The translations under genes were made by a program, and so were the position numbers. Below are positions 1-64,000 of a stretch of 64,000 nt of DNA, piece by piece. How positions within the stretch are numbered: the stretch's first letter is position 1; each line of letters begins with the position of its first letter. Below the pieces are notes generated by a model. The model did no database searches, was not told the origin of the DNA, and saw nothing but the letters and a program-made list of their open reading frames with translations. The stretch comes from Longimicrobiales bacterium (GTDB lineage: Bacteria > Gemmatimonadota > Gemmatimonadetes > Longimicrobiales > Gaopeijiaceae). The stretch spans positions 128,001 through 192,000 of the forward strand of contig CBDCNQ010000003.1 of assembly GCA_965219445.1 (NCBI GenBank). The letters run 5' to 3'.

Positions 1-423
1 ACGCTGCAGAGCCGGCTGGGCCTTTCGACTTATCTGCTCTCCTCCCTTCTCGATGGCCGCCCTCTGGTCCGGTGTCAATTTCGGCTTGTGATAGCCCGTC
101 AAATCCCCCTCCAGGGTCGCGAGCTTCTGCCATTCATTCTGCACTTTGTCGATGACCTTCCAGACCTCGGCTTCGGCGGGACGTAGCGATCGGCCCCGCG
201 GTGAGATTCTGAGGTACACGAGCACACGACCCCACAGACTGGTCGGCAATCCGCAGCCAGGGCAGTATTCCTTGCCAATCGAGATGTTGAAGTCGCAGCG
301 CCAGCTGCGACACCTCCTGTAACCCATCGCGTCCCCCCTGGCGATGCGACCCTCGCCCAACTCACGCTCGATCGCGTAGCGGCCTTCGAGGGGCGCGTTG
401 CGGCGGGATGTGGTATCGGGCAT
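1..423 (-). CDS. Hypothetical Cys-rich (zinc-ribbon-like) protein with a Ser/Thr-kinase-like N-terminal stub; runs off the window edge
   Basis: Manual translation from ATG at 423 stays open to base 1: MPDTTSRRNAPLEGRYAIERELGEGRIARGDAMGYRRCRSWRCDFNISIGKEYCPGCGLP... It is not in the ORF track because its stop lies outside the window. Confidence 0.55.
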   Translation of the reverse strand, partial: MPDTTSRRNAPLEGRYAIERELGEGRIARGDAMGYRRCRSWRCDFNISIGKEYCPGCGLPTSLWGRVLVYLRISPRGRSLRPAEAEVWKVIDKVQNEWQKLATLEGDLTGYHKPKLTPDQRAAIEKGGEQISRKAQPALQR

Positions 424-467
424 GGCGGACAAGATGGGTTTAAGGGGTGTGCGGCTGCAAGCGCGGC

Positions 468-932
468 CTATTGGAACTCTACCTCCGTAGTGATCTCGAT
501 CGCTCCCTTGAGGCTCCTGGCTATCGGACACCTGTCTGCGTGCACTTCCAGCACCCGAGCCACGGTCTCGTGCGCCTCCTCGGGCACACTAAGTCTGTAC
601 CTCACATGGATCCGACGCAGGACGAGGACACCGCCGTCCTTCTCGACTTCACCCACCACCTCGCCGATGAGATCCTCGGGGGTAATCTTTATCTCGCGCG
701 CTCCCAGCGCGCCGGCAAATGTGCCTGTGAGTCAGCCGCCAGTAGCCGCAACCACGTAGTCGATGGTGGTCGCATGCGGCTCGATCCCCTTCATGTCGGT
801 GCCATAGTGCTCCGCGATCGCCCCGTGAACACCGAAGAGGACGGGCTCGCTCTCCGCCGGCAGGGTGGCCGAGCGCGTGGGGCCTCCCAAGCGGCGTATC
901 TCGACTCGGGACTCGTAGGCGACTTCTGACAT
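468..932 (-). CDS. OsmC/Ohr-family peroxiredoxin-like protein, probable selenoprotein (in-frame UGA at 734-732)
   Basis: ORFs 732..1034 and 468..659 share a frame and join through one TGA: ...DYVVAATGG-U-LTGTFAGAL...HADRCPIARSL. The UGA aligns with the first OsmC Cys and the resolving CP motif is intact. AAGGAG RBS before ATG at 932. Confidence 0.85.
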
Positions 933-1190
933 GTCCATCTCCTTGCAAGGCGAAGTAGGATCGAACCGTAAGTAAAAGGAACGTTGATTCAGGCGGAAGG
1001 ATATCGCGCGACCCTGGACCGAGTCCACAGCCATCCACTTCTACTCCTAGCAAGTGCCGGCGGAAGTGAGCACGAGCGAATTTACGGATGAGTCACTATT
1101 ATGCTCCCACAGCTTTGGGAGCACGACTCAGCGCGTGTCCACTCGCGTTGGTCTATCCGTCGCTCATCCGTTGCCAAGAAAGGATCGGAT

Positions 1191-1988
1191 ATGTTGCACA
1201 AGAATCTTCCCTTGGGAGTCATGGGGGTCCTCATCGCCGGGTTGACGGGTGGCTTGGCCACCGGCCTTGCCGCGCAGGCGAACCCCTTCACCGACGTACC
1301 GGACGTGCGAGCCGGCCAGCAGCTGTTCGACAGACAATGCTCGGTCTGCCACGGCGAGGGCGCGGCGGGCGGAGAGGTTGGTCCGGATTTGACGACCGGT
1401 GATTTTCGGCGCGCGAGCACCGACGCTGGCCTGTTCAACGTGATCTCGGAGGGCATACCGAACACCGCGATGATGGGGCTCAATGCGACGTGGACCGATC
1501 AGTCCGTCTGGCAGATGGTGGCATACCTCCGCTCCGTGTCGGGCGGCGTGCGCGTTGCGGTGGCCGGCAACGCCTCGGCTGGGGAGCGTCTGTTTCGCGG
1601 GAGGGGCGACTGCAGCGGTTGCCATGTGATCGACGGCGAGGGTGGCCGACAGGGCCCCGAGCTTTCGACCATCGGCGATCGCCGTTCACCCGACGAGCTC
1701 CTCTCGGATCTGGTCGATCCCGATGAAAGTGTGCAGCCGCGCTGGTGGACCATGCGTGTGACGCATCGGGCCGGCACGCGGGTCGAGGGCCTGAGGATGA
1801 ACGAGGGCACGTACTCGGTCAGAATCCTCGATGCGGACGACAACCTGTGGTCGTTTCTGAAACGAGACCTGCGCGAGAGCGAACGCATAGAGACGTCGTC
1901 CATGCCCGCCTACGCGGGCACGTTGACCGAGGGCGAACTGGAAGATCTCGTCGCGTATCTGTATGGGTTGACCAGGCGAGACCCGTGA
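1191..1988 (+). CDS. Periplasmic di-heme cytochrome c, likely partner of the downstream PQQ dehydrogenase
   Basis: Signal peptide; two CxxCH motifs (CSVCH, CSGCH); C-terminal 'SSMP...LEDLVAYL' heme-binding-domain pattern. Confidence 0.85.
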   Translation: MLHKNLPLGVMGVLIAGLTGGLATGLAAQANPFTDVPDVRAGQQLFDRQCSVCHGEGAAGGEVGPDLTTGDFRRASTDAGLFNVISEGIPNTAMMGLNATWTDQSVWQMVAYLRSVSGGVRVAVAGNASAGERLFRGRGDCSGCHVIDGEGGRQGPELSTIGDRRSPDELLSDLVDPDESVQPRWWTMRVTHRAGTRVEGLRMNEGTYSVRILDADDNLWSFLKRDLRESERIETSSMPAYAGTLTEGELEDLVAYLYGLTRRDP

Positions 1989-1995
1989 TCGTCCG

Positions 1996-2033
1996 CGCGA
2001 ACGGCTTTCAACGACGCGAACGGCTTTCAACGA
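1996..2033 (+). repeat. Perfect 19-bp tandem duplication CGCGAACGGCTTTCAACGA x2
   Basis: Read directly in the cytochrome c / PQQ-dehydrogenase intergenic region. Confidence 0.9.
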
Positions 2034-2047
2034 AAAGAGGGAGCGAG

Positions 2048-3700
2048 ATGATGAAACGGTATGCACTTTTCACCCTGTTGTTATTCGCGATCCCGGTGTC
2101 GGCTGCGCAGCAACCGTCGGGACAACCCGCGACCGATGCGATTGCGCCCGCCCCGTCGTTCGTCCCGGTGACCCACGAACGCCTGCTGAATTCCGATGCG
2201 GAGCCAGAGAACTGGCTCATGTACTCGGGCAACTACTTCAGTCAGCGCTACAGTAGGCTGAGCCAGATCGACAACGGGAACGCTGCGCAGCTCGAGATGC
2301 AGTGGGCGTTCCAGCTGGAGGCATTGGACCGAGCCGAGACGACACCCCTCGTCGTCGACGGTGTCATGTACGTGACCGAGTCGCCGAGCAACGTCATCGC
2401 GCTCGATGCACGCACCGGCAGTCAGTACTGGCGCTACAACCACGAGCTGCCCGAGGAGATGAATTACTGCTGCGGTCGGAACAACCGTGGCGTCGCGGTT
2501 CTGGGTGACCGGGTGTACATGACCACGCTGGACGCGCACATCGTCGCCCTCGATGCAAAGACCGGCAGCGTTCTCTGGGATACGGAAGTAGCCGACGAGG
2601 GAACCGGCTACAGCATCACCGGCGCGCCACTCATCGTCGGGGACAAGATCATGACAGGGGTCGGCGGTGGAGAATACGGGATACGCGGGTTCGTCGACGC
2701 GTATGAGGCCGGGACCGGGGAACTCGCGTGGCGACTCTATACCATCCCAGGCCCGGACCATCCTGACAACGTGACGTGGGCGGGTAACTCCTGGCGCACG
2801 GGAGGCTCATCGAGCTGGATGACCGGCTCGTACGATCCCGAGTTGAATCTGGTCTATTGGGGCACTGGCAATCCCGGCCCAGATTGGAACGGCGACGTCA
2901 GGATGGGCGACAACCTGTACTCCGACGCGGTGCTGGCCATCAACCCGGACACCGGTGAGATGGTGTGGTATTTCCAGTTCACGCCCCATGACGTTCATGA
3001 CTGGGACAGCACCCAGATTCCGATCCTTGCCGATTCCGAGTTCGACGGACGGCAGCGTAAGCTGATGCTCTGGCCGAATCGGAACGCGTTCTTCTACGTG
3101 CTCGACCGTGAGACGGGAGAATTCCTGCTCGGCGAGCCCTATGCCAGGCAAACGTGGGCGGAGGGTCTCGACGAAACGGGTCGACCGATCCGCATTCCGA
3201 ACACGTTCCCGAGCTTGGAAGGGACCACCGTATCGCCGTCCATCGGAGGTGGATCGAACTGGTGGTCTCCGAGCTACAGCCCCCGCACCGATCTCGTCTA
3301 CGTCATGGCGTACGACGGCGAGACCACCTACTTCATTCGCGACGAAGAATACGTGGCGGGTGAGCCGTTCCGCGGCGGGGGCGGACAGACACCCCTCCCG
3401 CAGGACCACTACGTGAGTGCCGTGCGGGCCATCTCGCCGCAAACCGCCGAGCGGGTGTGGGAGTATGAAGTGAAGGCGAGATCCACCGCCGGGGTGCTCT
3501 CTACCGCGGGTGACGTCGTCTTTAGCGGAACGATCGATGGCTTCTTCTTCGCGCTGGATGCCGAGACCGGAGAGGAACTCTGGCATATCAATGTCGGCTC
3601 ACGCGTACACGCTGCCCCGATGAGTTACATGGTCGACGGCAAGCAGTACGTGGCGGTCGCAGCGGGCAACGTCCTCTACACATTTGGACTGAGGGACTAG
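2048..3700 (+). CDS. PQQ-dependent dehydrogenase, methanol/ethanol family
   Basis: Signal peptide; W-motif beta-propeller repeats; vicinal CC (YCCGRNNRG); WGTGNP; TPHDVHDWD; C-terminal GKQYVAV. Confidence 0.92.
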   Translation: MMKRYALFTLLLFAIPVSAAQQPSGQPATDAIAPAPSFVPVTHERLLNSDAEPENWLMYSGNYFSQRYSRLSQIDNGNAAQLEMQWAFQLEALDRAETTPLVVDGVMYVTESPSNVIALDARTGSQYWRYNHELPEEMNYCCGRNNRGVAVLGDRVYMTTLDAHIVALDAKTGSVLWDTEVADEGTGYSITGAPLIVGDKIMTGVGGGEYGIRGFVDAYEAGTGELAWRLYTIPGPDHPDNVTWAGNSWRTGGSSSWMTGSYDPELNLVYWGTGNPGPDWNGDVRMGDNLYSDAVLAINPDTGEMVWYFQFTPHDVHDWDSTQIPILADSEFDGRQRKLMLWPNRNAFFYVLDRETGEFLLGEPYARQTWAEGLDETGRPIRIPNTFPSLEGTTVSPSIGGGSNWWSPSYSPRTDLVYVMAYDGETTYFIRDEEYVAGEPFRGGGGQTPLPQDHYVSAVRAISPQTAERVWEYEVKARSTAGVLSTAGDVVFSGTIDGFFFALDAETGEELWHINVGSRVHAAPMSYMVDGKQYVAVAAGNVLYTFGLRD

Positions 3701-3741
3701 CATCGGGGGGGTAGACCACGCGCGGAGCACCTTATCGCCGA

Positions 3742-4683
3742 TCAGTATCCCCTCGCGAGCATGACACCCAGGAAGGTGCCGGCAAGTCCGCCCCCGATCA
3801 TCTGCAACACCGCATTCGTAGCTAGAGGCCGTTCACCGCGATGAAGCATGGGGACGGTCACTCCGCTCAGGAGGCCGATACCGGCCCCAACGAGAACGTC
3901 CGACGGGAAGTGCTGACCGGCCTCGACCCGAAGCGTCGAGGTGGCACCCGCCAACACCCCCCCCAAGAAGCCGACACCAGCCCGCTCGACCCAGCCCGCT
4001 TGGGGCCGTTGCAGTAGGTGGGTCGTCATCCCCAACGCGGCCGCCGCCCAGGCCGACGATGAATGCCCTGACGGCATCGCTTCGAAGGTCCGCTCCGTCG
4101 AGACGTCGTAGCTGAGATGGTTCGGACGTTGACTCGCTGGTAGATAGGCGAATGGGCGGGCCCGGCCGACCGTTGTCTTGCCGAGCCACGTGAGACCCTG
4201 CGAGATGAGAATCGTCTCGGCGTAAACGAGGGTGCTGCGGCCGAAGCCGTGCCAACGCTCACCTTCTTGCCCGGTGGCAAGAGCCAACGCCAGCGGAAAG
4301 ACGAGGGAGGCGTTCCGTGTCCAGTCACTGGCCCGATCGGCCCTCCGGTTAAGGTTGCCTACGACATCTCGGTCCATGGACCATGCGATCTCGTTTGGAT
4401 CGAATCCCTGTGGCGGCACATCGAGCTGATCGACCGGGACCAGGAGCCCTGAGACCAGAAGCCCCGCGCCCCCTCCCGAGAGGGTGATCTCACGCCCTTT
4501 CCGAAGATCGGGATACGAGTAGCTGGGTTGGATCGAGAGTGAGTCGGTGCCGGGCGTCAGCTGTCCTCGCGCTACCGCGGGGACGCACACGGCGGGTAAC
4601 AACAGCGCCGTCCCGAGGTGTCGAACCGAGCGTGTGAATCGAGACGGCTCGTTCACTCGTTGCTTAATCTTCGTGAAGCGCAA
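3742..4683 (-). CDS. PAP2-family phosphatase (membrane)
   Basis: K..GRARP, PSGHS and R...GQHFPSDV motifs; start codon uncertain. Confidence 0.85.
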   Translation of the reverse strand: MRFTKIKQRVNEPSRFTRSVRHLGTALLLPAVCVPAVARGQLTPGTDSLSIQPSYSYPDLRKGREITLSGGGAGLLVSGLLVPVDQLDVPPQGFDPNEIAWSMDRDVVGNLNRRADRASDWTRNASLVFPLALALATGQEGERWHGFGRSTLVYAETILISQGLTWLGKTTVGRARPFAYLPASQRPNHLSYDVSTERTFEAMPSGHSSSAWAAAALGMTTHLLQRPQAGWVERAGVGFLGGVLAGATSTLRVEAGQHFPSDVLVGAGIGLLSGVTVPMLHRGERPLATNAVLQMIGGGLAGTFLGVMLARGY

Positions 4684-4713
4684 GCATGCCTCCGGGTGGT
4701 GGTGTGCGGTCCC

Positions 4714-7019
4714 TCAAAGCCTGAACAACCGATTGATCTTCACAACCAGACCGCGGTCGCGAAGCTGGGTGAAACGGTCGGGCGCCAGCGGGTCAGTGTC
4801 CCGGTCCTCAGAGTAGACCACGAAGAGTTCGCTCCCCGGACTGTACTCCCAGCGGAACCGGAGATTCGTGCTGAACGAGTCTTCACTGGAGCTGTACTGT
4901 AGCAGCCCGCTGAAGAACATCCGTGGCGTGAAGGTATACGTGAACCGTGTTCTGGCGAGTTGCGTCGTGAAGGAGCCCTCCGGCAGGTCCACCCAGTTGA
5001 ACGAGAGGCTCGGTTCGAGCGACAACTGAGGGGTGACCTCGACACGGCCACGGCTGAGGGACACTGCGGTGTTGTTCCCGGTCCAGAAGCCACCGGTTTG
5101 AACGGTGATCTGGCCGCTGACGGGCCGCTGCGCACCGAATCTGTACGACGCTCGGAAGTTCCTGAAGTCGTACCCCCCCACCGGAATCGTCACGCCGGGC
5201 GAGATGGTGAACGGGCTGGTCAGTAGCTCGTAGTGGTCATTGAAGAAGAAACTGAGTTGGTCACTGTTCTCGAACTCCGACCGAGTAGCAGCTGAGCGTC
5301 ACGTGTTTCGAGCTCTCCACGGTCGGCCGAGGCGATGTGGTCGAAGCTGCCGACCACCACGAAGCGCCTCACCAGATCGATCGATTGGGTTCGCGGACTG
5401 AACCGTGCCGAGGCTGAGTTCCGGCGGAAGTTGTCCCGGGGGACGAATCCGACTTCGGGGATGAACCTGTCCTCGACTACGAGGTAGCCGTAGCGCAGGC
5501 CGTAGCGATCTCCCACATAGTCGAAACGACCCTGGTAGCTGTTGTCCTTGCCGTTCCGTGCCGGGGTCTGCGTGTTCGCGAAGTATCCCGTGAGACTGAA
5601 ATCGTCATGAAAGGCGAGCCTGCCGTCGACACCATAGACCTGGCTGTCCCCGCCACCGACTAGCGACACGGAGCGGTTCGTGAAGATGCCGCCAACTGTA
5701 CTCCGACGCAGAATATCTCTCTTCACCCGGACGACCGTGAAGTTGGTCGACACCGCGCCCGAGGTCGCCTCATCTCCGGTCTGGATGTTGAGCACACCCA
5801 GGTCGAAGGGGCCGACCTTGCCGGTCATGCGGCCGCCGGCCGTGATCGGGATGATCTGCCCCCCTTCGAGACCGATGCGTCGGCTGAAGAAAACCGTCGG
5901 CACACCCTCTCCCCCGCGCCCACCATCACCCCGAGCGAATTCGAAATTTCCACGCCCCTCGAGGAAAAATTCACGCTTTTCAGGAAAGAAGAGACTGAAC
6001 CGAGTCAGGTTGACCTGCTGCTCATCGACTTCAACTTGGGCGAAGTCGGTGTTGAGCGTGAAGTCGGCGGTCAGGTTTTGGGTGAGGCGGTACTTCACGT
6101 CGAGTCCAGCGTCGGCCTCCCCGTCATTTTCGGTCGGCGGACTGGCGTTGAGATCGGTCCTCAACCCCGCGATCCCGTAGGGCTTGATCTCTGCGTCTAT
6201 ACTCAATGGAGGCACCTCGAGGCCCACGAGCGTGGCGGCCTCGGACACGCGCCAGAGTCCGGCGATCACGCTATTCCCGCGAGCCACGGAGATGGGCAGT
6301 GGTGTCAGGTAGGCCGCTTCGTTCCGACGACGAACGATGCGGCGCAGTTGAATGCCCCATATCTGAGTTTCGCCGGGTTGATACCGGAGCGACTTGAACG
6401 GGATCTCGATTTCGACAGTCCAGCCACCCTCGAACCGGCCGGTCCGCATGTCCCAGACAATATTCCAATCGGTGTTCACGTTCCCTTCGTTCGTAATCGC
6501 GAAGTCGGAGTATCCGCCAATCGGTGTCACTAAGAATGCCACTCCGTTCCGCCGGTCATGGAATGTGTCGAGGAGGAATGAGAACGAGTCGTTTTGCCTT
6601 AGCTGGCCGACGTCATGGCGCATTTCGTTCGCCACCCATTCGCTGGGCGGTGCCGACTCGAACGCTCGCGCCGTCACATATAGGCTGCTCTCGTCGAAGA
6701 ACACCCAAGCGTCTGTGCGCTCGCTACCGGGAGCCCCTTCGTCCGAGATCTGCTGGATGAAACCGGTGATCGGGAGCACGGTTTGATACACGATCTCGTC
6801 GAGCTGGCCATCCAGCCGGATCTCTTGGGTCAACCGGGTGGCACGCACTGTGGTCTTGCCTTCAGCGTCCCGGGCCACCACCTCCGGCGCTATGGGCATC
6901 GGCGAAACGACTTGGGCCGCGGCCGGCGCGCCGACCGCGAGGGTGAGGCTGAGAGTGAGGCACAGCGTTACGGATGTCAGTGACGGCTGGTCGAAGCAGC
7001 CTCCTGGTGCAGCGTTCAT
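4714..7019 (-). pseudogene. DUF5916 / CBM9-like outer-membrane protein with a single-base frameshift at ~5281-5285 (possibly a sequencing error)
   Basis: NTDFAQVEVD..QVNLTRFSLFFPEKREFFLEG motif. The reading continues in another frame as SEFENSDQLSF...VVKINRLFRL (ORF 4714..5193). Start ATG overlaps the lutC stop (ATGA). Confidence 0.8.
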
Positions 7020-7645
7020 GCAGGGGGTTCTTCCGCGTCCGCTCCGAGAATCGCGGCGATGATTCGACCCGGCCCATGAACTCCGGTCACCAGAATCTGG
7101 CCGATGTCGGCCGACTTGCTGGGGCCGGAGTGCAGAGCAAGGGTCGCCGGAAGCTCCTCGTGACACGCTTGTAGCGCCTCCCCCAACGTCGTGCGCACGT
7201 CTCGGGCGAGGACCCAGACGAGGTGGACCGGAGGGAGGATTTGGGATCGGCGGCCTTCCCTCGAGGAAAGAAGGAGCGAGCCGGTCTGAGCCGCGGCCCC
7301 AACCGCCGCCGACACGCCCAGCGCCGCTTCCGAGGGTGGAGCCGTCGGGAGCGCTGGCTGGAGAGCATCGGGTACTCCCACGCAGACGGACACGCTCTCG
7401 AATCCGCTCGCGAACTCTTCCAACCACCCGCGGGCGGCCTCCTCGTCGACGAGCCGGACGACCTCCCCCCCCGCTGCCCGAAGGCGATTCTCAAACGCCC
7501 CGACGGGGTCGGCGCTGCCCGCGGCCCCGAACGGCCCCGGTGGCTCTGCGGCCGTCGGAAGCGCACCGGGGTGCGAGACCGGTTCCTGATCCCGGTTCGC
7601 CTCCCTGACACGGCTCAGGATGCGCTCTCTCGGGTCTGGGCTCAC
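7016..7645 (-). CDS. lutC: Lactate utilization protein C (LUD domain)
   Basis: GPSKSADIGQILVTGVHGP motif; third gene of lutABC; GTG start at 7645. Confidence 0.85.
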   Translation of the reverse strand: MSPDPRERILSRVREANRDQEPVSHPGALPTAAEPPGPFGAAGSADPVGAFENRLRAAGGEVVRLVDEEAARGWLEEFASGFESVSVCVGVPDALQPALPTAPPSEAALGVSAAVGAAAQTGSLLLSSREGRRSQILPPVHLVWVLARDVRTTLGEALQACHEELPATLALHSGPSKSADIGQILVTGVHGPGRIIAAILGADAEEPPA

Positions 7646-7670
7646 TCGATGAGCTCTCTCTCGTCTCTGC

Positions 7671-9065
7671 TCACTCGATCCCCTCGTCCCAGAGTTCACG
7701 GAAGGTCGGACCGTCCGCCCGAGGTGCTTCACGGCCAATGCTCCACTCCTTGAGCAGCGGCAGGCGGCGGACCACCCATTCCGGGAAAAGTCCCGCCATC
7801 CTCCCTGCCCACCCGAAGAGTCGGGATCTCGTCGCGGCGGAGGTCAGGAGGCCCAGCGCCGAACGTTCCACATCGCTGGTGAGTCCGCGTTCGACCGCCC
7901 GTTGGCGCCAGACATGCAGCAGATCCGGGATCGGGATTCGGACCGGGCATACGTCGGCACACGCTCCGCATGCGGAGGAGGCGAAGGGCAGCGGCAGCGT
8001 CTCCTCCAGGCCAACCAGCCCGGGGGCTATGACGGCGCCGATCGGTCCGGAATAGACGTAGCCGTACGCGTGCCCGCCCGTCTGCCGGTACACGGGGCAG
8101 ATGTTCAGACACGCCCCGCAGCGTACACAGCGCAGCGCTTCCCAGACCTCGGGATCCGCAAGCAATCGGGTGCGTCCGTTGTCCACCAGCACAACGTGCA
8201 GTTCCTCCGGTCCGTCTGGTTCATCCGCGGTCGAGCCTCCGGGGCCCTGGATGATCGAGACGAAGGTCCCCACCGGCTGTCCGGTTGCCGACTTGGCAGT
8301 GACTTGGAGGAAAGTCGAGAGATCGGCCCATCTGGGGAGCACCTTCTCGATCCCGACAAGCGCCACGTGGATCCGTGGAACCGAGGTCGACAGCCGGATG
8401 TTGCCCTCGTTCTCGATCAACGCGATCGAGCCGGTCTCCGCAACCAGGAAATTACCTCCGCTGACTCCCAGCTCGGCCGTGAGGAACTTATCCCGCAGGA
8501 ACTCCCTGGCGGCTTCTGCGAGGCGCTCCGGTGACGCATCGAGGGGCGTCCCCAGCCGCTCGTGGAAAATCACCCGTGTGTCGTCGAGGCTCTTGTGAAT
8601 GGAAGGGCCGACGATGTGGCTGGGTGGCTCGCCGAGGAGCTGGATGATGTATTCGCCGAGATCGGTCTCGAACACCTCCACGCCGCAGGATTCCAAGAAG
8701 TGGTTGAGCCCGAGTTCTTCGCTGAGCATGCTCTTGGCCTTCACCACCCTCCGAACTCCGTGTTCGCGCAAAATGCGCTCGAAGATCTCGTTTACGTCCG
8801 AAGCCGTCTCGGCCCAGTGGACATGGGCTCCCCGCTCGACGAGCCGTGTCTCTGCCTCTTCGAGATAGTCCGCAAGATGGGTGAGTGCGTGGCTCTTCAC
8901 CCGCTCGGCCCAGCTGCTCAAAGCGCTCACGTCGCACTCGGCGAAGGCAACGCGTCGATTGTCCACGAACGTTCGCGTTGCGGCCGTGACGGCCTCCCGT
9001 GCCTCTGGGGTCTCCGTAATGATATGGCGCGCCCGAGCGCGGTAATCGCGGCTATGCACCTCCAT
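7671..9065 (-). CDS. lutB: Lactate utilization Fe-S protein B
   Basis: ETDLGEYIIQL, PSHIVGP, NEGN motifs; CVRCGACLNICP and CGACADVCP ferredoxin motifs. Confidence 0.93.
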   Translation of the reverse strand: MEVHSRDYRARARHIITETPEAREAVTAATRTFVDNRRVAFAECDVSALSSWAERVKSHALTHLADYLEEAETRLVERGAHVHWAETASDVNEIFERILREHGVRRVVKAKSMLSEELGLNHFLESCGVEVFETDLGEYIIQLLGEPPSHIVGPSIHKSLDDTRVIFHERLGTPLDASPERLAEAAREFLRDKFLTAELGVSGGNFLVAETGSIALIENEGNIRLSTSVPRIHVALVGIEKVLPRWADLSTFLQVTAKSATGQPVGTFVSIIQGPGGSTADEPDGPEELHVVLVDNGRTRLLADPEVWEALRCVRCGACLNICPVYRQTGGHAYGYVYSGPIGAVIAPGLVGLEETLPLPFASSACGACADVCPVRIPIPDLLHVWRQRAVERGLTSDVERSALGLLTSAATRSRLFGWAGRMAGLFPEWVVRRLPLLKEWSIGREAPRADGPTFRELWDEGIE

Positions 9066-9756
9066 TGCGAGCCTCCCAAAGGGCCGAAGCCAAGGACTGG
9101 AAGCGGATGCGCTTGCTTCGGCGTCGGGCGCGACCGTCGAGATGGAGCAGGCATCCGCCGTCGGCCGATACGACGGTCTCCACATCGGGGAGCGTGTCCA
9201 GCTTCCGGTCAGCCATGGCGACCGACACCTCGGGAGCCTTCACCGAGAAGAGTCCTCCGAACCCACAGCACTCCTGATCCATCTCCCACGGGACGACCGC
9301 AGCGCCTGCGGACTCGAGAAGCCCCAGGAGCTGCTCTTCCACCCCGAGCTCTCGAAGTGCGTGGCAACCGTGATGGTAGGCCAGGCGACGGCCCTCGAGA
9401 CCACGTCCGAGCTCGGTGACCTCGAGGACGTCCACGAGGAACTCGGCCAGTTCGTAGGAGCGCTCGGCCACTATGGGAGATTCGAGGAGACGAGGGTATG
9501 TGCAGCGCAGCATCGCGGTGCAGCTTCCCGACGGGAGGACCACATAATCCGCATCGGCGAAAACCTCGGCGGTGTGAGCAGCCATTGCACGAGCTTGAGG
9601 CACGTGGCCCGCGTTCCACGCCGGCTGGCCACAGCACGTCTGACCCTTGGGAAAATCGACTTCGACGTCCAACGAGCGGAGTAGCCGAACAGCATCGGCG
9701 GCCGCGTCCGCGAAAAAACGGTCACCGAGACAGGTGACGAAGAGAGAGACTCGCAT
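9052..9756 (-). CDS. lutA: Lactate utilization protein A (CCG domains)
   Basis: LFVTC, QTCCGQP, SGSC, YHHGCH, CCGFGGLFS motifs. Confidence 0.93.
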   Translation of the reverse strand: MRVSLFVTCLGDRFFADAAADAVRLLRSLDVEVDFPKGQTCCGQPAWNAGHVPQARAMAAHTAEVFADADYVVLPSGSCTAMLRCTYPRLLESPIVAERSYELAEFLVDVLEVTELGRGLEGRRLAYHHGCHALRELGVEEQLLGLLESAGAAVVPWEMDQECCGFGGLFSVKAPEVSVAMADRKLDTLPDVETVVSADGGCLLHLDGRARRRSKRIRFQSLASALWEARNGGA

Positions 9757-10087
9757 GGGGACTTGTGCGTCCAGAGGCTAGGGTCCTGTACCCGCCAGTT
9801 CCGCGGCCGCACTCCGGACTCGGGACTCGGGGTTCGACCAACATAGGATCCGACCAATAATAGGAAAGGCGGGGTCCGATCCGTCGACGTGGCCGCAACC
9901 GACGATCTCAACAGTTTGGCGTAGACAACACCTATCCTTATGCGTAGCATGTCCAAGCAGTGGATCGGATTCAACGCAGCTTGTGTCGGAGACAAGCCTT
10001 GTGTTGCGGATCTTCCGGAAATTCTGATCCCGAGGCCATCTGAGCGGTCCTCGGGCCTGTAATCACCGGTCAAACGGAGGTCAACTC

Positions 10088-10648
10088 ATGAAGCGCATCC
10101 TTATCGCCGTCCTCGGCCTGCTGACGTTTTCGGCCGGTGCGGACGCACAGAGCATGGCACAAACGATCGAGCGCGCCCTACTGGCCGCGCCTGCGCGGGC
10201 CCGGGAGGACGCTACGGTCATCAGATGGAATGCCGACCACACGTATCGGACCCTCAAAGAGGGCTCGAGCCAGTTGGTCTGCTACGACCGATCCGGAGAT
10301 CCCGGCCAGCCGGCGTTCGCTGTGGCCTGCACAGCCAGCGGGAACCTGGACAGAATCGCACAAAACCGGCGGTTTGCGGCAGAGGGCGGAGACCGGGCGG
10401 GGTCTCGCGCGATGGTGGCCGCCGCCGCCGAGAATGGCACACGAGTCCCACCCGTCTTTGGGTCGGCGTGGATGGATCTGGGCGGCGACAGTCGGGCGAG
10501 CGCTCGGCCCCACACGACAATCGCTATGCCGGGCGCAACCGAAGCGAGTTCCGGCTTTCCTGAGAGTCGCGCGGGTGGTGGTGCTTTCATCATGGCTGCC
10601 GGCACTTCGGAGGCCCACCTGATGGTGCCCTACATCGTGGCGCCCTAG
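10088..10648 (+). CDS. Conserved-looking secreted hypothetical protein
   Basis: GGAGG RBS; signal peptide (ADA-Q); ALLAAP...C...C...AHLMVP pattern; followed by a terminator. Confidence 0.75.
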   Translation: MKRILIAVLGLLTFSAGADAQSMAQTIERALLAAPARAREDATVIRWNADHTYRTLKEGSSQLVCYDRSGDPGQPAFAVACTASGNLDRIAQNRRFAAEGGDRAGSRAMVAAAAENGTRVPPVFGSAWMDLGGDSRASARPHTTIAMPGATEASSGFPESRAGGGAFIMAAGTSEAHLMVPYIVAP

Positions 10649-10691
10649 AGCAAGTGGTCAGTGTCGCCGGCAGGTAGGAGCGCCGGTACGT

Positions 10692-10732
10692 CAAAAACGG
10701 GGCAAGGCCGATGCGGCCGTGCCCCGTTTTTG
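10692..10732 (+). terminator. Bidirectional intrinsic terminator
   Basis: AAAAACGGGGCA...TGCCCCGTTTTT hairpin. Confidence 0.8.
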
Positions 10733-11000
10733 CGTCAAATCGTCCTAAAACCCTCGCTAGCCCGCCTTTAAAAGGTGTGCTCGATCGCCGAAATTTCTTA
10801 TCTTGGAATCAAGTGGCCGAGTGACGTGTGTATGTTCCGTTCGCCATCAGCGGCCGTAGCGTGTTTCGGGGCGGATCTTCTCCGTTTCTCCGTTGTCCCG
10901 ATTTACAGCTTGACTTTGATGTAACGCGAGGTGCGTCTTGAGCTTGCGAATTCTTGCCCATCGCGGACCGAGTCAGGGCGCTCGGAAGGTGGGGCTCTAC

Positions 11001-13277
11001 ATGGCCTTGGTGATGGGGTTGGTCCTCGTCATCGTGCCGGGGAAGGTAGCCGGCCAGGCCGAGGCCGACGGGCAGGGTCAGTATGACCCCACCTCCGTGG
11101 ACGATAGGACCGTGGCACACGCGGGCATGGTTCCCGGTCGACCGACGGTCTGGCCCACTCGCACCGATACGCCTCCGGTTATCGATGGCCGCCTCGACGA
11201 TGAAATGTGGAGATCGGCGGCCCTGATCACTGAATTCGTGCAGCAGGCTCCCCTCGATGGTGCGCCCGCGACGGAGAAGACCGAGGTCTACGTCGCATAC
11301 GACTCGAGAAACATCTACTTCGCTTTCTATGCGCACTATGAGGACCCGTCGATCATGCGAGCGAACCGGGTAGACCGAGACCAAGCGCCCATGGACGATC
11401 TCATGACAGTCTACTTCGACACGTTCATGGACCAACAGAGAGGGTACGACTTCGACGTCAACGGCTACGGGGTGCAAGGCGACGGTATCATCAGCGCGGG
11501 TGGTCGCGGCGGGCCGATTCCGCGAGCGGATCGGTCGTGGGACGCGCTGTTCGATAGTGGCGGTCAGATCGTGGAGGACGGATTTACGGCGGAGATGGCG
11601 ATCCCCTTCAAGAGCCTGCGATACCCGAGCCGGGAGCGTGACATACCGCATCGGTGGGGCTTCCAGATCGTTCGCGAGGTAAAAAGCAAGGATCGGGAGA
11701 ACCAGGTCTGGGCGCCGATGTCTCGCGACGAGTCGAGCTTCTTTGCACAGATGGGCGTTCTGGAGGGCATGGTCAACCTCTCCAGCAGCCGAAATATCGA
11801 GATTCTCCCTACGTTCACGACCATCGAGCACGGCACGATCGACGAGACGGTTCCGGGATTCGCCCACACGGCCACCGATCCGGACGCCGGCGTCAACGTC
11901 AAGTACGGTGTCACGTCGAACCTGACTGCGGACTTTACGGTGAACCCGGACTTCTCACAGATCGAATCGGATCGAGCCCAGATCGAGGTCAACCAGCGGT
12001 TTCCGCTGTTCTTCCCCGAGCTACGGCCCTTCTTCTTAGAGGGCGCGGAAATGTTCGACGTTCCCGGGCGGGTGAGGTTCGTCCACACCAGGACGATTGT
12101 CGATCCCGACTACGGCGCCAAGCTGACCGGTAAGATCGGGGCGATGTCAATCGGGGTGATGGCGGCCAACGACGCCGCGCCCGGAAAGGTGGAGGACGAG
12201 CTGGATCCTGCTTTCGATCGCTCGGCCCAAACGTTCATCGGGCGGGCCAGGTACGATCTGTATGCGGAGTCGAACATCGGTGCCATCTTCACCGATAGGG
12301 AGTTTTTGGACGGATACAGCCGGCTTCTCGGAGTCGACGGCAATTTCCGCATGAGCCCGACCATCGCAGGGGCGATCCGCGGGTTCGGCGCTTGGAATGT
12401 CGACAGTGACGGGGCGGAGCGGCGTAACGGGCACGTGCTCGACGCCAGACTGCGCCAGAATGGCAGGAATGTGGACTGGTTTGCGTCGGCCTACGAGATC
12501 ACTCCGAACTTCGCCACCGACGTCGGATTCGTGCGGCGCACGGATGAGAGGCGGCTCAACGGTAACATAGGATACCGCTTCTGGCCGAATGGTCGAATCG
12601 TCAACTGGGGTCCCCGGATCCGAGTCATGCAGAACTGGGATTTCGACGGCGACGTCCAGGACGAACGTCTCGGTCTCAGCCTCAACTTCTCGCTTGCCGG
12701 CAACATTGGCTTGGGGGGGAATTATGATCGGGAGATGGAGCGGTTCGGCGGGATAGACTTCAATAAGACGAGGTTTTCTGCACGAGCCAACGTGAATAGC
12801 CGTTCATATTCGTTCGGCGGGAACTTCGGTGTGGGGGATGAGATCCTCTTCACTAGCGATCCGCAGTTAGGTCACGAGTTCCGTTGGAGCGTCAACGGTC
12901 AGGTGCGGCCCACGACGAGTCTCTCCACGCGCCTCAGCCTGAACGCGACCCGGTTGACGGTGGATGGCGTCCAGGAGTTCGACGTGAAGATCCTGCGTGC
13001 CACCAGCACCTATCAGGCCACCGAGAAGTTGGGCTTCCGAAACATCACGGAGTTCAACTCGCTGGATAGAGAGCTCGACTTCAACCTGCTAGCCACCTAT
13101 CGGATCAACGCCGGCACCGTCTTCTTTGTCGGCTACGATGACCACTACCAGCAGGCCGATCTCATCGAAGGGGACCGGGACGGCGACGGAATCGACGAGC
13201 GGCTCTTCTTCACGAAAGATCTACGCCGCACGAATCGCGCGATCTTCGTGAAGCTTCAGTACCTGCTTCGTTACTGA
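11001..13277 (+). CDS. DUF5916 / CBM9-like outer-membrane protein
   Basis: PVIDGRLDD..W; NPDFSQIESD..IEVNQRFPLFFPELRPFFLEG; C-terminal 'FVKLQYLLRY' beta-signal; start uncertain. Confidence 0.85.
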   Translation: MALVMGLVLVIVPGKVAGQAEADGQGQYDPTSVDDRTVAHAGMVPGRPTVWPTRTDTPPVIDGRLDDEMWRSAALITEFVQQAPLDGAPATEKTEVYVAYDSRNIYFAFYAHYEDPSIMRANRVDRDQAPMDDLMTVYFDTFMDQQRGYDFDVNGYGVQGDGIISAGGRGGPIPRADRSWDALFDSGGQIVEDGFTAEMAIPFKSLRYPSRERDIPHRWGFQIVREVKSKDRENQVWAPMSRDESSFFAQMGVLEGMVNLSSSRNIEILPTFTTIEHGTIDETVPGFAHTATDPDAGVNVKYGVTSNLTADFTVNPDFSQIESDRAQIEVNQRFPLFFPELRPFFLEGAEMFDVPGRVRFVHTRTIVDPDYGAKLTGKIGAMSIGVMAANDAAPGKVEDELDPAFDRSAQTFIGRARYDLYAESNIGAIFTDREFLDGYSRLLGVDGNFRMSPTIAGAIRGFGAWNVDSDGAERRNGHVLDARLRQNGRNVDWFASAYEITPNFATDVGFVRRTDERRLNGNIGYRFWPNGRIVNWGPRIRVMQNWDFDGDVQDERLGLSLNFSLAGNIGLGGNYDREMERFGGIDFNKTRFSARANVNSRSYSFGGNFGVGDEILFTSDPQLGHEFRWSVNGQVRPTTSLSTRLSLNATRLTVDGVQEFDVKILRATSTYQATEKLGFRNITEFNSLDRELDFNLLATYRINAGTVFFVGYDDHYQQADLIEGDRDGDGIDERLFFTKDLRRTNRAIFVKLQYLLRY

Positions 13278-13467
13278 GGGCGGGCGCGGGGGATCCTTCG
13301 TACGCCTGGACGGAGTCCGCGGCTACCGGATTGCGGCCTCGTTTCCCAATCTCATTCGTGGAAGCTGCGCGACTCGCGCATCCGCACTGCGCTTGACTAC
13401 CCGTTGACAGAGCCCTAGAAATCACTCCGCCCGGAGGATCTCGCTGAAGGGCGCCCGCGGGAGGACG

Positions 13468-15795
13468 ATGAATCAGATACGGCCAATGAAGGATTGGGGA
13501 CGTGAAATGAGGATTTCACGTGCGGTCCGGTGGATGGGTCTGTGGGCGCTCGGGGCTCTGATCCCCTCGCCCTCTGCTGCCCAGTACCGCCATCCAGTCG
13601 ACGCCGAGATGATACAGTCGGTGATGCCCGCAGCCGACAGTTTTTCCGTGAAGAGGGGCCTCCCACCCGTATACACCGCGTACGGCACCGGCTCGGATGG
13701 ATCGCCAGGGAACGTGATCGGTTACGTGTACCTGACTGCGAACGTACCGCCCGCAGTTTACGGCTACAGCAGCCGGATCGATGTGCTGGTGGGGATGGAT
13801 CTGCTGGGGCAGATCACGGGCATGCACATCGTCGACTACCGCGAATCGCTCAGCAGCTCCCATGGGGACTTTCTGAGAGGCGTCGGCCTCGAGGAGCAAG
13901 TGCTCGGCAAGCACATCGCCGAGTCATTCCAAGTCGGGAGGGATTTGCACGGCGTCAGCGGTGCATCGATATCCGCCCGAGCCATGTACCGCGGTGTCCG
14001 CAACTCTGCCCGCCGGGTGGCGCTCGCTTACCTGCAGGCTAACGAAACGTACGCGCCCCCGACCGATGCGGCGCTCGAGGATCTCACGTGGATGCAGATG
14101 ATTTCGACCGGCTATATCCGAACGATGCCGATCGAGAGGTTCAACGCGGTGGGCTTGGAGCTTTCATTCGCGTATATGGGGGATGAGGCGCTCGGAGGCC
14201 TTCTGATGGGCCCGGTGAGGTACCAAGACGTAGCCTCGCGTGTGGCTGGCTTGGCTGAGGACGATCACGCGATGTTCGTCGGTATCGACGGAAGCGCCGT
14301 CTCCGGATTCCGCAGCAACGCGCTCTCGATCCGCCAAGAAGAAGAAGTTTATCGGGTACCGAGTAGGCAAGTGATCTTCCTGGGAACGCCGTGGGAGGGC
14401 AAGGCGGCCGACCAGGTCGTATACACGCTGATCATGCGGATGGACAGCGCAGTCGATCTCGAGAAACCCTTCACTGTTGTCTACGATGACGGGACCGGCG
14501 GTGACTTCAGCGCGGACTACGCTATCCCGGCGGAGGTGCTGGCGTCCGTCGGCGAGCGAGCCGCTGCGGTGAGGTTGGCCGCTGGGGAGTCGACCGACGC
14601 AGAATCGACCGCGGCGGAGTCGACCGACGCAGAATCAACCGCGGTGGAGCTGACCGAGACGGAATCGGCTGTTGCGGAGGCCGCCGGCTCGGAAGACGGA
14701 GCGGCCTCCGTGAGCGAGCCGGCCTCCGCAGCACCGTCCGCCCCCGCGGAACCGGTCGCGGCAGAGGCGACCGCGGTGGAGGGAGCTGTCGAGGAGCCGA
14801 ACGGAGCGTCCTCGCTGCCCGGTGAGCTGATCGTGCCGGAAGGGGCTCTTGATTTGACGTCGGACGGCCCGCCCGAGGGCGCATCTGCCGGCTTGCCGGC
14901 GCTCCAGGGCATCGCGGAACTGGATTTTTCCGCCTTCGAGGATTTCGAGGATGAGACGGCTCTGTCTCGGTTGTTGCTCGAGACCCAATGGGCTCCTGTC
15001 ATTCGTTTGGTTCTCCTACTGGCTTTGGTGTTGTACGCCTTCTTCGCGAAGAATGAATGGGTACGGGGTGTCACTCTCGCTGTGACCCTCATCTACCTGG
15101 GATTCTTCGACGGTGGCTTCCTGTCCGTCTCGCATATCGCCAGTGGATTTGCCGTGGGTCCGGCTATCTACGTCAGGGATCTGGCGTTGCTGATCATGAT
15201 TGGCTTCACGGTGATCACGACTCTGCTTTGGGGCCGAGTGTTCTGCGGTTTTCTCTGCCCATTTGGAGTCCTGCAGGATCTGATCACACGTATCGTGCCG
15301 CGCCGTCTCCAGCGTGCATTCCCCCAGCGGATCCACGACCGAGCGCTCTACCTCAAATACGGGATACTGCTTCTGATTGTCGGCTTGGCGGCCGCCCCCG
15401 CGCATATCGGAGTGTACCAGTACTTCGAGCCCTTCGGGACGGTGTTCTACCTGAGTACCTCGCCGTTGTTGTGGAGTATCGCCGGTGGATTTCTTGTAGC
15501 GTCGGCCGTGGTCCCGCGGTTTTACTGTCGGTACGCGTGCCCGCTGGGTGCCGCCTTGGGCGTCGTTTCCTACCTGTCGATCTTCCGGATCAGACGTGTC
15601 GAGCAGTGCGTCCCATGCAAGGTGTGTGAAATCGCATGTCCTACCGGCGCGGTGCGTGGGCCCGAGATCGACTTCAAGGAGTGCGTCCGGTGTAACATCT
15701 GCGAGATCAAGTTGTTGACGAAGGCGGGGGTGTGTCGACACAGCATGGATGTCGTTCGAACCCGGCTGGTTCAGCTGGAAACCTCGGCTCGGTAG
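13468..15795 (+). CDS. NosR/NirI-like membrane protein: FMN-binding domain, acidic linker, TM helices, 4Fe-4S motifs
   Basis: VSGAS flavinylation-type motif; GRVFCGFLCPFG; RFYCRYACPLG; CVPCKVCEIACP; CVRCNIC. Confidence 0.85.
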   Translation: MNQIRPMKDWGREMRISRAVRWMGLWALGALIPSPSAAQYRHPVDAEMIQSVMPAADSFSVKRGLPPVYTAYGTGSDGSPGNVIGYVYLTANVPPAVYGYSSRIDVLVGMDLLGQITGMHIVDYRESLSSSHGDFLRGVGLEEQVLGKHIAESFQVGRDLHGVSGASISARAMYRGVRNSARRVALAYLQANETYAPPTDAALEDLTWMQMISTGYIRTMPIERFNAVGLELSFAYMGDEALGGLLMGPVRYQDVASRVAGLAEDDHAMFVGIDGSAVSGFRSNALSIRQEEEVYRVPSRQVIFLGTPWEGKAADQVVYTLIMRMDSAVDLEKPFTVVYDDGTGGDFSADYAIPAEVLASVGERAAAVRLAAGESTDAESTAAESTDAESTAVELTETESAVAEAAGSEDGAASVSEPASAAPSAPAEPVAAEATAVEGAVEEPNGASSLPGELIVPEGALDLTSDGPPEGASAGLPALQGIAELDFSAFEDFEDETALSRLLLETQWAPVIRLVLLLALVLYAFFAKNEWVRGVTLAVTLIYLGFFDGGFLSVSHIASGFAVGPAIYVRDLALLIMIGFTVITTLLWGRVFCGFLCPFGVLQDLITRIVPRRLQRAFPQRIHDRALYLKYGILLLIVGLAAAPAHIGVYQYFEPFGTVFYLSTSPLLWSIAGGFLVASAVVPRFYCRYACPLGAALGVVSYLSIFRIRRVEQCVPCKVCEIACPTGAVRGPEIDFKECVRCNICEIKLLTKAGVCRHSMDVVRTRLVQLETSAR
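14587..14646 (+). repeat. 30-bp coding tandem repeat (ESTDAESTAA/V) in the acidic linker
   Basis: GAGTCGACCGACGCAGAATCRACCGCGGYG x2. Confidence 0.8.
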
Positions 15796-15804
15796 GAGGC
15801 TCCA

Positions 15805-16839
15805 ATGTCCGACGCATCCGGTCGTGCCCTTCCAAGGCGCCAGGTTCTGCGGATCACAGCAGCGGTGGGCGCGTCCGCCGTGCTCGGCGGAGGACTGCTC
15901 AGAGTCGCCCTGGAGCGTGCAGGACTGCACCAGGTGCGCCGGACACGCACCCAGATGGGCACGCTGGTCACCATTTCCGCCGTGCACCCGGACGCCGAGG
16001 CCGCACGAACGATGGTGGCCACCACGTTCGATGAGATCGAGCGGCTGGAGAGCTTGCTGAGCCGTTACCGCACTGGCACCCCTGTATGGAAGCTCAACGA
16101 GACCGGGGTGGTTCGCTCTCCGCCTGGGGAGGTCCTCGAAGTGTTTCGGAAGGGAGTCGAATACTCGGCTCTGAGCGCGGGGGCGTTCGACATGACGATC
16201 GCTCCCCTGCTCAATCTCTACAATTCGAGCTTTTCCGAGACGGGAGCCGCACCGCCTCGAGAAGAGGTCCGGCGGGCTCTCGCGCTCGTCGGATTCCAGC
16301 ATGTCCACGTGAGTGACAGCGAGATCGCCTTCGGGAAGGCGGGAATGGCGGTGACGCTCGACGGGATCGCTAAGGGATACATCGTGGACCAGGCCGTCGA
16401 GGTTCTCCGGAAGCAGGGCGCCACGAGGGTGCTGGTAAACGCCGGTGGCGATATTGCGTCGTCGGGTGAGAGCCTCGGAGGGGACGCGTGGAGGATTGGG
16501 CTTCAGGACCCGCGCGTTGCTGATGGAAGCCTTGGAGTTCTGCTGCTGCGAGGCGAGTCTGTCGCCACCTCCGGAGACTATGTGCACTACCTCACGCCCG
16601 ACATGAGCCTGCACCATATCCTCGACCCCCGGACCGGGTCGTCGCCCGAAAACACAAGTGGGGTCTCCGTGGTGGCTCCGTCCGCGATGGCCGCGGATGC
16701 GTTGTCGACCGCTGCCCTGGTGCTGGGCCCCGGGGAGGGGATGGAGCTCCTCGACCGTCTCGACGGAATCGAGGGGATGATCGTTACGAAGGACCAGACG
16801 GTCCTGAGTTCGAGAGGGCTGAGAAAATACACCACGTGA
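15805..16839 (+). CDS. apbE: FAD:protein FMN transferase (ApbE) with twin-arginine signal
   Basis: RRQVL Tat motif; MGT; GAFDMT; LDGIAKGY; ATSGDY; HHILDPRTG; ADALSTA. Confidence 0.92.
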   Translation: MSDASGRALPRRQVLRITAAVGASAVLGGGLLRVALERAGLHQVRRTRTQMGTLVTISAVHPDAEAARTMVATTFDEIERLESLLSRYRTGTPVWKLNETGVVRSPPGEVLEVFRKGVEYSALSAGAFDMTIAPLLNLYNSSFSETGAAPPREEVRRALALVGFQHVHVSDSEIAFGKAGMAVTLDGIAKGYIVDQAVEVLRKQGATRVLVNAGGDIASSGESLGGDAWRIGLQDPRVADGSLGVLLLRGESVATSGDYVHYLTPDMSLHHILDPRTGSSPENTSGVSVVAPSAMAADALSTAALVLGPGEGMELLDRLDGIEGMIVTKDQTVLSSRGLRKYTT

Positions 16840-16951
16840 GGGCATCTCCGGTACTATTTTGAATAGGTGCCTATGAATTAGGTGCACCTTCGTTCGGACT
16901 CGTGTGTCGAGCCGCCGGGGGTATCCGATCCGGTACGATGAGGAACAGAGG

Positions 16952-17815
16952 ATGACGGAGGTGGGCAAGAGCCGATTGCGCAGGGGCGCCCTCATAACGT
17001 TTGGGGTGATGGCCGTCGTGTCCGTGGCGGCCCGTGTCTCGGTTGCACAGACGATCGACCAACGCCTGAGCGCCTCTCGTGGGTCGTCCGGAGGCACTGA
17101 GGGTTTTGTGGACCCCTCCGGGCGGGCCTTCACTTTCTGCCGAGTCGCCTACCGCCAAGTGCGCCGCGAGCCGAATGGGCAAGGCTGGCGCACGGACTAT
17201 CCGGATGCCGACCGGAACCTCATGCTCCGGCTCTCCCAACTCACGACGACGCCGATCCGGACGACCCCAGAGGGGCACCCCGACCATATCATCGTGCAGC
17301 TCACCGATGATGCCATCTTTCAGTGCCCGTTCGTCTTCATGTCCGACGTGGGGACAATGGCAATGAACCCTGAGGAGGCGGAGCGTCTCCGCGAATACCT
17401 CCTGCGGGGAGGGTTTCTTTGGGTCGACGACTTCTGGGGTGACTTTGCATGGGATGCCTGGGTTGAAGAGCTCGGCAAGGCGCTTCCGCCGGCCGAATAT
17501 CCGATCGCGGACATCCCCCCCGGCGATATAATCTTCAACGCGCTATACAACGTGTACGACGTGCCACAGGTGCCTTCTATTCAATTTTGGCGCCGGAGCG
17601 GCGGGAAAACGTCGGAGCGGGGCTCCGGCAGTGCCGTCCCGCATCTGAGAGGTGTGCGGGACGAGCAGGGGCGGATCATCGTCCTGATGTCCCATAACAC
17701 CGACGTCGCCGACGGCTGGGAGAGAGAGGGGGAGGACGAAGAGTTCTTCTTCGAGTTTTCTCCCAAGTCCTACGCGCTCGGGATCAACATCGTCTTGTAC
17801 GCGCTGACCCACTAG
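16952..17815 (+). CDS. DUF4159 domain protein
   Basis: W.TDYP.AD; LREYLLRGGFLWVDDFWG; NTD..DGWE; LGINIVLYALTH. Confidence 0.85.
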   Translation: MTEVGKSRLRRGALITFGVMAVVSVAARVSVAQTIDQRLSASRGSSGGTEGFVDPSGRAFTFCRVAYRQVRREPNGQGWRTDYPDADRNLMLRLSQLTTTPIRTTPEGHPDHIIVQLTDDAIFQCPFVFMSDVGTMAMNPEEAERLREYLLRGGFLWVDDFWGDFAWDAWVEELGKALPPAEYPIADIPPGDIIFNALYNVYDVPQVPSIQFWRRSGGKTSERGSGSAVPHLRGVRDEQGRIIVLMSHNTDVADGWEREGEDEEFFFEFSPKSYALGINIVLYALTH

Positions 17816-19452
17816 CCTTTGGCCGCGCCTCGGCGTTTGAGTTCCTCCTCGAACGCGACCAGCTCGAACTCGTCCTCGAACCCGGTCCGGTCGGGCGAGG
17901 GGAGGTAGGCGGTCAGGTCGACCTCACCAGCCAACTCGCGGTCGAAGGCGGCTTGCTCCCGGTCGGACGCCTCTCCCTCTGAATCCGCGCTGGAGTACAC
18001 TACGTCACCGAGTTCGGCATTCTCGAGCTTGAGTCGTCGCCGCACCGTCTCGCTGGCTAGGAACTGCTTCCGAATGGCCGGGAAGGAGAACCGAAGGGAA
18101 CTGCCTCCCGTGGACGATGCCTCCGCTGTGGACGACGGGACCGGACCGGACGGCCCGACTTCGCTGGACGACACGTCCGCATCGAACTCGGCAGCGAGCT
18201 GGTGAAGCGCCGCCTCGACCTCCGATGGATCTACGATCCGATCCTTCATCTTGGCCTGCACGTACGTGGTCGCCGCCTCGGCCGTGATGGAGCCGCCCCC
18301 CGCCAGCGCCTGTCGGTATACGAGTCCCAGGACCAACCGCCGCACATTACGGGCCTGACGGGCGCGGTTTTCCTTCCGGACGCTGATGACACGGAGGAGC
18401 GGGACCGAGAAGAAGAGGACGCTGAATACGACGGGAATGAGGACCAGACCCACAAACGCAGCGGTGCCTCCAATGCCGAGCTGGGGGAAGATGAACCACG
18501 GTGCCGTGGCGCCTGCCGTCAGCGTGAACCCGTTCATGCCGATGATGACCGCGTCGTGCTTTTTTTCGTTTCCCGTAAGCTCGAGGGGGTACTCCATCCG
18601 CATCCACGCCGGGTTCGGTTCCCGGGCTGTCACAGGTCCGTGGGCGCTCGTCATGAGCTCGGGAAATGCGTAGACAAGCTCGCCATCCGGGGACACGGTC
18701 GGCTCCCCAGCGTACGATCCCAGGAGCCGTCCCATTTCCTCCTCCGCCTCCGGCAGCGCGAGTGCCGTGTGTTCAACGAGTTCGGCGGTCGTGAGGGCCC
18801 CCCGCCGCGCGCGGATGAGGCGCAGTGTGCTGCGGTCGAGTTGCTTCCTGGTGGGCTTCGGTCGATCGGGCCCGAAAACAAACGCGAAGACCTTCTTGTA
18901 GAACGGAGGCCGGCTGTCTTTTTCGAGCGTCGCCTCCCAGCGGCGCCCGTAGTAGGGACTGCCCAGTCGCCAGCGCGGCGTCCAGATGTAGTACCAAAGC
19001 CAGAAGCTCGGGAAATGAAAGTGTCCGTGATGCCGGCCCGCGCCGCGCCCCCAGCTTCCGCCACTCCGCCGGTCTCCACCCCTGGACATCATCGCGACGA
19101 TCGCCGCGATGACCAGGGTCACGAAGACCACGAAATAGACGACGAGCATCGTAACGATCCATGCCTTGAATGCCCCGGTGAGCACCCTCTTGGCCGCGGC
19201 CTTGACCCGCTGGATCGTCGGGACCCGATCCCGTCGGATCAGCTTACGGTCGAAGAGGTAGACCACCTCTCCCGACTCGGATACCTCGAGATGCCCTTGG
19301 TGAGACTCCAAGAGGCTCTTGAGGGTGCCCTCGACTTCGTCCCGCGGTAAGCCCACGCTGGAGACGACATCTCCGAGGGTACCCCGCCCGCCAAGGGAAC
19401 GGAGGGCCTTGAGGACATCGGGTTGTGCTTCGGCGGTCGCGATGCTGTTCAC
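17812..19452 (-). CDS. Conserved membrane protein resembling the cyanobacterial/plastid At5g03900-like family
   Basis: Two winged-helix-like repeats (TLGDV...GHLEVSESGEVVYLF; G.PTVSPDGELVYAFPEL), VFAFVFGPD motif, TM helices; GAGG RBS before GTG. Confidence 0.65.
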   Translation of the reverse strand: MNSIATAEAQPDVLKALRSLGGRGTLGDVVSSVGLPRDEVEGTLKSLLESHQGHLEVSESGEVVYLFDRKLIRRDRVPTIQRVKAAAKRVLTGAFKAWIVTMLVVYFVVFVTLVIAAIVAMMSRGGDRRSGGSWGRGAGRHHGHFHFPSFWLWYYIWTPRWRLGSPYYGRRWEATLEKDSRPPFYKKVFAFVFGPDRPKPTRKQLDRSTLRLIRARRGALTTAELVEHTALALPEAEEEMGRLLGSYAGEPTVSPDGELVYAFPELMTSAHGPVTAREPNPAWMRMEYPLELTGNEKKHDAVIIGMNGFTLTAGATAPWFIFPQLGIGGTAAFVGLVLIPVVFSVLFFSVPLLRVISVRKENRARQARNVRRLVLGLVYRQALAGGGSITAEAATTYVQAKMKDRIVDPSEVEAALHQLAAEFDADVSSSEVGPSGPVPSSTAEASSTGGSSLRFSFPAIRKQFLASETVRRRLKLENAELGDVVYSSADSEGEASDREQAAFDRELAGEVDLTAYLPSPDRTGFEDEFELVAFEEELKRRGAAKG

Positions 19453-19594
19453 GCTGACCTCACCTGCCGGTTGTCGAGGGCCACGCCCTCCGGGTGTCGT
19501 AGATGAAAGCCCCACTCCTCCTAAGGAGATCCATGAGGGAGGAGGATGGTACTGGCCGTCGCATCAGGGTTCAAGGTGACGAGGTAGAGATACG

Positions 19595-19623
19595 TTGTTC
19601 TCGGCTACTCATACAGGTAGACT
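19595..19623 (+). promoter_or_regulatory. Putative sigma70 promoter of rnpB
   Basis: TTGTTC-17 nt-TAGACT immediately upstream of the RNase P P1 helix. Confidence 0.55.
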
Positions 19624-19634
19624 AAGTACACAAA

Positions 19635-20014
<380 letters not shown>

Positions 20015-20020
20015 GCCGTT

Positions 20021-20094
<74 letters not shown>

Positions 20095-20096
20095 CT

Positions 20097-20133
20097 GAAA
20101 ACGACCCCGGAGCTTCTGCCTCGGGGTCGTTTT
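20097..20133 (+). terminator. Intrinsic terminator after rnpB-tRNA
   Basis: AAAACGACCCCG...CGGGGTCGTTTTT. Confidence 0.85.
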
Positions 20134-20536
20134 TAACGCGGCTGGTTCGGATTCTTCCTGAGGTTCGAGCCGAGGCGGAGATGTGCAGTTCCGCGCAGCG
20201 GATCTGAATGCCGACCGCCGAGACGAGCGAGGAGGCCCAACGGGCCCCCGCAGCTCCATCCTGTCGGGCGTGGCGGGCATAACCAAGCTCCGCGCTCTTT
20301 CCGCACTGCGACGCTTTCTCGTTTCGCCAGTTGAGGTAACGGTCGATCTCCGCCCTGGCCTCTCCGCTCAGCGGTGTGATGAACAGGAGCCGCCGCCTTA
20401 CCGGCGCCGCTTTCTAATGGTCCCAAAGATCTGGCGTAAGGTCGACCGATCCAGATATTCTGTGCGCGTGTATACGTTCGATGCTTAGCCCGTTACACGG
20501 CGAAAAGTGTCGAATAAAAGGAGTTACAGAGCCCTC

Positions 20537-20940
20537 TCAGACACCCGGCCGAGGCTGGATTCGTGAGCGAATCACGCGGCTAGTGCTTCCTCATCGAGGT
20601 TTCCGGAAGCCAAGGCCAGCAATCTATCAAACACTTCGTCTTCGGGGGCGATGAAGTCGAGTCCGTTGAGGCCAAGAAAGATGACGGCGGCCAAAAACGA
20701 GATCCGCTTGTTTCCGTCTCGGAAGGGGTGACTGGAGCAAATTCCGAAAGCGTAGTCGGCAGCGAGCCGGGCCAGGTCCGACTCCGGCTCATAGGTCCAT
20801 CTCTGCCTTGCCCGGGCTAGGGCTGACTCCAGGGCATTCTCGTCGCGGATGCCCATCAGACCGCCGTGTTCGCGAATCTGGTCGAGATGGACGGCCTCAA
20901 TGACAAGCCGGGGAACCCACCGGGGCTCCGGCTGAGTCAC
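20537..20940 (-). CDS. doc: Doc/Fic-family toxin (type II TA); as written it stops at 20572 owing to a 1-nt deletion in the last helix
   Basis: HPFRDGNKR Doc motif; GIRDENALESALARA. Restoring one G gives ...ALAAWIRSRIQPRPGV* ending at 20537. Confidence 0.88.
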
Positions 20941-21164
20941 TTCGCGAGTTCTCTAAGAGCCCCCTGGTACCGTTTCTGAGCCTCGGCCGCGATTGCGAGC
21001 CCTTCCTCTACCGCTGGATTGTAGGGGCTGAGCAGAATCCCGTCTGCCGTCTCAACGGCAAGCACTTCGTCTCCCGCCTCAAGGTGGAGGCGCTCCGCCA
21101 TCTCCTTGGGCAGTGTGGCCCCGACAGATCCCCCCATTCTGCGTAATCTCACATTTCGAACCAT
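20937..21164 (-). CDS. AbrB/MazE-fold antitoxin
   Basis: LRRMGGSVGATLPKE...Y..ALRELAK; 4-nt overlap with the toxin start. Confidence 0.88.
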   Translation of the reverse strand: MVRNVRLRRMGGSVGATLPKEMAERLHLEAGDEVLAVETADGILLSPYNPAVEEGLAIAAEAQKRYQGALRELAK

Positions 21165-21232
21165 GGTATTCCTCCGAAGTAGCACCTTAATGCTACCGGG
21201 TTTGAGGTTGGGTCAATAGGTGTGTAAATGTT

Positions 21233-22477
21233 TCAGGCGGCGTTTTTCCGCTGTTGGGTTGAGACGGGCTTTCCGTCTTCGAACTTTCTTCCTTCAAATA
21301 CGTCCTTGAGGAGGTGAGGAGCGTCGAGCCTTCTGAAGCGCTTCTCCGCCACCAAGAGCAGCTTCCAGATCAGCGCCGTAGCGCTCTCGACCCGCTTGAA
21401 GCGCTTCGCCGCCGTTGTCCTGAGCCGTACTGCGGCAAAGGGGCTCTCGACCACGTTCGTCGTGCGTAGATGCTTCCAGTGGTCCTCGGGGAAGTCGTAG
21501 AACGCCACCATCCGCTCCCAGTCGTCCTCGAGTACATCCACCGCCTTCGGATACCACGGTCTGTAGCGCCTGGCGAACGCCTCACGGGCCTTCAGCGCCT
21601 CGGACCGCCTCGGTGCGTAGACCACGGTCCTGAGAAGGTCCTTCGCCTCGCTCTGCTCCCGCTGAGGCAGCCGGTCCAGCACGTTCCTCATCTTGTGGTT
21701 CCAGCACCGTTGCTCGCCCGCCTCAGGCCATACCTGCCGTACTGCGCCCCAGATCGCCGCGTTGCCGTCCGCCATCAAAAGCCGGGGCGCCTCGATGCCG
21801 CGTGCCTTCAGATCCCGCAACACCTCGGACCAGGACTCGACCGACTCTCGGTAGCCCGATCTCAGGGCCAACACCTCCTTCGTACCATCTCGCATCGCAC
21901 CGAGAACCACCAGCAGCGCTGCCTTGTCCCGCTCGAGCCCCGCCTTCACGTAGATCCCGTCCGCCCAGACGTAGACGACCTCACGGTCGGCCAGCGAGCG
22001 CTTCGACCATTCCTCGAATTTCCTTGTCCATCCCGCCCGCAGCCGCCAAATCGAAGACTTCGACAACGGGGCCCCCTCGCCCAGCAGGCCCCGCATCGCC
22101 AGCTCGAAGTCTCCCTCCGCCAGCCCGTGCAGATACAGCTCCGGAAGCAGAGCACCCACCTCCTTCGTCCGTCGTGCGAACAACGGCAACACCCGACTCT
22201 CGAACCGCTCCTCAATGCCTCGAACCCGGGGCCGTCGGAGCATGATCGTGCCCGAGCTCATCGCCAGCCGCCGAGCCTTGCCGTAGCCGTTGCGGTAGCC
22301 TGGCGCCGGGTCTACGACCGTCTTCCGCTCCGACTTCTCCCGGCCGAGCAACTCCGTCACTTCCTCCTCCAGAATCCGCTGGACCATCTCCTGGGCCTTC
22401 TCACGAACCAGCGCTTCCAAGCACTCCCACGTCGGCGTGCTGGACTCACTCTCGGGTCCCACCATATTCTTCCTCAC
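21233..22477 (-). CDS. IS256-family (Mutator-like) DDE transposase
   Basis: GYRNGY, YVWADG, LMADG, QRCWNHK, LRTTNVVES; same protein as 35865..37109. Confidence 0.95.
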   Translation of the reverse strand: MRKNMVGPESESSTPTWECLEALVREKAQEMVQRILEEEVTELLGREKSERKTVVDPAPGYRNGYGKARRLAMSSGTIMLRRPRVRGIEERFESRVLPLFARRTKEVGALLPELYLHGLAEGDFELAMRGLLGEGAPLSKSSIWRLRAGWTRKFEEWSKRSLADREVVYVWADGIYVKAGLERDKAALLVVLGAMRDGTKEVLALRSGYRESVESWSEVLRDLKARGIEAPRLLMADGNAAIWGAVRQVWPEAGEQRCWNHKMRNVLDRLPQREQSEAKDLLRTVVYAPRRSEALKAREAFARRYRPWYPKAVDVLEDDWERMVAFYDFPEDHWKHLRTTNVVESPFAAVRLRTTAAKRFKRVESATALIWKLLLVAEKRFRRLDAPHLLKDVFEGRKFEDGKPVSTQQRKNAA

Positions 22478-22573
22478 GAGGCATCGTTCCTTTCCCCCGG
22501 GCGCTCACCCGGGATTCGCTGGTTAACTTCTTACTACCTAGCGGAAAGGTACGTCGCCTCTTTTTTTACACAC

Positions 22574-24167
22574 CCTTCTATGGGGCTGGCGGTCAAGACG
22601 CACCTTCCCCACGCGCCGTCGGCTCATTTTTTGACCGTCGGCGTCCGCATGGTTTGGATTGCCCGGTCGACGACTCAGGGTGGGGAGGGGTGCGCTCGCA
22701 GGGTCCGCATCGCAGTCCGGAAGACGTTCACAGCCGTCGCGTTCTCCGCTCTGGAGCGGGAACCATCCTTCTATCTGGGACTCTGTGGCCCATCGCTTCG
22801 TTCGGCTCTCCAGGGGTGCATAGCCTTTGAGTGGGGGCTTGGGCTCTCTGCCCCGGCCCACGGTGTGTATGGATGCTGTCCCCTGTAACCGGTTCGCTTC
22901 CGTTTCGTCGGACCCCATGTTGTGACCGCTTTCGACCCCACGCTCGCCGATCCCGGCCCGGTTTACTCCGTCGCTTCCAGTCTCTTGGGGTCGTACGCTT
23001 CGCCCGTGCGCCACACCGCTAGCACGATCGAGGCGAGCTGACGCGCGATCGTCAGCTTCGCCAGATTCGGCTTCGTGCCCCCCTCCAGGAGTCGCTCGTA
23101 GTGGCGGTACAAGGGTTCGTTTTCGGCCCGACCGATCACCGTCGTCGCCGCGCCCTTGAACACACGCTTCAGCGTGTGGTTGAAGTTCCGATTCAGCCCC
23201 CGCGTCTGCTGTACCGGTTCCCTTACCCACCGCCCACCCGGACCCCGCACCCAGTCCGACGAGCTCCGCATCACGACGCCCAGTCCGCAGTACGCCCAGA
23301 ACCTGCTCCGGCTCTGGAACCGGTACGGCGTCACCACCACCGGCAGGAGCTCCGCCGTCCGGATCGGACCCAGACCCGGGCACGTCTTCAGCACATGCCA
23401 CTCTCGATGCTTGCGTGCTTCCGCCAGCAAGGCCTTCTCGGCCTTCGCCCTCAATGCCACGAGTGCGTCGTGCTCCTCGTACAGCAACCCGGCCGTCGTC
23501 CTGCTCGCTTCCGGCAGCTTGGCCAACCACTCCTCCCGGTCGCGCTTCAAGTAGACCGAGCGCCCCGCGCCGTAGGCCACTCCTCTCGAGCGCAGCACGC
23601 TCTTGAGCCGGTTCTTCACCCGCACCGTGTCGCCGACCAGGAAGTCGTAGCTCTTCGCCCGTTCCCCCAGCCGCCTGAACTGGCCCCGGTTCTTGTAGAC
23701 CCTCGTCTCCAGTGATCCGATCCGCAGCTTCTCCGCCAGGGCAAACGCGTCCAGCTTGTCGGTCTTCGGGCCCCGGCTCTTGCCGACCCCCGCCACCGTT
23801 AGCTCCTCCACGTGCGGCTCCAGCACCTCGTACAGCCACCCCGACAGCGTCCCTTCTTCCAGGCACAAGTGCCGGTTCCTCGGAATCCCTCGCAGCACCT
23901 CGATCAGCGCCCGCGCGTTCGTCTCCACCACCTGCGAGCCCAAGCGCTTGCCGCTGGGGCCTACAATCCCCAGCGTGCAGCTCGACGCGTGTGCGTCGAG
24001 TCCGATATATCTCTCCATCGGCGTTCTCCTCTTGGATAGGTGGGTTGCTTCCTTGCGCGAACAATGATGAACGCGCACCCGTTCCCGGAGGAGAACGCCT
24101 CTTCGTCTTCGGGCTGCTTCGCTGCTGATCGGTACCGGTAGCGGTCGCCATGCCCCTATGATGCCTT
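22574..24167 (-). mobile_element. IS110-family (IS1111-type) element copy A, core to core
   Basis: AAGG core at both junctions (CCTT at 22574-77 and 24164-67); imperfect sub-terminal IRs; ~390-nt 3' non-coding region. Confidence 0.88.
22963..24018 (-). CDS. IS110-family DEDD recombinase/transposase
   Basis: YIGLD, CLEE, KTDKLDA (DEDD); CPGLGP; FWAYCGL..RSS; AKLTIARQLA. Confidence 0.93.
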   Translation of the reverse strand: MERYIGLDAHASSCTLGIVGPSGKRLGSQVVETNARALIEVLRGIPRNRHLCLEEGTLSGWLYEVLEPHVEELTVAGVGKSRGPKTDKLDAFALAEKLRIGSLETRVYKNRGQFRRLGERAKSYDFLVGDTVRVKNRLKSVLRSRGVAYGAGRSVYLKRDREEWLAKLPEASRTTAGLLYEEHDALVALRAKAEKALLAEARKHREWHVLKTCPGLGPIRTAELLPVVVTPYRFQSRSRFWAYCGLGVVMRSSSDWVRGPGGRWVREPVQQTRGLNRNFNHTLKRVFKGAATTVIGRAENEPLYRHYERLLEGGTKPNLAKLTIARQLASIVLAVWRTGEAYDPKRLEATE

Positions 24168-24179
24168 TGATCCTAGCTC

Positions 24180-25099
24180 GGCACGGCAGCGACTCAACCC
24201 TATCCCCTAGGCGATGCCTTCGTTACTCAAACACTCGATATACCCCCGGAGGGTTATCGGCTCACAAACAATGGCGCCATTTTTACGCCCTTCTGGGAAG
24301 AACCGGTATTGCTACGCCGCAGCGAAGCCAATTGGCCACCTAGCACCGTGGATCCGGGGAAAGGGGTGATGTACATCTGCGCCGGAGAAAGGCAGACCGC
24401 CTACTCCGCTATAGAAGACATCGAGCAACCGGATTCCGGTAACCGTTACACGGCCGGGAGCATGCGGCACGCTCCCCTCATTACCGGAGTTGTGGCTGCT
24501 ATGGACTTGCGCACGAATCGCAGGCTGTGGGCTCAGCGCTGGCCCGGCCGATGTTACAGCGGACTGGTGACGACGGCCGGCGACCTGCTGTTTGCCGGCC
24601 GAAACGACGGCCGCCTTACTGCGATGGATTCCCGTGACGGGACCAAACTGTGGGAATTCATGACCGACGCGGGAGTCAATGCTCCCCCCGCTGTTTTCGA
24701 GCACGACGGCAAGCAATACGTTGCCGTATTTTCTGCGGGTAATCTGCTAGCCCGATCCAATCGTGGCGACAGCATGTGGTTGTTTACATTGCTGGAGGAT
24801 GATCAAGAAGGGGCTGGTGCCCAGGGGCTGGTAAATGCTCCTACTGCCAATCCGGTAGGGCAAAGATTGTTCCAGATACCTGTCAATTTTGCCACGGGGG
24901 CCGTGGCGAGGGAGGCCACAGTGGCATGCCGCTGGAAGGACTGGGAGCATTCAGTACCAGCTATGTGGCGAACATCATTACCAACGGACAGAACAACATG
25001 CCGGCTTTCTCGTCGATGTTTTCCGCTGGGCAGATCAGGGCGGTGGCAGAACATGTAAGAACGTTAAATCCTGATATACCCAATCGGAACAGTCGATAG
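24180..25099 (+). pseudogene. C-terminal half of a quinohemoprotein (PQQ + cytochrome c) alcohol dehydrogenase
   Basis: Begins GTAATQPYPLGD..., continuing 37139..38256; contains GKQYVAV. After a 1-nt frameshift near 24873 it reads DTCQFCHGGRGEGG...NMPAF...* (stop 25099). Confidence 0.87.
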
Positions 25100-25123
25100 C
25101 CCGCCGCGCTTTGCGGCCAAATC

Positions 25124-25202
25124 CCCCTATTTCCAGCGCCCACGAGCGCCCGACTCATATCTGATAAGCGTGAGGTCGGTAGTTCGAGTCTACCCAGGCC
25201 CA
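25124..25202 (+). repeat. att-like site 1: partial arm plus 42-nt 3' portion of tRNA-Ile(GAT)
   Basis: CTGATAAGCGTGAGGTCGGTAGTTCGAGTCTACCCAGGCCCA at 25161-25202, identical to 45107-45148; no tRNA 5' half upstream. Confidence 0.88.
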
Positions 25203-25514
25203 CTTTTTAAGTATTAGCCCCGCCGGCCCTTATGGCCTTCGGGTCTTTGCTGTATCAGAAAAGGTATGAGGGCAATATCACCGGCTGTAGCACGAGGCGG
25301 GTTTTCAGGGCGGCTGTCGTGAGTCCCTGCGTCGTTTTCAGGCGATGTGCCGCGCAAAATAAAGCGCGAGGCGCAGCAGAACGGCGTGAGCCCTTCAGTC
25401 TGGGCTTGCGTGGCTCGTGGATGGCTTATTAGAGTCACGCTGTTGGGATTAGTAGAATCACGCTGTTTGGATTATGTGTCAGGCTTTGTCACTCTTCACG
25501 ACAACGGGGTGATT

Positions 25515-27044
25515 ATGATGAGCACCGCCTATCTGTTGGGGGCTCGGACGCGCTGGATTTCCGTGTTTGTGGGGGTAACTGCAGGCGCTGCCGCGTCGGC
25601 GCTGAGCGCCCAGATGCCTCTGCGCAACGGCAACGTCGTGAACAAGGAACCGTATCTGTTCTCGGCGGAAGACTTCGGCATCGACCCAGACGATGTCACC
25701 TTCACGAAGGATATCGCGCCCATCCTTCAACGGAGCTGCCAGGACTGCCACCACCCCGGGGGCGGAGCGCCCATGTCGCTGATCACCTACGAGGACGTGC
25801 GGTCCTGGGCCCCGATGATCAAGCGTCGGACCGCCATCCGGGACCGGATGGGGGCCATGCCGCCCTGGTTCATCGAGAAGAACATCGGGGTCCAAAGATT
25901 CAAGAACGACCCCTCCCTCAGTAACGAAGAGCTTGCCAAGATCCAGGCATGGGTGGACGGAGGATCTCCCCAGGGTGATCCGGCCGACATGCCGCCGGCG
26001 CGTCAGTTCGCTGAGTTCGGTGAGTGGATGAACGGGGAACCGGACCTGGTGCTGAGGTCGAGGGACGTGACCATGCCTGCTGTGGGGGCCGATTGGTGGG
26101 GAGATATTGGCCTTGTGCCGACGGGGCTCACGGAAGACCGGTATGTCAAGGCCGTTGAGGTCCGGGAGATCAACGACCTCCCCCCGGACGCGGCAGGCGG
26201 CACCGTGGGCGGACGATATATGTGGCACCACATGACGTATGGGGCTGGGGTTTTGAACGAGGATGCAAGCGCTATCCTTCGCGAAACCCGGCAGGGCTTT
26301 CCCATTCATGAGGTTGGGCGCAACGCCGACGTCATGCCGGACGAGGCCGGCCTGCTTTTGGCGGCGAATTCTGCTCTGGATCTCCGGGCGGCCCATCTTC
26401 ACCCAAATGGTGTCCGGGAGACCACAGGGCACCTTGAATTCGGCTTCAAATTCTTCCCGGAAGGATACAAGCCGACTTATGCGCGAACACAAGGGGCGGG
26501 TGCCCGAAACAGCGTTGACGTTGACGCAATCCCGAATCGAAGCGGTCAGGAAATGCGCTCGTGGATCGTGATGGAAGAGCACACCATGATGGTCGCCTTT
26601 GAGCCACACATGCACGCGCCGGGCGTGCGGATGTGCCTAGAGGCGGTCTGGGGTCAAACAAACTATACGATCAACTGTGCGGGCTACGATCACAACTGGG
26701 TGAAGCAGTATTTATACGAGGAGGGTTACGAGCCTTTGCTGCCGAAGGGTACCATTGTCCATCTCGTTGGTTGGCTGGACACCACGCCTGCAAACACGAA
26801 CATTGCGGACCCAAGAAACTTTTCTGGGGCCGGTCGGCGTTCGGTCGCCAACATGTTCAATGATCTTGGCTGGACAGTCAAACTCACCGACGAGCAGTTC
26901 CTGGCCGAGATGGCCAAGCGACGAGAGAGAATGAGGGACAGGAACGACTTCGATATCGGGTGTCCGCTGTGTTGGGGCGTGTGGCAGGAGGATTTCGGCG
27001 ACATGGAGAGCATGCCGACGACGGAAGGAGGCACCCCCCGATGA
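25515..27044 (+). CDS. Secreted cytochrome c + copper type II (PHM/DBH-like) monooxygenase-like protein, paralog 1
   Basis: VTFTKDIAPILQRSCQDCH; HH (WHHM); AHLH; EPHMH; YDHNW; ANMF; C-terminal GCPLC. Confidence 0.75.
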   Translation: MMSTAYLLGARTRWISVFVGVTAGAAASALSAQMPLRNGNVVNKEPYLFSAEDFGIDPDDVTFTKDIAPILQRSCQDCHHPGGGAPMSLITYEDVRSWAPMIKRRTAIRDRMGAMPPWFIEKNIGVQRFKNDPSLSNEELAKIQAWVDGGSPQGDPADMPPARQFAEFGEWMNGEPDLVLRSRDVTMPAVGADWWGDIGLVPTGLTEDRYVKAVEVREINDLPPDAAGGTVGGRYMWHHMTYGAGVLNEDASAILRETRQGFPIHEVGRNADVMPDEAGLLLAANSALDLRAAHLHPNGVRETTGHLEFGFKFFPEGYKPTYARTQGAGARNSVDVDAIPNRSGQEMRSWIVMEEHTMMVAFEPHMHAPGVRMCLEAVWGQTNYTINCAGYDHNWVKQYLYEEGYEPLLPKGTIVHLVGWLDTTPANTNIADPRNFSGAGRRSVANMFNDLGWTVKLTDEQFLAEMAKRRERMRDRNDFDIGCPLCWGVWQEDFGDMESMPTTEGGTPR

Positions 27045-28036
27045 GGATGATTGTTGGAGCTCTCTGGTCTGGACGCCTGTGTCTTGTTGGCTCCTTGTCT
27101 GTCCTGTTGCTGTTCCAGGCAACCGACGCCCAGCAGCAGAGGCCCGAATTCATGTACCTGGGGGGCCAGAGCCTGTTTCCGACGTTCGAGGGATGGTGGC
27201 AGAACGAGGACGGGTCCTTCGAGTTGTTCTTCGGGTACATGAACTACAACTGGGAGCAGGAATTCGACGTCCCGATCGGTCCCGACAATTACCTCGCCTT
27301 CGTGGAGCCGGGGCGGCTCGACGACCTCGAGCGGGAGGCCTACGACCCGGAAGTGGCGGACCAGGGGCAGCCGGCGCACTTCTACCCGCGACGCACTTCC
27401 TTCCAGTTCACCCTTCGCGCGCCCGAAGATCTCGGCGACAGGGAGGTAGTCTGGACTCTCACGGCCAATGGAGAGACACACCGCACGTATGGCTCGCTCG
27501 CCAGCAGTTATTCGATTGACAAGCAGACGATCTCAACCGAAGTCGGAGGGGCCTTTGGCAGCCTCAACTCCGCACTCCGCACCAATATTCCTGCGGAGCT
27601 CGAGGTCCAAGGGGACAAGCATCGGGAGATAAGGGTAGGAGAGCCGCTGAAGCTGGTCGCGTTCGCCAACGATCCCGACAACCTGCCAGGCAGACAAGAG
27701 TTTCGAAGACGTCCACACTCACTGGAAGAGCTGTTTCGGCCCATTCCAGGGACGAACGTTCATAGCGGACCAGGCTTGCGGTTGTCGTGGATAGTCTACC
27801 GAGGTCCCTCATCGCACGTGAGCTTCGATCCCGTGCAGATGAAGACGTGGATGGACACGCGGCTCTACGCGAACTCCCCGTGGTCACCGCCCTTCGTCAT
27901 TCCTGAGCCGCCTTCAGACGGCAGGTGGGTGACTCGAGTGACCTTTGAGGAGCCGGGAGAGTACGTGCTCCGTGCGGTTGCTAGCGACGGCTCCTTGTTC
28001 ACCTACGAGAACCTGATGGTCACCGCGACGCGCTGA
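27041..28036 (+). CDS. Secreted hypothetical protein with C-terminal Ig/PKD-like domain, paralog 1
   Basis: P.FEGW..N.DGS...FGYMN.NWE; GQP.HFYPR; TFEEPGEYVLRAVASDG; ATGA overlap with the upstream gene. Confidence 0.78.
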   Translation: MRMIVGALWSGRLCLVGSLSVLLLFQATDAQQQRPEFMYLGGQSLFPTFEGWWQNEDGSFELFFGYMNYNWEQEFDVPIGPDNYLAFVEPGRLDDLEREAYDPEVADQGQPAHFYPRRTSFQFTLRAPEDLGDREVVWTLTANGETHRTYGSLASSYSIDKQTISTEVGGAFGSLNSALRTNIPAELEVQGDKHREIRVGEPLKLVAFANDPDNLPGRQEFRRRPHSLEELFRPIPGTNVHSGPGLRLSWIVYRGPSSHVSFDPVQMKTWMDTRLYANSPWSPPFVIPEPPSDGRWVTRVTFEEPGEYVLRAVASDGSLFTYENLMVTATR

Positions 28037-28078
28037 TATGACTTGTAGGTCGAGCAAGCGCATTGTGAAGGAGAAGCC

Positions 28079-29584
28079 ATGAGAGGAGAAGCCATGATTG
28101 GTCCCAGCCGCTGGATCGCCGGTCTCGTCGCCCTGGTCGCTGCTGCTGTAGCGCCCGTGGGAGTTGGCGCCCAATCGGCGGCGGTGCCTTCGGACGAAGC
28201 CGAAGTGACCTTCACCGGGGACATCGCTCCCATTCTCCAGGAGAACTGTGTGCGCTGCCACCGGGACGGAGGGGTGGCGCCGATGTCGCTAGAGACATAC
28301 GAGAACGCAAAGCCCTTTTCTCCATTGATCAAGTACCGGACGGGCATTCGGGACCGTGCGGGGGCGATGCCGCCGTTCTACCTCGAGCGGAATATCGGCA
28401 TCCAGGACTACCGGGACGTGCTCGGGTTGAGCGACGAAGAGATCGCCAAGATCGCGACCTGGGTGGACAACGGCGCACCCCAGGGAGATCCGGAGGACAT
28501 GCCGCCGCCTCGGGAATTCGATGACGACGATGGCTGGGCCTTCGAGCCGGACGTGGTGGTGAAGACCAAACCTTTCACCATGGGACCCGATGAGCCCGAC
28601 ATGTTCATCCATATCCCGGGGCCGGAGCCCGGACGTTTGCCCATCCCGATCGAGGAAGATCGGTACGTGGCCGCCGTCCAGGTCAGGGAGGTCAATGACG
28701 TGCCCGTGGACTACCGATCGCCGTCGTCGACGGGCGGGAGATTTATCGCTCACCACCTGACCTATTCCACGGCGGTGCCCGGGGAAGAGCGAGATGGAAT
28801 CGGGACCTGGCCCGTTCACGAACTCGGTCGAAATGCGGACATCTTCCCCCCGAACGAGGGCCGGCTGCTGCGAGCAGGCTCGGAGATCAGGAGCAGCTCG
28901 CTGCATCTCTCTTCGAACGGGAGAGAGACCACAGCTCACCTGGAGATCGCCTACAAGTTCCATCCGAAGGACTACCAGCCCCCGTACGCTTCGCCGATCC
29001 GGGTGAACCGCTACGGTGCGGGCATGGCGCACGATATCGAGGCGGGCAAGGCCGACAACACGTTGACCCGCAGCTGGGTACTCGAGAAGCACACGAAGCT
29101 TCTGTCCTCCGAGGCCCACCTTCATGCGGCCGGATACCGAATGTGCCTGGAGTCGATCTGGGGCAACTTCGAGGAGACCCTCTGGTGTATCGGCTACGAC
29201 CACAACTGGGTCAGGAACTACTGGTATGGAGAGGACGCCGCGCCCCTGCTGCCCAAAGGCACGATCCTGAGAGTCACAGCCGAGCTGAACAACACGGAGG
29301 GTAATGCGAACGTCACCGATCCGAGGAATTGGTCGGGACCGGGCAGCATCACCAGGTCCAACATGTTCCACCTCTTCTCCGTAGAGGTCACGCTCAGCGA
29401 CGAGGAATTCAAGCAGCAGATGGCCGATCGGGTAGAGAACCTCGAGCTGGGGCCCAACGATTGGGTCATCGGCTGTCCGTTGTGCAAGGCTACGATACCG
29501 CCGCCGCCGCCCAAGCCGGCTGGCATGATGGACGCCGACACGGAACGAGTGGCGGGAGCAGCCTCGCAAAAAGAAGTCAGGTAA
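28079..29584 (+). CDS. Secreted cytochrome c + copper type II monooxygenase-like protein, paralog 2
   Basis: CVRCH; AHHL; SLHL; EAHLH; YDHNW; SNMF; GCPLC. Confidence 0.75.
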   Translation: MRGEAMIGPSRWIAGLVALVAAAVAPVGVGAQSAAVPSDEAEVTFTGDIAPILQENCVRCHRDGGVAPMSLETYENAKPFSPLIKYRTGIRDRAGAMPPFYLERNIGIQDYRDVLGLSDEEIAKIATWVDNGAPQGDPEDMPPPREFDDDDGWAFEPDVVVKTKPFTMGPDEPDMFIHIPGPEPGRLPIPIEEDRYVAAVQVREVNDVPVDYRSPSSTGGRFIAHHLTYSTAVPGEERDGIGTWPVHELGRNADIFPPNEGRLLRAGSEIRSSSLHLSSNGRETTAHLEIAYKFHPKDYQPPYASPIRVNRYGAGMAHDIEAGKADNTLTRSWVLEKHTKLLSSEAHLHAAGYRMCLESIWGNFEETLWCIGYDHNWVRNYWYGEDAAPLLPKGTILRVTAELNNTEGNANVTDPRNWSGPGSITRSNMFHLFSVEVTLSDEEFKQQMADRVENLELGPNDWVIGCPLCKATIPPPPPKPAGMMDADTERVAGAASQKEVR

Positions 29585-30499
29585 ATGATGTGGGCTTGGG
29601 TCGTGGCGTTGGCGATTCTGCTGATCCCTCAGGGAGCCGATGGCCAGGACGGGCTCACCTTTTTGAAGGGCCAGACAATCTCACCGGTCTTCGTCGGGTG
29701 GCAGGACAATCCGGATGGCTCCTACAACCTCTGGTTCGGATACATGAACCGGAACTGGGAGGAAATGCCCGAGATCCCGGTGGGACCCGACAACCACTTC
29801 TCGCCCGGGCCGGCCGATCGGGGGCAGCCCACCTATTTCCTTCCGCGCTTCAACCGTTTCGTCTTCAAGGTGCAGGTGCCGCCCGACTTCGGTGATCAGG
29901 AACTCGTGTGGACGCTCCGGGCCCAGGGAGAGGCGTATGGGTCGCTCAACCGGGAATACCATCTGGATCACCGGATGTACCAGGCCCAACGGGGAGTCTA
30001 CGGAGGAGGCGGCTTTCGCGACGGGGCGGATGAGAACACCGCCCCGGATCTCGAGGTGGACGGAGAAGAGGTACGAAGGGTCAAGGTAGGCGAGCCACTG
30101 ACGTTGGTGGCGCACGTCAGCGATGACGGATCTCTGGCCCGCACCGACAATACGTTGCCCGTCACCGAGGATGGAGAGCTGGACCTGGAGAGGGCGTTGG
30201 CACTGAAGCCCACCAGCCACACGATGGGCACCCATTTTGCCCTGACCCTCTCCTGGTGGGTCTACCGGGGCAACGGCAACGCGGTGGCGTTCGATCCCGA
30301 CCAGGTGAAGACGTGGTGGGATACGAGGCCCTTCCAGTCCCGGTGGTCACTGTATTGGGTCCCGCCGGAGGAGCCGGAGGACGGGACTTGGGTGACTCGG
30401 GTCACCTTCCACGAGCCGGGTACCTACGTGCTCCGTAGCCGGGCGGATGACGGAGGCTTGTTTACGGACCACGAATTGACGGTCCACGTGACCCGGTGA
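29585..30499 (+). CDS. Secreted hypothetical protein with Ig/PKD-like domain, paralog 2
   Basis: Same motifs as 27041..28036 (FGYMNRNWE, GQPTYFLPR, TFHEPGTYVLR). Confidence 0.78.
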   Translation: MMWAWVVALAILLIPQGADGQDGLTFLKGQTISPVFVGWQDNPDGSYNLWFGYMNRNWEEMPEIPVGPDNHFSPGPADRGQPTYFLPRFNRFVFKVQVPPDFGDQELVWTLRAQGEAYGSLNREYHLDHRMYQAQRGVYGGGGFRDGADENTAPDLEVDGEEVRRVKVGEPLTLVAHVSDDGSLARTDNTLPVTEDGELDLERALALKPTSHTMGTHFALTLSWWVYRGNGNAVAFDPDQVKTWWDTRPFQSRWSLYWVPPEEPEDGTWVTRVTFHEPGTYVLRSRADDGGLFTDHELTVHVTR

Positions 30500-32831
30500 C
30501 AACGTCGCCACCTGAGACGCCACCCGAGACACCTGCTCACCGCGAGCCAGCCCTCCCGCTCATCCCATCACGCTTGAATCCCAAACGCCAGCACTTTCAT
30601 ATTAATTCCCCATCCGCTGGCGAAGCTCCTCGAACCAGTTCTGGACGATCTGGACCTGCCTCAGCCTCGACGGGTCGCTCTTGACCATCACGAAGCGCCC
30701 ATCCGGCCCGACATCCCAGTTGATGAACTGAGAGAAGTCGTAGCCACTGGCATCGAAAAGTTCTCGGGGAGGACCGGACGAGAAGGTGGGAGAGGTGCTA
30801 ACCTCGACTGCCAAAATGCGGGTGCCACTCCGATAGAATATCTCGCGCCCGTCCTTGGACCACTTCCCCTCCACACCGCCGCCAATGGAGACGGAGTGGC
30901 GGGGTCCGGGACCCGGAAACGGCCTGACGTAAACCTCCCTGGCGCCCGACACGTTGGAGTAGTACGCGACCCAGCGTCCGTCGGGTGAGAAGTTGGGAGC
31001 GGACTCGGAAGCCGGCGTAGCGAGAAACGGTGCTGAAGATCCGTCGACGAGGTTGATGACAGCCAGATCCGAGCCGTTTTCCGGGTGGATCTCGTTCACC
31101 ATGATGTGATCATCAATCGACCAGGAGGGCTGGTATTGCGGCAGAGGCCGGGCGGACGCTAACTGCGGCCCGCCGCCCTCGCGCCAACGTATCCAGTGCA
31201 GATCGCCACCGAAGGAAAACCCCAACCGCTCACCATCAGGTGCCCAGGCTAGACTCGGATGATGTCCGTCGGTCGTGAGGGGTTCCGCGCTTCCCCTCTG
31301 CAGGTCCACCATCCAGACATCAGAGGGACGGGGATCCACGATCACAGCCACCCGGTTTCCGTCAGGAGAGACGCGCGGCCAACGATAGCCTCGCGCCTCG
31401 ACCGGGATCCGCTCCTCTGAACCATCGCGAGCGACGAGCCAGAGAGACCGCTCGAAGCCTCCGGCGACATAAGCCAGCGTTCCCGTTTCCGATACGGCGA
31501 AGGCGGCTGCACTGCCGCCAGGACCACGAAACACACCTTCGAGGACCGGGACCTCCGCACCGTTTACCTCCAAGCGGTCGATGTCGAACGGCACGGCTCG
31601 TATCCGCTCTTCGCCCGCATGGAAGAGGAGATGACCAGTCGGGACATAACGCGCCTGTGTCCCATTGAACAAGAACCGCACCTCTCCGGTCCCAAGATCG
31701 AGAACACCCGTTCCCCCGATGACGCTCACCAGTGCATGCTCGCCATCCGGAAGGTGGTGCGGCCACCGTGGCTGCCCCCCCCGATCGCAGTAGAATCAGC
31801 ACCGGCTCGACCTGTTTGGTCGACCTGGGTGAGCCCAAGCGGCACGGGGTCTCCGCCTGCCATCGGTACGCGATACAGGCTGGGCCCTGCCGCGAATAGG
31901 ATCGTGTTGTCGGCTCCCCAGCTCGCTCCACGGGTCTCTCCAGATGGCAAGGGAGTGATGGTGATCGGAGCCCCACCGGATACCGAGACCCTCTGTAGCT
32001 GGCCGCTCGCGAAGAACCCCACCCACTCGGCATCCGGCGAGAAGAACGGTTGTCGCGCATCGTCCGTGCCATCCAACTCTCGCGGGGACAAGTCATCGAG
32101 CTCGCGTAAGAACAGGCTCCTGACTCCGGCCCGCTCTCCTACGTACACCAGCCGCGTACCGTCGCCGGAAATGGCCAGTGGGTGGCCAAGCCGTCCCCCG
32201 AACACTCGTTGGTCCTCCGGGAGTGAAATCTGCGTTCGAGTCACCGGCTGCCGGGGCTGCGGTCGCATCCAGCCCCACAGGACGAGCCCGATAGCGACCA
32301 CGGCCACCGCGGGCCACGCGACCATGCCCAGCCCCTGGGCACGGAACGTGGACATGGCGGCAGGTGCCGGCTCGGAGGTCATGAAGGAGGGATCTCCCAG
32401 GGCCTGCGAAAAAAGAACGGCGCTCGAAAATCGATCGGCTGGCAGCTTCTCCAGCGCCTTAGCAATCGCCGCATCTACGTTGGCCGGGACGGTCTCCCGC
32501 TGAGCGGCCGCCGACACGCGCTCACCGGCGATGATTTTGCCCAGGATCGCCTGCGGAGTGCTCCCGGTGAACGGCGGCTCTCCGACCAGCGTCTCATACA
32601 AGACGCAGCCGAGGGCGTATATGTCTGCCGCAGGACCCAGATGTTGACCGCCAGCTGCCTGTTCCGGGCTCATGTAGTGGGGCGTCCCGAGGCTCAGCCC
32701 GGTCTCGGTCAGACGACCCCCTCCCGCTCCGCCGACAGCGAGCGCGATCCCGAAGTCCGTGATCACCGGCTGACCATCGTGGATCAGAACTGGAGTTGGC
32801 CCCGCACGGTGGACGGTTTTGGACTAGAGAT

Positions 32832-33680
32832 TCACGCGGCGGGGGCGTGTTCCTTTTCGTAGTTAAGAGGAGACAATTGGCCGAGGGCAGAGTGCCGTCG
32901 GTGGGGATTGTACCAGGCTTCGATGAAGTCGAACACGGCCATCCTGGCCTCGGCCTGATTGCGGAAGCTCTTTCGTTCGATGAGTTCGGTCTCGAGCGTG
33001 GCGAAGAAGCTCTCGCACATCGCGTTATCGTACGCGTCGCCGACCGAGCCCATCGAGGGTCGGACGCTGGCCTCTTTGCAGCGTAGGCCGAAGGCGATCG
33101 AGGTGTACTGGGTACCCTGATCGCTATGATGGATGACACCGTTCGGTCGTCGTTGCTGCAGCGCCATGTTCAGCGCGTCGAGCACGAGATCGGTCTTGAG
33201 ATGCGTCTTCATCGACCATCCGACCACATGGCGGCTCCACGCATCGACGACGACTGACAGGTACAAGAAGCCGCTCCAGGTCGGCACGTAGGTGATGTCG
33301 GCAACCCAGAGCTGGTCCGGGCCGTGCACACTGAAGTCGCGCGCGACGAGATCGGGGGCAGGTCGAGCATCTCTGTTTCGCTTCGTCGTGCGCCACTTCC
33401 TTCGCCGCGTAGCGCCTTGTAGTCCTGCCAGCCTCATCAGACGACGCACCCGCTTGTGGTTGACCTGCCAGCCGTCGTCCCTGAGCTCGGCGTACATCCG
33501 TGGCTGGCCATACGTCTCACGGCTGAACGTGTGGATCTCACGCATCCGACCTAGCAGTCGCTCGTTCTCGACCGCGCGATGCGATGGAGGACGCTTTCTC
33601 CATGCGTAGTACCCGCTGGGCGAGACGCTCAGGACTTCGCACATCATCTGCACGCTGAACTCGGCCTGGTTGGCCCTCAC
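32832..33680 (-). CDS. IS3 OrfB (rve integrase core)
   Basis: WVADITY, HHSDQGTQY, DNAMCESFF, YN..RRHSALG. Confidence 0.93.
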   Translation of the reverse strand: MRANQAEFSVQMMCEVLSVSPSGYYAWRKRPPSHRAVENERLLGRMREIHTFSRETYGQPRMYAELRDDGWQVNHKRVRRLMRLAGLQGATRRRKWRTTKRNRDARPAPDLVARDFSVHGPDQLWVADITYVPTWSGFLYLSVVVDAWSRHVVGWSMKTHLKTDLVLDALNMALQQRRPNGVIHHSDQGTQYTSIAFGLRCKEASVRPSMGSVGDAYDNAMCESFFATLETELIERKSFRNQAEARMAVFDFIEAWYNPHRRHSALGQLSPLNYEKEHAPAA

Positions 33681-33991
33681 GAACTCGAACGCTTCGGGGG
33701 CACCGAGTCGGACTCCTGAGCGAACCAGGCCGCGGCTTTTTTTAGGATCTCCCGCTCGACACGAAGCCGCTTGTTCTCACGCCGAAGCTCGCGGAGCTCC
33801 TCGCGCTCTGACGACGTCAGGCCGTCGCTTCTGACTCCCGTGTCGAGGTCCGTCTGCTTCACCCAATTGTGGATCGTCTGCGCTGTGGGCTCAAACTCCC
33901 GACTCAGCTCCTCAGGCGTGCGACCTGCTTTGACCAGCTCCACCATCTGCTGGCGGAACTCCAACGAATACGGCGGTCTCGTTCTTGGCAT
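33677..33991 (-). CDS. IS3 OrfA (HTH); A7G slippery site for -1 frameshift at ~33743-33736
   Basis: YSLEFR...ELRELRRENKRLRVEREILKKAAAWFA; AAAAAAAG on the minus strand. Confidence 0.92.
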   Translation of the reverse strand: MPRTRPPYSLEFRQQMVELVKAGRTPEELSREFEPTAQTIHNWVKQTDLDTGVRSDGLTSSEREELRELRRENKRLRVEREILKKAAAWFAQESDSVPPKRSSS

Positions 33992-34324
33992 CGTGGACTC
34001 CTCTCTCTAAAGAGAATAGGTGTCCACCGTCAGGGGCTAACTCCAAACGTTACCGGGCTTGATGTCGCGATGAATTACGCCTTGGCGGTGTGAATAGTCG
34101 AGGGCCTCCGCCATGTTCGTGGCGATCCGCACTGCTACGTCCACTGGGAGTTGATGAGAGCTAGGATCAAAGGCATCATAGGGGCATGGCGACCGCTACC
34201 GGTACCGATCAGCAGCGAAGCAGCCCGAAGACGAAGAGGCGTTCTCCTCCGGGAGCGGGTGCGCGTTCATCATTATTCGCGCAAGCAAGCAACCCAACCC
34301 GTCCTACCCAAGAGGAGGATGCCG

Positions 34325-35379
34325 ATGGAGAGGTATATCGGACTCGACGCACACGCGTCGAGCTGCACGCTGGGGATTGTAGGCCCCAGCGGCAAGCGCT
34401 TGGGCTCGCAGGTGGTGGAGACGAACGCGCGGGCGCTGATCGAGGTGCTGCGAGGGATTCCGAGGAACCGGCACTTATGCCTGGAAGAAGGGACGCTGTC
34501 GGGGTGGCTGTACGAGGTGCTGAAGCCGCACGTGGAGGAGCTGACGGTGGCGGGGGTCGGCAAGAGCCGGGGCCCGAAGACCGACAAGCTGGACGCGTTT
34601 GCCCTGGCGGAGAAGCTGCGGATCGGATCACTGGAGACGACGGTCTACAAGAACCGGGGCCAGTTCAGGCGGCTGGGGGAACGGGCGAAGAGCTACGACT
34701 TCTTGGTCGGCGACACGGTGCGGGTGAAGAACCGGCTCAAGAGCGTGCTGCGCTCGAGAGGAGTGGCCTACGGCGCGGGGCGCTCGGTCTACTTAAAGCG
34801 CGACCGGGAGGAGTGGTTGGCCAAGCTGCCGGAAGCGAGCAGGACGACGGCCGGGTTGCTGTACGAGGAGCACGACGCACTCGTGGCATTGAGGGCGAAG
34901 GCCGAGAAGGCGTTGCTGGCGGAAGCACGCAAGCATCGAGAGTGGCATGTGCTGAAGACGTGCCCGGGTCTGGGTCCGATCCGGACGGCGGAGCTCCTGC
35001 CGGTGGTGGTGACGCCGTACCGGTTCCAGAGCCGGAGCAGGTTCTGGGCGTACTGCGGACTGGGCGTCGTGATGCGGAGCTCGTCGGACTGGGTGCGGGG
35101 TCCGGGTGGGCGGTGGGTAAGGGAACCGGTACAGCAGACGCGGGGGCTGAATCGGAACTTCAACCACACGCTGAAGCGTGTGTTCAAGGGCGCAGCGACG
35201 ACGGTGATCGGTCGGGCCGAGGACGAGCCCTTGTACCGCCACTACGAGCGACTCCTGGAGGGGGGCACGAAGCCGAATCTGGCGAAGCTGACGATCGCGC
35301 GTCAGCTCGCCTCGATCGTGCTAGCGGTGTGGCGCACGGGCGAAGCGTACGACCCAAGAGACTGGAAGCGACGGAGTAA
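34325..35379 (+). CDS. IS110 recombinase copy B (CCC instead of CCCC at 35353 shifts the last ~7 codons)
   Basis: Near-identical to 22963..24018 with several substitutions (E/K, R/T, N/D); the copy-A stop corresponds to TAA 35377-79. Confidence 0.88.
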
Positions 35380-35439
35380 ACCGGCCTGGGATCGGCGAGC
35401 GTGGGGTCGAAAGCGGTCACAACATGGGGTCCGACGAAA

Positions 35440-35660
35440 CGGAAGCGAACCGGTTACAGGGGACAGCATCCATACACACCGTGGGCCGGGGCAGAGAGCC
35501 CAAGCCCCCACTCAAAGGCTATGCACCCCTGGAGAGCCGAACGAAGCGATGGGCCACAGAGTCCCAGATAGAAGGATGGTTCCCGCTCCAGAGCGGAGAA
35601 CGCGACGGCTGTGAACGTCTTCCGGACTGCGATGCGGACCCTGCGAGCGCACCCCTCCCC
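35440..35660 (+). ncRNA. Predicted bridge/seek RNA in the IS110 3' non-coding region (mirror copy at ~22680-22900 on the minus strand); boundaries approximate
   Basis: TACACACC (35473-80) and TCAAAGG (35512-18) match the target halves and face each other in a stem-bounded internal loop; ATAGAAGG (35568-75) matches the donor junction. Confidence 0.72.
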
Positions 35661-35864
35661 ACCCTGAGTCGTCGACCGGGCAATCCAAACCATGCGGACG
35701 CCGACGGTCAAAAAATGAGCCGACGGCGCGTGGGGAAGGTGCGTCTTGACCGCCAGCCCCATAGAAGGGTGTGTAAAAAAAGAGGCGACGTACCTTTCCG
35801 CTAGGTAGTAAGAAGTTAACCAGCGAATCCCGGGTGAGCGCCCGGGGGAAAGGAACGATGCCTC

Positions 35865-37109
35865 GTGAGGAAGAATATGGTGGGACCCGAGAGTGAGTCC
35901 AGCACGCCGACGTGGGAGTGCTTGGAAGCGCTGGTTCGTGAGAAGGCCCAGGAGATGGTCCAGCGGATTCTGGAGGAGGAAGTGACGGAGTTGCTCGGCC
36001 GGGAGAAGTCGGAGCGGAAGACGGTCGTAGACCCGGCGCCAGGCTACCGCAACGGCTACGGCAAGGCTCGGCGGCTGGCGATGAGCTCGGGCACGATCAT
36101 GCTCCGACGGCCCCGGGTTCGAGGCATTGAGGAGCGGTTCGAGAGTCGGGTGTTGCCGTTGTTCGCACGACGGACGAAGGAGGTGGGTGCTCTGCTTCCG
36201 GAGCTGTATCTGCACGGGCTGGCGGAGGGAGACTTCGAGCTGGCGATGCGGGGCCTGCTGGGCGAGGGGGCCCCGTTGTCGAAGTCTTCGATTTGGCGGC
36301 TGCGGGCGGGATGGACAAGGAAATTCGAGGAATGGTCGAAGCGCTCGCTGGCCGACCGTGAGGTCGTCTACGTCTGGGCGGACGGGATCTACGTGAAGGC
36401 GGGGCTCGAGCGGGACAAGGCAGCGCTGCTGGTGGTTCTCGGTGCGATGCGAGATGGTACGAAGGAGGTGTTGGCCCTGAGATCGGGCTACCGAGAGTCG
36501 GTCGAGTCCTGGTCCGAGGTGTTGCGGGATCTGAAGGCACGCGGCATCGAGGCGCCCCGGCTTTTGATGGCGGACGGCAACGCGGCGATCTGGGGCGCAG
36601 TACGGCAGGTATGGCCTGAGGCGGGCGAGCAACGGTGCTGGAACCACAAGATGAGGAACGTGCTGGACCGGCTGCCTCAGCGGGAGCAGAGCGAGGCGAA
36701 GGACCTTCTCAGGACCGTGGTCTACGCACCGAGGCGGTCCGAGGCGCTGAAGGCCCGTGAGGCGTTCGCCAGGCGCTACAGACCGTGGTATCCGAAGGCG
36801 GTGGATGTACTCGAGGACGACTGGGAGCGGATGGTGGCGTTCTACGACTTCCCCGAGGACCACTGGAAGCATCTACGCACGACGAACGTGGTCGAGAGCC
36901 CCTTTGCCGCAGTACGGCTCAGGACAACGGCGGCGAAGCGCTTCAAGCGGGTCGAGAGCGCTACGGCGCTGATCTGGAAGCTGCTCTTGGTGGCGGAGAA
37001 GCGCTTCAGAAGGCTCGACGCTCCTCACCTCCTCAAGGACGTATTTGAAGGAAGAAAGTTCGAAGACGGAAAGCCCGTCTCAACCCAACAGCGGAAAAAC
37101 GCCGCCTGA
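35865..37109 (+). CDS. IS256-family DDE transposase copy B
   Basis: Translation identical to 21233..22477. Confidence 0.95.
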   Translation: MRKNMVGPESESSTPTWECLEALVREKAQEMVQRILEEEVTELLGREKSERKTVVDPAPGYRNGYGKARRLAMSSGTIMLRRPRVRGIEERFESRVLPLFARRTKEVGALLPELYLHGLAEGDFELAMRGLLGEGAPLSKSSIWRLRAGWTRKFEEWSKRSLADREVVYVWADGIYVKAGLERDKAALLVVLGAMRDGTKEVLALRSGYRESVESWSEVLRDLKARGIEAPRLLMADGNAAIWGAVRQVWPEAGEQRCWNHKMRNVLDRLPQREQSEAKDLLRTVVYAPRRSEALKAREAFARRYRPWYPKAVDVLEDDWERMVAFYDFPEDHWKHLRTTNVVESPFAAVRLRTTAAKRFKRVESATALIWKLLLVAEKRFRRLDAPHLLKDVFEGRKFEDGKPVSTQQRKNAA

Positions 37110-37138
37110 AACATTTACACACCTATTGACCCAACCTC

Positions 37139-38256
37139 GCCGTGCCCTGTCGAGGTTCCTGGGGTACGGACCGTTCTTCTATACCGACTAGCGGCTCACC
37201 GTTGGTGCGATCGAGGATGTACACCCAGCCTGTTTTGCCCGCCTGGGCCAATCCTTTACGTGGCACGCCGTCGTATTCCAGATCAAACAAGACCACAGGG
37301 TTAGGCGCATCATAATCCCAGATATCATGATGCACCTGCTGAAAGTGCCAGCGGTACTCACCGGTGTAGGCATCCAGTGCCACGATGGACGCTGTGAACA
37401 GGTTGTCCCCGGCACGCACCGCTCCGTTGTAGTCGGGCCCGGGGTTGCCGGTCGAAAAGTAGATCATGCCCAATTCAGGATCCACTGCAGGCGTGTGCCA
37501 CACAGTGCCCCCGCCGGTTCGCCAGGCATCGTTGTCAGCAGGCCAGGTATGATGACCGAATTCGCCCGGGCCTGGCACGGTATGGAAAGTCCACAGCAAA
37601 CTGCCGTCGGCCGCACTGTAGGCCTTCACCCGCCCTCTTGCTGCAAATTCTGCACCCGCGAAGCCGGTAATCACCATGCCGTTGAAATACAAGGGAGCGC
37701 TGGTGATGGTATACCCTTCTTCCCAGGCTTCGGCCTGGATGGACCAGACCTCTTCACCGGTCTCCATATCCAGCGCCTTAAGCACGCCATCCAGCTGTCC
37801 GACAAAGATTTTGTCTTCGCCAAATCCCACACCGCGACTGGTCCATCCACAACAGACCGTCGAAATTTCATCATCAAGATTTGCCCGGTAGCTCCACAAA
37901 ATTTCACCGGTTTCAATGCCCAGGGCGAAGACATCGTCTGCACCGGTTACGACATACATGACCCCTTCGTGGATGATGGGCTGCGCCTCACCTGAATACT
38001 TCGCGCCGACCCCAGACTCGTCGAGATGAGTACGCCAGACCGGACCAAGTTGATTGACATTGTCCGTGTTGATCTCCGTCAATGCTGAGAAGTTTCGGTT
38101 GAAGAGGTCCCCGCCGTTGGTCAGCCAGTCGGCCGTAGGCAGTTCCGACAGCGTCTCTTCATCCGGTCTGACCTGTGAAGATTCAGCGGCATTTGCTGTC
38201 AGCGAGGAACACAGGACAAGTAGTCCTGCCAAAAGGTTAGACGTATGTCTATGCAT
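37139..38256 (-). pseudogene. N-terminal half of the quinohemoprotein alcohol dehydrogenase split by IS256
   Basis: Signal peptide; VCCGWTSRG; STGNPGPD; VHHDIWDYD; breaks at VPQEPRQGTA|IS end. Confidence 0.9.
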
Positions 38257-38307
38257 GTCTAAGGCTCTATGCTCCTACTGTATTAGGAGGGTATGGGAAA
38301 GCTCCAA

Positions 38308-38982
38308 TCAGCCGGCGGCGAAGCAGTAAAACAAACCGGCGCCTCCGGTGCTGATGAGGTTCTCCCGTGTACAGCCCGGCGTGCCGTGGGAGGAGTTCCA
38401 GGACGAGCCCGGCGTGGAGAAGGAGTAGCGGTCGGCATGCCCTACCCTGACGCTCCCCTCGCTGTTGCTTGTCCAGTTGCTGCATGTCTGGTCCTGGCCC
38501 GCGGCAAGCGCGGTGCCATCCATTTGTGAACCGGTGAGTACATCGTGCTCGGTAAAATCCGGATCCCCGTCGATGCGTGAGGCGAACTGATTGCCGTTCT
38601 CGTCGAGCGTGTACTGCCAGTTGAAATTCGAATTGTCGTAGTGGAGGCTTTCCACGCTGGTGGCCATGACGAGGCCGTTGGCATTCGCCCAGGGTCCGGA
38701 ACCGATCCGGTCACGGGCATTGACGGCCGTGGCGTCGGCCGTCGCCTGCGTGCTCAGGTAGGCCCGCCAGGTACGGTTACCGGCCCCGACCGTCTCGGCA
38801 AGGCTCTGGCAGTGCGCGTCGGCGCCCTCGAGGCCTCCGAGGTTACCGCCGTTGCCGAGCCCCACGCTCGTGATGAAGAAGCCCATGGGCTCGGGCTGCT
38901 GCTCCTGTCCCGCAGCGTGGACCGGCAGCGCCAACAGGCCCAAAGCGGTCAGCGAGAGCGCGACGTTGCGAGTGTAGCCCAT
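38308..38982 (-). CDS. Secreted C-type-lectin/endostatin-like protein
   Basis: FFITS.G.G.GGNLGGLEGADAHCQSLA; WRAYLS; HDVLTGS; WNSSH...C; GLFYCFAA. Confidence 0.8.
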   Translation of the reverse strand: MGYTRNVALSLTALGLLALPVHAAGQEQQPEPMGFFITSVGLGNGGNLGGLEGADAHCQSLAETVGAGNRTWRAYLSTQATADATAVNARDRIGSGPWANANGLVMATSVESLHYDNSNFNWQYTLDENGNQFASRIDGDPDFTEHDVLTGSQMDGTALAAGQDQTCSNWTSNSEGSVRVGHADRYSFSTPGSSWNSSHGTPGCTRENLISTGGAGLFYCFAAG

Positions 38983-39210
38983 CGTTCTACCTCCCTCCTC
39001 AAGACGAGGCGTTCGGCCAAATCCTGCTTGGCATCTTTTCTACAAGGCGTCCGTCCGTTCGCTGACGGGAGCGTCCGCAACGATTACGACTCCGTAGGTC
39101 GCGGCGTCACTCGGGGCGCGCTGTTCTCGGGGAACGTAAAGGTGGTCCCTTTTGGGTGCCAGGGGACACGAGCCAAAATACTTGTACCAGTGGGCCTGGG
39201 TAGACTTGAA

Positions 39211-40410
39211 CTGTTCGGCTTGAGCGTTCACGGATTCGAGAACGTTGGTCGTCTTCAGCGAACGGCCAACCAGCGGGAACACGCCGAGTCGATGCAGGGT
39301 CAACGTCTCCTCGAACCCTTCGTCCAGGCTTGCAACCGCCGACTGGTTGAGCTCGTCCAGCTCAGCCCGCATCGCTTTCAGGTCCCGCTTCGCCTCCTCG
39401 TAGGTGGGCCGCTCGTAGGCTCGCTGCAGACGTCCACACCAGGCCTTCTGCTCGGTGCGTGGCAGGTACGAGACCACATTCTCTCGCTTGTGCCATTGGC
39501 AGCGCTGGATAAGCACCTGGCCCCGGAACACCGTCGTCACTGCCGACTTCAGCCCCTTGGCGCCGTCGATCACGACCAGCGCTCCGGCCGACAGATCGAG
39601 TCCCCGATCCTTCAGGGAGCGCAGAAAGCTCGTGATCACCCGGGCGTTCTCCGTTTCCGTCTGCACGAATCCCGCAAACACCTTGTCTCCCCCCATCGTC
39701 ACGGCTAACGCGACGACGATTTCGTCATTGGCAAACGTCTTGCCATCCAGGAAGAGCGCCACGACGTCGAGCTCCGTAAGCTCACGTTCCTGAAACGCCT
39801 TCAGCTGCCTGGCGGTCGCCTTCTTGAACTCCCGCGACACCGTCGACTTAGACAGCCCGATCGCCCCCGGCACTGCCTCCACCGCGGCCTCATAGTCACG
39901 ACACGAGATCCCAAGCAGGACCTTGCGGAACAACCCCTCGTCCACCTCGCCCGCCGCCCAGTGCAAGCGCTCGTACGACTCCAGACGCGCCTCTCCCTCC
40001 AGACCTCGCACCCGAGGGACCCGGACCGGATGACGCTGCCCGCCCAGGCGTACCGAGCCCGGGTTGCTCCCATGCCGGTAGATCACTTCTCCTTCTCCCT
40101 TGCGGGCGTGCCTCGGACCCGCCAACCGCTCGACCTCTTCGTCCAGCACCCGCCCCACCTCCGCCAGCCCAAGCGGTATCAATTCCTGGATCAATTCCAC
40201 CCGCATCTCGGTCCTCAGCGCCTCGATCGCTTCCCAGTCCAGCTCACTCGGCGCACCCATCCTTCGGTCCTTCTTGCCTCGACGTACAAGCTGTGGCTCT
40301 CTCTCCATTGGTGGCCTCCTTCCTCTCATGGTTCGGTGTTGTGTTCCTCACACCCACCTTACCCGAGGTCGGAGGTCACTTCAAATTCCAACTAAACTTA
40401 GGACACCCTC
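39211..40410 (-). mobile_element. Second, unrelated IS256-family element, 3'-truncated
   Basis: End GAGGGTGTCCTAAGTTTAGTTGG at 40410; transposase motifs LFLDGK, VIDGAKGL, QRCQWHK, TTNVLES, then loss of similarity near 39211. Confidence 0.85.
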
Positions 40411-40473
40411 GTCTCTCCTTTCCCAGGTTGCGGCCAATTGTGGGCTCGAAAGAGCCCGAGTCCGAATCAGGGC

Positions 40474-40836
40474 TTAGCCTTGAGGACTTTCCTTTCGGGT
40501 GAACATGTACATCCATATGATCCTGGAATACCTGAAATGGATAAAAGTCGTTGGGACAACCACGACGACAATGATGGACACGATAAGGGATGGACTGGTC
40601 GTGAAATTTTGAACTAGGATGTAAATCGCAAAACTTTCGGCAAGAGTTGTTGCATAGCTGACATACATCGCTCCTACGAAGAAGCTGGGCTCAATTTCAA
40701 AGTGATGATGACAATAAGGGCATTCCTCATGCATGACGGGCGCCCTCAGCCTGAAAATATTTCCTTTGCTTTTGAAGACGTCTCCCTTTTCGCATTTAGG
40801 ACATTTTCCTTTTACGAGGCTTAGAATACGATTCAT
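40474..40836 (-). CDS. DUF983-like membrane protein (AT-richer than flanks)
   Basis: KCPKC...ECPYC..FEIEPSFFVGAMYVSY; two TM helices; RYSRIIW. Confidence 0.8.
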   Translation of the reverse strand: MNRILSLVKGKCPKCEKGDVFKSKGNIFRLRAPVMHEECPYCHHHFEIEPSFFVGAMYVSYATTLAESFAIYILVQNFTTSPSLIVSIIVVVVVPTTFIHFRYSRIIWMYMFTRKESPQG

Positions 40837-41865
40837 CGCAGCCGCCCCGGTGTGTCTTGGGGCGGAAGTCACGAGAGTCCTGGACTCCGCTGACATCGTC
40901 GAGCTCCTTTGTGCGGTGTGATATACGTGTCTTCCTTCAGAAAACCTCATCTTCGTCCAGCGCGGGCTATCCCCACGCTATGTCCTCAGGCCGGCGATTA
41001 GGCCGCCTCCTCTAGGAACTGGGTCACCACCTGCACCAGCTCCTGCGGTTTGTCCATGTGCACGTAGTGGCCGGACTTGTCGATTACCTCCAGCTTGGCG
41101 TTGGGCAGGTTTTCTACGATCTCCTGCCCCAGCTTGCTGCTGATGAAACGATCGTATTTGCCCCACACCACCAGCACGGGTGTTTGAAGCTCTTGTGCGC
41201 GCGGCTCAAAGTATTCCTGACCCATGCGGAAGTTTTGGAAGTACGAAAGAAACGCCTCTTGGGTGCTCTTACTCACACCATCGGCCAAGAATTCTCGTCG
41301 CACCTCAGCCGGGATGGAGTGCCCCCTGTAAAATCCTTTGAAGTACGAAATTTCGGCTGTGATGCGCGGAAACCAGCGCACCAGGGCCTTGCCGATGATC
41401 GAGCCTTTTTTGGCAAAGCTCTTGAGCTCCCAGGAGGAGTATTGTGGCCGCGGAAACGGAATGCCGTCCATCACCGCCAGCTTGGAGACACGGCTCGGGT
41501 GCTCGAGGCCGACCAGTAGCGAAGGGAGAAGGGCAATGTCTGTGGCCACCAGGTTCGCCTGACGGATCTGAAGCGAGTCCATGAAGTCTACAATCACCTC
41601 CGCAAAGCGGCGTGACGTGTAGTCCTCGGGCGACGTCAACGGATCGCTCCCGCCAAAACCAGGCCAATCGATCGCCAGCACGTGGTACTTTTCGGCCAGG
41701 AGTGGCGCCACAGCGTACCAAGCCTGCAGATTCTCGGGCACGCCATGCAGCAACAACACCGTCGGGTTCGCAGGGTCGCCCAACTCGGCAAACCGGATGT
41801 TGAGATCTTCCTTTTCCAACCGCACGGTCTTGGTAGCCAGCAGACGGTTCGGTTTTTCCATTGTT

Positions 41866-43765
41866 GTGGGCCCGGCATGGGCGATGACTTGGAGGTGAAA
41901 GTCCTCCCGGAACCTGGTCGCAGGGACCGAAGGGAAGCGCAAGGCGTTCGTCGTGAGGCGTACGCTGAACGAAGCGTGAAACGAACCCGTGAGTCGACGA
42001 ACAGGAACCGGATACGAGGCGCTGCGGACCGGGGCGAGCGGACCACTGACCGCGAAGCTCCTGCGACCAAGGGGAAGCGGCGTAGATCCGGCGATTGTGC
42101 GGGGAAGGTCATCGTTCTTACCCGGGGAGGTCTCGCCTGACGCCTGAAAGGGTGACGCCGGCACTGCGCTATCGTGCGTGCCGGCGGAGCGAGAAGTCAG
42201 CAGAGGCCATAGTAGGCCGACGAAGTGCATGATGCGCTTGGACCCAGCTTTGTCGGACGAAGGGCCGAACGGAGAGGAGAGCGTGACGACCGTGGACCTC
42301 GGCAAGGCCATGCGCCAGGAGTCCAGGCAACTGGGGCTCCCACTGGAGGATAGGGGTGAAGCCCCGAAGGTAGAGGGGAGTGGCGAAGCCGGAACGGTGG
42401 CCCATGGAGACGAGCGCTCAGGAAGCGAGCATCTCCTGATGCAGGAGGTGGTCGGGCGTGCCAACCTCGTAGGAGCGTTGAAACGCGTGCGGCAGAATAA
42501 GGGCAGTCCGGGCATCGACGGGATGAACGTGGAGGAGCTGCCAGAGTACTTGCGCAGGCACTGGGGGGAGATCCGACAGCGGTTGCTGGCGGGGACCTAC
42601 CAACCGAAGCCGGTACGAAGGCAGGAGATACCGAAGAGTGGGGGAGGGGTCCGGGAGTTGGGGATTCCGACCGTGCTGGACCGGTTCATCCAACAAGCCA
42701 TCCTGCAGGTGATGCAACCGAGGTTCGACCCGACGTTCAGTCGGCACAGCCACGGCTTCCGGCCTGGGCGCCGAGCACACGATGCGGTGCGCGAAGCGCA
42801 GCACTACATCCAGGAGGGGAGACGATGGGTGGTGGATGTGGACCTGGAGAAGTTTTTCGACCGGGTGAACCACGACGTGCTGATGGGGCGGCTGGCAAAG
42901 CGGATCGAGGATAAGGCGATGCTGCGGATCCTCCGTCGCTACCTACAGGCCGGAGTCATGGCGAACGGGGTGGTGATGGAGCGGCACATGGGGACGCCTC
43001 AGGGCGGACCGTTGTCGCCGTTGCTGGCGAACGTGCTCCTGGACGAAGTGGACCAGGAGTTGGAGCTACGCGGACACGCGTTTGTCCGGTACGCCGATGA
43101 CTGCAATGTATACGTGCGGTCGAGGCGGGCAGGACAACGTGTGATGCAGGCGCTGAGGCACCTGTACGGGAAACTTCGGCTTCAGGTCAACGAGGAAAAG
43201 AGCGCGGTGGCGCGAGTGTGGGATCGACAGTTCCTGGGCTACAGCTTCTGGGTAGCGGCAGGGAAGGTCGTGAAGCGCCGGGTCAGCAAGAAGGCCCTGA
43301 CGAAGTTCAAAGAGCGAGTCCGGCAGATTACAAGCCGGAGCGGCGGGCGGAGCCTGCAACAGGTGGCGGAAGAGCTACGGAGCTACGTGCTGGGGTGGAA
43401 GGCATACTTCGGCTTAGCGGACACACCGGGGGGTTTCCGAGACCTGGACCAATGGATCCACCGCCGGCTGCGTACATTGCAATTACGCCAGTGGAAACGA
43501 GGAAGGACAGCGTACCGGGAGTTGAGGGCTCGCGGTGTGAGCGAGAACCTCGCCTGGCGAGCTGCTCGGTTCGCGCGAAGCTGGTGGCACGTGGCTGCGC
43601 ACCACGCCCTGCACACGGCCTTGCCGGGGGCGTACTTCGACGAGCTGGGTGTGCCCCGGCTCACGCCGTACTGACCTCAACTCACCGAACCGCCAGGTGC
43701 GGACCCGCATGCCTGGTGGTGTGGGAGGGGAAGGACCGGGAACGCCGGTCCTCCCCTATCCCGAT
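41866..43765 (+). mobile_element. Group II intron, class C (IIC)
   Basis: 5' GTGGGCCCGGCATGG; domain V GAACCGCCAGGTGCGGACCCGCATGCCTGGTGGTGTG with CGC triad; domain VI ending CCCTATCCCGAT; removal restores the host frame. Confidence 0.92.
42283..43674 (+). CDS. ltrA: Group II intron reverse transcriptase/maturase, no endonuclease domain
   Basis: NKGSPGIDG; RELGIPTVLDR; DLEKFFDRVNHD; GTPQGGPLSPLL; RYADD; FLGY; maturase GWKAYF; start could be 42283, 42310 or 42439. Confidence 0.93.
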   Translation: MTTVDLGKAMRQESRQLGLPLEDRGEAPKVEGSGEAGTVAHGDERSGSEHLLMQEVVGRANLVGALKRVRQNKGSPGIDGMNVEELPEYLRRHWGEIRQRLLAGTYQPKPVRRQEIPKSGGGVRELGIPTVLDRFIQQAILQVMQPRFDPTFSRHSHGFRPGRRAHDAVREAQHYIQEGRRWVVDVDLEKFFDRVNHDVLMGRLAKRIEDKAMLRILRRYLQAGVMANGVVMERHMGTPQGGPLSPLLANVLLDEVDQELELRGHAFVRYADDCNVYVRSRRAGQRVMQALRHLYGKLRLQVNEEKSAVARVWDRQFLGYSFWVAAGKVVKRRVSKKALTKFKERVRQITSRSGGRSLQQVAEELRSYVLGWKAYFGLADTPGGFRDLDQWIHRRLRTLQLRQWKRGRTAYRELRARGVSENLAWRAARFARSWWHVAAHHALHTALPGAYFDELGVPRLTPY

Positions 43766-43876
43766 CCGCGGCGATCGGTGTTCAATGGTGTTTTTTCCGA
43801 TCGAGCTAAGAGTCCGGCGTCACTCGTGTTCATGTTTCCTCTCCTTGGTTTGGGATACTGATAACTCGAGTTTCAT

Positions 43877-44407
43877 CTAGGCCGCGAAGATTCTTACCGC
43901 ACGCCGATAAGAGACAGCTTGCGAGAGAAATCCAAACAGTACAGGCAAGGCGTAAACCTGAGCTAGCAGCGCCGTGGGTGCCGCACCGATGCCACCGGTA
44001 CTCAATGACGCCTCAGCCAGGATAATGGCCGAATTGATGGTTCCGATAATCAATCCAATTGTCACAGCCCTTGCGGGAATCCCATGTAGAAAAGCGGTTG
44101 CGACAAGATTCTCCGTCGTCTCGGGTATATGCTCTTTTTTGGCATCCCCCCAGGCCCGCCGGATAGCCGTGAGTTGCGAGATCGCAATGACTACGAAAGG
44201 GGTCACATATGCCAAAAGCAGAGGCACAATCTGAATCGTGTCGGATCCAAAGAGCGCATCGAATTGATTGATCCACGTCAGTGCGCTGCCAATGATCAGA
44301 GCGAGTATCGCTGAGCGGCGTAGCACGCCGCCCGTCAATTGGGCTGACTCAGGGAGACCCCAGCGTTGCCGGTTTTCCGAATGCCCTGTGCTGGTTCCTG
44401 TTTTCAT
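43877..44407 (-). CDS. Small membrane protein with two NrtS-like repeats
   Basis: RSAILALIIGSALTWINQ...YVTPFVV and a second RAVTIGLIIGTINSAI...YALPVL repeat. Confidence 0.6.
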   Translation of the reverse strand: MKTGTSTGHSENRQRWGLPESAQLTGGVLRRSAILALIIGSALTWINQFDALFGSDTIQIVPLLLAYVTPFVVIAISQLTAIRRAWGDAKKEHIPETTENLVATAFLHGIPARAVTIGLIIGTINSAIILAEASLSTGGIGAAPTALLAQVYALPVLFGFLSQAVSYRRAVRIFAA

Positions 44408-44428
44408 CTTTCGATATGCTCCAGTAAG

Positions 44429-44440
44429 GTGTATATACAC
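44429..44440. promoter_or_regulatory. Palindromic operator GTGTATATACAC (putative MarR box)
   Basis: Perfect 12-bp palindrome; an identical copy lies at 44926-44937. Confidence 0.75.
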
Positions 44441-44459
44441 TTAATCGTTCAAAAAAACT

Positions 44460-44921
44460 TCACCCGTTTTGCACCACGCCAATCGTTGTCTCTAGATCAT
44501 CCAGAAAGGCTGACCAACGCTTCTGACCAAGACCGTCGACTAGCCGGGACTGCGCCTCTCGCCAATAGGGAAGGGCATCTTCAAGCACTGTCTTCCCCTC
44601 GTCCGTTAGGCTGACGATGCGCACCCGTTGATCCTCGTCCTGTTCAATGCGGACCAGTCGCTTCTCAACGAGTGGCCTGAGATTTCGCGTTAACGTCGTA
44701 CGGTCCATAACAAGGGCGTCTGCCAACTGCGTCAGTGGTGTATCTCCCAGTCTCGCCAGTGCCGAGATCACGGTGAATTGGGTTACCTGCAGGCCAACCG
44801 GCCGCAAGCCGGCGTTATAGACTTGCGTCACCGATCGCGTTGCTTTGCGCAAGTTTGCGATTGTGCAATTCGCTCGATCCAGGGCATTGCGACTCTGATT
44901 TGCAGGTTTCTTGGTGGTCAT
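44460..44921 (-). CDS. MarR-family transcriptional regulator
   Basis: C...LRKATRSVTQ.Y; QFTVI; MDRTTLTRNL; DQR.R.VSLTDEG. Confidence 0.92.
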   Translation of the reverse strand: MTTKKPANQSRNALDRANCTIANLRKATRSVTQVYNAGLRPVGLQVTQFTVISALARLGDTPLTQLADALVMDRTTLTRNLRPLVEKRLVRIEQDEDQRVRIVSLTDEGKTVLEDALPYWREAQSRLVDGLGQKRWSAFLDDLETTIGVVQNG

Positions 44922-44925
44922 TTAC

Positions 44926-44957
44926 GTGTATATACACTATTTGGCCTTGCCTGTCAA
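44926..44957 (-). promoter_or_regulatory. marR sigma70 promoter with overlapping operator; likely leaderless mRNA
   Basis: TTGACA-17 nt-TATATA-7 nt-ATG; the -10 lies inside GTGTATATACAC. Confidence 0.72.
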
Positions 44958-44991
44958 GACAAGGGTTTTGATCGGGTCGGTGCAGAGAAAC

Positions 44992-45148
44992 CTGTAACAC
45001 AACCTGTATCATCGCCCACCAGCGCTGGCTGGCGCCCACCAGCGCAGAATCCGGGAAAACCCCTAATTCCAGCGCCCACGAGCGCTCACGAGCGCTCGAC
45101 TCATATCTGATAAGCGTGAGGTCGGTAGTTCGAGTCTACCCAGGCCCA
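44992..45148 (+). repeat. att-like site 2: 115-bp arm plus 42-nt tRNA-Ile(GAT) 3' portion
   Basis: Arm matches 47678-47792 at 112/115 by manual comparison; tRNA part identical to 25161-25202. Confidence 0.9.
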
Positions 45149-45374
45149 TTGATGGAAATTGAAGCCCCCCAACGCCTTCGGGTCTTGCGGACAGAAACGC
45201 CGCACCTTTCGTTCGGGATGCGAGGCGCTTGTCGTCGACGCGTGGTCCACCGGAGGCCTCGCGGTTGCCCCCTTGTCGTTCCCGATCTACGATTCGCGAA
45301 TTCATCGCGTTGTGACGCCCATGAGGGTTACAGCGCCGTTCTATGACCTCGGGGAATCAGGAGCAACGAGCATC

Positions 45375-47546
45375 ATGAAAGTCGACCCTCGACCCTTCCG
45401 CATGCGGACTCTCCTGCTTTGCGTCGGCCTCGCCTCGGCGGCCTCGATGGCGACGGCGGCTCCGGCGTCCGCTCAGGTCCAGACGGGGACCGAGAACGGC
45501 GAGTGGCGCTATGTCGGCGGCAACGCCGGGCACACCCGCTACTCACCTCTTGAGCAGATCAACGCCGCCAACTTCGCGGATCTCGAGGTGGCGTGGATTT
45601 GGCGGGGGGACAACTTCGGCCCCAACGTCGACTACTTTTTCCGGTCCACGCCGCTCTACGTCGATGGAGTGGTCTACACGATTGCCACGCCGCGCCGGCA
45701 GGTGGTCGCGATGGACCCCGCCACGGGCGAGACGCTCTGGGTGTTCCGCGAGCCCGAGACGGTCAGGCACCTGCGGTCCCCCAGGCAGGCCTACGGCAAG
45801 GGCGTCGCTTATGCCGAGGTGGACGGTCGCGGCGTGATCTTCGTCATTACCCCCGCGTTCTTCCTCTGGGCTCTCGACGCCAAAACAGGACTGCCCCTGG
45901 AGGATTGGGGCACCCCCATACCGCTGGACGATTTCCCGCAGACCGGGGGCGTCGATCTGATCCCTGGTCTCGTCGGGGACTGGGGCCGCTGGCAGGACTA
46001 TCTCGCCCAGGGCAACATCTACGACCCGGACCACGGGATTCCGAGAGAACTCGGCATGGTCAGCAGCTCGGCGCCGCCGATCGTGGTCAACGGTGTGGTA
46101 GTCGTAGGCACCGGCCACGAGGCCAGCTATAACCAGACCCGGATCGAGAATGTCCCGGGTGATATCCAGGGCTACGATGCCAGAACAGGAGAGTTTCTCT
46201 GGAAGTTCCACATCATCCCCCGGCCCGGCGAGTTCGGGCACGAGACGTGGGAGAACGACGCCTGGCAGTGGTCCGGGGACATGTCGCAATGGGCTCTCGC
46301 GTCCGCCGACCCGGAGCTGGGACTCGTCTACATGGTGACGAACGCCTCGACCGTGCAGACGTACACGGGCCAGCGCCCCGGAGACAACCTCTTCGGGGGC
46401 AGCGTCATCGCGTTGGACGTGAGGACCGGCGAGCGGCGATGGCACTTCCAGATTCACCACAGCGACCAGTGGAACTACGACCTGCCGACCCCGCCCATGC
46501 TGATGGACCTGACGGTGGACGGGGAGGTAATCCCGGCGTTGGTACAGAACACCAAGCAAGGCCTCGTCTTCGCGTTCAACCGGGAGACCGGTGAGCCCAT
46601 TTGGCCGATTGAGGAGCGCCCGGTCATCCAGACCGAGGTCCCCGGCAATTACACCGCGGTCACGCAGCCCTATCCGACCCTGCCGGAACCGTTGGACGAC
46701 ATCGTGTTGAACGGACTCACTGAGGAGTTCGTCATCGACTACACGCCGGATCTGGAGGCTCAGGCGCAGATCATACTGAGTCAGTTCCGGATCGGGGGCC
46801 TCTACGTGCCGCCGCTTCCCTACAATCATGACAACGGCTTCCGCAACAATGTCGGCTGCCAAGGGGCCGGAAACGTCATCCCGCACCCCCCGGTCGCGGA
46901 TCCCACTACGGGCACGATATACGCAAACCACCACCGGAACTGCAGCGCCCCCGCGTTCATGCAGCCCACGGATGGGGAGGCCGCGGATATCCCGGAGTAT
47001 GCTTCGCCTGGTGCTGGCTACTCCACCCCCACCTTTACTCCGACGACGGGCACGACCGTGGCGGCGTGGTTGCCAGGCGGCGGGCCCGTGCAGCGCCGCG
47101 AGCCGCTTCCGAGGATCGAGGGCCTGCGGCTCTGGAAGCCGATGGACAACCAGCTCACCGCCATGGATATGAACAGAGGCCGGCGGACCTGGTCGGTGCC
47201 GGTCGGCGAGACCCCCGAGGAGATCCGGGACCACCCTCTTCTAGCGGGAGTGGACGTTCCCAATACGGGAGGCACCGGCTTTTCGATCCAGATGGTGACG
47301 GGGAGCGTCTTGGTCCAGACCAGGGCGTACAGCTCGGGGCCTGGGCAGTCGGTTCCCGACGAGCCGTTCGAGCTCCACGCGCGCGACAAGGGGACCGGCG
47401 AGATCCTGGCGAGCGTCGAGCTCCCGGCCCCCGGCCAGTACGGGATGATGACCTACATGCACGAGGGCAAACAGTACATCGTGGTGCAGATCGGTAACGT
47501 CCACGTAGACTTTCCGGGCTCGCTGGTGGCGCTGACTCTGCCCTGA
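45375..47546 (+). CDS. PQQ-dependent dehydrogenase, soluble glucose/quinate-DH-like subfamily
   Basis: RYSPLEQIN; SSAPPIV; PGDIQGYD; RPGDNLF; WNYD; TYMHEGKQYIVV. Confidence 0.88.
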   Translation: MKVDPRPFRMRTLLLCVGLASAASMATAAPASAQVQTGTENGEWRYVGGNAGHTRYSPLEQINAANFADLEVAWIWRGDNFGPNVDYFFRSTPLYVDGVVYTIATPRRQVVAMDPATGETLWVFREPETVRHLRSPRQAYGKGVAYAEVDGRGVIFVITPAFFLWALDAKTGLPLEDWGTPIPLDDFPQTGGVDLIPGLVGDWGRWQDYLAQGNIYDPDHGIPRELGMVSSSAPPIVVNGVVVVGTGHEASYNQTRIENVPGDIQGYDARTGEFLWKFHIIPRPGEFGHETWENDAWQWSGDMSQWALASADPELGLVYMVTNASTVQTYTGQRPGDNLFGGSVIALDVRTGERRWHFQIHHSDQWNYDLPTPPMLMDLTVDGEVIPALVQNTKQGLVFAFNRETGEPIWPIEERPVIQTEVPGNYTAVTQPYPTLPEPLDDIVLNGLTEEFVIDYTPDLEAQAQIILSQFRIGGLYVPPLPYNHDNGFRNNVGCQGAGNVIPHPPVADPTTGTIYANHHRNCSAPAFMQPTDGEAADIPEYASPGAGYSTPTFTPTTGTTVAAWLPGGGPVQRREPLPRIEGLRLWKPMDNQLTAMDMNRGRRTWSVPVGETPEEIRDHPLLAGVDVPNTGGTGFSIQMVTGSVLVQTRAYSSGPGQSVPDEPFELHARDKGTGEILASVELPAPGQYGMMTYMHEGKQYIVVQIGNVHVDFPGSLVALTLP

Positions 47547-47677
47547 TTCGTGCCCAGCATCCCCCGGGCTCCGTCCAGTTCCACGAGGCGACCCATCTCA
47601 CGGCCGCCGACCGCGACCTGATGCAGCAGATGCGTCTAAGGCGGGTGCGAGGGCAACCGCTCCGTGCTGGGCCGAAG

Positions 47678-47792
47678 CTGTAACACAACCTGTATCATCG
47701 CCCACCAGCGCTGGCCAGCGCCCACCAGCGCAGAATCCGGGAAAACCCCTAATTCCAGCGCCCACGAGCGCCCACGAGCGCTCGACTCATAT
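47678..47792 (+). repeat. att-like site 3: 115-bp arm without tRNA fragment
   Basis: Direct repeat of 44992-45106; similarity stops exactly where the tRNA fragment would begin. Confidence 0.9.
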
Positions 47793-49010
47793 GGGCAGGA
47801 GCGCGTCGGGGACAAGCGCCCAACTGGATCTGAAGTCGAACGCCGCGTTATTCGTGAGGTTCGTCTGGTTCAAGCCGTCGGCGTCCATCACGTAGATCTC
47901 ATAGTTCCCGTCGCGGTTGCTCGAGAAAGCGATCTTCGAGCTGTCCGGCGACCAGGCGGGAAATGCGTCCAACGCTGCGTTGTTAGTGAGGTTCACTGGG
48001 TTCGAGCCGTCGGCATCCATCACGTAGATCTCGTTGTTCCCGTCGCGGAAGCTAACGAAAACGATCTTCGAGCCGTCCGGCGACCATGAAGGCGCGGAGT
48101 CGAGCGACGCGTTGTTCGTGAGGTTCATCTGGTTCGAGCCGTCGGCGTTCATTACGTAGATCTCGTCGTTCCCGTCACGGTCGCTCGAGAAAGCGATCTT
48201 CGAGCCGTCCGGCGACCATGAAGGCAAAACCTCGAAACCCGTGGGATCCGTGTTGTTCGTGAGCCTCACCGGGTTCGAGCCGTCGGCGTCCATCACGTAG
48301 ATTGCATAGTTCACGCCGCGGTTGCTGTCAAAAGCGATCTTCGAGCCGTCCGGCGACCACACGGGATTATTGTCATCGACCCCAAGATTGTTCGTGAGCC
48401 TCATCAGGTTCGAGCCGTTGGCGTTCATTACGTAGATCTCGCCGTTCCCGTCGCGGTCGCTCGAGAAAGCGATCTCCGAGCCGTCCGGCGACCATGAAGG
48501 CCCGGAGTCGAACGCCTCGTTGTTAGTGAGCCTCGCCGGGTTCAAGCCGTCGGCGTCCATCACGTAGATCTCATCGTTCCCGTCGCGGTCGCTCGAGAAA
48601 GCGATCTCGGAAACAAGGACAAGCGGGCTCACAGTGATCGACAGCGCCTTCGTCGCGCTCTGACCGTCCCCGCTCACAACCCCCACGGTGAAGTTCTGGG
48701 TTTCGAGCACCGTCGGGGTTCCGCTGACCTGACCGCTCGCCGCGTTCAAGCTCAGACCCGTCGGTAGCGACCCGACCGTGACAGACCACGTGTAACTACC
48801 GTCCCCGCCGGTGGCAGCGAGCGTCTGACTGTAGGCAACAGTCTGTGCTGCGTTCGATAGCACCGTCGTTGTGACAGCCAGCGTCGCGAAACTTGGACCC
48901 ATAGTGTCATCGTTGCCTCCACAGCCCAGCGGGAGAAGAAGCAAGCTCGCGACGAAAAGAACTCTGCGGCCCGAGAGGGCGGCATTTAGGCGGATGATGG
49001 GATCGGACAT
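47787..49010 (-). CDS. Lipoprotein with putative Ig domain and TolB-like PD40 repeats
   Basis: Lipobox [14 protein letters not shown].....SGTPT Ig motif; six ~44-aa repeats ([22 protein letters not shown]); stop lies inside the arm repeat. Confidence 0.87.
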
Positions 49011-49152
49011 GGGCGCACTCCAGGATCAGACCGCCGTCAACATCCGAGAGTGGGCCGGTGGGCGCAAGCGGAAGCACGTCACACGGCCAGAATCGCCGCT
49101 ACAGCAACACCAACGGCAGCCCCAGCACGAAGAGCGCCGGACGTAATATCGG

Positions 49153-50322
49153 CTAGCTCACGCCCCGCCGCGTGATCTTCAGAATCCGGTCGTCGTCCGA
49201 CGCCGGCTGACCGCGCCCGTCCTCGTTGCTCGTAGCGATGTACACTTCGCCATCGGGACCCACCAGAACGTCTCGCAGGCGACCGTAGTCGCCGCGGTAG
49301 ATCGCGTCGGTGCTCACGACCGAGCGGCCGTCTTCCGACAACTCGAGCCGCCAGAGTGCCGCGCCCCGCAGTGAGGTGACGAGGAGGCTTCCATTCCACG
49401 CGGGGATCCGGTCCGAGCCGTAGTAGTCGAGGCCGGAGATCCCCACGGTCGGCGTCCACGCCTCGAGCGGCTCTACCACGTCGTTGTCGTCGCAGTACTC
49501 ATCCTCGTCATCCACGTCGCCATCACAGAAGCCGTGGACGGACGGCCACCCGTGGTCGCCGCCCATCTCGACCCGCATCACCTCGTCGTTCGTTCTGGGT
49601 CCGTGCTCGGCGACGTACAGGTCACCCGTCTCGGGGTGGAACACGATGCCCTGCGGGTTCCGGTGGCCATATGAGTAGACACGCGTCCCGAACGGATTTC
49701 CGGGAGCCGGCCCTCCGTCCAGCGTGAGCCGCAGGACCTTGCCGGACAGAGAGCCGAGGTCCTGGGCCATGGGACGGTTTCCGGCGTCCCCCATGGTCAT
49801 GTACAAGAATCCGTCCAGGCCGACGACGAGCCTCGACCCGTCGTGGTTGCGACGCCCGGGAATCCCATCGACGAGAGTCTCCCGAGCGGTGAGGCGTCCC
49901 CCCTCGTAGCGCATGCGGATCAGGCGATTCTCGATACCGTTCCCGGCGGCATACGAGTGCGCTAGGTAGACGTACGGCTCCTGTTCGAAATCCGGGTGGA
50001 AGGCCATGCCCATCAGGCCGCTCTCACCCCGCTCGTGTACGGCAATCTCGGCCACGAGCGTGATCGCCCCTGTCTCCGGATCTACCCGAGATACACGACC
50101 TGCTCGCTCCGTAAACCAGATCGCGGCGTCGGGACCCCAGGCAAGATCCCAAGGGGTGTCGAGACCCGAAGCGAGCGTCTCGACGCGCAAGTCGGCGGCG
50201 GGGGTAGGGGTGCTCGGGGCGGCTTGCTGTGGAGCCGCACGGACGACGGCCGGGGGCGCCAGCGCCCCGCAAGCTGTCATAACGAGGATGGCTACCGGAG
50301 TCGGCGTGCGGCGCGTTCTCAT
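49153..50322 (-). CDS. PQQ-dependent sugar dehydrogenase (sGDH/YliI family)
   Basis: GLDTPW; ESGLMG.AFHPDF; HDGSRL; YGHRNPQG; EHGP; GRLRDV..GPDG. Confidence 0.9.
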   Translation of the reverse strand: MRTRRTPTPVAILVMTACGALAPPAVVRAAPQQAAPSTPTPAADLRVETLASGLDTPWDLAWGPDAAIWFTERAGRVSRVDPETGAITLVAEIAVHERGESGLMGMAFHPDFEQEPYVYLAHSYAAGNGIENRLIRMRYEGGRLTARETLVDGIPGRRNHDGSRLVVGLDGFLYMTMGDAGNRPMAQDLGSLSGKVLRLTLDGGPAPGNPFGTRVYSYGHRNPQGIVFHPETGDLYVAEHGPRTNDEVMRVEMGGDHGWPSVHGFCDGDVDDEDEYCDDNDVVEPLEAWTPTVGISGLDYYGSDRIPAWNGSLLVTSLRGAALWRLELSEDGRSVVSTDAIYRGDYGRLRDVLVGPDGEVYIATSNEDGRGQPASDDDRILKITRRGVS

Positions 50323-50546
50323 GATCGTTTCCTCCTTGTCGTACAGACCCGCCTAACAGGTCGGTGTCTAGATCCTTACCAAACCTGAATGCCTACCACG
50401 AAGGATCTAGCCCGAACAGCTTCCCCACCCGCCGTTGTCACTGCACAGCAAACGTGATGGGGAGCTGGATCCAAGCCTGGACCCGCTCGTCTCCGTTCAT
50501 AGCCGAGGTGAACTGGAAAACGGTCGCGACCCTGAGGGCCGCCGAT

Positions 50547-51680
50547 TCAGCGCTGCGGCATGGACTTGATGAACGCGCCCCCTCCGGAGACGACCGCCCC
50601 GTAAACGTTCCCGGCCGCGTCCACGGCCACTCCCTCGGGGTTCGAGTCGTCTGGATAGGCTTGGACCCTGCCGGCGATCCGGTAGCGAACGATGCCGTCC
50701 CTCAGGCTCCCGACGCGGACTCCGTTGGCCCACCCAGGGTTGTTCCCGCCCTCGAAGTCCGACTCTGAGTCCGCCACGTAGAGCATGTCGTTGTCGTCCA
50801 CGTAGATGCCGCTCGGGCGACCGAACTGGCGAAGCTCCCCGATGTACGTCCCGTCCCGCTGGAGGATCTGGATTCGGTTGTTCCCGCGGTCCCCGACGAT
50901 CAGGCGTCCCTGCGAGTCGATGTCGATGGCGTGGGGCGTACGGAACTCACCGGGTGCGGCACCCAGCCGACCGATGGTGCGGAGGAACCGACCGTTCCGG
51001 TCGAAGACCGCGATCCGGGCAACGGTCGACGCCGGCGTCCCGAAGTTCTGACCTTCGTGCCCGTCGGCGACATAGATGGTCCCGTCCTCATCCGTCACCA
51101 CGTCGTTCGGCGTGTTCAGCCGCCCGTCCGTTCCGTCTCCGCCGACGCCGGGGGTGCCGACCGTGAGCAGCAGCTGTCCCTGGGGGCTGAACTTATAGAC
51201 CGCGTGCCCCTTCCGGGCCGTAGTGGGGTCGTCCGGGTCCGGTCCCCGGGCGTCGGTTACCCAGACGTTCCCGTCGTCATCGGCGTAGAGCCCGTGCGGG
51301 AAGAGGGTCATCCCCCCTCCGAGGCTCGCGACCACGTTCCCCTGAGGATCGATCTTGAGGATCGGGTCTACATCCGTTTCCGCGCAGGAGTTGGCGCCGC
51401 AACGGTCGATCGCCCAGATGTGGATCCCGTCGGGGTCCACGTGCGCTCCCGCCGTGGATCCCCAGGTGCGACGGTCGGGCAGCCGAACCCAGTTGTCCAC
51501 GGCCGTATAGGGGTTGGGCAGGTCGTTCATGGGCATGATGTTCGGGAGCCGCTCCATGAACTGGCCGGCTTGCGCCGGGTGGACAGCGTCCGCCGCCTGG
51601 GCCGTCGCCGCCGCGGGCACGGCCGCGAGCGCGACCAGCGCCGCCGCGAGAGTCGTGATCCTTCGTGTCAGTGGAGCCAT
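50547..51680 (-). CDS. Secreted NHL-repeat protein, peptidyl-alpha-hydroxyglycine lyase (PAL)-like
   Basis: PHGLYAD.DGNVWVTD; PNDV; YVADGH; FRTPHAI; DRGNNRIQI; RPSG; PEGVAVD. Confidence 0.78.
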   Translation of the reverse strand: MAPLTRRITTLAAALVALAAVPAAATAQAADAVHPAQAGQFMERLPNIMPMNDLPNPYTAVDNWVRLPDRRTWGSTAGAHVDPDGIHIWAIDRCGANSCAETDVDPILKIDPQGNVVASLGGGMTLFPHGLYADDDGNVWVTDARGPDPDDPTTARKGHAVYKFSPQGQLLLTVGTPGVGGDGTDGRLNTPNDVVTDEDGTIYVADGHEGQNFGTPASTVARIAVFDRNGRFLRTIGRLGAAPGEFRTPHAIDIDSQGRLIVGDRGNNRIQILQRDGTYIGELRQFGRPSGIYVDDNDMLYVADSESDFEGGNNPGWANGVRVGSLRDGIVRYRIAGRVQAYPDDSNPEGVAVDAAGNVYGAVVSGGGAFIKSMPQR

Positions 51681-51802
51681 AGCACACCTCCGTTTCGTCA
51701 CTTTCGATAACGCGACCCAAACATGGACATCATAGTACCCGCAGGCCTCCCTGGCCATTGGCGTCGGGGACGTTTCCCGGGGCGACGGCCCGTGGGGGAG
51801 CC

Positions 51803-51973
51803 TTACGTGAGTTCTTCGCCTGGCGTCAGATCCAGAGCCGTCGCCAACTCGCCGGCCTCGCCGGATTCACGCCCACTCCCTACCGAAGCGGCGATGACTC
51901 CTTCGACCAGGGCATCTCCAAGGCCGGCAGCTCCAGCGTCCGTGCCATGGCCATCCAGATCGCTTGGGGTTGG
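51803..51973 (+). pseudogene. Fragment of a different IS110-family transposase
   Basis: EFFAWRQIQSRRQLAGLAGFTPTPYRSGD...GISKAG..RAMAIQIAWGW; no N- or C-terminus. Confidence 0.75.
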
Positions 51974-52245
51974 ACGGGGGTGGCCGTCTCTCAATCAGAA
52001 ACCTGTCGGCGGTTGTCGCTTCGCCGAAAAAAGGAGGAGGACCACAAGGAAGATCAGGATCATCTCCCACATGCCGAGTCCACCGAGTGCCCTGATAAAG
52101 TCGTCCATGCGGCACGATGCCGATGGGCTGCTAGCGATGCAACCTCAGAGTCGAGCGGGCTCGTGCGACCTGAATGAGTTGTACTCAAGAAGGGGGCCTG
52201 GTACCTTACCGACAATGGTTTCGACCTTTCTGGCCACGAGGAATC

Positions 52246-52656
52246 ATGAGAGCACTCGGCTTAGGCGTTGCGCTCGCCGCGTTGCTGGTGTCGGCGCCCA
52301 CGGACGGAGCGGCACAGGCGGACCTCGCGGGAGACTGGGTCTTCGAGATAATGAGCGAGTCCGGCGAGCCCCAGGTTCGCTTGCGAGTCGAAATCGCCAT
52401 CATGCAGGATGGTCAATTGCTGGGGGCGACAGGCCCTGCAGGCCCCAACGAACCCTCCGAGATGACTGGCTCGGTCCAGGGGTCAACTGTCCAGCTTTTC
52501 TGGGCCGCCAACTTTGAGGGGACGCCGGTCGACTTCCGCTTCACCGGCACCGCCACAGAGGATGGGATGTCCGGTTCAGTTGTGGTCGATTTTGGAGAGC
52601 TAGGCGTCGTCTCCCAAAGCAAGTGGACCGCAACAAGAGCTGGACCCTTGGCGTAG
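52246..52656 (+). CDS. Small secreted beta-barrel-like hypothetical protein
   Basis: GAGG RBS; signal peptide; DLAGDW...FTGT...MSG...WTATR. Confidence 0.7.
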   Translation: MRALGLGVALAALLVSAPTDGAAQADLAGDWVFEIMSESGEPQVRLRVEIAIMQDGQLLGATGPAGPNEPSEMTGSVQGSTVQLFWAANFEGTPVDFRFTGTATEDGMSGSVVVDFGELGVVSQSKWTATRAGPLA

Positions 52657-52779
52657 GGGGGTGCGTCTCGCGCCTCCCTGAACGAGAAGACGGCCACCTC
52701 CGAACGATGGGGGGTGGCCGGCTCTCAGATCCGTGTTAGAACCCTCCGAAGCGAATGGAGGGCCCAGCCGTCTCCCCAT

Positions 52780-53064
52780 CAGGGGATCTCGTTGTCCGGA
52801 AAGGCAGAAAATGGTGACGTCCCCGCCGATGATCTCGTCGGGTGTGTCGACGCCGTACATCCTCGCCTGGGCGGGGTTCGCGTAAAGGATCGTGCCAAAG
52901 CCGTCGGCGATGATAACGCCGAGCTGCATCGTTTCCGCCGCCGCCAGCAACTGGTGCAGGACGACTCCGGACGAGTGTGTCGCGAGTTCGGCGCCCTCCG
53001 TGGGCGCGAGTCGTCGCTGCGATTCCACGCGCTCGGTTCCCCGCCCTTCGTGTTGGTCCGTCAT
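52780..53064 (-). pseudogene. PAS-domain fragment (truncated sensor gene)
   Basis: GVIIAD..GTILYANPA..RMYG....EIIG, then degenerates. Confidence 0.55.
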
Positions 53065-53220
53065 GTAATTCGCCCCACGCAAGAACTGTGCGAGAGAGAA
53101 CAGGCGGGAGCGTGACTAGGTTACCCGACTTGCGGCTAAAAAGTGATGCAGCGCACCGAGTTAGTGTGGGACTCAGGCCACAGTATACGGTTTCTTGTCG
53201 GAATCCAACCTCTTATCTCA

Positions 53221-53242
53221 ACGCCTGATAAGCGTGAGGTCG
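53221..53242 (+). repeat. att-like site 4: tRNA-Ile anticodon stem-loop fragment
   Basis: ACGCCTGATAAGCGTGAGGTCG; shares 18 nt with sites 1 and 2 but has a different upstream flank. Confidence 0.7.
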
Positions 53243-53680
53243 CCCTCTCTGCCAACGCGTGACGTTCACTCGCCCCGAGTCGCTGACGTACATGCACCAC
53301 GCACCTCCGTCGGCGCTCGGGGCTCAGAAGTTTCCCTTGGTCGCTTCCTCCAGGATCAGCTTGTCCACCGTCAGGTTCGCCACCGCTCGCTTCAGCCGTG
53401 CGTTCTCCTTCTCCAGCTCCTTGAAGCGTCGAGCTTGATCCACCTTCATCCCCCCGAACTCCTGGCGCCACCGGTAGTACGTCTGCTCGCTGATCCCCAG
53501 CTCCCGGCTCACCATCCCCACCGTTTTGCCGTTCGCCAGACCCACCTCCGCCTCTCTCAATGCCGTGATGATCTGCTCCGGCGTGTGTCGTCTCCTACTC
53601 ATTCTGACCTCCTCCCTGATGGTTGCGACCAAAGCCGCATCCTAACATCAACTTCGGTCTCGGTTCAGGGGGTCACGTCA
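53243..53680 (-). mobile_element. Truncated IS3-family element (left end, orfA 53602-53324, first codons of orfB)
   Basis: TGACGTGACCCCCTGAACC end at 53680; MSRRRHTPEQII...TYYRWR..FGGM...LEKENARLKR...KGNF. Confidence 0.88.
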
Positions 53681-53974
53681 GTCGGCGACCTCGGTCTCCT
53701 CGATGCCAGCGGCACCCGCCTCCTCCTGGTCCTCCACGTCGATGGGGGCTGCAGGCTCCGCTTCGGATTCATCGCCTGGCGCAGCCGTGAGATCCACCTC
53801 GGCGTTGGCGTCCAACTCAGACTCGAGGCCAAGCGCAACAGAGACGTCGACGTGGTGCTCTTCTGCTCCCGCCGACGGCACGGTTGCCGTAGTCTCAGGT
53901 TCCCCCTCTCCACCGAAGAGCGCCGAGATCGAGCGGGCGATCTCGCTGAGTTCTTTGCCGTCTTTTCGAGTCAC
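53678..53974 (-). pseudogene. 5' part of an acidic protein cut by the IS3 end
   Basis: The ORF stop is supplied by the IS terminal TGA. Confidence 0.5.
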
Positions 53975-54260
53975 TCGAGTCCCTTTGGGAGGGCATCAGG
54001 TTAGCCATCTGCAAATGTAGGCCGCGTAGGCCCCATAGGCGAGGGAAACGCAGTGGAGGAAAAGACGAACGCTTGGGAGTCCCTGTTGAGGTGGCGGACC
54101 CTCGGGGAACGGCGGAGCGACGTGGATCGAATGGAATAGCAGGGCGTTGTCGAAAGTCCTGCCACTCCGCTAGAATCTTTCGTACGGGTCGCCACCGACG
54201 GGCGGTGGCACACGGCTGGTCGCGTCTCCTGGCCCCGACCCTTTCCCGAAGAGGAATCAC

Positions 54261-57200
54261 ATGCGGCGTCGCTCGAACGGTCTCTGCCGTTCCCGGCTCA
54301 CGGGGACGCTCAGGGTGCTCGGTGTCTTCGCCATTCTCTCCAACTGGATCGCATCACCCGCTAAATCACAAGTTCCGGCGTCGGATGTCCTCTCAGGCCT
54401 CCCCTACAGGCACATCGGGCCCGTCGGCAACCGGGTGAGCGCCGTAACCGGCGTTCCCGGAGATCTTAACACTTACTACTTCGGTGCCGCGTCGGGGGGA
54501 GTCTTCCGTTCAACGGATGGGGGCCACCACTGGACACCGATTTTCGATGAACAGGACGCCGCCTCGATCGGAGCGATCGCTATCGCGCCTTCCGCCGACA
54601 GCGTCATCTGGGTCGGCACCGGAGAGGCGTTCATCCGTAGTAACGTCTCCATCGGGAACGGCATCTACAGATCGACCGATGGCGGTGATACCTGGGAGCA
54701 CAAGGGCCTTCTGGCGACGGGCAGGATCGGGCGGGTGGTCGTACACCCCACCGATCCCGACATCGTCTACGTGGCGGCCCTCGGCCACCTGTATGGCCCA
54801 CAGGAGGAGAGAGGGATTTTTCGCACGACCGACGGGGGCGACTCGTGGCAACAGGTCCTCTTCGTCGATGAGAACACCGGAGGCGTCGACGTGGTCATGG
54901 ACCCCAACAACCCACGAGTGCTCTTCGCGGCTACCTGGCAGATGTTAATCCGGACCTGGGGCCGTTGGAGCGGGGGTCCCGGAAGTGGGATCTACATGTC
55001 CCGTAATGCCGGTGACAGCTGGGAGCGGCTGGAGGGGCGCGGACTTCCAAGTGGTACGATGGGCAAGATCGGGCTCGCCATGACCCCCTCGGACTCGGAC
55101 CGCATATACGCCCTCATCGAAACGAACTCGAATCGTGACTACGAACCTCTCGAGGAACACGAAGGGGTCCTGTGGCGATCGGACGACGGTGGCTTCAGCT
55201 GGAGCATGGTCAACGCCAACCACACGCTCGCCCAACGTCCTCTCTACTACAGCCGTGTCGTCGCGGCTCCCGACGACGCCGACGAAGTCCACTTTCTCTC
55301 GACACGCTACAGCCGTTCTCTGAACGGCGGCGAGGATTTCACGCTCGGAAACCCCGGCGGTGACAGTCACGACATGTGGATCGATCCGTTCCTCCCCGAT
55401 CGTATGATCGTCGGCCACGACGGAGGTTTGAGCATCTCCACCGATCGGGGTTCGAGCTGGTGGCGACCCAGACTGCCCATCGCACAGATGTACCACGTGA
55501 ATACCGACACACGAATCCCTTATCACGTATACGGAAATCGCCAGGATGGGGCGACCCAGATGGGCCCTAGCAATTCGCTCAGCGGAACGGGGATTTCCAT
55601 CGGCGAGTGGCACCCCGTAGGGGGTTGTGAGACCGGGTTCTCCGTGCCCGACCCTGTGGATCCTAACATCGTGTGGGCCGGCTGTTACGACGGGATCCTC
55701 TCGCGATACGATCACCGGTTGGGGCTGGCCCGCAGAGTGAGCGTGTGGCCGGCCAACGCCGAGGGATGGGCAGCGGGTGAGCTCCGCTACCGCTTCCAAT
55801 GGACCTTTCCGATCCATGTTTCACCGCACGATAACGAGCGCGTCTATGTGGGCAGCCAGCACGTTCACGTGACGACCAACGGTGGCCAGAGCTGGGAGGT
55901 TTTGAGTCCGGATCTCACGACGAACGACAAATCCAAGCAACAACGGACAGGGGGGCTGACGCCGGACGACGCGGGGCCCACCTATGCTGCCGTCCTTTTC
56001 GCCATAGCCGAGTCACCGCAGCAGGAGGGCGTGATCTGGACCGGATCCAACGACGGGCTCGTGCACGTCTCGCTCGACAGGGGAGAGACGTGGACAGACG
56101 TCACGGAGAATATCCCGGACCTCCCGCCGTTCGGCACTGTGTCTAATATCGAGCCGTCTTCGCACGACCCCGGCACAGCCTACCTGACGGTGGACCTCCA
56201 TCAGCTGGGCGACACCGAGCCCTATGTCTACAAAACAACGGATTATGGGGATTCATGGGCGTCGCTGAGCCAGACCATCCCACGCAGCGTGTTCAGCTAT
56301 GCGCACGTCATCCGGGAGGACCCCGTACGGCCGGGCCTCCTCTATCTCGGCACCGAGAACGCGCTCTATGTGTCATGGAATGACGGGGAGAACTGGATCC
56401 GCCTCCGGAACAACCTGCCACCGGCTCCCGTCCATGATCTGACGATCCAGACCCACTTCAACGATCTAGTGGTGGCAACGTATGGCCGGGGCTTTTGGAT
56501 CATGGACGATATCACGCCCCTGCAAGAGCTGAATGAGGAAGTGATGGCCTCGGAGGTACACCTGTTCGCTCCTAGAACGGCTTACCGCTTTCTCATGCGA
56601 CAGGCCTCGCAGAGCCAACCCGAAGATCCCGGCTCCGGAGCAAACCCTGTGTACGGCGCATCAATTTCGTTCTACATCGAGAGTGTCCCGGAGGACGGGG
56701 TACGGCTCGAAATCCAGGACGAAGCCGGTCAGCTCGTACAGCTCCTGGACCCCGGCCCGCTCCGTCCCGGCATCAATCGGGTGCACTGGGATCTTCGGGA
56801 GACGTCCTCCAGCACGCCGAAGCTCAGGACCAGGCCGTTGGAGCACTCCCATGTGGAGTTGCCGGGTGAAGAATGGAGAGCGTTGGACGAGGGTAGCCAA
56901 GTGAAGCCGTTGGCCCCTCCCGGTACGTACACGGTGAGGCTTCGTGCGGCGGGGTTCGATTTGGTGCAGCCTTTAGTGCTCTTGAAGGACCCCAACTCAG
57001 GGGGTAGCGAGCAAGAAATCCAGGAACAAGTGGCCCTGGCGCGGGAGATTCGCGAGGCCGTCGACTCCGTCGTCGCCTTGATCGACGAAATCGAGTGGAT
57101 CCGGGCGCAGACCCAACTCGTGCGGGAACGCAACGTCGACCACGCCGCCGCCGAGGAGATTCGCGAAGCCGGTGAGACTCTGGAAGAGGAACTGATCGAG

Positions 57201-57476
57201 CTGGAGATGCGTCTCTTCGACGTTCGCCTTACCGGCGGTAGCGCGCGCCAAGATACACTCCGCTGGGCGAGGCGTCTTTACGCCCGCCTCACGAGCCTTG
57301 CCGGCTACGTCAGCGGAACGGACGATCGGCCGACAGATCAGGCTCGGGAGGTTTTCGAAATGCTCGGAAGTGAGCTTGGGGACTACCAGCGGCAGATGGT
57401 GGTCATCCGAGAAGACGTCGCCACGTTCAATCGGCTCTTGGATGACCGCGGGATCGATCCGATCGCGGTGAACTAG
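54261..57476 (+). CDS. VPS10/sortilin-like BNR-repeat secreted protein (putative glycosyl hydrolase)
   Basis: RHIGP; multiple S.DGG..W Asp-boxes; RFQWTFPI; LSPDLT; LVVATYGRGFWIMDDI; PPGTYTVRL. Confidence 0.9.
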   Translation: MRRRSNGLCRSRLTGTLRVLGVFAILSNWIASPAKSQVPASDVLSGLPYRHIGPVGNRVSAVTGVPGDLNTYYFGAASGGVFRSTDGGHHWTPIFDEQDAASIGAIAIAPSADSVIWVGTGEAFIRSNVSIGNGIYRSTDGGDTWEHKGLLATGRIGRVVVHPTDPDIVYVAALGHLYGPQEERGIFRTTDGGDSWQQVLFVDENTGGVDVVMDPNNPRVLFAATWQMLIRTWGRWSGGPGSGIYMSRNAGDSWERLEGRGLPSGTMGKIGLAMTPSDSDRIYALIETNSNRDYEPLEEHEGVLWRSDDGGFSWSMVNANHTLAQRPLYYSRVVAAPDDADEVHFLSTRYSRSLNGGEDFTLGNPGGDSHDMWIDPFLPDRMIVGHDGGLSISTDRGSSWWRPRLPIAQMYHVNTDTRIPYHVYGNRQDGATQMGPSNSLSGTGISIGEWHPVGGCETGFSVPDPVDPNIVWAGCYDGILSRYDHRLGLARRVSVWPANAEGWAAGELRYRFQWTFPIHVSPHDNERVYVGSQHVHVTTNGGQSWEVLSPDLTTNDKSKQQRTGGLTPDDAGPTYAAVLFAIAESPQQEGVIWTGSNDGLVHVSLDRGETWTDVTENIPDLPPFGTVSNIEPSSHDPGTAYLTVDLHQLGDTEPYVYKTTDYGDSWASLSQTIPRSVFSYAHVIREDPVRPGLLYLGTENALYVSWNDGENWIRLRNNLPPAPVHDLTIQTHFNDLVVATYGRGFWIMDDITPLQELNEEVMASEVHLFAPRTAYRFLMRQASQSQPEDPGSGANPVYGASISFYIESVPEDGVRLEIQDEAGQLVQLLDPGPLRPGINRVHWDLRETSSSTPKLRTRPLEHSHVELPGEEWRALDEGSQVKPLAPPGTYTVRLRAAGFDLVQPLVLLKDPNSGGSEQEIQEQVALAREIREAVDSVVALIDEIEWIRAQTQLVRERNVDHAAAEEIREAGETLEEELIELEMRLFDVRLTGGSARQDTLRWARRLYARLTSLAGYVSGTDDRPTDQAREVFEMLGSELGDYQRQMVVIREDVATFNRLLDDRGIDPIAVN

Positions 57477-57509
57477 CGTAGCGGGGGTAGCGACTCCTTT
57501 TCTTGCGTG

Positions 57510-57873
57510 TGGAAGGGAGAGGGATCGACGGTCCTCCTCCGGCCAGCGCTTTGCTCGGCTTCGCCGTAAGACCTCCTCTACGGAGGACCACCGCCTCCCC
57601 CTTCACGACGGCTCGGTAGAACCGGACACGGTCGCCGCCACGCTCGGGGGGGGGGATGGTGGGAATGACCTCTCCGCCCAAGCCCAAGCCGAGAGGACTG
57701 TCGGAGGATGATGGGAATACTCGTCCCGCCTCGGCCCTGTAGCCCGGAGAGCGGTCCGTTGCCCCCCAGCCATGCCAACGTGAAGAGGGGTTCATGGTCC
57801 CGCGGAGGACAGTCTGCCGCCGAAGGCGGTAGAGCGAAGCGCTGGCCGGAGCGGGACCGTGAACCCCTCTTCC
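57510..57873. repeat. Two inverted copies of a ~90-95-bp branched palindrome (REP/MITE-like)
   Basis: 57782-57872 folds with a 22-bp outer stem; a degenerate reverse-complement copy lies at ~57510-57606. Confidence 0.7.
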
Positions 57874-57915
57874 ACCCTCTTGCAAAACGCGAGGGCGGGG
57901 GCGCATAGGGGCTCC

Positions 57916-58149
57916 CTAACGCCGCCTGATCAAGAACGAAAGTACTATGCCGGCTGCTATTGCTAAGCCGAGGACGGTCTTCGCGGTTTCACTCAGCCGG
58001 CCCTCGAGTTCTTCGATGGCCTCGCGGCCGGACGGGGCCTCGGGATCCTGCGTGATGTGGATCGCGCAGTAGTCGGAGCCCTCCAGCGCCTTCAGTCGAC
58101 ATGAAGTCCCTTTCTTGGTCGTACCGCTGCACCTTCCCACGTACCTCAC
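57916..58149 (-). CDS. Small C3H zinc-finger-like protein with C-terminal membrane anchor
   Basis: RCSGTTKKGTSC...YCAIH; hydrophobic tail ending RRR; GAGGAG RBS. Confidence 0.7.
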   Translation of the reverse strand: MRYVGRCSGTTKKGTSCRLKALEGSDYCAIHITQDPEAPSGREAIEELEGRLSETAKTVLGLAIAAGIVLSFLIRRR

Positions 58150-58224
58150 CTCCTCAATGTCAGACTACACCTCTTCTTATACGTGTGAGCGCCCAACAGG
58201 ATTCATCCGACACGGCCGGCAATC

Positions 58225-59793
58225 CTATGAGCCGAACTCGATCCCCTGGGCCAACGGCAGTTCCGTGCTCCAATTGACGGTATTGGTCTGTCGCCGCATG
58301 TAGGCTTTCCAGGCGTCTGAGCCGGACTCCCTCCCCCCACCCGTCTCCTTTTCGCCACCGAACGCGCCACCGATTTCGGCGCCGCTGGTCCCGATGTTCA
58401 CGTTGGCGATACCGCAGTCGCTCCCTCGATGTGATAGGAAATATTCCGCTTCTCTTACGTGTTCCGTGAAAATCCCCGATGAAAGGCCCTGGGGGACATC
58501 GTTGTGGAGCTGCATCGCCTCGGTGAGCTCGTCTACCGATTGCTTCCGGGTTGACGACATTTCACCGTACCCGATGATGTAGAGGATCGGAGCGAACGTC
58601 TCTTCCTGGACGATCGCGAAGCTGTTCTTCGCCGACGCGATGCACGGCCTTACATAATGCCCGCCCGGGAACTTCGGACCCTCCAGCGGCTCGCCCCCAT
58701 ACAGGATCTCCCCGCCCTCGTTCCGAACCCGTTCAATCGCACTCCGCAGGTCTTCGACAGCCCCAGAGTTCACGAGGGGACCCATCAGCGTTTCTGCCTC
58801 CAGAGGATTTCCAACGGGGACACCCTCATAGGCGCGCGTGAGCCGCTCCACCAGCTCTTCCCGGACGGATTCATGAACGATGACTCGGCGTGTGCTCGTG
58901 CATCGTTGTCCCGCCGTTCCCACTGAACCGAACAGAATCGCGGGGAACGCCAGATCGAGATCGGCGTGTGCCGTGACGATGACGGCGTTGTTTCCACCGA
59001 GCTCTAGAATCGTGCGCCCGAGCCGCCTGCCCACGACCTCCCCAACCCGGTATCCCACTCGGCAACTTCCGGTCGCCGACACCAGGGGAATCCTTCGATC
59101 GTGGAGGAGCCGGTCCCCGACCGTCGATCCCCTCCCTACTGCCAGCGAAAAAATGGCCGGGTCGACCCCATTATCTTCGCAAACCCCCTGGGCGATCTTG
59201 GTAACCGCGATGGCCGTCAGAGGCGTTTGGCTGGCCGGCTTCCATAGCACGGAGTCTCCGCATACGCACGCCAATGCCGCATTCCAGCTCCAAACAGACA
59301 CCGGAAAGTTGAAGGAGCTGATCACCGCCACGACCCCCAGCGGGTGCCACTGCTCCATCATGCGGTGGTCCTGCCGTTCGGAGGCGATTGTGAGCCCGTA
59401 CAGCTGACGGGATAGACCCGTGGCGAAGTCACAAATGTCGATCATCTCCTGGACCTCGCCCTCGCCCTCGGCTCTGATCTTCCCCATCTCGAGGGTAACG
59501 AGCGCGCCCAACTCGACCTTGACCTCGCGCAGCCGTTCTCCAATCTGGCGGACCAGGTCTCCACGGCGGGGAGCCGGCACCCCGCGCCAATGCAAGAACG
59601 CCTCGTGAGCGCGGGAGACGGTGGCGTCGTATTCCTCTTCGGTGACCTGCTGCACCGTGGCGAGCTGCGATCCGTCGATCGGGGTCGTGACTGCCAGCTC
59701 GGGGCCGGAGCCCACCCATTCCCCGCAGAATCCCCCGAGGTTGCACTCCTCGATACCCAGGGCGGTCAATATCTCATTCATCGATCTTCCCAT
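58225..59793 (-). CDS. Aldehyde dehydrogenase family 7 (alpha-aminoadipate semialdehyde/piperideine-6-carboxylate DH-like)
   Basis: GEVQEMIDIC; FNFP; LELGGNNA; GTAGQRCT; ETFAP; GAEIGGAFGGEKETGGGRESGSDAWK.Y. Confidence 0.93.
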   Translation of the reverse strand: MGRSMNEILTALGIEECNLGGFCGEWVGSGPELAVTTPIDGSQLATVQQVTEEEYDATVSRAHEAFLHWRGVPAPRRGDLVRQIGERLREVKVELGALVTLEMGKIRAEGEGEVQEMIDICDFATGLSRQLYGLTIASERQDHRMMEQWHPLGVVAVISSFNFPVSVWSWNAALACVCGDSVLWKPASQTPLTAIAVTKIAQGVCEDNGVDPAIFSLAVGRGSTVGDRLLHDRRIPLVSATGSCRVGYRVGEVVGRRLGRTILELGGNNAVIVTAHADLDLAFPAILFGSVGTAGQRCTSTRRVIVHESVREELVERLTRAYEGVPVGNPLEAETLMGPLVNSGAVEDLRSAIERVRNEGGEILYGGEPLEGPKFPGGHYVRPCIASAKNSFAIVQEETFAPILYIIGYGEMSSTRKQSVDELTEAMQLHNDVPQGLSSGIFTEHVREAEYFLSHRGSDCGIANVNIGTSGAEIGGAFGGEKETGGGRESGSDAWKAYMRRQTNTVNWSTELPLAQGIEFGS

Positions 59794-59796
59794 GGT

Positions 59797-61182
59797 TCAT
59801 GACGGCTTCACGGCGGGAACTGCAGGCCGGGTCGGCGTTTTCGAGTGTTGTCGTCGCAACAGCGTGGCGTGTCCCCTCACGTCGTGTACGCGCAGAATTT
59901 CGACGCCCTGAGCGGCAAGTGCCTTGCTGATGACGAGCGTTTCGGCATCGCGCTCGGCGCTGGGCTTGTCCGTGACCGCTTCGAGAAAGGACTTCCGGCT
60001 GTGACCGACGAGCAGCGGTATCCCAAGGTCATGGAAACGCTCCACGTGCTCCAGGATATGCCAATTCTGCCCGACGGTTTTTCCAAAACCGATTCCGGGA
60101 TCGAAGATAAGGCGGTGCCGGGCGATTCCTCTGCGTTCGAACTCCCCTAAACGTTCCTGTGCCCAAGCGATCAGGAACTCAACGGCGTCCTGATCTTGTG
60201 GAATGGATTCTCCCTTCACGACCGGGATCGACAGGCTGTGCATGAATACGAGTGGGATATCCGTATCCTTGGCGAGCTCCAGCATCTCGGGATGGCGGAA
60301 CCCGGTAACGTCGTTCAGGATATCCACCCCGATCTCCAGAGCCGATCTCACGGTCGAAGGATTCCGGGAGTCGATACTGATCTGGAAAGGACCTCGAGGT
60401 CCCAACGATCGTAACTCATCCTGAAGCTCCAGCAGGCCCCTCAGCACCGGACCGACCCGTGCCCACTCTGATGTCGGATCGACGGCGCCGCCGTCAGGGC
60501 GTGTGGATTCGGCACCGAGGTCGATGATTCCGGCGCCCTCATCCACGAGTCGCCTTGCGTGCCCCAGGGCGACCTCGGGCTCCATGAAGCGCGCGCCGTC
60601 ACTGAAGCTGTCGGGTGTGACGTTGAGGATTCCCATGAGTGTGGGACAAGTCACCTCGAAGTCGGATTCCGGCGAGTGGACGGCCGGGAGCAGCGCCTTC
60701 CCCACGGACGCCCGGGCCGCGACGCGGCTGGCGTGGGCCTCTATGGTCTCGCCATCGAGAATCGTGCGGGGAATCAGGTCACGCAGAGGCTCCAGGACGA
60801 ACGGACGTTTCAGGATCTCCGGATGTGGAATGGTCAGACCGGCGGATCGTACTTCGTTTCCCGCCCACCAGAGGATGTCTATGTCGATCACTCTCGGGGC
60901 CCATCGCTCATGGCCACGACGTCCCAAAGAGATCTCGATTTCTTGGACGTGTCGCAGCAGGTCGCCGGGCTCGAGAGTCGTCTCTCCGGAGAGAACGCAG
61001 TTCAGATAAGGGAGGTCCCACGCGGCCGGGGCTCCGGAGGGCGTCAGCGCGGGCGACTCATAGATCCGGCTCAATTCCACGTCCTGAAGAGCGGCTCCAC
61101 GCCCCCGAGACAGACGCGAAATAGCCCTCTTCAGATGGATTGCGCGGTTTCCCAGATTGCTGCCGAGGCCGAGGATCACCAT
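59797..61182 (-). CDS. folKP: Bifunctional HPPK-dihydropteroate synthase
   Basis: LGLGSNLG; WAPRVIDIDIL; IPHP (FolK) fused to MGILNVTPDSFSDG; GAESTRP; DPGIGFGK; GHSRKSF; LRVHDV (FolP). Confidence 0.93.
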   Translation of the reverse strand: MVILGLGSNLGNRAIHLKRAISRLSRGRGAALQDVELSRIYESPALTPSGAPAAWDLPYLNCVLSGETTLEPGDLLRHVQEIEISLGRRGHERWAPRVIDIDILWWAGNEVRSAGLTIPHPEILKRPFVLEPLRDLIPRTILDGETIEAHASRVAARASVGKALLPAVHSPESDFEVTCPTLMGILNVTPDSFSDGARFMEPEVALGHARRLVDEGAGIIDLGAESTRPDGGAVDPTSEWARVGPVLRGLLELQDELRSLGPRGPFQISIDSRNPSTVRSALEIGVDILNDVTGFRHPEMLELAKDTDIPLVFMHSLSIPVVKGESIPQDQDAVEFLIAWAQERLGEFERRGIARHRLIFDPGIGFGKTVGQNWHILEHVERFHDLGIPLLVGHSRKSFLEAVTDKPSAERDAETLVISKALAAQGVEILRVHDVRGHATLLRRQHSKTPTRPAVPAVKPS

Positions 61183-61185
61183 TGC

Positions 61186-61548
61186 TCAGTTGCCGATCGT
61201 GAATTCCGCACCTTTGGTGATTTCCGGGATGGGAGGCGAGACCTTGCGAACGGTTACCCGAAGCTCGTGCTCGGACTCCACAATTCCCCTCAGGGAGGTG
61301 AGAATCTCGTTCGCCAGGTGCTCGATCAACGAGAACTCGCGATCCCAAGCCACCTCCTTGATTGCGCCAACCAGCACGTCGTAACCCACAGTGTCCTCGA
61401 GACGATCGGTCACCATCCCTCGAGGAGGAGTCCGAAATCGGATCGTGATGTCGATCTCCACCGGCTGCGGGTCGAGCCGCTCATCCGCCGAGCAACCGAG
61501 CCGAATGGGCAGCGAGATACCCCTGATAATGAGTTCCGGGTGGGACAT
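61186..61548 (-). CDS. folB: Dihydroneopterin aldolase
   Basis: LG...ER..PQPV.IDI; D.LEDTVGY; FSLIEHLA; V.V.K..PP; directly upstream of folKP. Confidence 0.9.
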   Translation of the reverse strand: MSHPELIIRGISLPIRLGCSADERLDPQPVEIDITIRFRTPPRGMVTDRLEDTVGYDVLVGAIKEVAWDREFSLIEHLANEILTSLRGIVESEHELRVTVRKVSPPIPEITKGAEFTIGN

Positions 61549-61923
61549 GTTTCCGCCGCTGGCGCTCCTACCGTCTCGAACGCGCCGCCGACAATGGCTG
61601 CCGGCTATCCAAGGTTTGGGTGAGGTCGGATGGTACCGCGCTCGGGGGAGGGTTACAAGGCGGCTACCCCCGCCTCCGGGCACGGCGGCACAGGAACACA
61701 CACAATCGACAGTTGGTACCCCACTCTGTCTGGTCTCGAACCTGTGAGCTAGTGTAGTGTCCCAGTGGTCGAGCCGAGCGACCTTCATGTTCGTCGTGAG
61801 CGCCCAGTTGACCGCGAGACGATCGAGAGCAGTGAGATCAATAGTCGAAACACTTCCTCGACACCACACTAGGTGCTTCGCAGATCCGCCCGAGGCAGGG
61901 GCCCATACAGTGGAGATGTTCAC

Positions 61924-63936
61924 ATGAGGAAGAGCCATTCTTCGCGTCCTCTTTTCGTCGGAGTCTGGATCGCCATGGCCCTTTGCACTCTCCTCGTCGG
62001 GCGGTCAGCAGCTCAGGAGTGGACCGGCGCCGGCCGTCAGCCTGAGTGGACCTTCATCCGCGGCAACGTGGGGAGCCAGCAGTATTCCCCCGTCGACCAG
62101 ATCACCGCTGCAAACTTCGAAGACCTCGAGGTCGCGTGGGAATGGGACGGAGCCAGTTTCGGAAACGTGCTGGCGCGCCCGACCCCGATCTATGTGGATG
62201 GCATGCTGATTACCGTGGCAGGAGAGCGCCGTTACGTGATCGCCATGGACGCCGGCACCGGGGAGACGCTCTGGAGCTTCCGTGAGCCCAGCACCTTCCG
62301 GTGGGAGTACTCCATGCGGAAGAACCACGGTAAGGGCGTTGCCCACGCCAACGTCGACGGCAGGGACATCATATACGTGGTGTCGCCCGGGTTCTTCCTC
62401 CACGCGCTCGACGCGCATACGGGCCAGCCCATCGAGGGCTTCGGCGACCAGATACCGATCGACGGATTCCCCGAGACTGGATCGGTCGACATGCTGGAGG
62501 ACCTGGGCCATCCCTTCGATCCATACGAGGGCATCCCGTTGGAGCTCGGCTACATCACGAGCTCTTCGCCGCCGATCGTGGTAAACGGCGTGATCATCGT
62601 GGGCAACTCCGCGGAGCAGGGTTACAACCAAAGCCGACCAGAAAACGTCCCCGGCGATATCCTGGCGTACGATGCCGGCACGGGTGAGCACCTCTGGAAA
62701 TTCAACGTCCTTCCCGGCCCCGGCGAGTTTGGCCATGACACGTGGGAGAATGATGCGTGGCAATGGACGGGCGATATTTCCTCTTGGGCGCCGCTCTCGG
62801 CCGACCCGGAACGCAACCTCGTATACATCCCGACCAATGGCGCCACACAGGACTTCTGGGGTGGCTTCCGCCCCGGTGATAACCTCTTCAGCACGAGTCT
62901 CATCGCGCTAGATGTCCAAACCGGCGAGCGAAAATGGCATTTTCAGCTGGTTCACCACGACATCTGGAACTACGACACGTCGACGGCACCGGTGCTGTTG
63001 GACGTCACCGTGGACGGTCGGGACATTCCAGCCGTCGTTCAGATTACCAAGCAAGCGTTCGCGTACGCTTTCAACCGGGAGACAGGCGAGCCGGTTTGGC
63101 CCATCGTGGAGCGTCCGGTGCCGGCGTCCCGGATTCCCGGGGAGCAACTGGCGGAGACACAGCCGTTCCCGACCCGGCCGGCTCCGTACGACCTGCAGGG
63201 CCTGGCGGAGGACGAGCTGATCGACTTCACACCTGGGCTCCGGCAGGAGGCGTTGGCGCTCCTCGAGGACTTCGACTACGGCCCCTTCTTCCAGCCTCCG
63301 TTGCACCGAGACAACGATCGCGGAAAGCTGGGAGCGATTTGGTGCCCGGGCGATGTGGGTGGTACGAACATCGATGGGACGCCCGCGGCGGACCCGGAGA
63401 CGGGCATCATCTACGTGACCTCGCAGAAGGGTTGCTCCTCCCGGGAGATCGTTCCCGGCCATGAGCGCGACGCCCGGGTCCCGCAGCCGACCGGCACGAC
63501 GATCAGCGACTACGCCGTCGGACAGGGTTTTAGGACCAACGTTCAAGGCCTCCCGATTTTCAAGCCGCCGTACAGCAGGATCACGGCGATCGACATGAAC
63601 ACGGGTGAGCACCTGTGGTGGATTCCTGTAGGGGATACCCCGAACCGTATTCTCGGGCATCCTGCCCTGCAGGGAGTGGAGATCGGGAACACCGGCAGTG
63701 GCCGGCAAGCCGCCCAACTCGTAACCCCGACCCTGCTGTTCTATACGGGCAACGGCAGCGACGGCACGCCGTACCTCTACGCGGTCAACAAGGCGAGTGG
63801 TGAGCGGCTCGGCCGGGTCGAACTAACGGCCAGCGGCCGTTACGGCATGATGACCTACATGCACGAGGGACGACAGCATATCGTGGTGCAGATCCAGGGT
63901 GGATTGGTGGCGCTAGCCCTTCCTCGACGGCCCTAG
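61924..63936 (+). CDS. PQQ-dependent dehydrogenase, paralog of 45375..47546
   Basis: [62 protein letters not shown]. Confidence 0.9.
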
Positions 63937-64000
63937 TGGGGTGTCCCAGAAAACACCACACTAACCCGACCTGAGGTTCTCCGCGTAAACCCACCACAGA

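What the first reader, a model, noticed from the sequence alone, without database searches (positions are those of the whole stretch)
34158..35778. RNA-guided IS110/IS1111 recombinase apparently programmed against the terminal inverted repeat of an IS256 element
Seen: the element sits between two AAGG cores (34170-73, 35765-68). Excising it gives GAGCTAGGATCAAAGGGTGTGTAAA, which aligns without gaps to the other IS256 end GAGGTTGGGTCAATAGGTGTGTAAA, so the target is the IS256 left IR itself. In the 3' non-coding region, TACACACC (35473-80, reverse complement of the right target GGTGTGTA) and TCAAAGG (35512-18, identical to left target plus core) lie on opposite sides of an internal loop. That loop is closed by AGGGG..GCAT/ATGC.CCCCT outside and by GTGGG/CCCAC plus a GGGC-AGAGA-GCCC hairpin inside. 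Established: IS110-family bridge/seek RNAs base-pair with both target strands through such loops, IS1111-type elements carry the RNA downstream of the ORF, and IS4321/IS5075 target Tn21-family terminal IRs. Inference: this is an IS that parasitises another IS through a programmable guide. The right IR (TCAATAGG) mismatches the guide, which would explain why only the left IR is hit. I do not know of a described IS256-IR-targeting member, but cannot check.
Basis: partly seen in the sequence, partly recalled or inferred. Interest (0 to 1): 0.92.

Follow-up and report, generated by a model that had tools for sequence, protein, structure and literature searches.

The report
RNA-guided IS lodged in IS256 ends
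A small jumping gene sits at one exact spot inside the left end of another jumping gene (IS256 type), likely steered there by a predicted guide RNA that spells that end; its relatives with other guide letters sit in the ends of a different element (IS91 type), so this is a well-supported new example of a known habit.

Summary
Observation confirmed; interpretation supported by comparative data, with no bench test. The IS110/IS1111-type element has 24 left ends in this genome: 23 lie in an IS256 left tip, none in the 29 right tips, and the one stray site matches the guide 9/9. The predicted empty IR occurs exactly in 15 of 400 related genomes, and one filled/empty pair shares 200/200 flank bases. 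Across homologs both guide segments follow their flanks (0 of 20000 permutations reach the observed match), and the stems covary.

Additions: a donor-matching second loop, imperfect sub-terminal IRs and a predicted circle-junction promoter. The IS256-targeting clade nests among relatives that sit in IS91-like ends, a likely host switch.

Corrections: AAGG is a microhomology, not a proven core, and the window's frameshift is likely an assembly error.

IS1111 elements that target other elements' ends are known (IS4321/IS5075). I found no paper naming IS256. This scan has noted IS110-in-IS256-end four times on other DNA.

The parts
34158..34173 (+). Outer 16 bp of the IS256 left IR (left target plus AAGG microhomology)
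   Evidence: Same tip before 23 of 24 element left ends in the genome; intact form in 15 of 400 relatives
34174..35768 (+). IS110-family (IS1111-type) element, 1595 bp here and 1590-1597 bp in other copies. The boundary can slide 4 nt; the 7+3 convention gives 34171-35765
   Evidence: 22 full-length copies at 98.2-100% identity; filled/empty allele pairs
34178..34191 (+). Left sub-terminal inverted repeat (imperfect: 12 matches with two 1-nt insertions)
   Evidence: Sequence; perfect 9-10 bp covariant form in acidobacterial relatives
34174..34179 (+). Predicted -10 box (CATCAT), functional only in the circle, 17 nt after TTGACC
   Evidence: Joined ends; closer-to-consensus boxes in relatives; inferred, not tested
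34319..35379 (+). DEDD recombinase gene, about 351-353 aa; start likely ATG 34325; one C missing near 35352 in this copy, likely an assembly error
   Evidence: PF01548 + PF02371; D10, E56/E57, D89, D92, S254/S255 unchanged in all aligned relatives
35458..35530 (+). Predicted target-binding loop of the guide RNA (outer stems, internal loop, inner hairpin 35489-35501)
   Evidence: Fold z -2.68; 11 of 30 consensus pairs with compensatory changes in 19 sequences
35473..35480 (+). Right-target guide TACACACC (complement of the top strand; 5' guide, the IS1111 order)
   Evidence: Covaries with right flanks: 5.49/7 against 3.32 permuted, 21 distinct guides
35510..35518 (+). Left-target guide ACTCAAAGG (would pair with the bottom strand)
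   Evidence: Covaries with left flanks: 4.45/6 against 2.02 permuted, 14 distinct guides; 9/9 match to the stray site C2:336726
35568..35575 (+). Predicted left-donor guide ATAGAAGG in a second loop (about 35536-35582), identical to the element's own right end
   Evidence: Three variants each follow their own right end in relatives; the right-donor guide is only weakly supported
35746..35751 (+). Predicted -35 box TTGACC of the circle-junction promoter
   Evidence: no complete promoter in the linear sequence
35751..35762 (+). Right sub-terminal inverted repeat
   Evidence: 10 nt separate the two repeats in the circle, as in the 7+3 rule of PMC11187229
35769..37138 (+). Rest of the IS256 element: inner part of the left IR (35769-77), transposase 35865-37109 (414 aa), right IR 37114-37138
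   Evidence: PF00872; NF033543 above cut-off
34150..34157 (+). Left half of the IS256 target duplication; its partner lies at another IS256 copy on contig C4, not at 37139
21204..24179 (-). Second IS256::IS110 composite in the same window (IS110 part 22574-24163)

Best explanation
This is an IS110-family element of IS1111-type layout that sits 16 bp inside the left inverted repeat of IS256 elements, and it likely gets there by RNA guidance, because a predicted RNA from its 3' non-coding region carries two short segments that spell the two halves of that repeat. Shown: element boundaries, 23 of 24 left ends in IS256 left tips, exact empty alleles, and guide-flank covariation. [quoted passage not shown] Inferred from the tree: the guide was reprogrammed from an IS91-like end to the IS256 end. 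Splitting the IR likely immobilises the host IS256 copy, which is untested.
For: Own genome: 23 occupied and 5 empty IS256 left tips, 29 uninterrupted right tips. At least five different IS256 inner-end sequences follow the element (78-100% identity), so insertion happened repeatedly. The stray copy C2:336726 matches the 9-nt left guide fully, including two positions where the IR does not. Three stray or hybrid left flanks in relatives also match a guide in part (L101, L111, L116). Exact empty IR: 86 matches in 15 of 400 genomes, reversed control 0; 18 of 20 fetched loci hold IS256 transposase sequence. Filled/empty pair L015/L067: left flank 200/200, right 146/150. Permutation tests 0 of 20000 for both guides. 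Stems covary while guide columns vary freely. Catalytic-type residues are invariant; the profile hits IS621 and ISCro4 structures. The IS256 clade (11 rows, 100/99) nests among GATAGG-guide relatives; 5 of 5 flank ORFs tested from those relatives are Y2_Tnp, and empty ends with unrelated outer flanks exist.
Against: The RNA was not seen: no Rfam match, and the single RNA run has one contig over the ORF and none over the guide region. No circle joint was found in four runs, three of them kept only as contigs. Guides are related by descent, so the permutation result overstates independence. Some rows fit poorly (L027 right flank 3/7; L101 left flank 1/6), and the right guide needs three registers. 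G308 has one element with the matching guide yet 44 intact empty IRs; G306 has 6 elements and 5 intact empty IRs. The protein scores below the NCBIfam IS110 cut-off (112 against 140).
Confidence: 0.92

Rival explanations
1. The element entered one IS256 once, or a few times, and the copies spread as a composite moved by the IS256 transposase, so the copy count overstates active targeting.
For: 16 of 22 right junctions are followed by the same IS256 sequence. The main IS256 type is 100% identical in many copies, and 6 occupied copies have an 8-9 bp duplication in cis.
Against: Several divergent IS256 types are occupied. Orthologous sites exist both filled and empty. Stray sites outside IS256 still match the guide. 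The IR is split by 1.6 kb. This rival can explain part of the copy number but not the specificity.
Confidence: 0.15
2. Target choice is protein-mediated (the recombinase, or an interaction with IS256 transposase), and the loop matches are by-products.
For: No RNA was observed, and the matches are short.
Against: Guides follow flanks across about six unrelated target classes with proteins 39-100% identical. The stray site follows the guide, not the IR. RNA guidance is shown for the family (PMC11187229, PMC11208160).
Confidence: 0.03
3. The repeated junction is an assembly artefact: collapsed repeats pasted one composite into many places.
For: Target duplications are shuffled: 9 in cis, 10 with the partner at another copy, 9 with no exact partner. 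Scattered 1-nt indels occur among copies.
Against: The same junctions occur in independently assembled genomes, and a contig of run X7 spans 34158-35794. Copies differ by SNPs and sit in different IS256 types.
Confidence: 0.03

Closest known systems
IS4321 / IS5075 (IS1111 family; Partridge and Hall 2003, seen only as a title in the reference lists)
   Same: IS1111-type element with sub-terminal IRs that inserts at a fixed position in the terminal IR of another transposable element.
   Different: The target here is the 25-bp left IR of IS256-family ISs, not Tn21-family transposon ends. Only one of the two ends is hit. Protein relatedness was not tested.
ISEc11, ISKpn4, ISPa11, ISXne4 seekRNA elements (PMC11187229; parts 1, 2, 3 and 5 of 9 read)
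   Same: Non-coding region downstream of the gene; top-strand complement 5' of the bottom-strand match; 10 nt between sub-terminal IRs in the circle; junction promoter; natural reprogramming between relatives.
   Different: The sub-terminal IRs are gapped. The C-terminal motif reads GLGVVMRSSS, not GL-P----S(t)G. The best plasmid hits are only 23-28% identical. The target is an IS end.
IS621 bridge RNA (PMC11208160; passages read)
   Same: Two internal loops, one matching the target and one matching the donor end; DEDD plus serine chemistry; the profile matches the IS621 and ISCro4 structures.
   Different: IS621 carries the RNA upstream of the gene; per PMC11187229 the IS110-type guide order is reversed relative to IS1111. 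Its target is not an IS end (REP target recalled).
ISEc21 (IS110 family; PMC11187229 passage)
   Same: RNA-guided IS whose natural target lies in another IS.
   Different: It targets the second-aspartate codon region of IS3-family transposase genes, not an end, and its non-coding region is upstream.

Membership tests
IS110 family (broad) | DEDD (RuvC-like) N-terminal domain plus PF02371 C-terminal domain | tested here: met
   Both Pfam models above cut-off; D10, E56/E57, D89, D92 invariant. NCBIfam NF033542 covers the full length but scores 112, below its cut-off of 140.
IS110 family (broad) | Sequence-specific, oriented insertion with no new duplication beyond a short shared core | tested here: met
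   23 of 24 left ends at one position and orientation; removal restores the empty allele exactly.
IS1111 group | Long non-coding region downstream of the gene | tested here: met
   389 nt downstream against about 145-150 nt upstream.
IS1111 group | Sub-terminal IRs of 11-13 bp, near-perfect, with 7+3 bp extensions | tested here: inconclusive
   12 matching bases but with two 1-nt insertions; the 10-nt spacing fits; perfect 9-10 bp covariant repeats only in distant relatives.
IS1111 group | Guide order: top-strand complement 5' of bottom-strand match | tested here: met
   35473-80 precedes 35510-18; same order in all relatives.
IS1111 group | Transposase falls in the IS1111 clade with a GL-P----S(t)G motif | tested here: inconclusive
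   The motif differs. No tree with named IS1111 proteins was built. The only named plasmid hit among the 20 rows shown is ISGdi15, at 24%.
Bridge/seekRNA systems | Guide segments covary with target flanks within a conserved fold | tested here: met
Bridge/seekRNA systems | Donor-matching loop | tested here: inconclusive
   The left-donor segment follows the element's own right end in three variants; the right-donor segment shows no clear covariation.
Bridge/seekRNA systems | RNA is expressed, binds the recombinase and is needed for movement; circular intermediate | not testable with these tools
   No RNA coverage of the region and no circle joint in four runs, which is not informative with contigs.
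IS256 family (host) | Mutator-type transposase, terminal IRs, 8-9 bp target duplication | tested here: met
   NF033543 295 bits against a cut-off of 150; IRs 20/25; exact 8-9 bp duplication in 5 of 10 empty relatives with both ends in view and in 9 of 28 own copies.

The most novel reading that the evidence does not exclude
This lineage is an RNA-guided specialist on other mobile elements' ends. It jumped host from IS91-like origins to IS256 repeats by rewriting about 12 guide bases, can nearly saturate its host (23 of 28 left tips here, with all five survivors off-guide), and is in a sequence arms race with IS256. In G235 a changed guide base goes with a changed IR base at the same position, and in L009 the guide moved towards the right IR. 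It would then act as a natural programmable brake on IS256 spread.
Probability: 0.2. Interest if true: 0.7.

Novelty: new member of a known kind. Interest (0 to 1): 0.48.

Why it matters
It extends the natural targets of bridge/seekRNA recombinases to IS256 inverted repeats, a target I did not find in the papers searched. It also gives an unusually complete natural data set: many independent insertions, empty alleles, stray sites, guide variants, and a traceable retargeting from IS91-like ends to IS256 ends. That makes two questions testable: how guides get rewritten in nature, and whether such elements limit the spread of their host IS. The recombinase is distant from characterised ones (at most 28% identity to plasmid-borne IS110 proteins), so it may be a useful extra ortholog for programmable recombination. 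The behaviour itself, an IS1111-type element in another element's end, is established.

Tried and rejected
- Rfam scan of 34000-37300: no match at E<=1.
- Sigma-70 scan of the linear element: no promoter, as expected if it forms only in the circle.
- Single-sequence PDB search: nothing; the alignment profile found three IS110-related entries. No predicted structure was obtained, so the fold is untested.
- Reads and contigs of 4 runs: no circle or excision joint and no RNA over the guide region; uninformative.
- 'AAGG is the core': rejected as unproven.
- 'The window's recombinase is a read-through 431-487 aa protein': rejected as a likely homopolymer error.
- 'All perfect targets get filled': true here (0 exact empty sites) and in G199 (0 exact, 10 variants) and G082 (0 exact, 1 variant), but not in G308 (44 exact of 45) or G306 (5 of 5). 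G175 has 37 variant IRs of 40 without this guide. The comparison genomes without the element were picked because they held the exact IR, so that contrast is biased. One of the five own-genome variants is a 1-nt loss in a run of A and may be a sequencing error.
- No paper gave an oriIS sequence to compare. 'oriIS' rests on position downstream of the Y2_Tnp gene plus the passage in PMC6218425.
- For the tree, duplicate and near-identical loci were left out beforehand, and 10 loci with short protein matches were dropped.

Full report
OBSERVATION. All coordinates hold. The ORF at 34319 carries both IS110 Pfam domains, and the ORF at 35865-37109 is an IS256 transposase. Removing 34174-35768 restores a 25-bp end that matches the right IS256 end at 20 of 25 positions. 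The two guide words co-occur in 7 of 200000 resampled regions. The closest relatives are labelled Longimicrobiales (Gemmatimonadota), and a sponge-metagenome run holds a contig over 34158-35794.

OWN GENOME. There are 22 full-length copies and 2 broken ones with a left end. Of these 24 left ends, 23 follow an IS256 left tip. The exception (C2:336726) has a left flank identical to the 9-nt left guide, including two bases where the IR differs, and a right flank that fits the right guide at 6 of 8 positions in a register shifted by one. The genome has 28 IS256 left tips, 23 occupied and 5 empty, and 29 right tips, none interrupted. No exact empty 14-nt target remains. All five empty tips differ from it; one differs only by a lost A and may be an error. 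At least five different IS256 inner-end sequences follow the element, although 16 of 22 right junctions share one.

EMPTY ALLELES. The predicted empty IR occurs exactly 86 times in 15 of 400 other genomes of the order, all in the window's family; the reversed control gave 0. Of 20 fetched loci, 18 hold IS256 transposase sequence, 10 show the right IR about 1375 bp away, and 5 of those 10 have an exact 8-9 bp duplication. Three filled/empty pairs share a left flank. L015/L067 match at 200/200 bases on the left and 146/150 on the right. L005/L069 and L098/L059 match less well (183/200 and 140/198 left; 80 and 44 of 150 right, ungapped).

GUIDE COVARIATION. From loci I parsed 62 distinct guide-plus-flank rows. 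Duplicate fetches were merged, and inner copies of tandem duplications lost their right flank. Left guides match their own left flanks at 4.45 of 6 variable positions against 2.02 when permuted (14 guides). Right guides match at 5.49 of 7 against 3.32 (21 guides, best of three registers). No permutation of 20000 reached either value. Relatedness inflates this, but about six unrelated target classes are involved. Poor rows exist (L027, L101, L024, L036). Outside this genome, 21 of 24 places with the IS256-type guide and a readable left flank are IS256 left tips; the other three match a guide in part. In 19 aligned RNAs, 11 of 30 consensus pairs show two-sided changes while the guide columns vary.

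A second loop carries ATAGAAGG (35568-75), identical to the element's own right end; two other variants in relatives follow their own ends. The matching right-donor segment is not convincingly covariant. Imperfect sub-terminal IRs lie at 34178-91 and 35751-62, 10 nt apart in the joined circle, as in the 7+3 rule of PMC11187229. Joining the ends puts TTGACC 17 nt before CATCAT. AAGG is a sliding microhomology, and relatives share only AG(G) between their junctions, so the true core is not fixed. The window's copy lacks a C near 35352, as do 5 of 22 copies. Contigs of two runs have it at full depth, so an intact gene ending at 35379 is likely. D10, E56/E57, D89, D92 and S254/S255 are invariant where aligned.

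ORIGIN OF THE SPECIFICITY. In a 33-row tree the IS256-end elements form one clade (11 rows, 100/99), nested among several successive branches whose left guide ends in ATAGG (midpoint root, long-branch warning only at the base). The right flanks of several GATAGG-guide relatives resemble each other. The five flank ORFs I tested are all IS91-type Y2_Tnp C-termini pointing toward the insertion. A pattern built from those flanks found 9 uninterrupted sites in 3 of 5 genomes (one contig gave two), each with an unrelated outer flank, so the site lies a few bases inside an element end downstream of the transposase. PMC6218425 calls the downstream side of ISCR1 the oriIS side (passage); I could not check an oriIS sequence. 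Only some relatives were shown to be next to IS91-like genes; one search added L092, L026, L035 and the empty site L134. A switch from IS91-like ends to IS256 ends is therefore likely, not proven. The earlier scan note e1-5264380 gave the lead; it is marked 'part of it fell'.

SIGNS OF COEVOLUTION, AND AGAINST. In G235, three copies with left guide AACCAAAGG sit in an IR with A at the same position, while the copy with AATCAAAGG sits in the usual IR. The change is not a clean compensation (C against A). L009 (95% identical protein) has a guide shifted toward the right-IR sequence and sits in a right-IR-type tip, but its right flank is not IS256. G199 has 10 empty tips, all variant. Against: G308 has one matching element and 44 exact empty tips, G306 has 6 elements and 5 exact empty tips, and G175 has 37 variant tips without this guide. 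The arms-race reading is open, not supported.

MECHANISM. Shown: position, orientation, precise restoration of the empty allele, covariation. Inferred from the family: circle, junction promoter, RNA binding, base pairing, strand exchange. Not seen: the RNA or the circle. Untested: whether an interrupted IS256 can still move. Six occupied copies keep a duplication in cis, which fits either order of events.

COMPARISON AND NOVELTY. It works like an IS1111 seekRNA/bridge element and like IS4321/IS5075. Membership of the broad IS110 family is met. Strict IS1111 membership is partly met: the layout and guide order fit, the repeats are gapped, the motif differs and the clade is untested.

Literature seen: PMC11187229, parts 1, 2, 3 and 5 of 9 plus passages; 'IS256' occurs 0 times in its text and 0 times in five of six supplements (one scan unread). 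PMC11208160, passages; 0 hits in six of seven supplements. PMC13604230, term search with 0 hits. PMC13181058 and PMC6218425, passages. Partridge and Hall 2003, title only. Searches were seen as listings with abstract starts, none describing an IS256-IR target; searches returned nothing. Subscription papers, ISfinder and TnCentral were out of reach, so absence from print is not established. The scan's own notes list four IS110-in-IS256-end cases on other DNA, with no sequence look-alike to this one; they are unchecked and not counted as support.

VERDICT. Real, well supported, and a new member of a known kind. Its best features are the depth of natural evidence and the likely retargeting between two IS families. 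Interest 0.48.

Noticed in passing
G000:C4:1169767-1171667 (L125): A group II intron with an RT/maturase gene (Rfam RF02001, RF01998; Pfam RVT_1, GIIM) has inserted three bases after the IS110 right end, inside the inner part of the same IS256 left IR: a three-level nest.
   Followed up: partly
window 31726-34157 and L127:1-695: A Ser/Thr kinase gene is split by an IS3-type element (32791-34045) and by the IS256; its N-terminal half lies beyond an IS256 right end on contig C4.
   Followed up: partly
whole genome; window 24180-87, 34150-57, 37139-46: IS256 target duplications are shuffled: 10 of 28 left tips have their partner at another copy, including a three-way swap among the two window composites and a C4 copy. 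Real recombination between copies or mis-joins; unresolved.
   Followed up: partly
G000 C4:199262, C4:1221680, C5:267938: Three empty left tips of the main IS256 type look like hybrids of the element's left and right junctions; possible imprecise-excision scars or consensus errors.
   Followed up: partly
22 own copies, window-equivalent 34194-35227: Copies are mosaics of two SNP haplotypes with a 6-bp indel at 34297-302, suggesting recombination between two founder alleles; the guides are invariant.
   Followed up: no
L106, L107, L108 (G175): A sister element with guides TAGCCCCC / CATCATAGG sits just upstream of host genes; two copies share a 23-nt right flank and all three left flanks resemble each other, so it may target another small repeat of unknown kind.
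   Followed up: no
G000 C5:1612735-1613245; L004; L107: Tandem duplications of the element's 3' part, including the guide region and right end, occur in three genomes.
   Followed up: no
window 39040-40329: A second, unrelated IS256-family transposase lies nearby; its ends were not examined for this element's target.
   Followed up: no

Follow-up and report, generated by a model that had tools for sequence, protein, structure and literature searches.

The stretch of Longimicrobiales DNA analysed here (64,000 nucleotides in all, hereafter the window) contains the right end of an IS110-family insertion sequence, in which a copy of the element's own end, ATAGAAGG at 35568-75, is likely to be the left donor guide, and whose two ends would, once joined, create a promoter of the form TTGACC-17-CATCAT. 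We put the probability of this reading at roughly 0.85. Donor guides and junction promoters are established features of the IS110 family, so that the mechanism is not a new one and the finding in itself was to be expected.

An IS110-family element with an IS1111-like layout

The element occupies 34173..35767 on the forward strand, with a DEDD transposase/recombinase gene (34325..35614, +) that is preceded by 152 nt and followed, counting from the stop codon of the 351-aa frame, by about 390 nt of non-coding DNA. A profile search with the reading frame starting at 34325 returned both PF01548 (38.9 bits, cut-off 29) and PF02371 (31.7 bits, cut-off 21.3), which bears out the family identity put forward in the original prediction, whose quoted motifs (TTGACC, the 17-nt spacer at 35752-68, CATCAT, AAGG, ATAGAAGG, GATGC and a gapped repeat) also all sit where it had placed them. 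Residues D8, E54, D87 and D90 of the transposase were assigned by motif position, and S253 aligns with the SG of IS621. Genome G000 has 24 starts of the gene, 17 of them with the 351-aa frame. The window copy is without one C near 35352, which extends its frame to 429 aa, and since this C is present in all seven of the non-RNA Logan runs examined, the longer frame is to be read as a local frameshift or an assembly error.

In our view the element belongs to the IS110 family, taken in its broad (ISfinder) sense. It combines a DEDD RuvC-like N-terminal domain with the PF02371 C-terminal domain, inserts in a site- and orientation-specific manner without target duplication (23 filled IS256 left ends, with the empty allele elsewhere), and has structured non-coding loops that match target and donor, as judged from sequence and covariation only. 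Two features are those of IS1111 elements, namely the long non-coding region 3' of the gene and a top-strand target match (35473-80) lying 5' of the bottom-strand match (35512-18). Two others are not: the sub-terminal inverted repeats fall short of perfect or near-perfect repeats of 11-13 bp, and a protein of 351 aa with GLGVVMRSSS at 245-254 takes the place of a transposase of 330-350 aa with GL-P----S(t)G, a motif that we took from the available part of PMC11187229. Because repeat quality and this motif were both tested and both differ, the element is not filed in the IS1111 subgroup.

Rearranged copies also occur. At G000 C5:1611126-1613245 and at L005:3600-4100, a right end is joined inside the element's own transposase gene, the 3' part with the RNA being duplicated, and in G004 three right ends of the element follow one another at 458-bp steps.

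The target is the left end of an IS256-type element

The flanks of the element are the two halves of a split end of an IS256-type element, which the original prediction had missed. The outer part of the host's left terminal inverted repeat (34158..34172, +) forms the left target half, its last two bases, AG, being the likely core. The rest of the host (35768..37138, +), split off by the IS110 element, consists of the inner left repeat, a Mutator-family transposase gene (35865-37109, +, within the 34158-37138 host) and the right inverted repeat (37114-38). It is because the element sits in this left inverted repeat that matches among copies run beyond both of its proposed ends.

In G000, 23 IS256 left ends are filled by the IS110 element, always at one base and in one orientation, and none of the 29 right ends is filled. 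Another five left ends of this genome are empty (C4:199262(+), C4:1221680(-), C5:267938(+), C5:483712(-) and C5:635832(+)); all five are altered within the 13 guided bases, each differently, and the intact target has no occurrence in G000. Two of these five finish in GAAG, as does the element's right end, and could be scars of imprecise excision. Intact empty left ends number 50 in other genomes (5 in G001, 1 in G003 and 44 in G005), and the same pattern search, which also admitted four of the five G000 variants, found no empty left ends in G002 and G004. These 50 uninterrupted ends confirm the pre-insertion allele. The 44 intact targets of G005 stand alongside one full-length copy with an open 351-aa frame, so that saturation is not general and filling is not automatic.

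Two copies have other surroundings. A 95%-identical relative at L009:2330-3960 lies behind the outer part of the right, not the left, inverted repeat of an IS256 element; its left target guide is shifted towards the right-repeat sequence, with one mismatch, and its right flank is not IS256, which indicates that the site has been rearranged. At G000 C2:336726 (+), a copy occupies a non-IS256 site, where the left guide matches more bases and the register of the right guide is shifted by one. A literature search at the level of titles and abstract openings returned no paper on IS110/IS1111 elements aimed at IS256 ends, although the ISfinder tables in the supplements of PMC11187229 and PMC11208160 could include one.

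The surroundings hold further mobile DNA. A triple nest is present at G000 C4:1169770-1171666 (-), where a group II intron, which has a frame of some 500 codons that resembles a reverse transcriptase and includes YADD, lies in the IS256 left repeat, four bases past the IS110 element. The 5' end of this intron has 13 occurrences in G000, several of them behind hairpins and T runs, presumably the kind of site that is used by class IIC introns. In the window itself, a protein-kinase gene (31726-34157, -) appears to be interrupted both by the IS256/IS110 composite and by an element of the IS3 family (32832-33991), and a second Mutator-type transposase is encoded at 39040-40329. The IS256-type host has an outward TTGACC in its right repeat (37127-37132 of the window) and a TAGGAT in its left repeat (34162-34167), which a circle spacer of 6 nt would place 17 nt apart. 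IS256 elements form junction promoters.

A predicted two-loop RNA with target and donor guides

The comparison started from 78 loci, of which an anchor search retained 45 with the RNA region, in 35 distinct versions. The alignment has 32 rows, made up of 31 versions and the window (L001, L016, L034 and L047 were omitted as near-duplicates, and L054 stands for its twin L053); a right end is present in 30 rows, a left end in 23 and both in 22, and 28 could serve for the right target guide. A consensus fold computed from 22 sequences has 29 pairs, 15 of them with compensatory change, and agrees with the single-sequence fold in giving two stem-loops with internal loops, at 35457-531 and 35534-582. 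An Rfam search returned nothing beyond one chance match (E=0.87), and RNA run X20 gave a 286-nt piece of the transposase gene only (34408-34693), the guide region being without cover.

The first predicted stem-loop (35457..35531, +) is a target loop that had escaped the original prediction, just upstream of the range it quoted, and that spells the left inverted repeat of the IS256-type element. Its putative right target guide, TACACACC (35473..35480, +), complements the right flank at 8 of 8 positions in the window, and its putative left target guide, TCAAAGG (35512..35518, +), equals the left flank. Both track the flanks across relatives. Over 23 elements, 131 of 138 positions of the left guide agree with the flank of the same element (shuffled 75±5), and the right guide, scored in 28 elements, agrees at 117 of 224 positions in the window's register (shuffled 71±7) and at 166 of 224 in the best of three registers (shuffled 96±7), the match being poor in some rows, such as L027 (3/8). 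A register of 35475-82 for the right guide was discarded, with 53 of 224 positions and a score no better than shuffles.

The second stem-loop (35534..35582, +), which the consensus fold draws as an outer stem, an inner hairpin (35551-64) and two unpaired strands, is the predicted donor-binding loop. Its 3' unpaired strand carries ATAGAAGG (35568..35575, +), for which 0.005 occurrences are expected by chance in the 366-nt non-coding region. When the first seven bases of this candidate left donor guide are compared with the right end of the same element, 207 of 210 positions agree over 30 elements that span 39-100% protein identity; shuffling the pairs yields 179±3, and a value of 207 was not attained once in 20000 trials. 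The seventh and last of these bases is mismatched in 3 of the 30 (L025, L043 and L061). Relatives share letters, so that independent changes counted on a tree weigh more than the raw match. A tree of the 30 transposases (close relatives only, 12 of 27 inner branches well supported) gives about six independent matched changes in guide and right end: A>G in the L024/L059 clade and again in L079, A>G in L015 as compared with its sister L013, the C of the acidobacterial clade, CTGG in L062/L075 and G>A in L041. Match, independent changes and position in an unpaired strand all support the original proposal that ATAGAAGG acts as left donor guide.

The right-hand guide that had been proposed with it, GATGC (35631..35635, +), did not survive. 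Chance alone would give 0.35 occurrences, and 3 of 32 rows retain it, those of the window and of its two 95-97% relatives. It is also situated past the conserved RNA, on what must be the wrong side because the target loop carries its top-strand match first; we consider it a chance 5-mer. The folding and covariation check that had been suggested for this region does reveal a conserved donor loop at 35534-582, but leaves GATGC outside the conserved block.

By the order seen in the first loop, the right donor guide should precede the left one, at about 35540-50, in the 5' unpaired strand of the donor loop (35540..35550, +). All 32 rows share AGC (35545-47) and T35550 in this strand. GATG (35548-51), which complements CATC, was not adopted as a simple 4-bp right guide, attractive though it looks in the window, since only 12 of 22 elements retain it and the donor side scarcely varies (GCATCAT or GCATTAT). 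A possible partner for the invariant GC in 35540-50 is the GC, likewise invariant, with which the left end begins, and pairing in IS621 is described as discontinuous in the part of PMC11208160 available to us. An isolated, 89%-identical piece at G000 C5:1023334-1023423 consists, as far as the RNA is concerned, of the donor loop only, and its flank is also found as a separate contig in runs X1, X3, X4 and X9.

Ends, core and the joined-end promoter

AAGG stands at both junctions (34170-73 and 35765-68) and had been taken for a 4-nt core. Among the 22 elements with both ends, its four positions have an identical base at both junctions in 2, 22, 17 and 14, which leaves the first A common to both in just 2; the G preceding CAT is found in all 23 left ends, while 19 of 30 right ends have a G at the corresponding position. 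This variation disfavours both AAGG, which is partly a coincidence, and GG as the core. The shared core is likely to be 2 nt long, AG in this element and AA or AC in relatives, and on the simplest reading of the junction variation the crossover would fall between 34172 and 34173 at the left and between 35767 and 35768 at the right. The circle junction predicted with the revised core is identical in sequence to the one originally proposed.

Sub-terminal inverted repeats had been reported as GGGGC(A)TGGCG (34181-91 and 35751-60), imperfect but real, since left and right match above shuffles across relatives. Comparison of the two sides sets them at 34178..34191 (+, imperfect in the window copy) and 35751..35762 (-). 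In this family register, the two repeats of 22 elements agree at 164 of 220 positions (shuffled 128±6.5), and in the shifted register first proposed they do so at 99 of 154 (shuffled 67±7); the window has 5 of 10 without gaps, and 12 of the 22 elements reach 8-10 of 10. PMC11187229 attributes apparent duplications in this family to ends that were wrongly placed, and states that 7+3 bp lie outside the repeats. Here, the circle form would have 10 nt between repeats, which split 7+3 only if the left end is taken to include the AG core.

The predicted junction promoter consists of the -35-like hexamer TTGACC (35746..35751, +), which points outward from the right end, and the -10-like hexamer CATCAT (34174..34179, +), which matches at 4 of 6 positions, and it is directed into the transposase gene. 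The TTGACC-17-CATCAT layout claimed for the joined ends is conserved among relatives: a TTG[AC] hexamer lies at a constant distance from the end in 30 of 32 rows (TTGACA in 14 of the 30; the other two rows end at contig edges), and left ends read CATCAT in 18 and CATTAT in 5 of 23, counts that are biased upward because both motifs served as search anchors. With a gap of 8-10 allowed, the distance from the -35 hexamer to the end was constant in every right end found. A promoter scan of the linear region detected no sigma-70 site at 9/12. The claim that the pair exists only in the circular form stands as regards the element's own -35, but this copy has in its flank a TTGATG (34151..34156, +) that lies 17 nt 5' of the -10 box and agrees with TTGACA at 4 of 6 positions. 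This flank is peculiar to this copy, the only one of 25 G000 left ends with at least 4/6, and weak activity from the integrated copy is possible on these grounds.

A search for the junction itself had two outcomes. Joined ends of the window's element were found neither in G000, nor in the eight Logan runs searched out of 24, nor in the 401 genomes of the phylum sample, assembled contigs being prone to drop rare forms, but a scan of a metagenome collection gave one match (a joint in 1 of 79 loci). This relative, L079, with 63% protein identity, is a metagenome contig that ends in TTGACA-17-CATCAT at the predicted crossover; it is a single contig with only 16 nt past the joint, and a tandem pair would look like a circle.

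Proposed mechanism and competing explanations

The scheme that we favour would have five steps. (i) An RNA-bound DEDD recombinase would excise the element as a circle, cutting around the 2-nt AG core, (ii) the junction promoter would drive a single transcript comprising the transposase gene and then, 1.1 kb downstream, the RNA (co-transcription of gene and RNA from such a promoter being a proposal made in the available part of PMC11187229), (iii) the first loop would pair with both strands of the IS256-type left inverted repeat, top-strand match first, (iv) the second loop would pair with the circle junction by means of ATAGAAG(G) and of a short, probably discontinuous right guide in 35540-50 and (v) recombination would result in insertion at one base and in one orientation.

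It could instead be that the target loop suffices for insertion, much as the 82-nt seekRNA of ISEc11 is said to be sufficient for movement in the part of PMC11187229 available, with the protein recognising the ends at the sub-terminal repeats and the second-loop match serving excision or being dispensable. Such a division of labour would sit well with left and right repeats that match across relatives beyond shuffles, and with a candidate right donor guide, GATG at 35548-51, that fails to track the donor (12/22). We nevertheless think it quite unlikely, because some six independent matched changes in guide and end need base-level selection on the match itself, and the stem of the donor loop shows compensatory changes. 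The original prediction in its full form, with a 4-nt AAGG core and a donor loop that has ATAGAAGG as its left side and GATGC (35631-35) as its right, strikes us as very improbable. Both motifs are present, and the five bases with which the left end starts are exactly complementary to GATGC, yet a 5-mer expected 0.35 times by chance, kept in 3/32 rows and lying past the conserved block makes a poor guide, and a core whose first A is common to both junctions in 2/22 elements makes a poor core.

The copies might also derive mainly from an IS256-plus-IS110 composite moving as a unit, which would bear on copy number and not on the guide. In 13 composites with the main host type (three with divergent or mosaic hosts being left out of the comparison), there are 13 haplotypes among the IS110 parts, with 11.6 substitutions per pair, as against 3 haplotypes and 0.6 substitutions per pair for the IS256 parts. 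The IS110 element also occurs in hosts of two subfamilies and at a single unrelated site; the contrast in haplotypes and the variety of hosts favour repeated insertion. Exact flanking duplications of 8-9 bp, which border 7 of the 19 composites with both ends, speak for movement of the composite, but are predicted equally if the IS256 element moved first. The flanks of the window's composite (34150-34157 and 37139-37146) differ from each other and match flanks of the copies at C4:1220295 and C3:152179, which indicates rearrangement between copies. Flank swaps among copies, that of the window included, point to recombination, which could also shuffle a few founder alleles and so weakens the argument for repeated insertion. 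Repeated insertion is still what we favour, and movement as a unit appears unlikely as the main source of copies.

The value of the family is that it provides a clean natural data set for covariation between donor-loop guides and DNA in an element with a downstream RNA, published work having stressed the target loop. It also offers a collection of compact recombinases, available at once, whose guides are read out and whose cores are AG, AA or AC, and its filled and mutated IS256 ends make transposon-on-transposon parasitism testable. Tentatively, and with rather more doubt than confidence, the family may be viewed as a natural experiment in which elements with a downstream RNA and a reversed order of guides still read their own end by a reprogrammable donor loop, while being engaged in an arms race with their IS256 host. 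If true, the arms race would be reflected in every intact G000 left end being filled, in the five survivors being mutated and in the guide of the sister copy L009 being re-aimed at the host's right end.

Comparison with known systems

The comparisons that follow are confined to the portions of PMC11187229, PMC11208160 and PMC13626964 available to us. The closest parallels are with the IS1111-type elements ISEc11, ISKpn4 and ISPa11 (PMC11187229), which have a DEDD transposase with a long downstream non-coding region, seekRNAs with the top-strand match 5' of the bottom-strand match, a promoter formed by the abutted ends, as is predicted here, 10 nt between the repeats of the circle (split 7+3 in those elements) and no true target duplication. 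Unlike their near-perfect repeats of 11-13 bp, those seen here are gapped and imperfect, the C-terminal motif is GLGVVMRSSS instead of GL-P----S(t)G, and the target is an IS256 end (PMC11187229). A second loop that matches the donor can be read here, and the available portion of PMC11187229 assigns none to these three elements.

It is IS621 that offers a counterpart to this second loop, its bridge RNA having two internal loops, target then donor (PMC11208160, PMC13626964; PDB 8WT6). Predicted features likewise shared with IS621 (PMC11208160) are guides that each span a 2-nt core, a junction promoter and a short right donor guide, which is discontinuous in IS621. The two systems part ways in that the RNA of IS621 lies in its left end and the one predicted here 3' of the gene, in that the guide order in the target loop is reversed here, and in that the promoter here would reach the RNA only through the gene (PMC11208160). 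At the protein level, likeness to IS621 is weak (E=0.019).

As regards the choice of target, IS4321 and IS5075, both of the IS1111 type, reportedly enter a terminal inverted repeat belonging to a different transposon, their host being of the Tn21 family, whereas the host here is an IS256/Mutator-type element. ISEc21 is a further RNA-guided insertion sequence with a target inside another insertion sequence, but it has an upstream non-coding region and the opposite guide order, and it is aimed at the transposase genes of the IS3 family, not at an end (PMC11187229). Overall, the element would work as an IS1111-type seekRNA element equipped with an IS621-like second loop.

Follow-up and report, generated by a model that had tools for sequence, protein, structure and literature searches.

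A probable worn and displaced unit from a tRNA-Ile row of integrase-less islands in a Longimicrobiales genome

The repeat-bounded unit and its ends

The window analysed here is a whole stretch of 64,000 nucleotides of a Longimicrobiales genome (C3:128001-192000 of its assembly, G000; G005, G006 and similar labels denote genomes of relatives, L numbers denote loci and X numbers public runs). At 45107-47792 it contains a unit composed of the 3' half of tRNA-Ile(GAT), the remnant of a left arm, a gene for a PQQ-dependent dehydrogenase and a remnant of another gene, preceded by one copy of a direct repeat and closed by a second (Table 1).

Table 1. Features of the window, numbered from its first nucleotide
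Feature	Position	Strand	Remarks
Second junction	25124..25292	+	partial type-B arm, full tRNA-Ile 3' half, intact three-box type-B P' arm
tRNA-Ile 3' half, bases 21-42	39191..39212	-	abuts truncated IS256-family transposase
MarR, membrane protein, alpha/beta hydrolase module	40914..44959	-	cargo left of arm copy 1; split by group II intron
Type-B right (P) arm, copy 1	44992..45106	+	boxes 44992-44999 and 45004-45011, 10-bp units, left core half-site
tRNA-Ile(GAT) 3' half	45107..45148	+	begins with 7-nt anticodon loop, the likely overlap region
Decayed left (P') arm remnant	45149..45200	+	three type-B boxes absent
PQQ-dependent dehydrogenase gene	45375..47546	+	723 aa from ATG at 45375, the presumed start codon; PF01011
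Remnant of other gene	47560..47630	+	matches C2:703400-703693 (85% DNA, 56% protein); joined to PQQ flank via 11-base common stretch
Type-B right (P) arm, copy 2	47678..47792	+	stops at left edge of core; zero tRNA bases after it
TolB-like beta-propeller gene	47787..49010	-	PD40; stop codon within arm copy 2
tRNA-Ile 3' half, bases 1-18	53225..53242	+	cut by end of multicopy IS
IS3-family element, 5' half	53255..53676	-	3' half abuts tRNA-Ile row at C4:760551-761375

Sequence comparison placed the two copies of the repeat 2686 bases apart with 112 of 115 positions identical, as the initial annotation had described (115 bp, three mismatches), and a BLAST search of the 115-base repeat against the genome gave an E value of 4e-51. 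The CTGTA(A/T)CA boxes and the 10-bp units recognised in that annotation are present as well, the box pair (12 bp from start to start) being found twice in the window and in none of 100 shuffles. The repeat is likely to represent two copies of a recombination arm. Following what is generally held for lambda-type integrases, we take the boxes to be arm-type sites, the 10-bp units to be Xis sites and the anticodon loop to be the overlap. Among the 22 full type-B arms, 15 are exactly 116 bases long and five are one 10-bp unit shorter, and conservation falls within about 4 bases left of box 1. The folding of the arm beats that of shuffled sequences (z -3.0 to -3.9), yet it gives several short hairpins. 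Candidate IHF sites, which fit the consensus with 1-3 mismatches at varying places, were not counted as evidence. Anticodon-centred sites are common among islands (2083 of 3919 in Table 1 of the Islander paper, PMC4383910).

All 42 bases of the tRNA fragment behind arm copy 1 are identical to C4:766780-766821, part of the only tRNA-Ile(GAT) of the assembly, which is intact (C4:766780-766853) and lies on another contig than the window. The initial annotation had listed this fragment correctly, although three further pieces in the window had escaped it (one at 25161-25202 and the two partial ones in Table 1). It was also right that the unit contains one dehydrogenase gene (full-length match to PF01011, E 3e-140) and that the window lacks an integrase, since none of the 66 PF00589 matches of the genome falls within it. 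The gene remnant downstream of the dehydrogenase, which we take to resemble IS91, had no passing match in Pfam.

The repeats had been proposed to be att sites bounding the unit. This holds for the arm, which is present on both sides, but not for the core and the right half-site, which follow copy 1 only: copy 2 directly meets the 3' end of the TolB-like gene, and not a single core base of the overlap or right half-site was found after 47792. At the left end of the unit none of the three P' boxes was detected, unlike in the six aligned P' arms, including one at 25203. Compared with a CIME, the unit is indeed devoid of integrase and transfer genes; however, its attL has the core and has lost the P' boxes, and a complete attR (P arm, overlap and right half-site) is missing. 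Given the missing core at the right end and the missing arm boxes at the left, the unit is predicted not to excise by site-specific recombination, and since both ends lack parts that are kept in better-preserved neighbours, it is likely a worn, displaced piece of a row and not a working cassette.

It had originally been suggested that 45107-47792 is a minimal cassette which circularises and is mobilised in trans. Joining of its ends would indeed give the attP order (arm, core, tRNA half), and matched units with a single gene and no integrase do occur, such as one of 2849 bp with a PQQ gene in G007. The same circle could also arise through RecA, by crossing over between the two 115-bp copies. 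We nevertheless consider this model improbable and its ready-to-excise form unsupported. Apart from the incomplete ends, the assembly is without an intact cognate integrase, no unit recurs with both boundaries, and two other species have arm-less copies of the PQQ gene (G006, 97% identical; G010, 94%). Moreover, in X1, a near-identical run that may be the source sample, the read depth of the PQQ gene (5-6) equals that of its flanks (5.4-6.2).

The two arms of the window are 97.4% identical to each other, compared with a median of 82.8% over 231 arm pairs, and have in common three alleles that are found in none of 20 other arms. For arms of the same genome the median identity (87.9%, 17 pairs) is hardly above that for arms of different genomes (84.9%, 214 pairs), which suggests that most arms arrived separately, while the window pair is likely a local duplicate. 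The arm tree is poorly resolved, with 14 of 19 inner branches open. The three private alleles suggest that a single arm was duplicated and that deletions probably trimmed the product afterwards. The stretch common to the window and the arm-less copy of G006 extends over 45230-47569. A second near-identical PQQ copy, which would prove a duplicated unit, no longer remains in G000.

The right junction and the surrounding island

Two other studies yielded contigs in which the TolB-like gene ends next to 44 different letters left of 47791, which places the junction within 0-2 bases of the predicted cut. This closeness to the overlap edge, together with the arm-less allele, is what would be expected if 47792/47793 were a true attR, created when a type-B integrase inserted a composite circle ending in this arm off target, at a secondary site where the TolB-like gene ends and overlap homology is slight or absent. 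The same applies to the finding that four of the 13 truncated B arms break inside the overlap (at 0, 1, 3 and 4 bases). However, such breaks are not enriched (four of 18 type-A and type-B truncations versus 3.7 expected, in a count that leaves aside six non-arm rows and two type-A arms cut within the arm), what lies to the right of the junction is only a weak match to the right half-site, and no left junction of foreign flank and core was found upstream. In addition, the split IS3 element described below ties the region to the tRNA row, so that a secondary site is unneeded. We therefore regard this origin of the junction as unlikely. None of the 18 truncations falls at bases 8-14 (P 0.03), a post hoc hint only, and three truncations carry the same inserted sequence.

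An assembly artefact at arm copy 2 or its junction would agree with the lack of a contig across 47792/47793 among the matches listed. The contigs of eight of the 24 listed public runs, examined for the circle junction and the empty site, all break at the repeat, and one joint, from 47697 to 45022, stems from other arm variants. An artefact is nonetheless very improbable: the arm copies differ at three positions and are preceded by unlike sequences, X3 record 1, a contig from a different study, covers 47560-47699 with 0 differences, and other B arms likewise end inside the overlap. Relatives that could indicate the natural end of the TolB-like protein match it at only 40-67%. The TolB-like gene has fused to its start (48966-49100) a repeat of 90-190 bp that covers the starts of Ser/Thr kinase genes and recurs dozens of times in genomes of the genus; this repeat may seed gene shuffling.

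Several other parts of the window bear traces of rearrangement. Inverted 3-kb composite copies of IS256 and IS110 (21204-24179 and 34158-37138) flank an inverted segment (24180-34157), and the inversion splits another PQQ dehydrogenase gene (24183-24784 and 37139-38256), which is whole in G005, G008 and G011; in relatives, this 577-aa gene is located in tRNA-Ile islands. The tRNA-Ile piece at 39191 is likely the other half of the site at 53225. The latter is separated from the IS3 half by the end of an IS (53243-53254) found at 28 exact places in the genome, and the outer flanks of the split IS3 halves are adjacent in G005 and G006. The MarR module is 91-94% identical to modules within the tRNA-Ile islands of the same two genomes. 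The split IS3 and the common genes connect the island of the window with the tRNA-Ile row that G000 has on C4. With both inversions undone, the four window junctions would be co-directed away from the IS3 half, as expected for a continuation of the C4 row.

Within the MarR module, a group II intron reverse transcriptase gene (42178-43674) lies between the hydrolase and membrane-protein genes, which directly adjoin each other in G005 and G006. To the left, the island is bounded by tRNA-Arg(CCG) followed by a Fic/MazE-type pair (20021-21137).

Rows of units at tRNA-Ile and their integrase

In G000 we identified 13 places that start with the anticodon loop, including the tRNA itself, besides arm-only pieces. 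Their left flanks sort into type B (the repeat of the window), type A (paired CTGTCGAT boxes) and rarer types. The repeat is not confined to the window. Of 12 genus genomes, 10 have arm B, for the most part in rows of one orientation that follow tRNA-Ile, and 8 have arm A, three weak rows of the latter consisting of P' boxes alone. Searches of 49 genomes beyond the genus matched little besides the tRNA part, and the arm-core junction pattern was found in 16 stretches among 185,579 species genomes, all of them Longimicrobiales or Gemmatimonadota by title.

Co-oriented units behind the intact tRNA-Ile number six in G005, five in G006 and two in G000, the latter being a 3112-bp unit of type A with a kinase gene (C4:763709-766821) and a 2299-bp unit of type B with a DUF3891 gene (C4:761410-763709), both integrase-less with matched ends. 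The 27 delimited units span 0.7-15.5 kb (median 3.9 kb); one contains an intact integrase, three contain C-terminal stubs and 23 none. The sole intact integrase is found in G005, in the unit next to the tRNA; the P' boxes of this unit belong to a third type, and the integrase to an arm type other than B. A type-B P' arm was recognisable after only six of 24 full B junctions. In four of the 27 units, cargo lies between matched P' and P arms without an intact integrase, which is the arrangement of a CIME: units 1 and 2 of the G000 C4 row, the one-gene PQQ unit of G007 and unit 4 of G006. Two of three P' boxes are present in the last of these, and G000 unit 1 retains a 31-residue integrase stub.

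The cargo varies between species. Among the 27 units, two pairs have a gene in common and none has both boundaries in common; among 30 arms, cargo-to-arm junctions common to genomes occurred in two cases, one with a TrkA-domain gene (three genomes) and one with another stretch (two genomes).

Of the integrase cognate to arm B, G000 retains a stub only, at C5:889864, where a type-B P' arm precedes the C-terminal 109 residues (of 408) of a tyrosine integrase. Its full-length relative P0002 (408 aa, PF00589) is 98% identical over this stub, and in the metagenome locus L095 an intact 409-aa integrase directly abuts the core, the tRNA half and a P' arm with three CTGTA(A/T)CA-type boxes, the sequence upstream of this integrase being 156 bp only. 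On these grounds the interpretation of the repeat as an att-type arm at the anticodon-loop site of tRNA-Ile, with an existing cognate tyrosine integrase, is sustained. A whole type-B element with both ends was not seen, and the pairing of arm B with the L095-type integrase therefore rests on the common box motif and the matched units, from which arm B appears to be the P arm of this integrase.

At E<=1e-90, a full-length cognate integrase was found in none of the 12 genus genomes. Relatives at 47-57% identity occur in nine of 300 family genomes, eight of the 11 loci lying beside other tRNAs. P0002 had no match among solved structures, and viral contigs yielded neither an arm-core junction nor a relative of the integrase; the sole viral match to the box pair (L241) is located within a phage tail gene and attributable to chance. 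The P4-like integrases at C4:1188559 and C5:563495 were ruled out as cognate, as they do not abut these sites. A 90-aa ORF of G005, which presumably resembles Xis, had no passing match in Pfam.

PF00589 matches are more numerous in G000 (66) than in G005 (16) and G006 (21), several of those in G000 being identical multicopy genes. About 20 places in G000 match P0001, the tRNA-Ile integrase of G005, at roughly 30-47%. In another genus, an intact integrase of the same family as that of arm B lies beside a tRNA with a CAT anticodon (L134, G171:C6:7074-11216), about 600 bp from a TrkA-domain gene that is 94-96% identical to the arm-B-linked one in three other genomes.

Probable origin of the unit and related systems

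Taken together, the unit of the window is probably a decayed, displaced member of a tRNA-Ile stack of integrase-less islands, which tyrosine integrases would have built up by successive insertions into the anticodon loop. In such a stack, small elements composed of a P' arm, an integrase, an xis-like gene, cargo and a P arm would have entered tRNA-Ile, each arrival pushing the 42-base tRNA half down the row. Deletions would then have removed the integrase, leaving the stubs observed, and often the adjacent P' boxes, with the 116-base P arm mostly kept. The unit ending in the window arm may subsequently have been duplicated locally, the second copy being trimmed to the PQQ gene by short-homology deletions, and the core behind arm copy 2 was presumably deleted, possibly at the integrase cut position. 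Finally, IS-linked rearrangements would have separated this part of the row from the tRNA, inverting some of its pieces.

This is a kind of structure already known, in which elements with tyrosine integrases accrete in tandem and lose their integrase, in the manner of CIMEs; it is not an integron. The integron-like gene accumulation proposed initially is borne out as far as rows with variable cargo exist in relatives, but the term is too strong, since the sites look like double-arm lambda-type junctions of several integrase families, as in known tandem-accretion islands. Integron-type cassettes with reproducible boundaries on both sides were not observed (0 of 27 units), nor was a resident IntI with attI: the G006 and G000 rows contain no PF00589 gene.

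Some findings speak against this origin. The exact 116-base spacing would fit selection for function better than passive decay. An incoming helper element could use intact P arms to excise as far as a distal arm and take along the units between as passengers (cis-mobilisation). Because four better-kept integrase-less units exist elsewhere, a helper-driven shuttle may yet operate. It is conceivable, though doubtful, that marine Longimicrobiales maintain a population-wide gene shuttle at tRNA-Ile, in which a rare helper integrase, absent from most cells, excises gene-sized integrase-less units and inserts them anew, their 116-bp arms serving as reusable cargo tags. We likewise propose only tentatively that units move singly or joined into composites, with any intact P arm as the end, and with the same reserve that the row is an analogue of the integron built on lambda-type sites common to at least four integrase families. 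The constant arm length, the matched units, the gap at bases 8-14 and the cut-site junction fit arm selection with helper-driven movement, but also selection while the parent elements were autonomous.

Among known systems, CIMEs of streptococcal ICE/IME composites are elements devoid of integration genes that stack at one site, where elements arriving afterwards insert next to them and may take them along (PMC5704250). The tRNA-Ile rows resemble them in this accretion at one site; in contrast, no conjugation genes were seen in the tRNA-Ile units, which usually hold 1-3 genes in rows of up to six units, and the window unit has neither end whole. The ssrA islands of Dehalococcoides are also tandem, parted by repeats of the target gene, and carry as cargo the favourite redox enzyme family of the lineage; according to the parts of PMC3146451 consulted, they involve a serine recombinase and tmRNA, and 15 of 31 are without an integration module, whereas the tRNA-Ile rows involve tyrosine integrases, the anticodon loop and several arm types per site, and 26 of their 27 units are without an intact integrase. 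In the tycheposon islands of Prochlorococcus, an intact element lies beside the tRNA with older units outward and integrase fragments and partial tRNAs scattered, as outlined in 10.1101/2020.12.28.424599. All these features, and the rarity of elements relative to islands, are in common with the present rows, although the host is unrelated, the 156 bp upstream of the intact type-B integrase show no replication or packaging module, and the tRNA-Ile rows keep full 116-bp arms at most junctions. The additive flexible islands of Alteromonas likewise use a tRNA as target for added cassettes that vary among strains, but these cassettes are large clusters, unlike the tRNA-Ile units (PMC4119200, sections seen). 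Tandem arrays and their deletion are reviewed, to judge from the part seen, in PMC5812530.

With Islander islands, the window has in common the 3' tDNA fragment starting at the anticodon loop, i.e. an anticodon-centred site (PMC4383910). The intact tRNA upstream in the same orientation within 200 kb is present for the G005 and G006 rows, but not for the window, whose tRNA is on C4, and the window island contains no integrase. In the portions of PMC4383910 examined, Islander requires an integrase per island and lists only four tandems of three or more; rows of the tRNA-Ile type would be filtered out by this demand, and integrase-dependent island finders miss them. A literature search of the main texts of mostly open-access papers found no description of the tRNA-Ile rows of this lineage.

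The unit of the window is itself probably no more than a relic. The rows show a single tRNA at which an uncultured marine lineage gathers accessory enzymes (PQQ dehydrogenases, kinases, hydrolases), and they supply a concrete integrase with cognate arms for testing cis- or trans-mobilisation of integrase-less units; a helper shuttle, if true, would be an integron-like route of gene exchange on ordinary phage-type sites.

Some further elements were noted around tRNA-Ile. Three tRNA-Ile halves (L122:1559, L140:6021 and L142:11381) are interrupted at base 25-26, where one and the same short, GC-rich hairpin sequence follows, perhaps a small element aimed at the T-loop. Integrase genes or stubs located upstream of tRNA-Ile (in G000 just above C4:766853, L138:2185-3078 and L046:4723-5781) suggest a second class of elements on its 5' side. 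Finally, a further arm type was detected at C4:1198300-1198420 of G000 and about 13 other places, with many weaker look-alikes devoid of tRNA-Ile bases, and possibly represents the ends of another integrase family.
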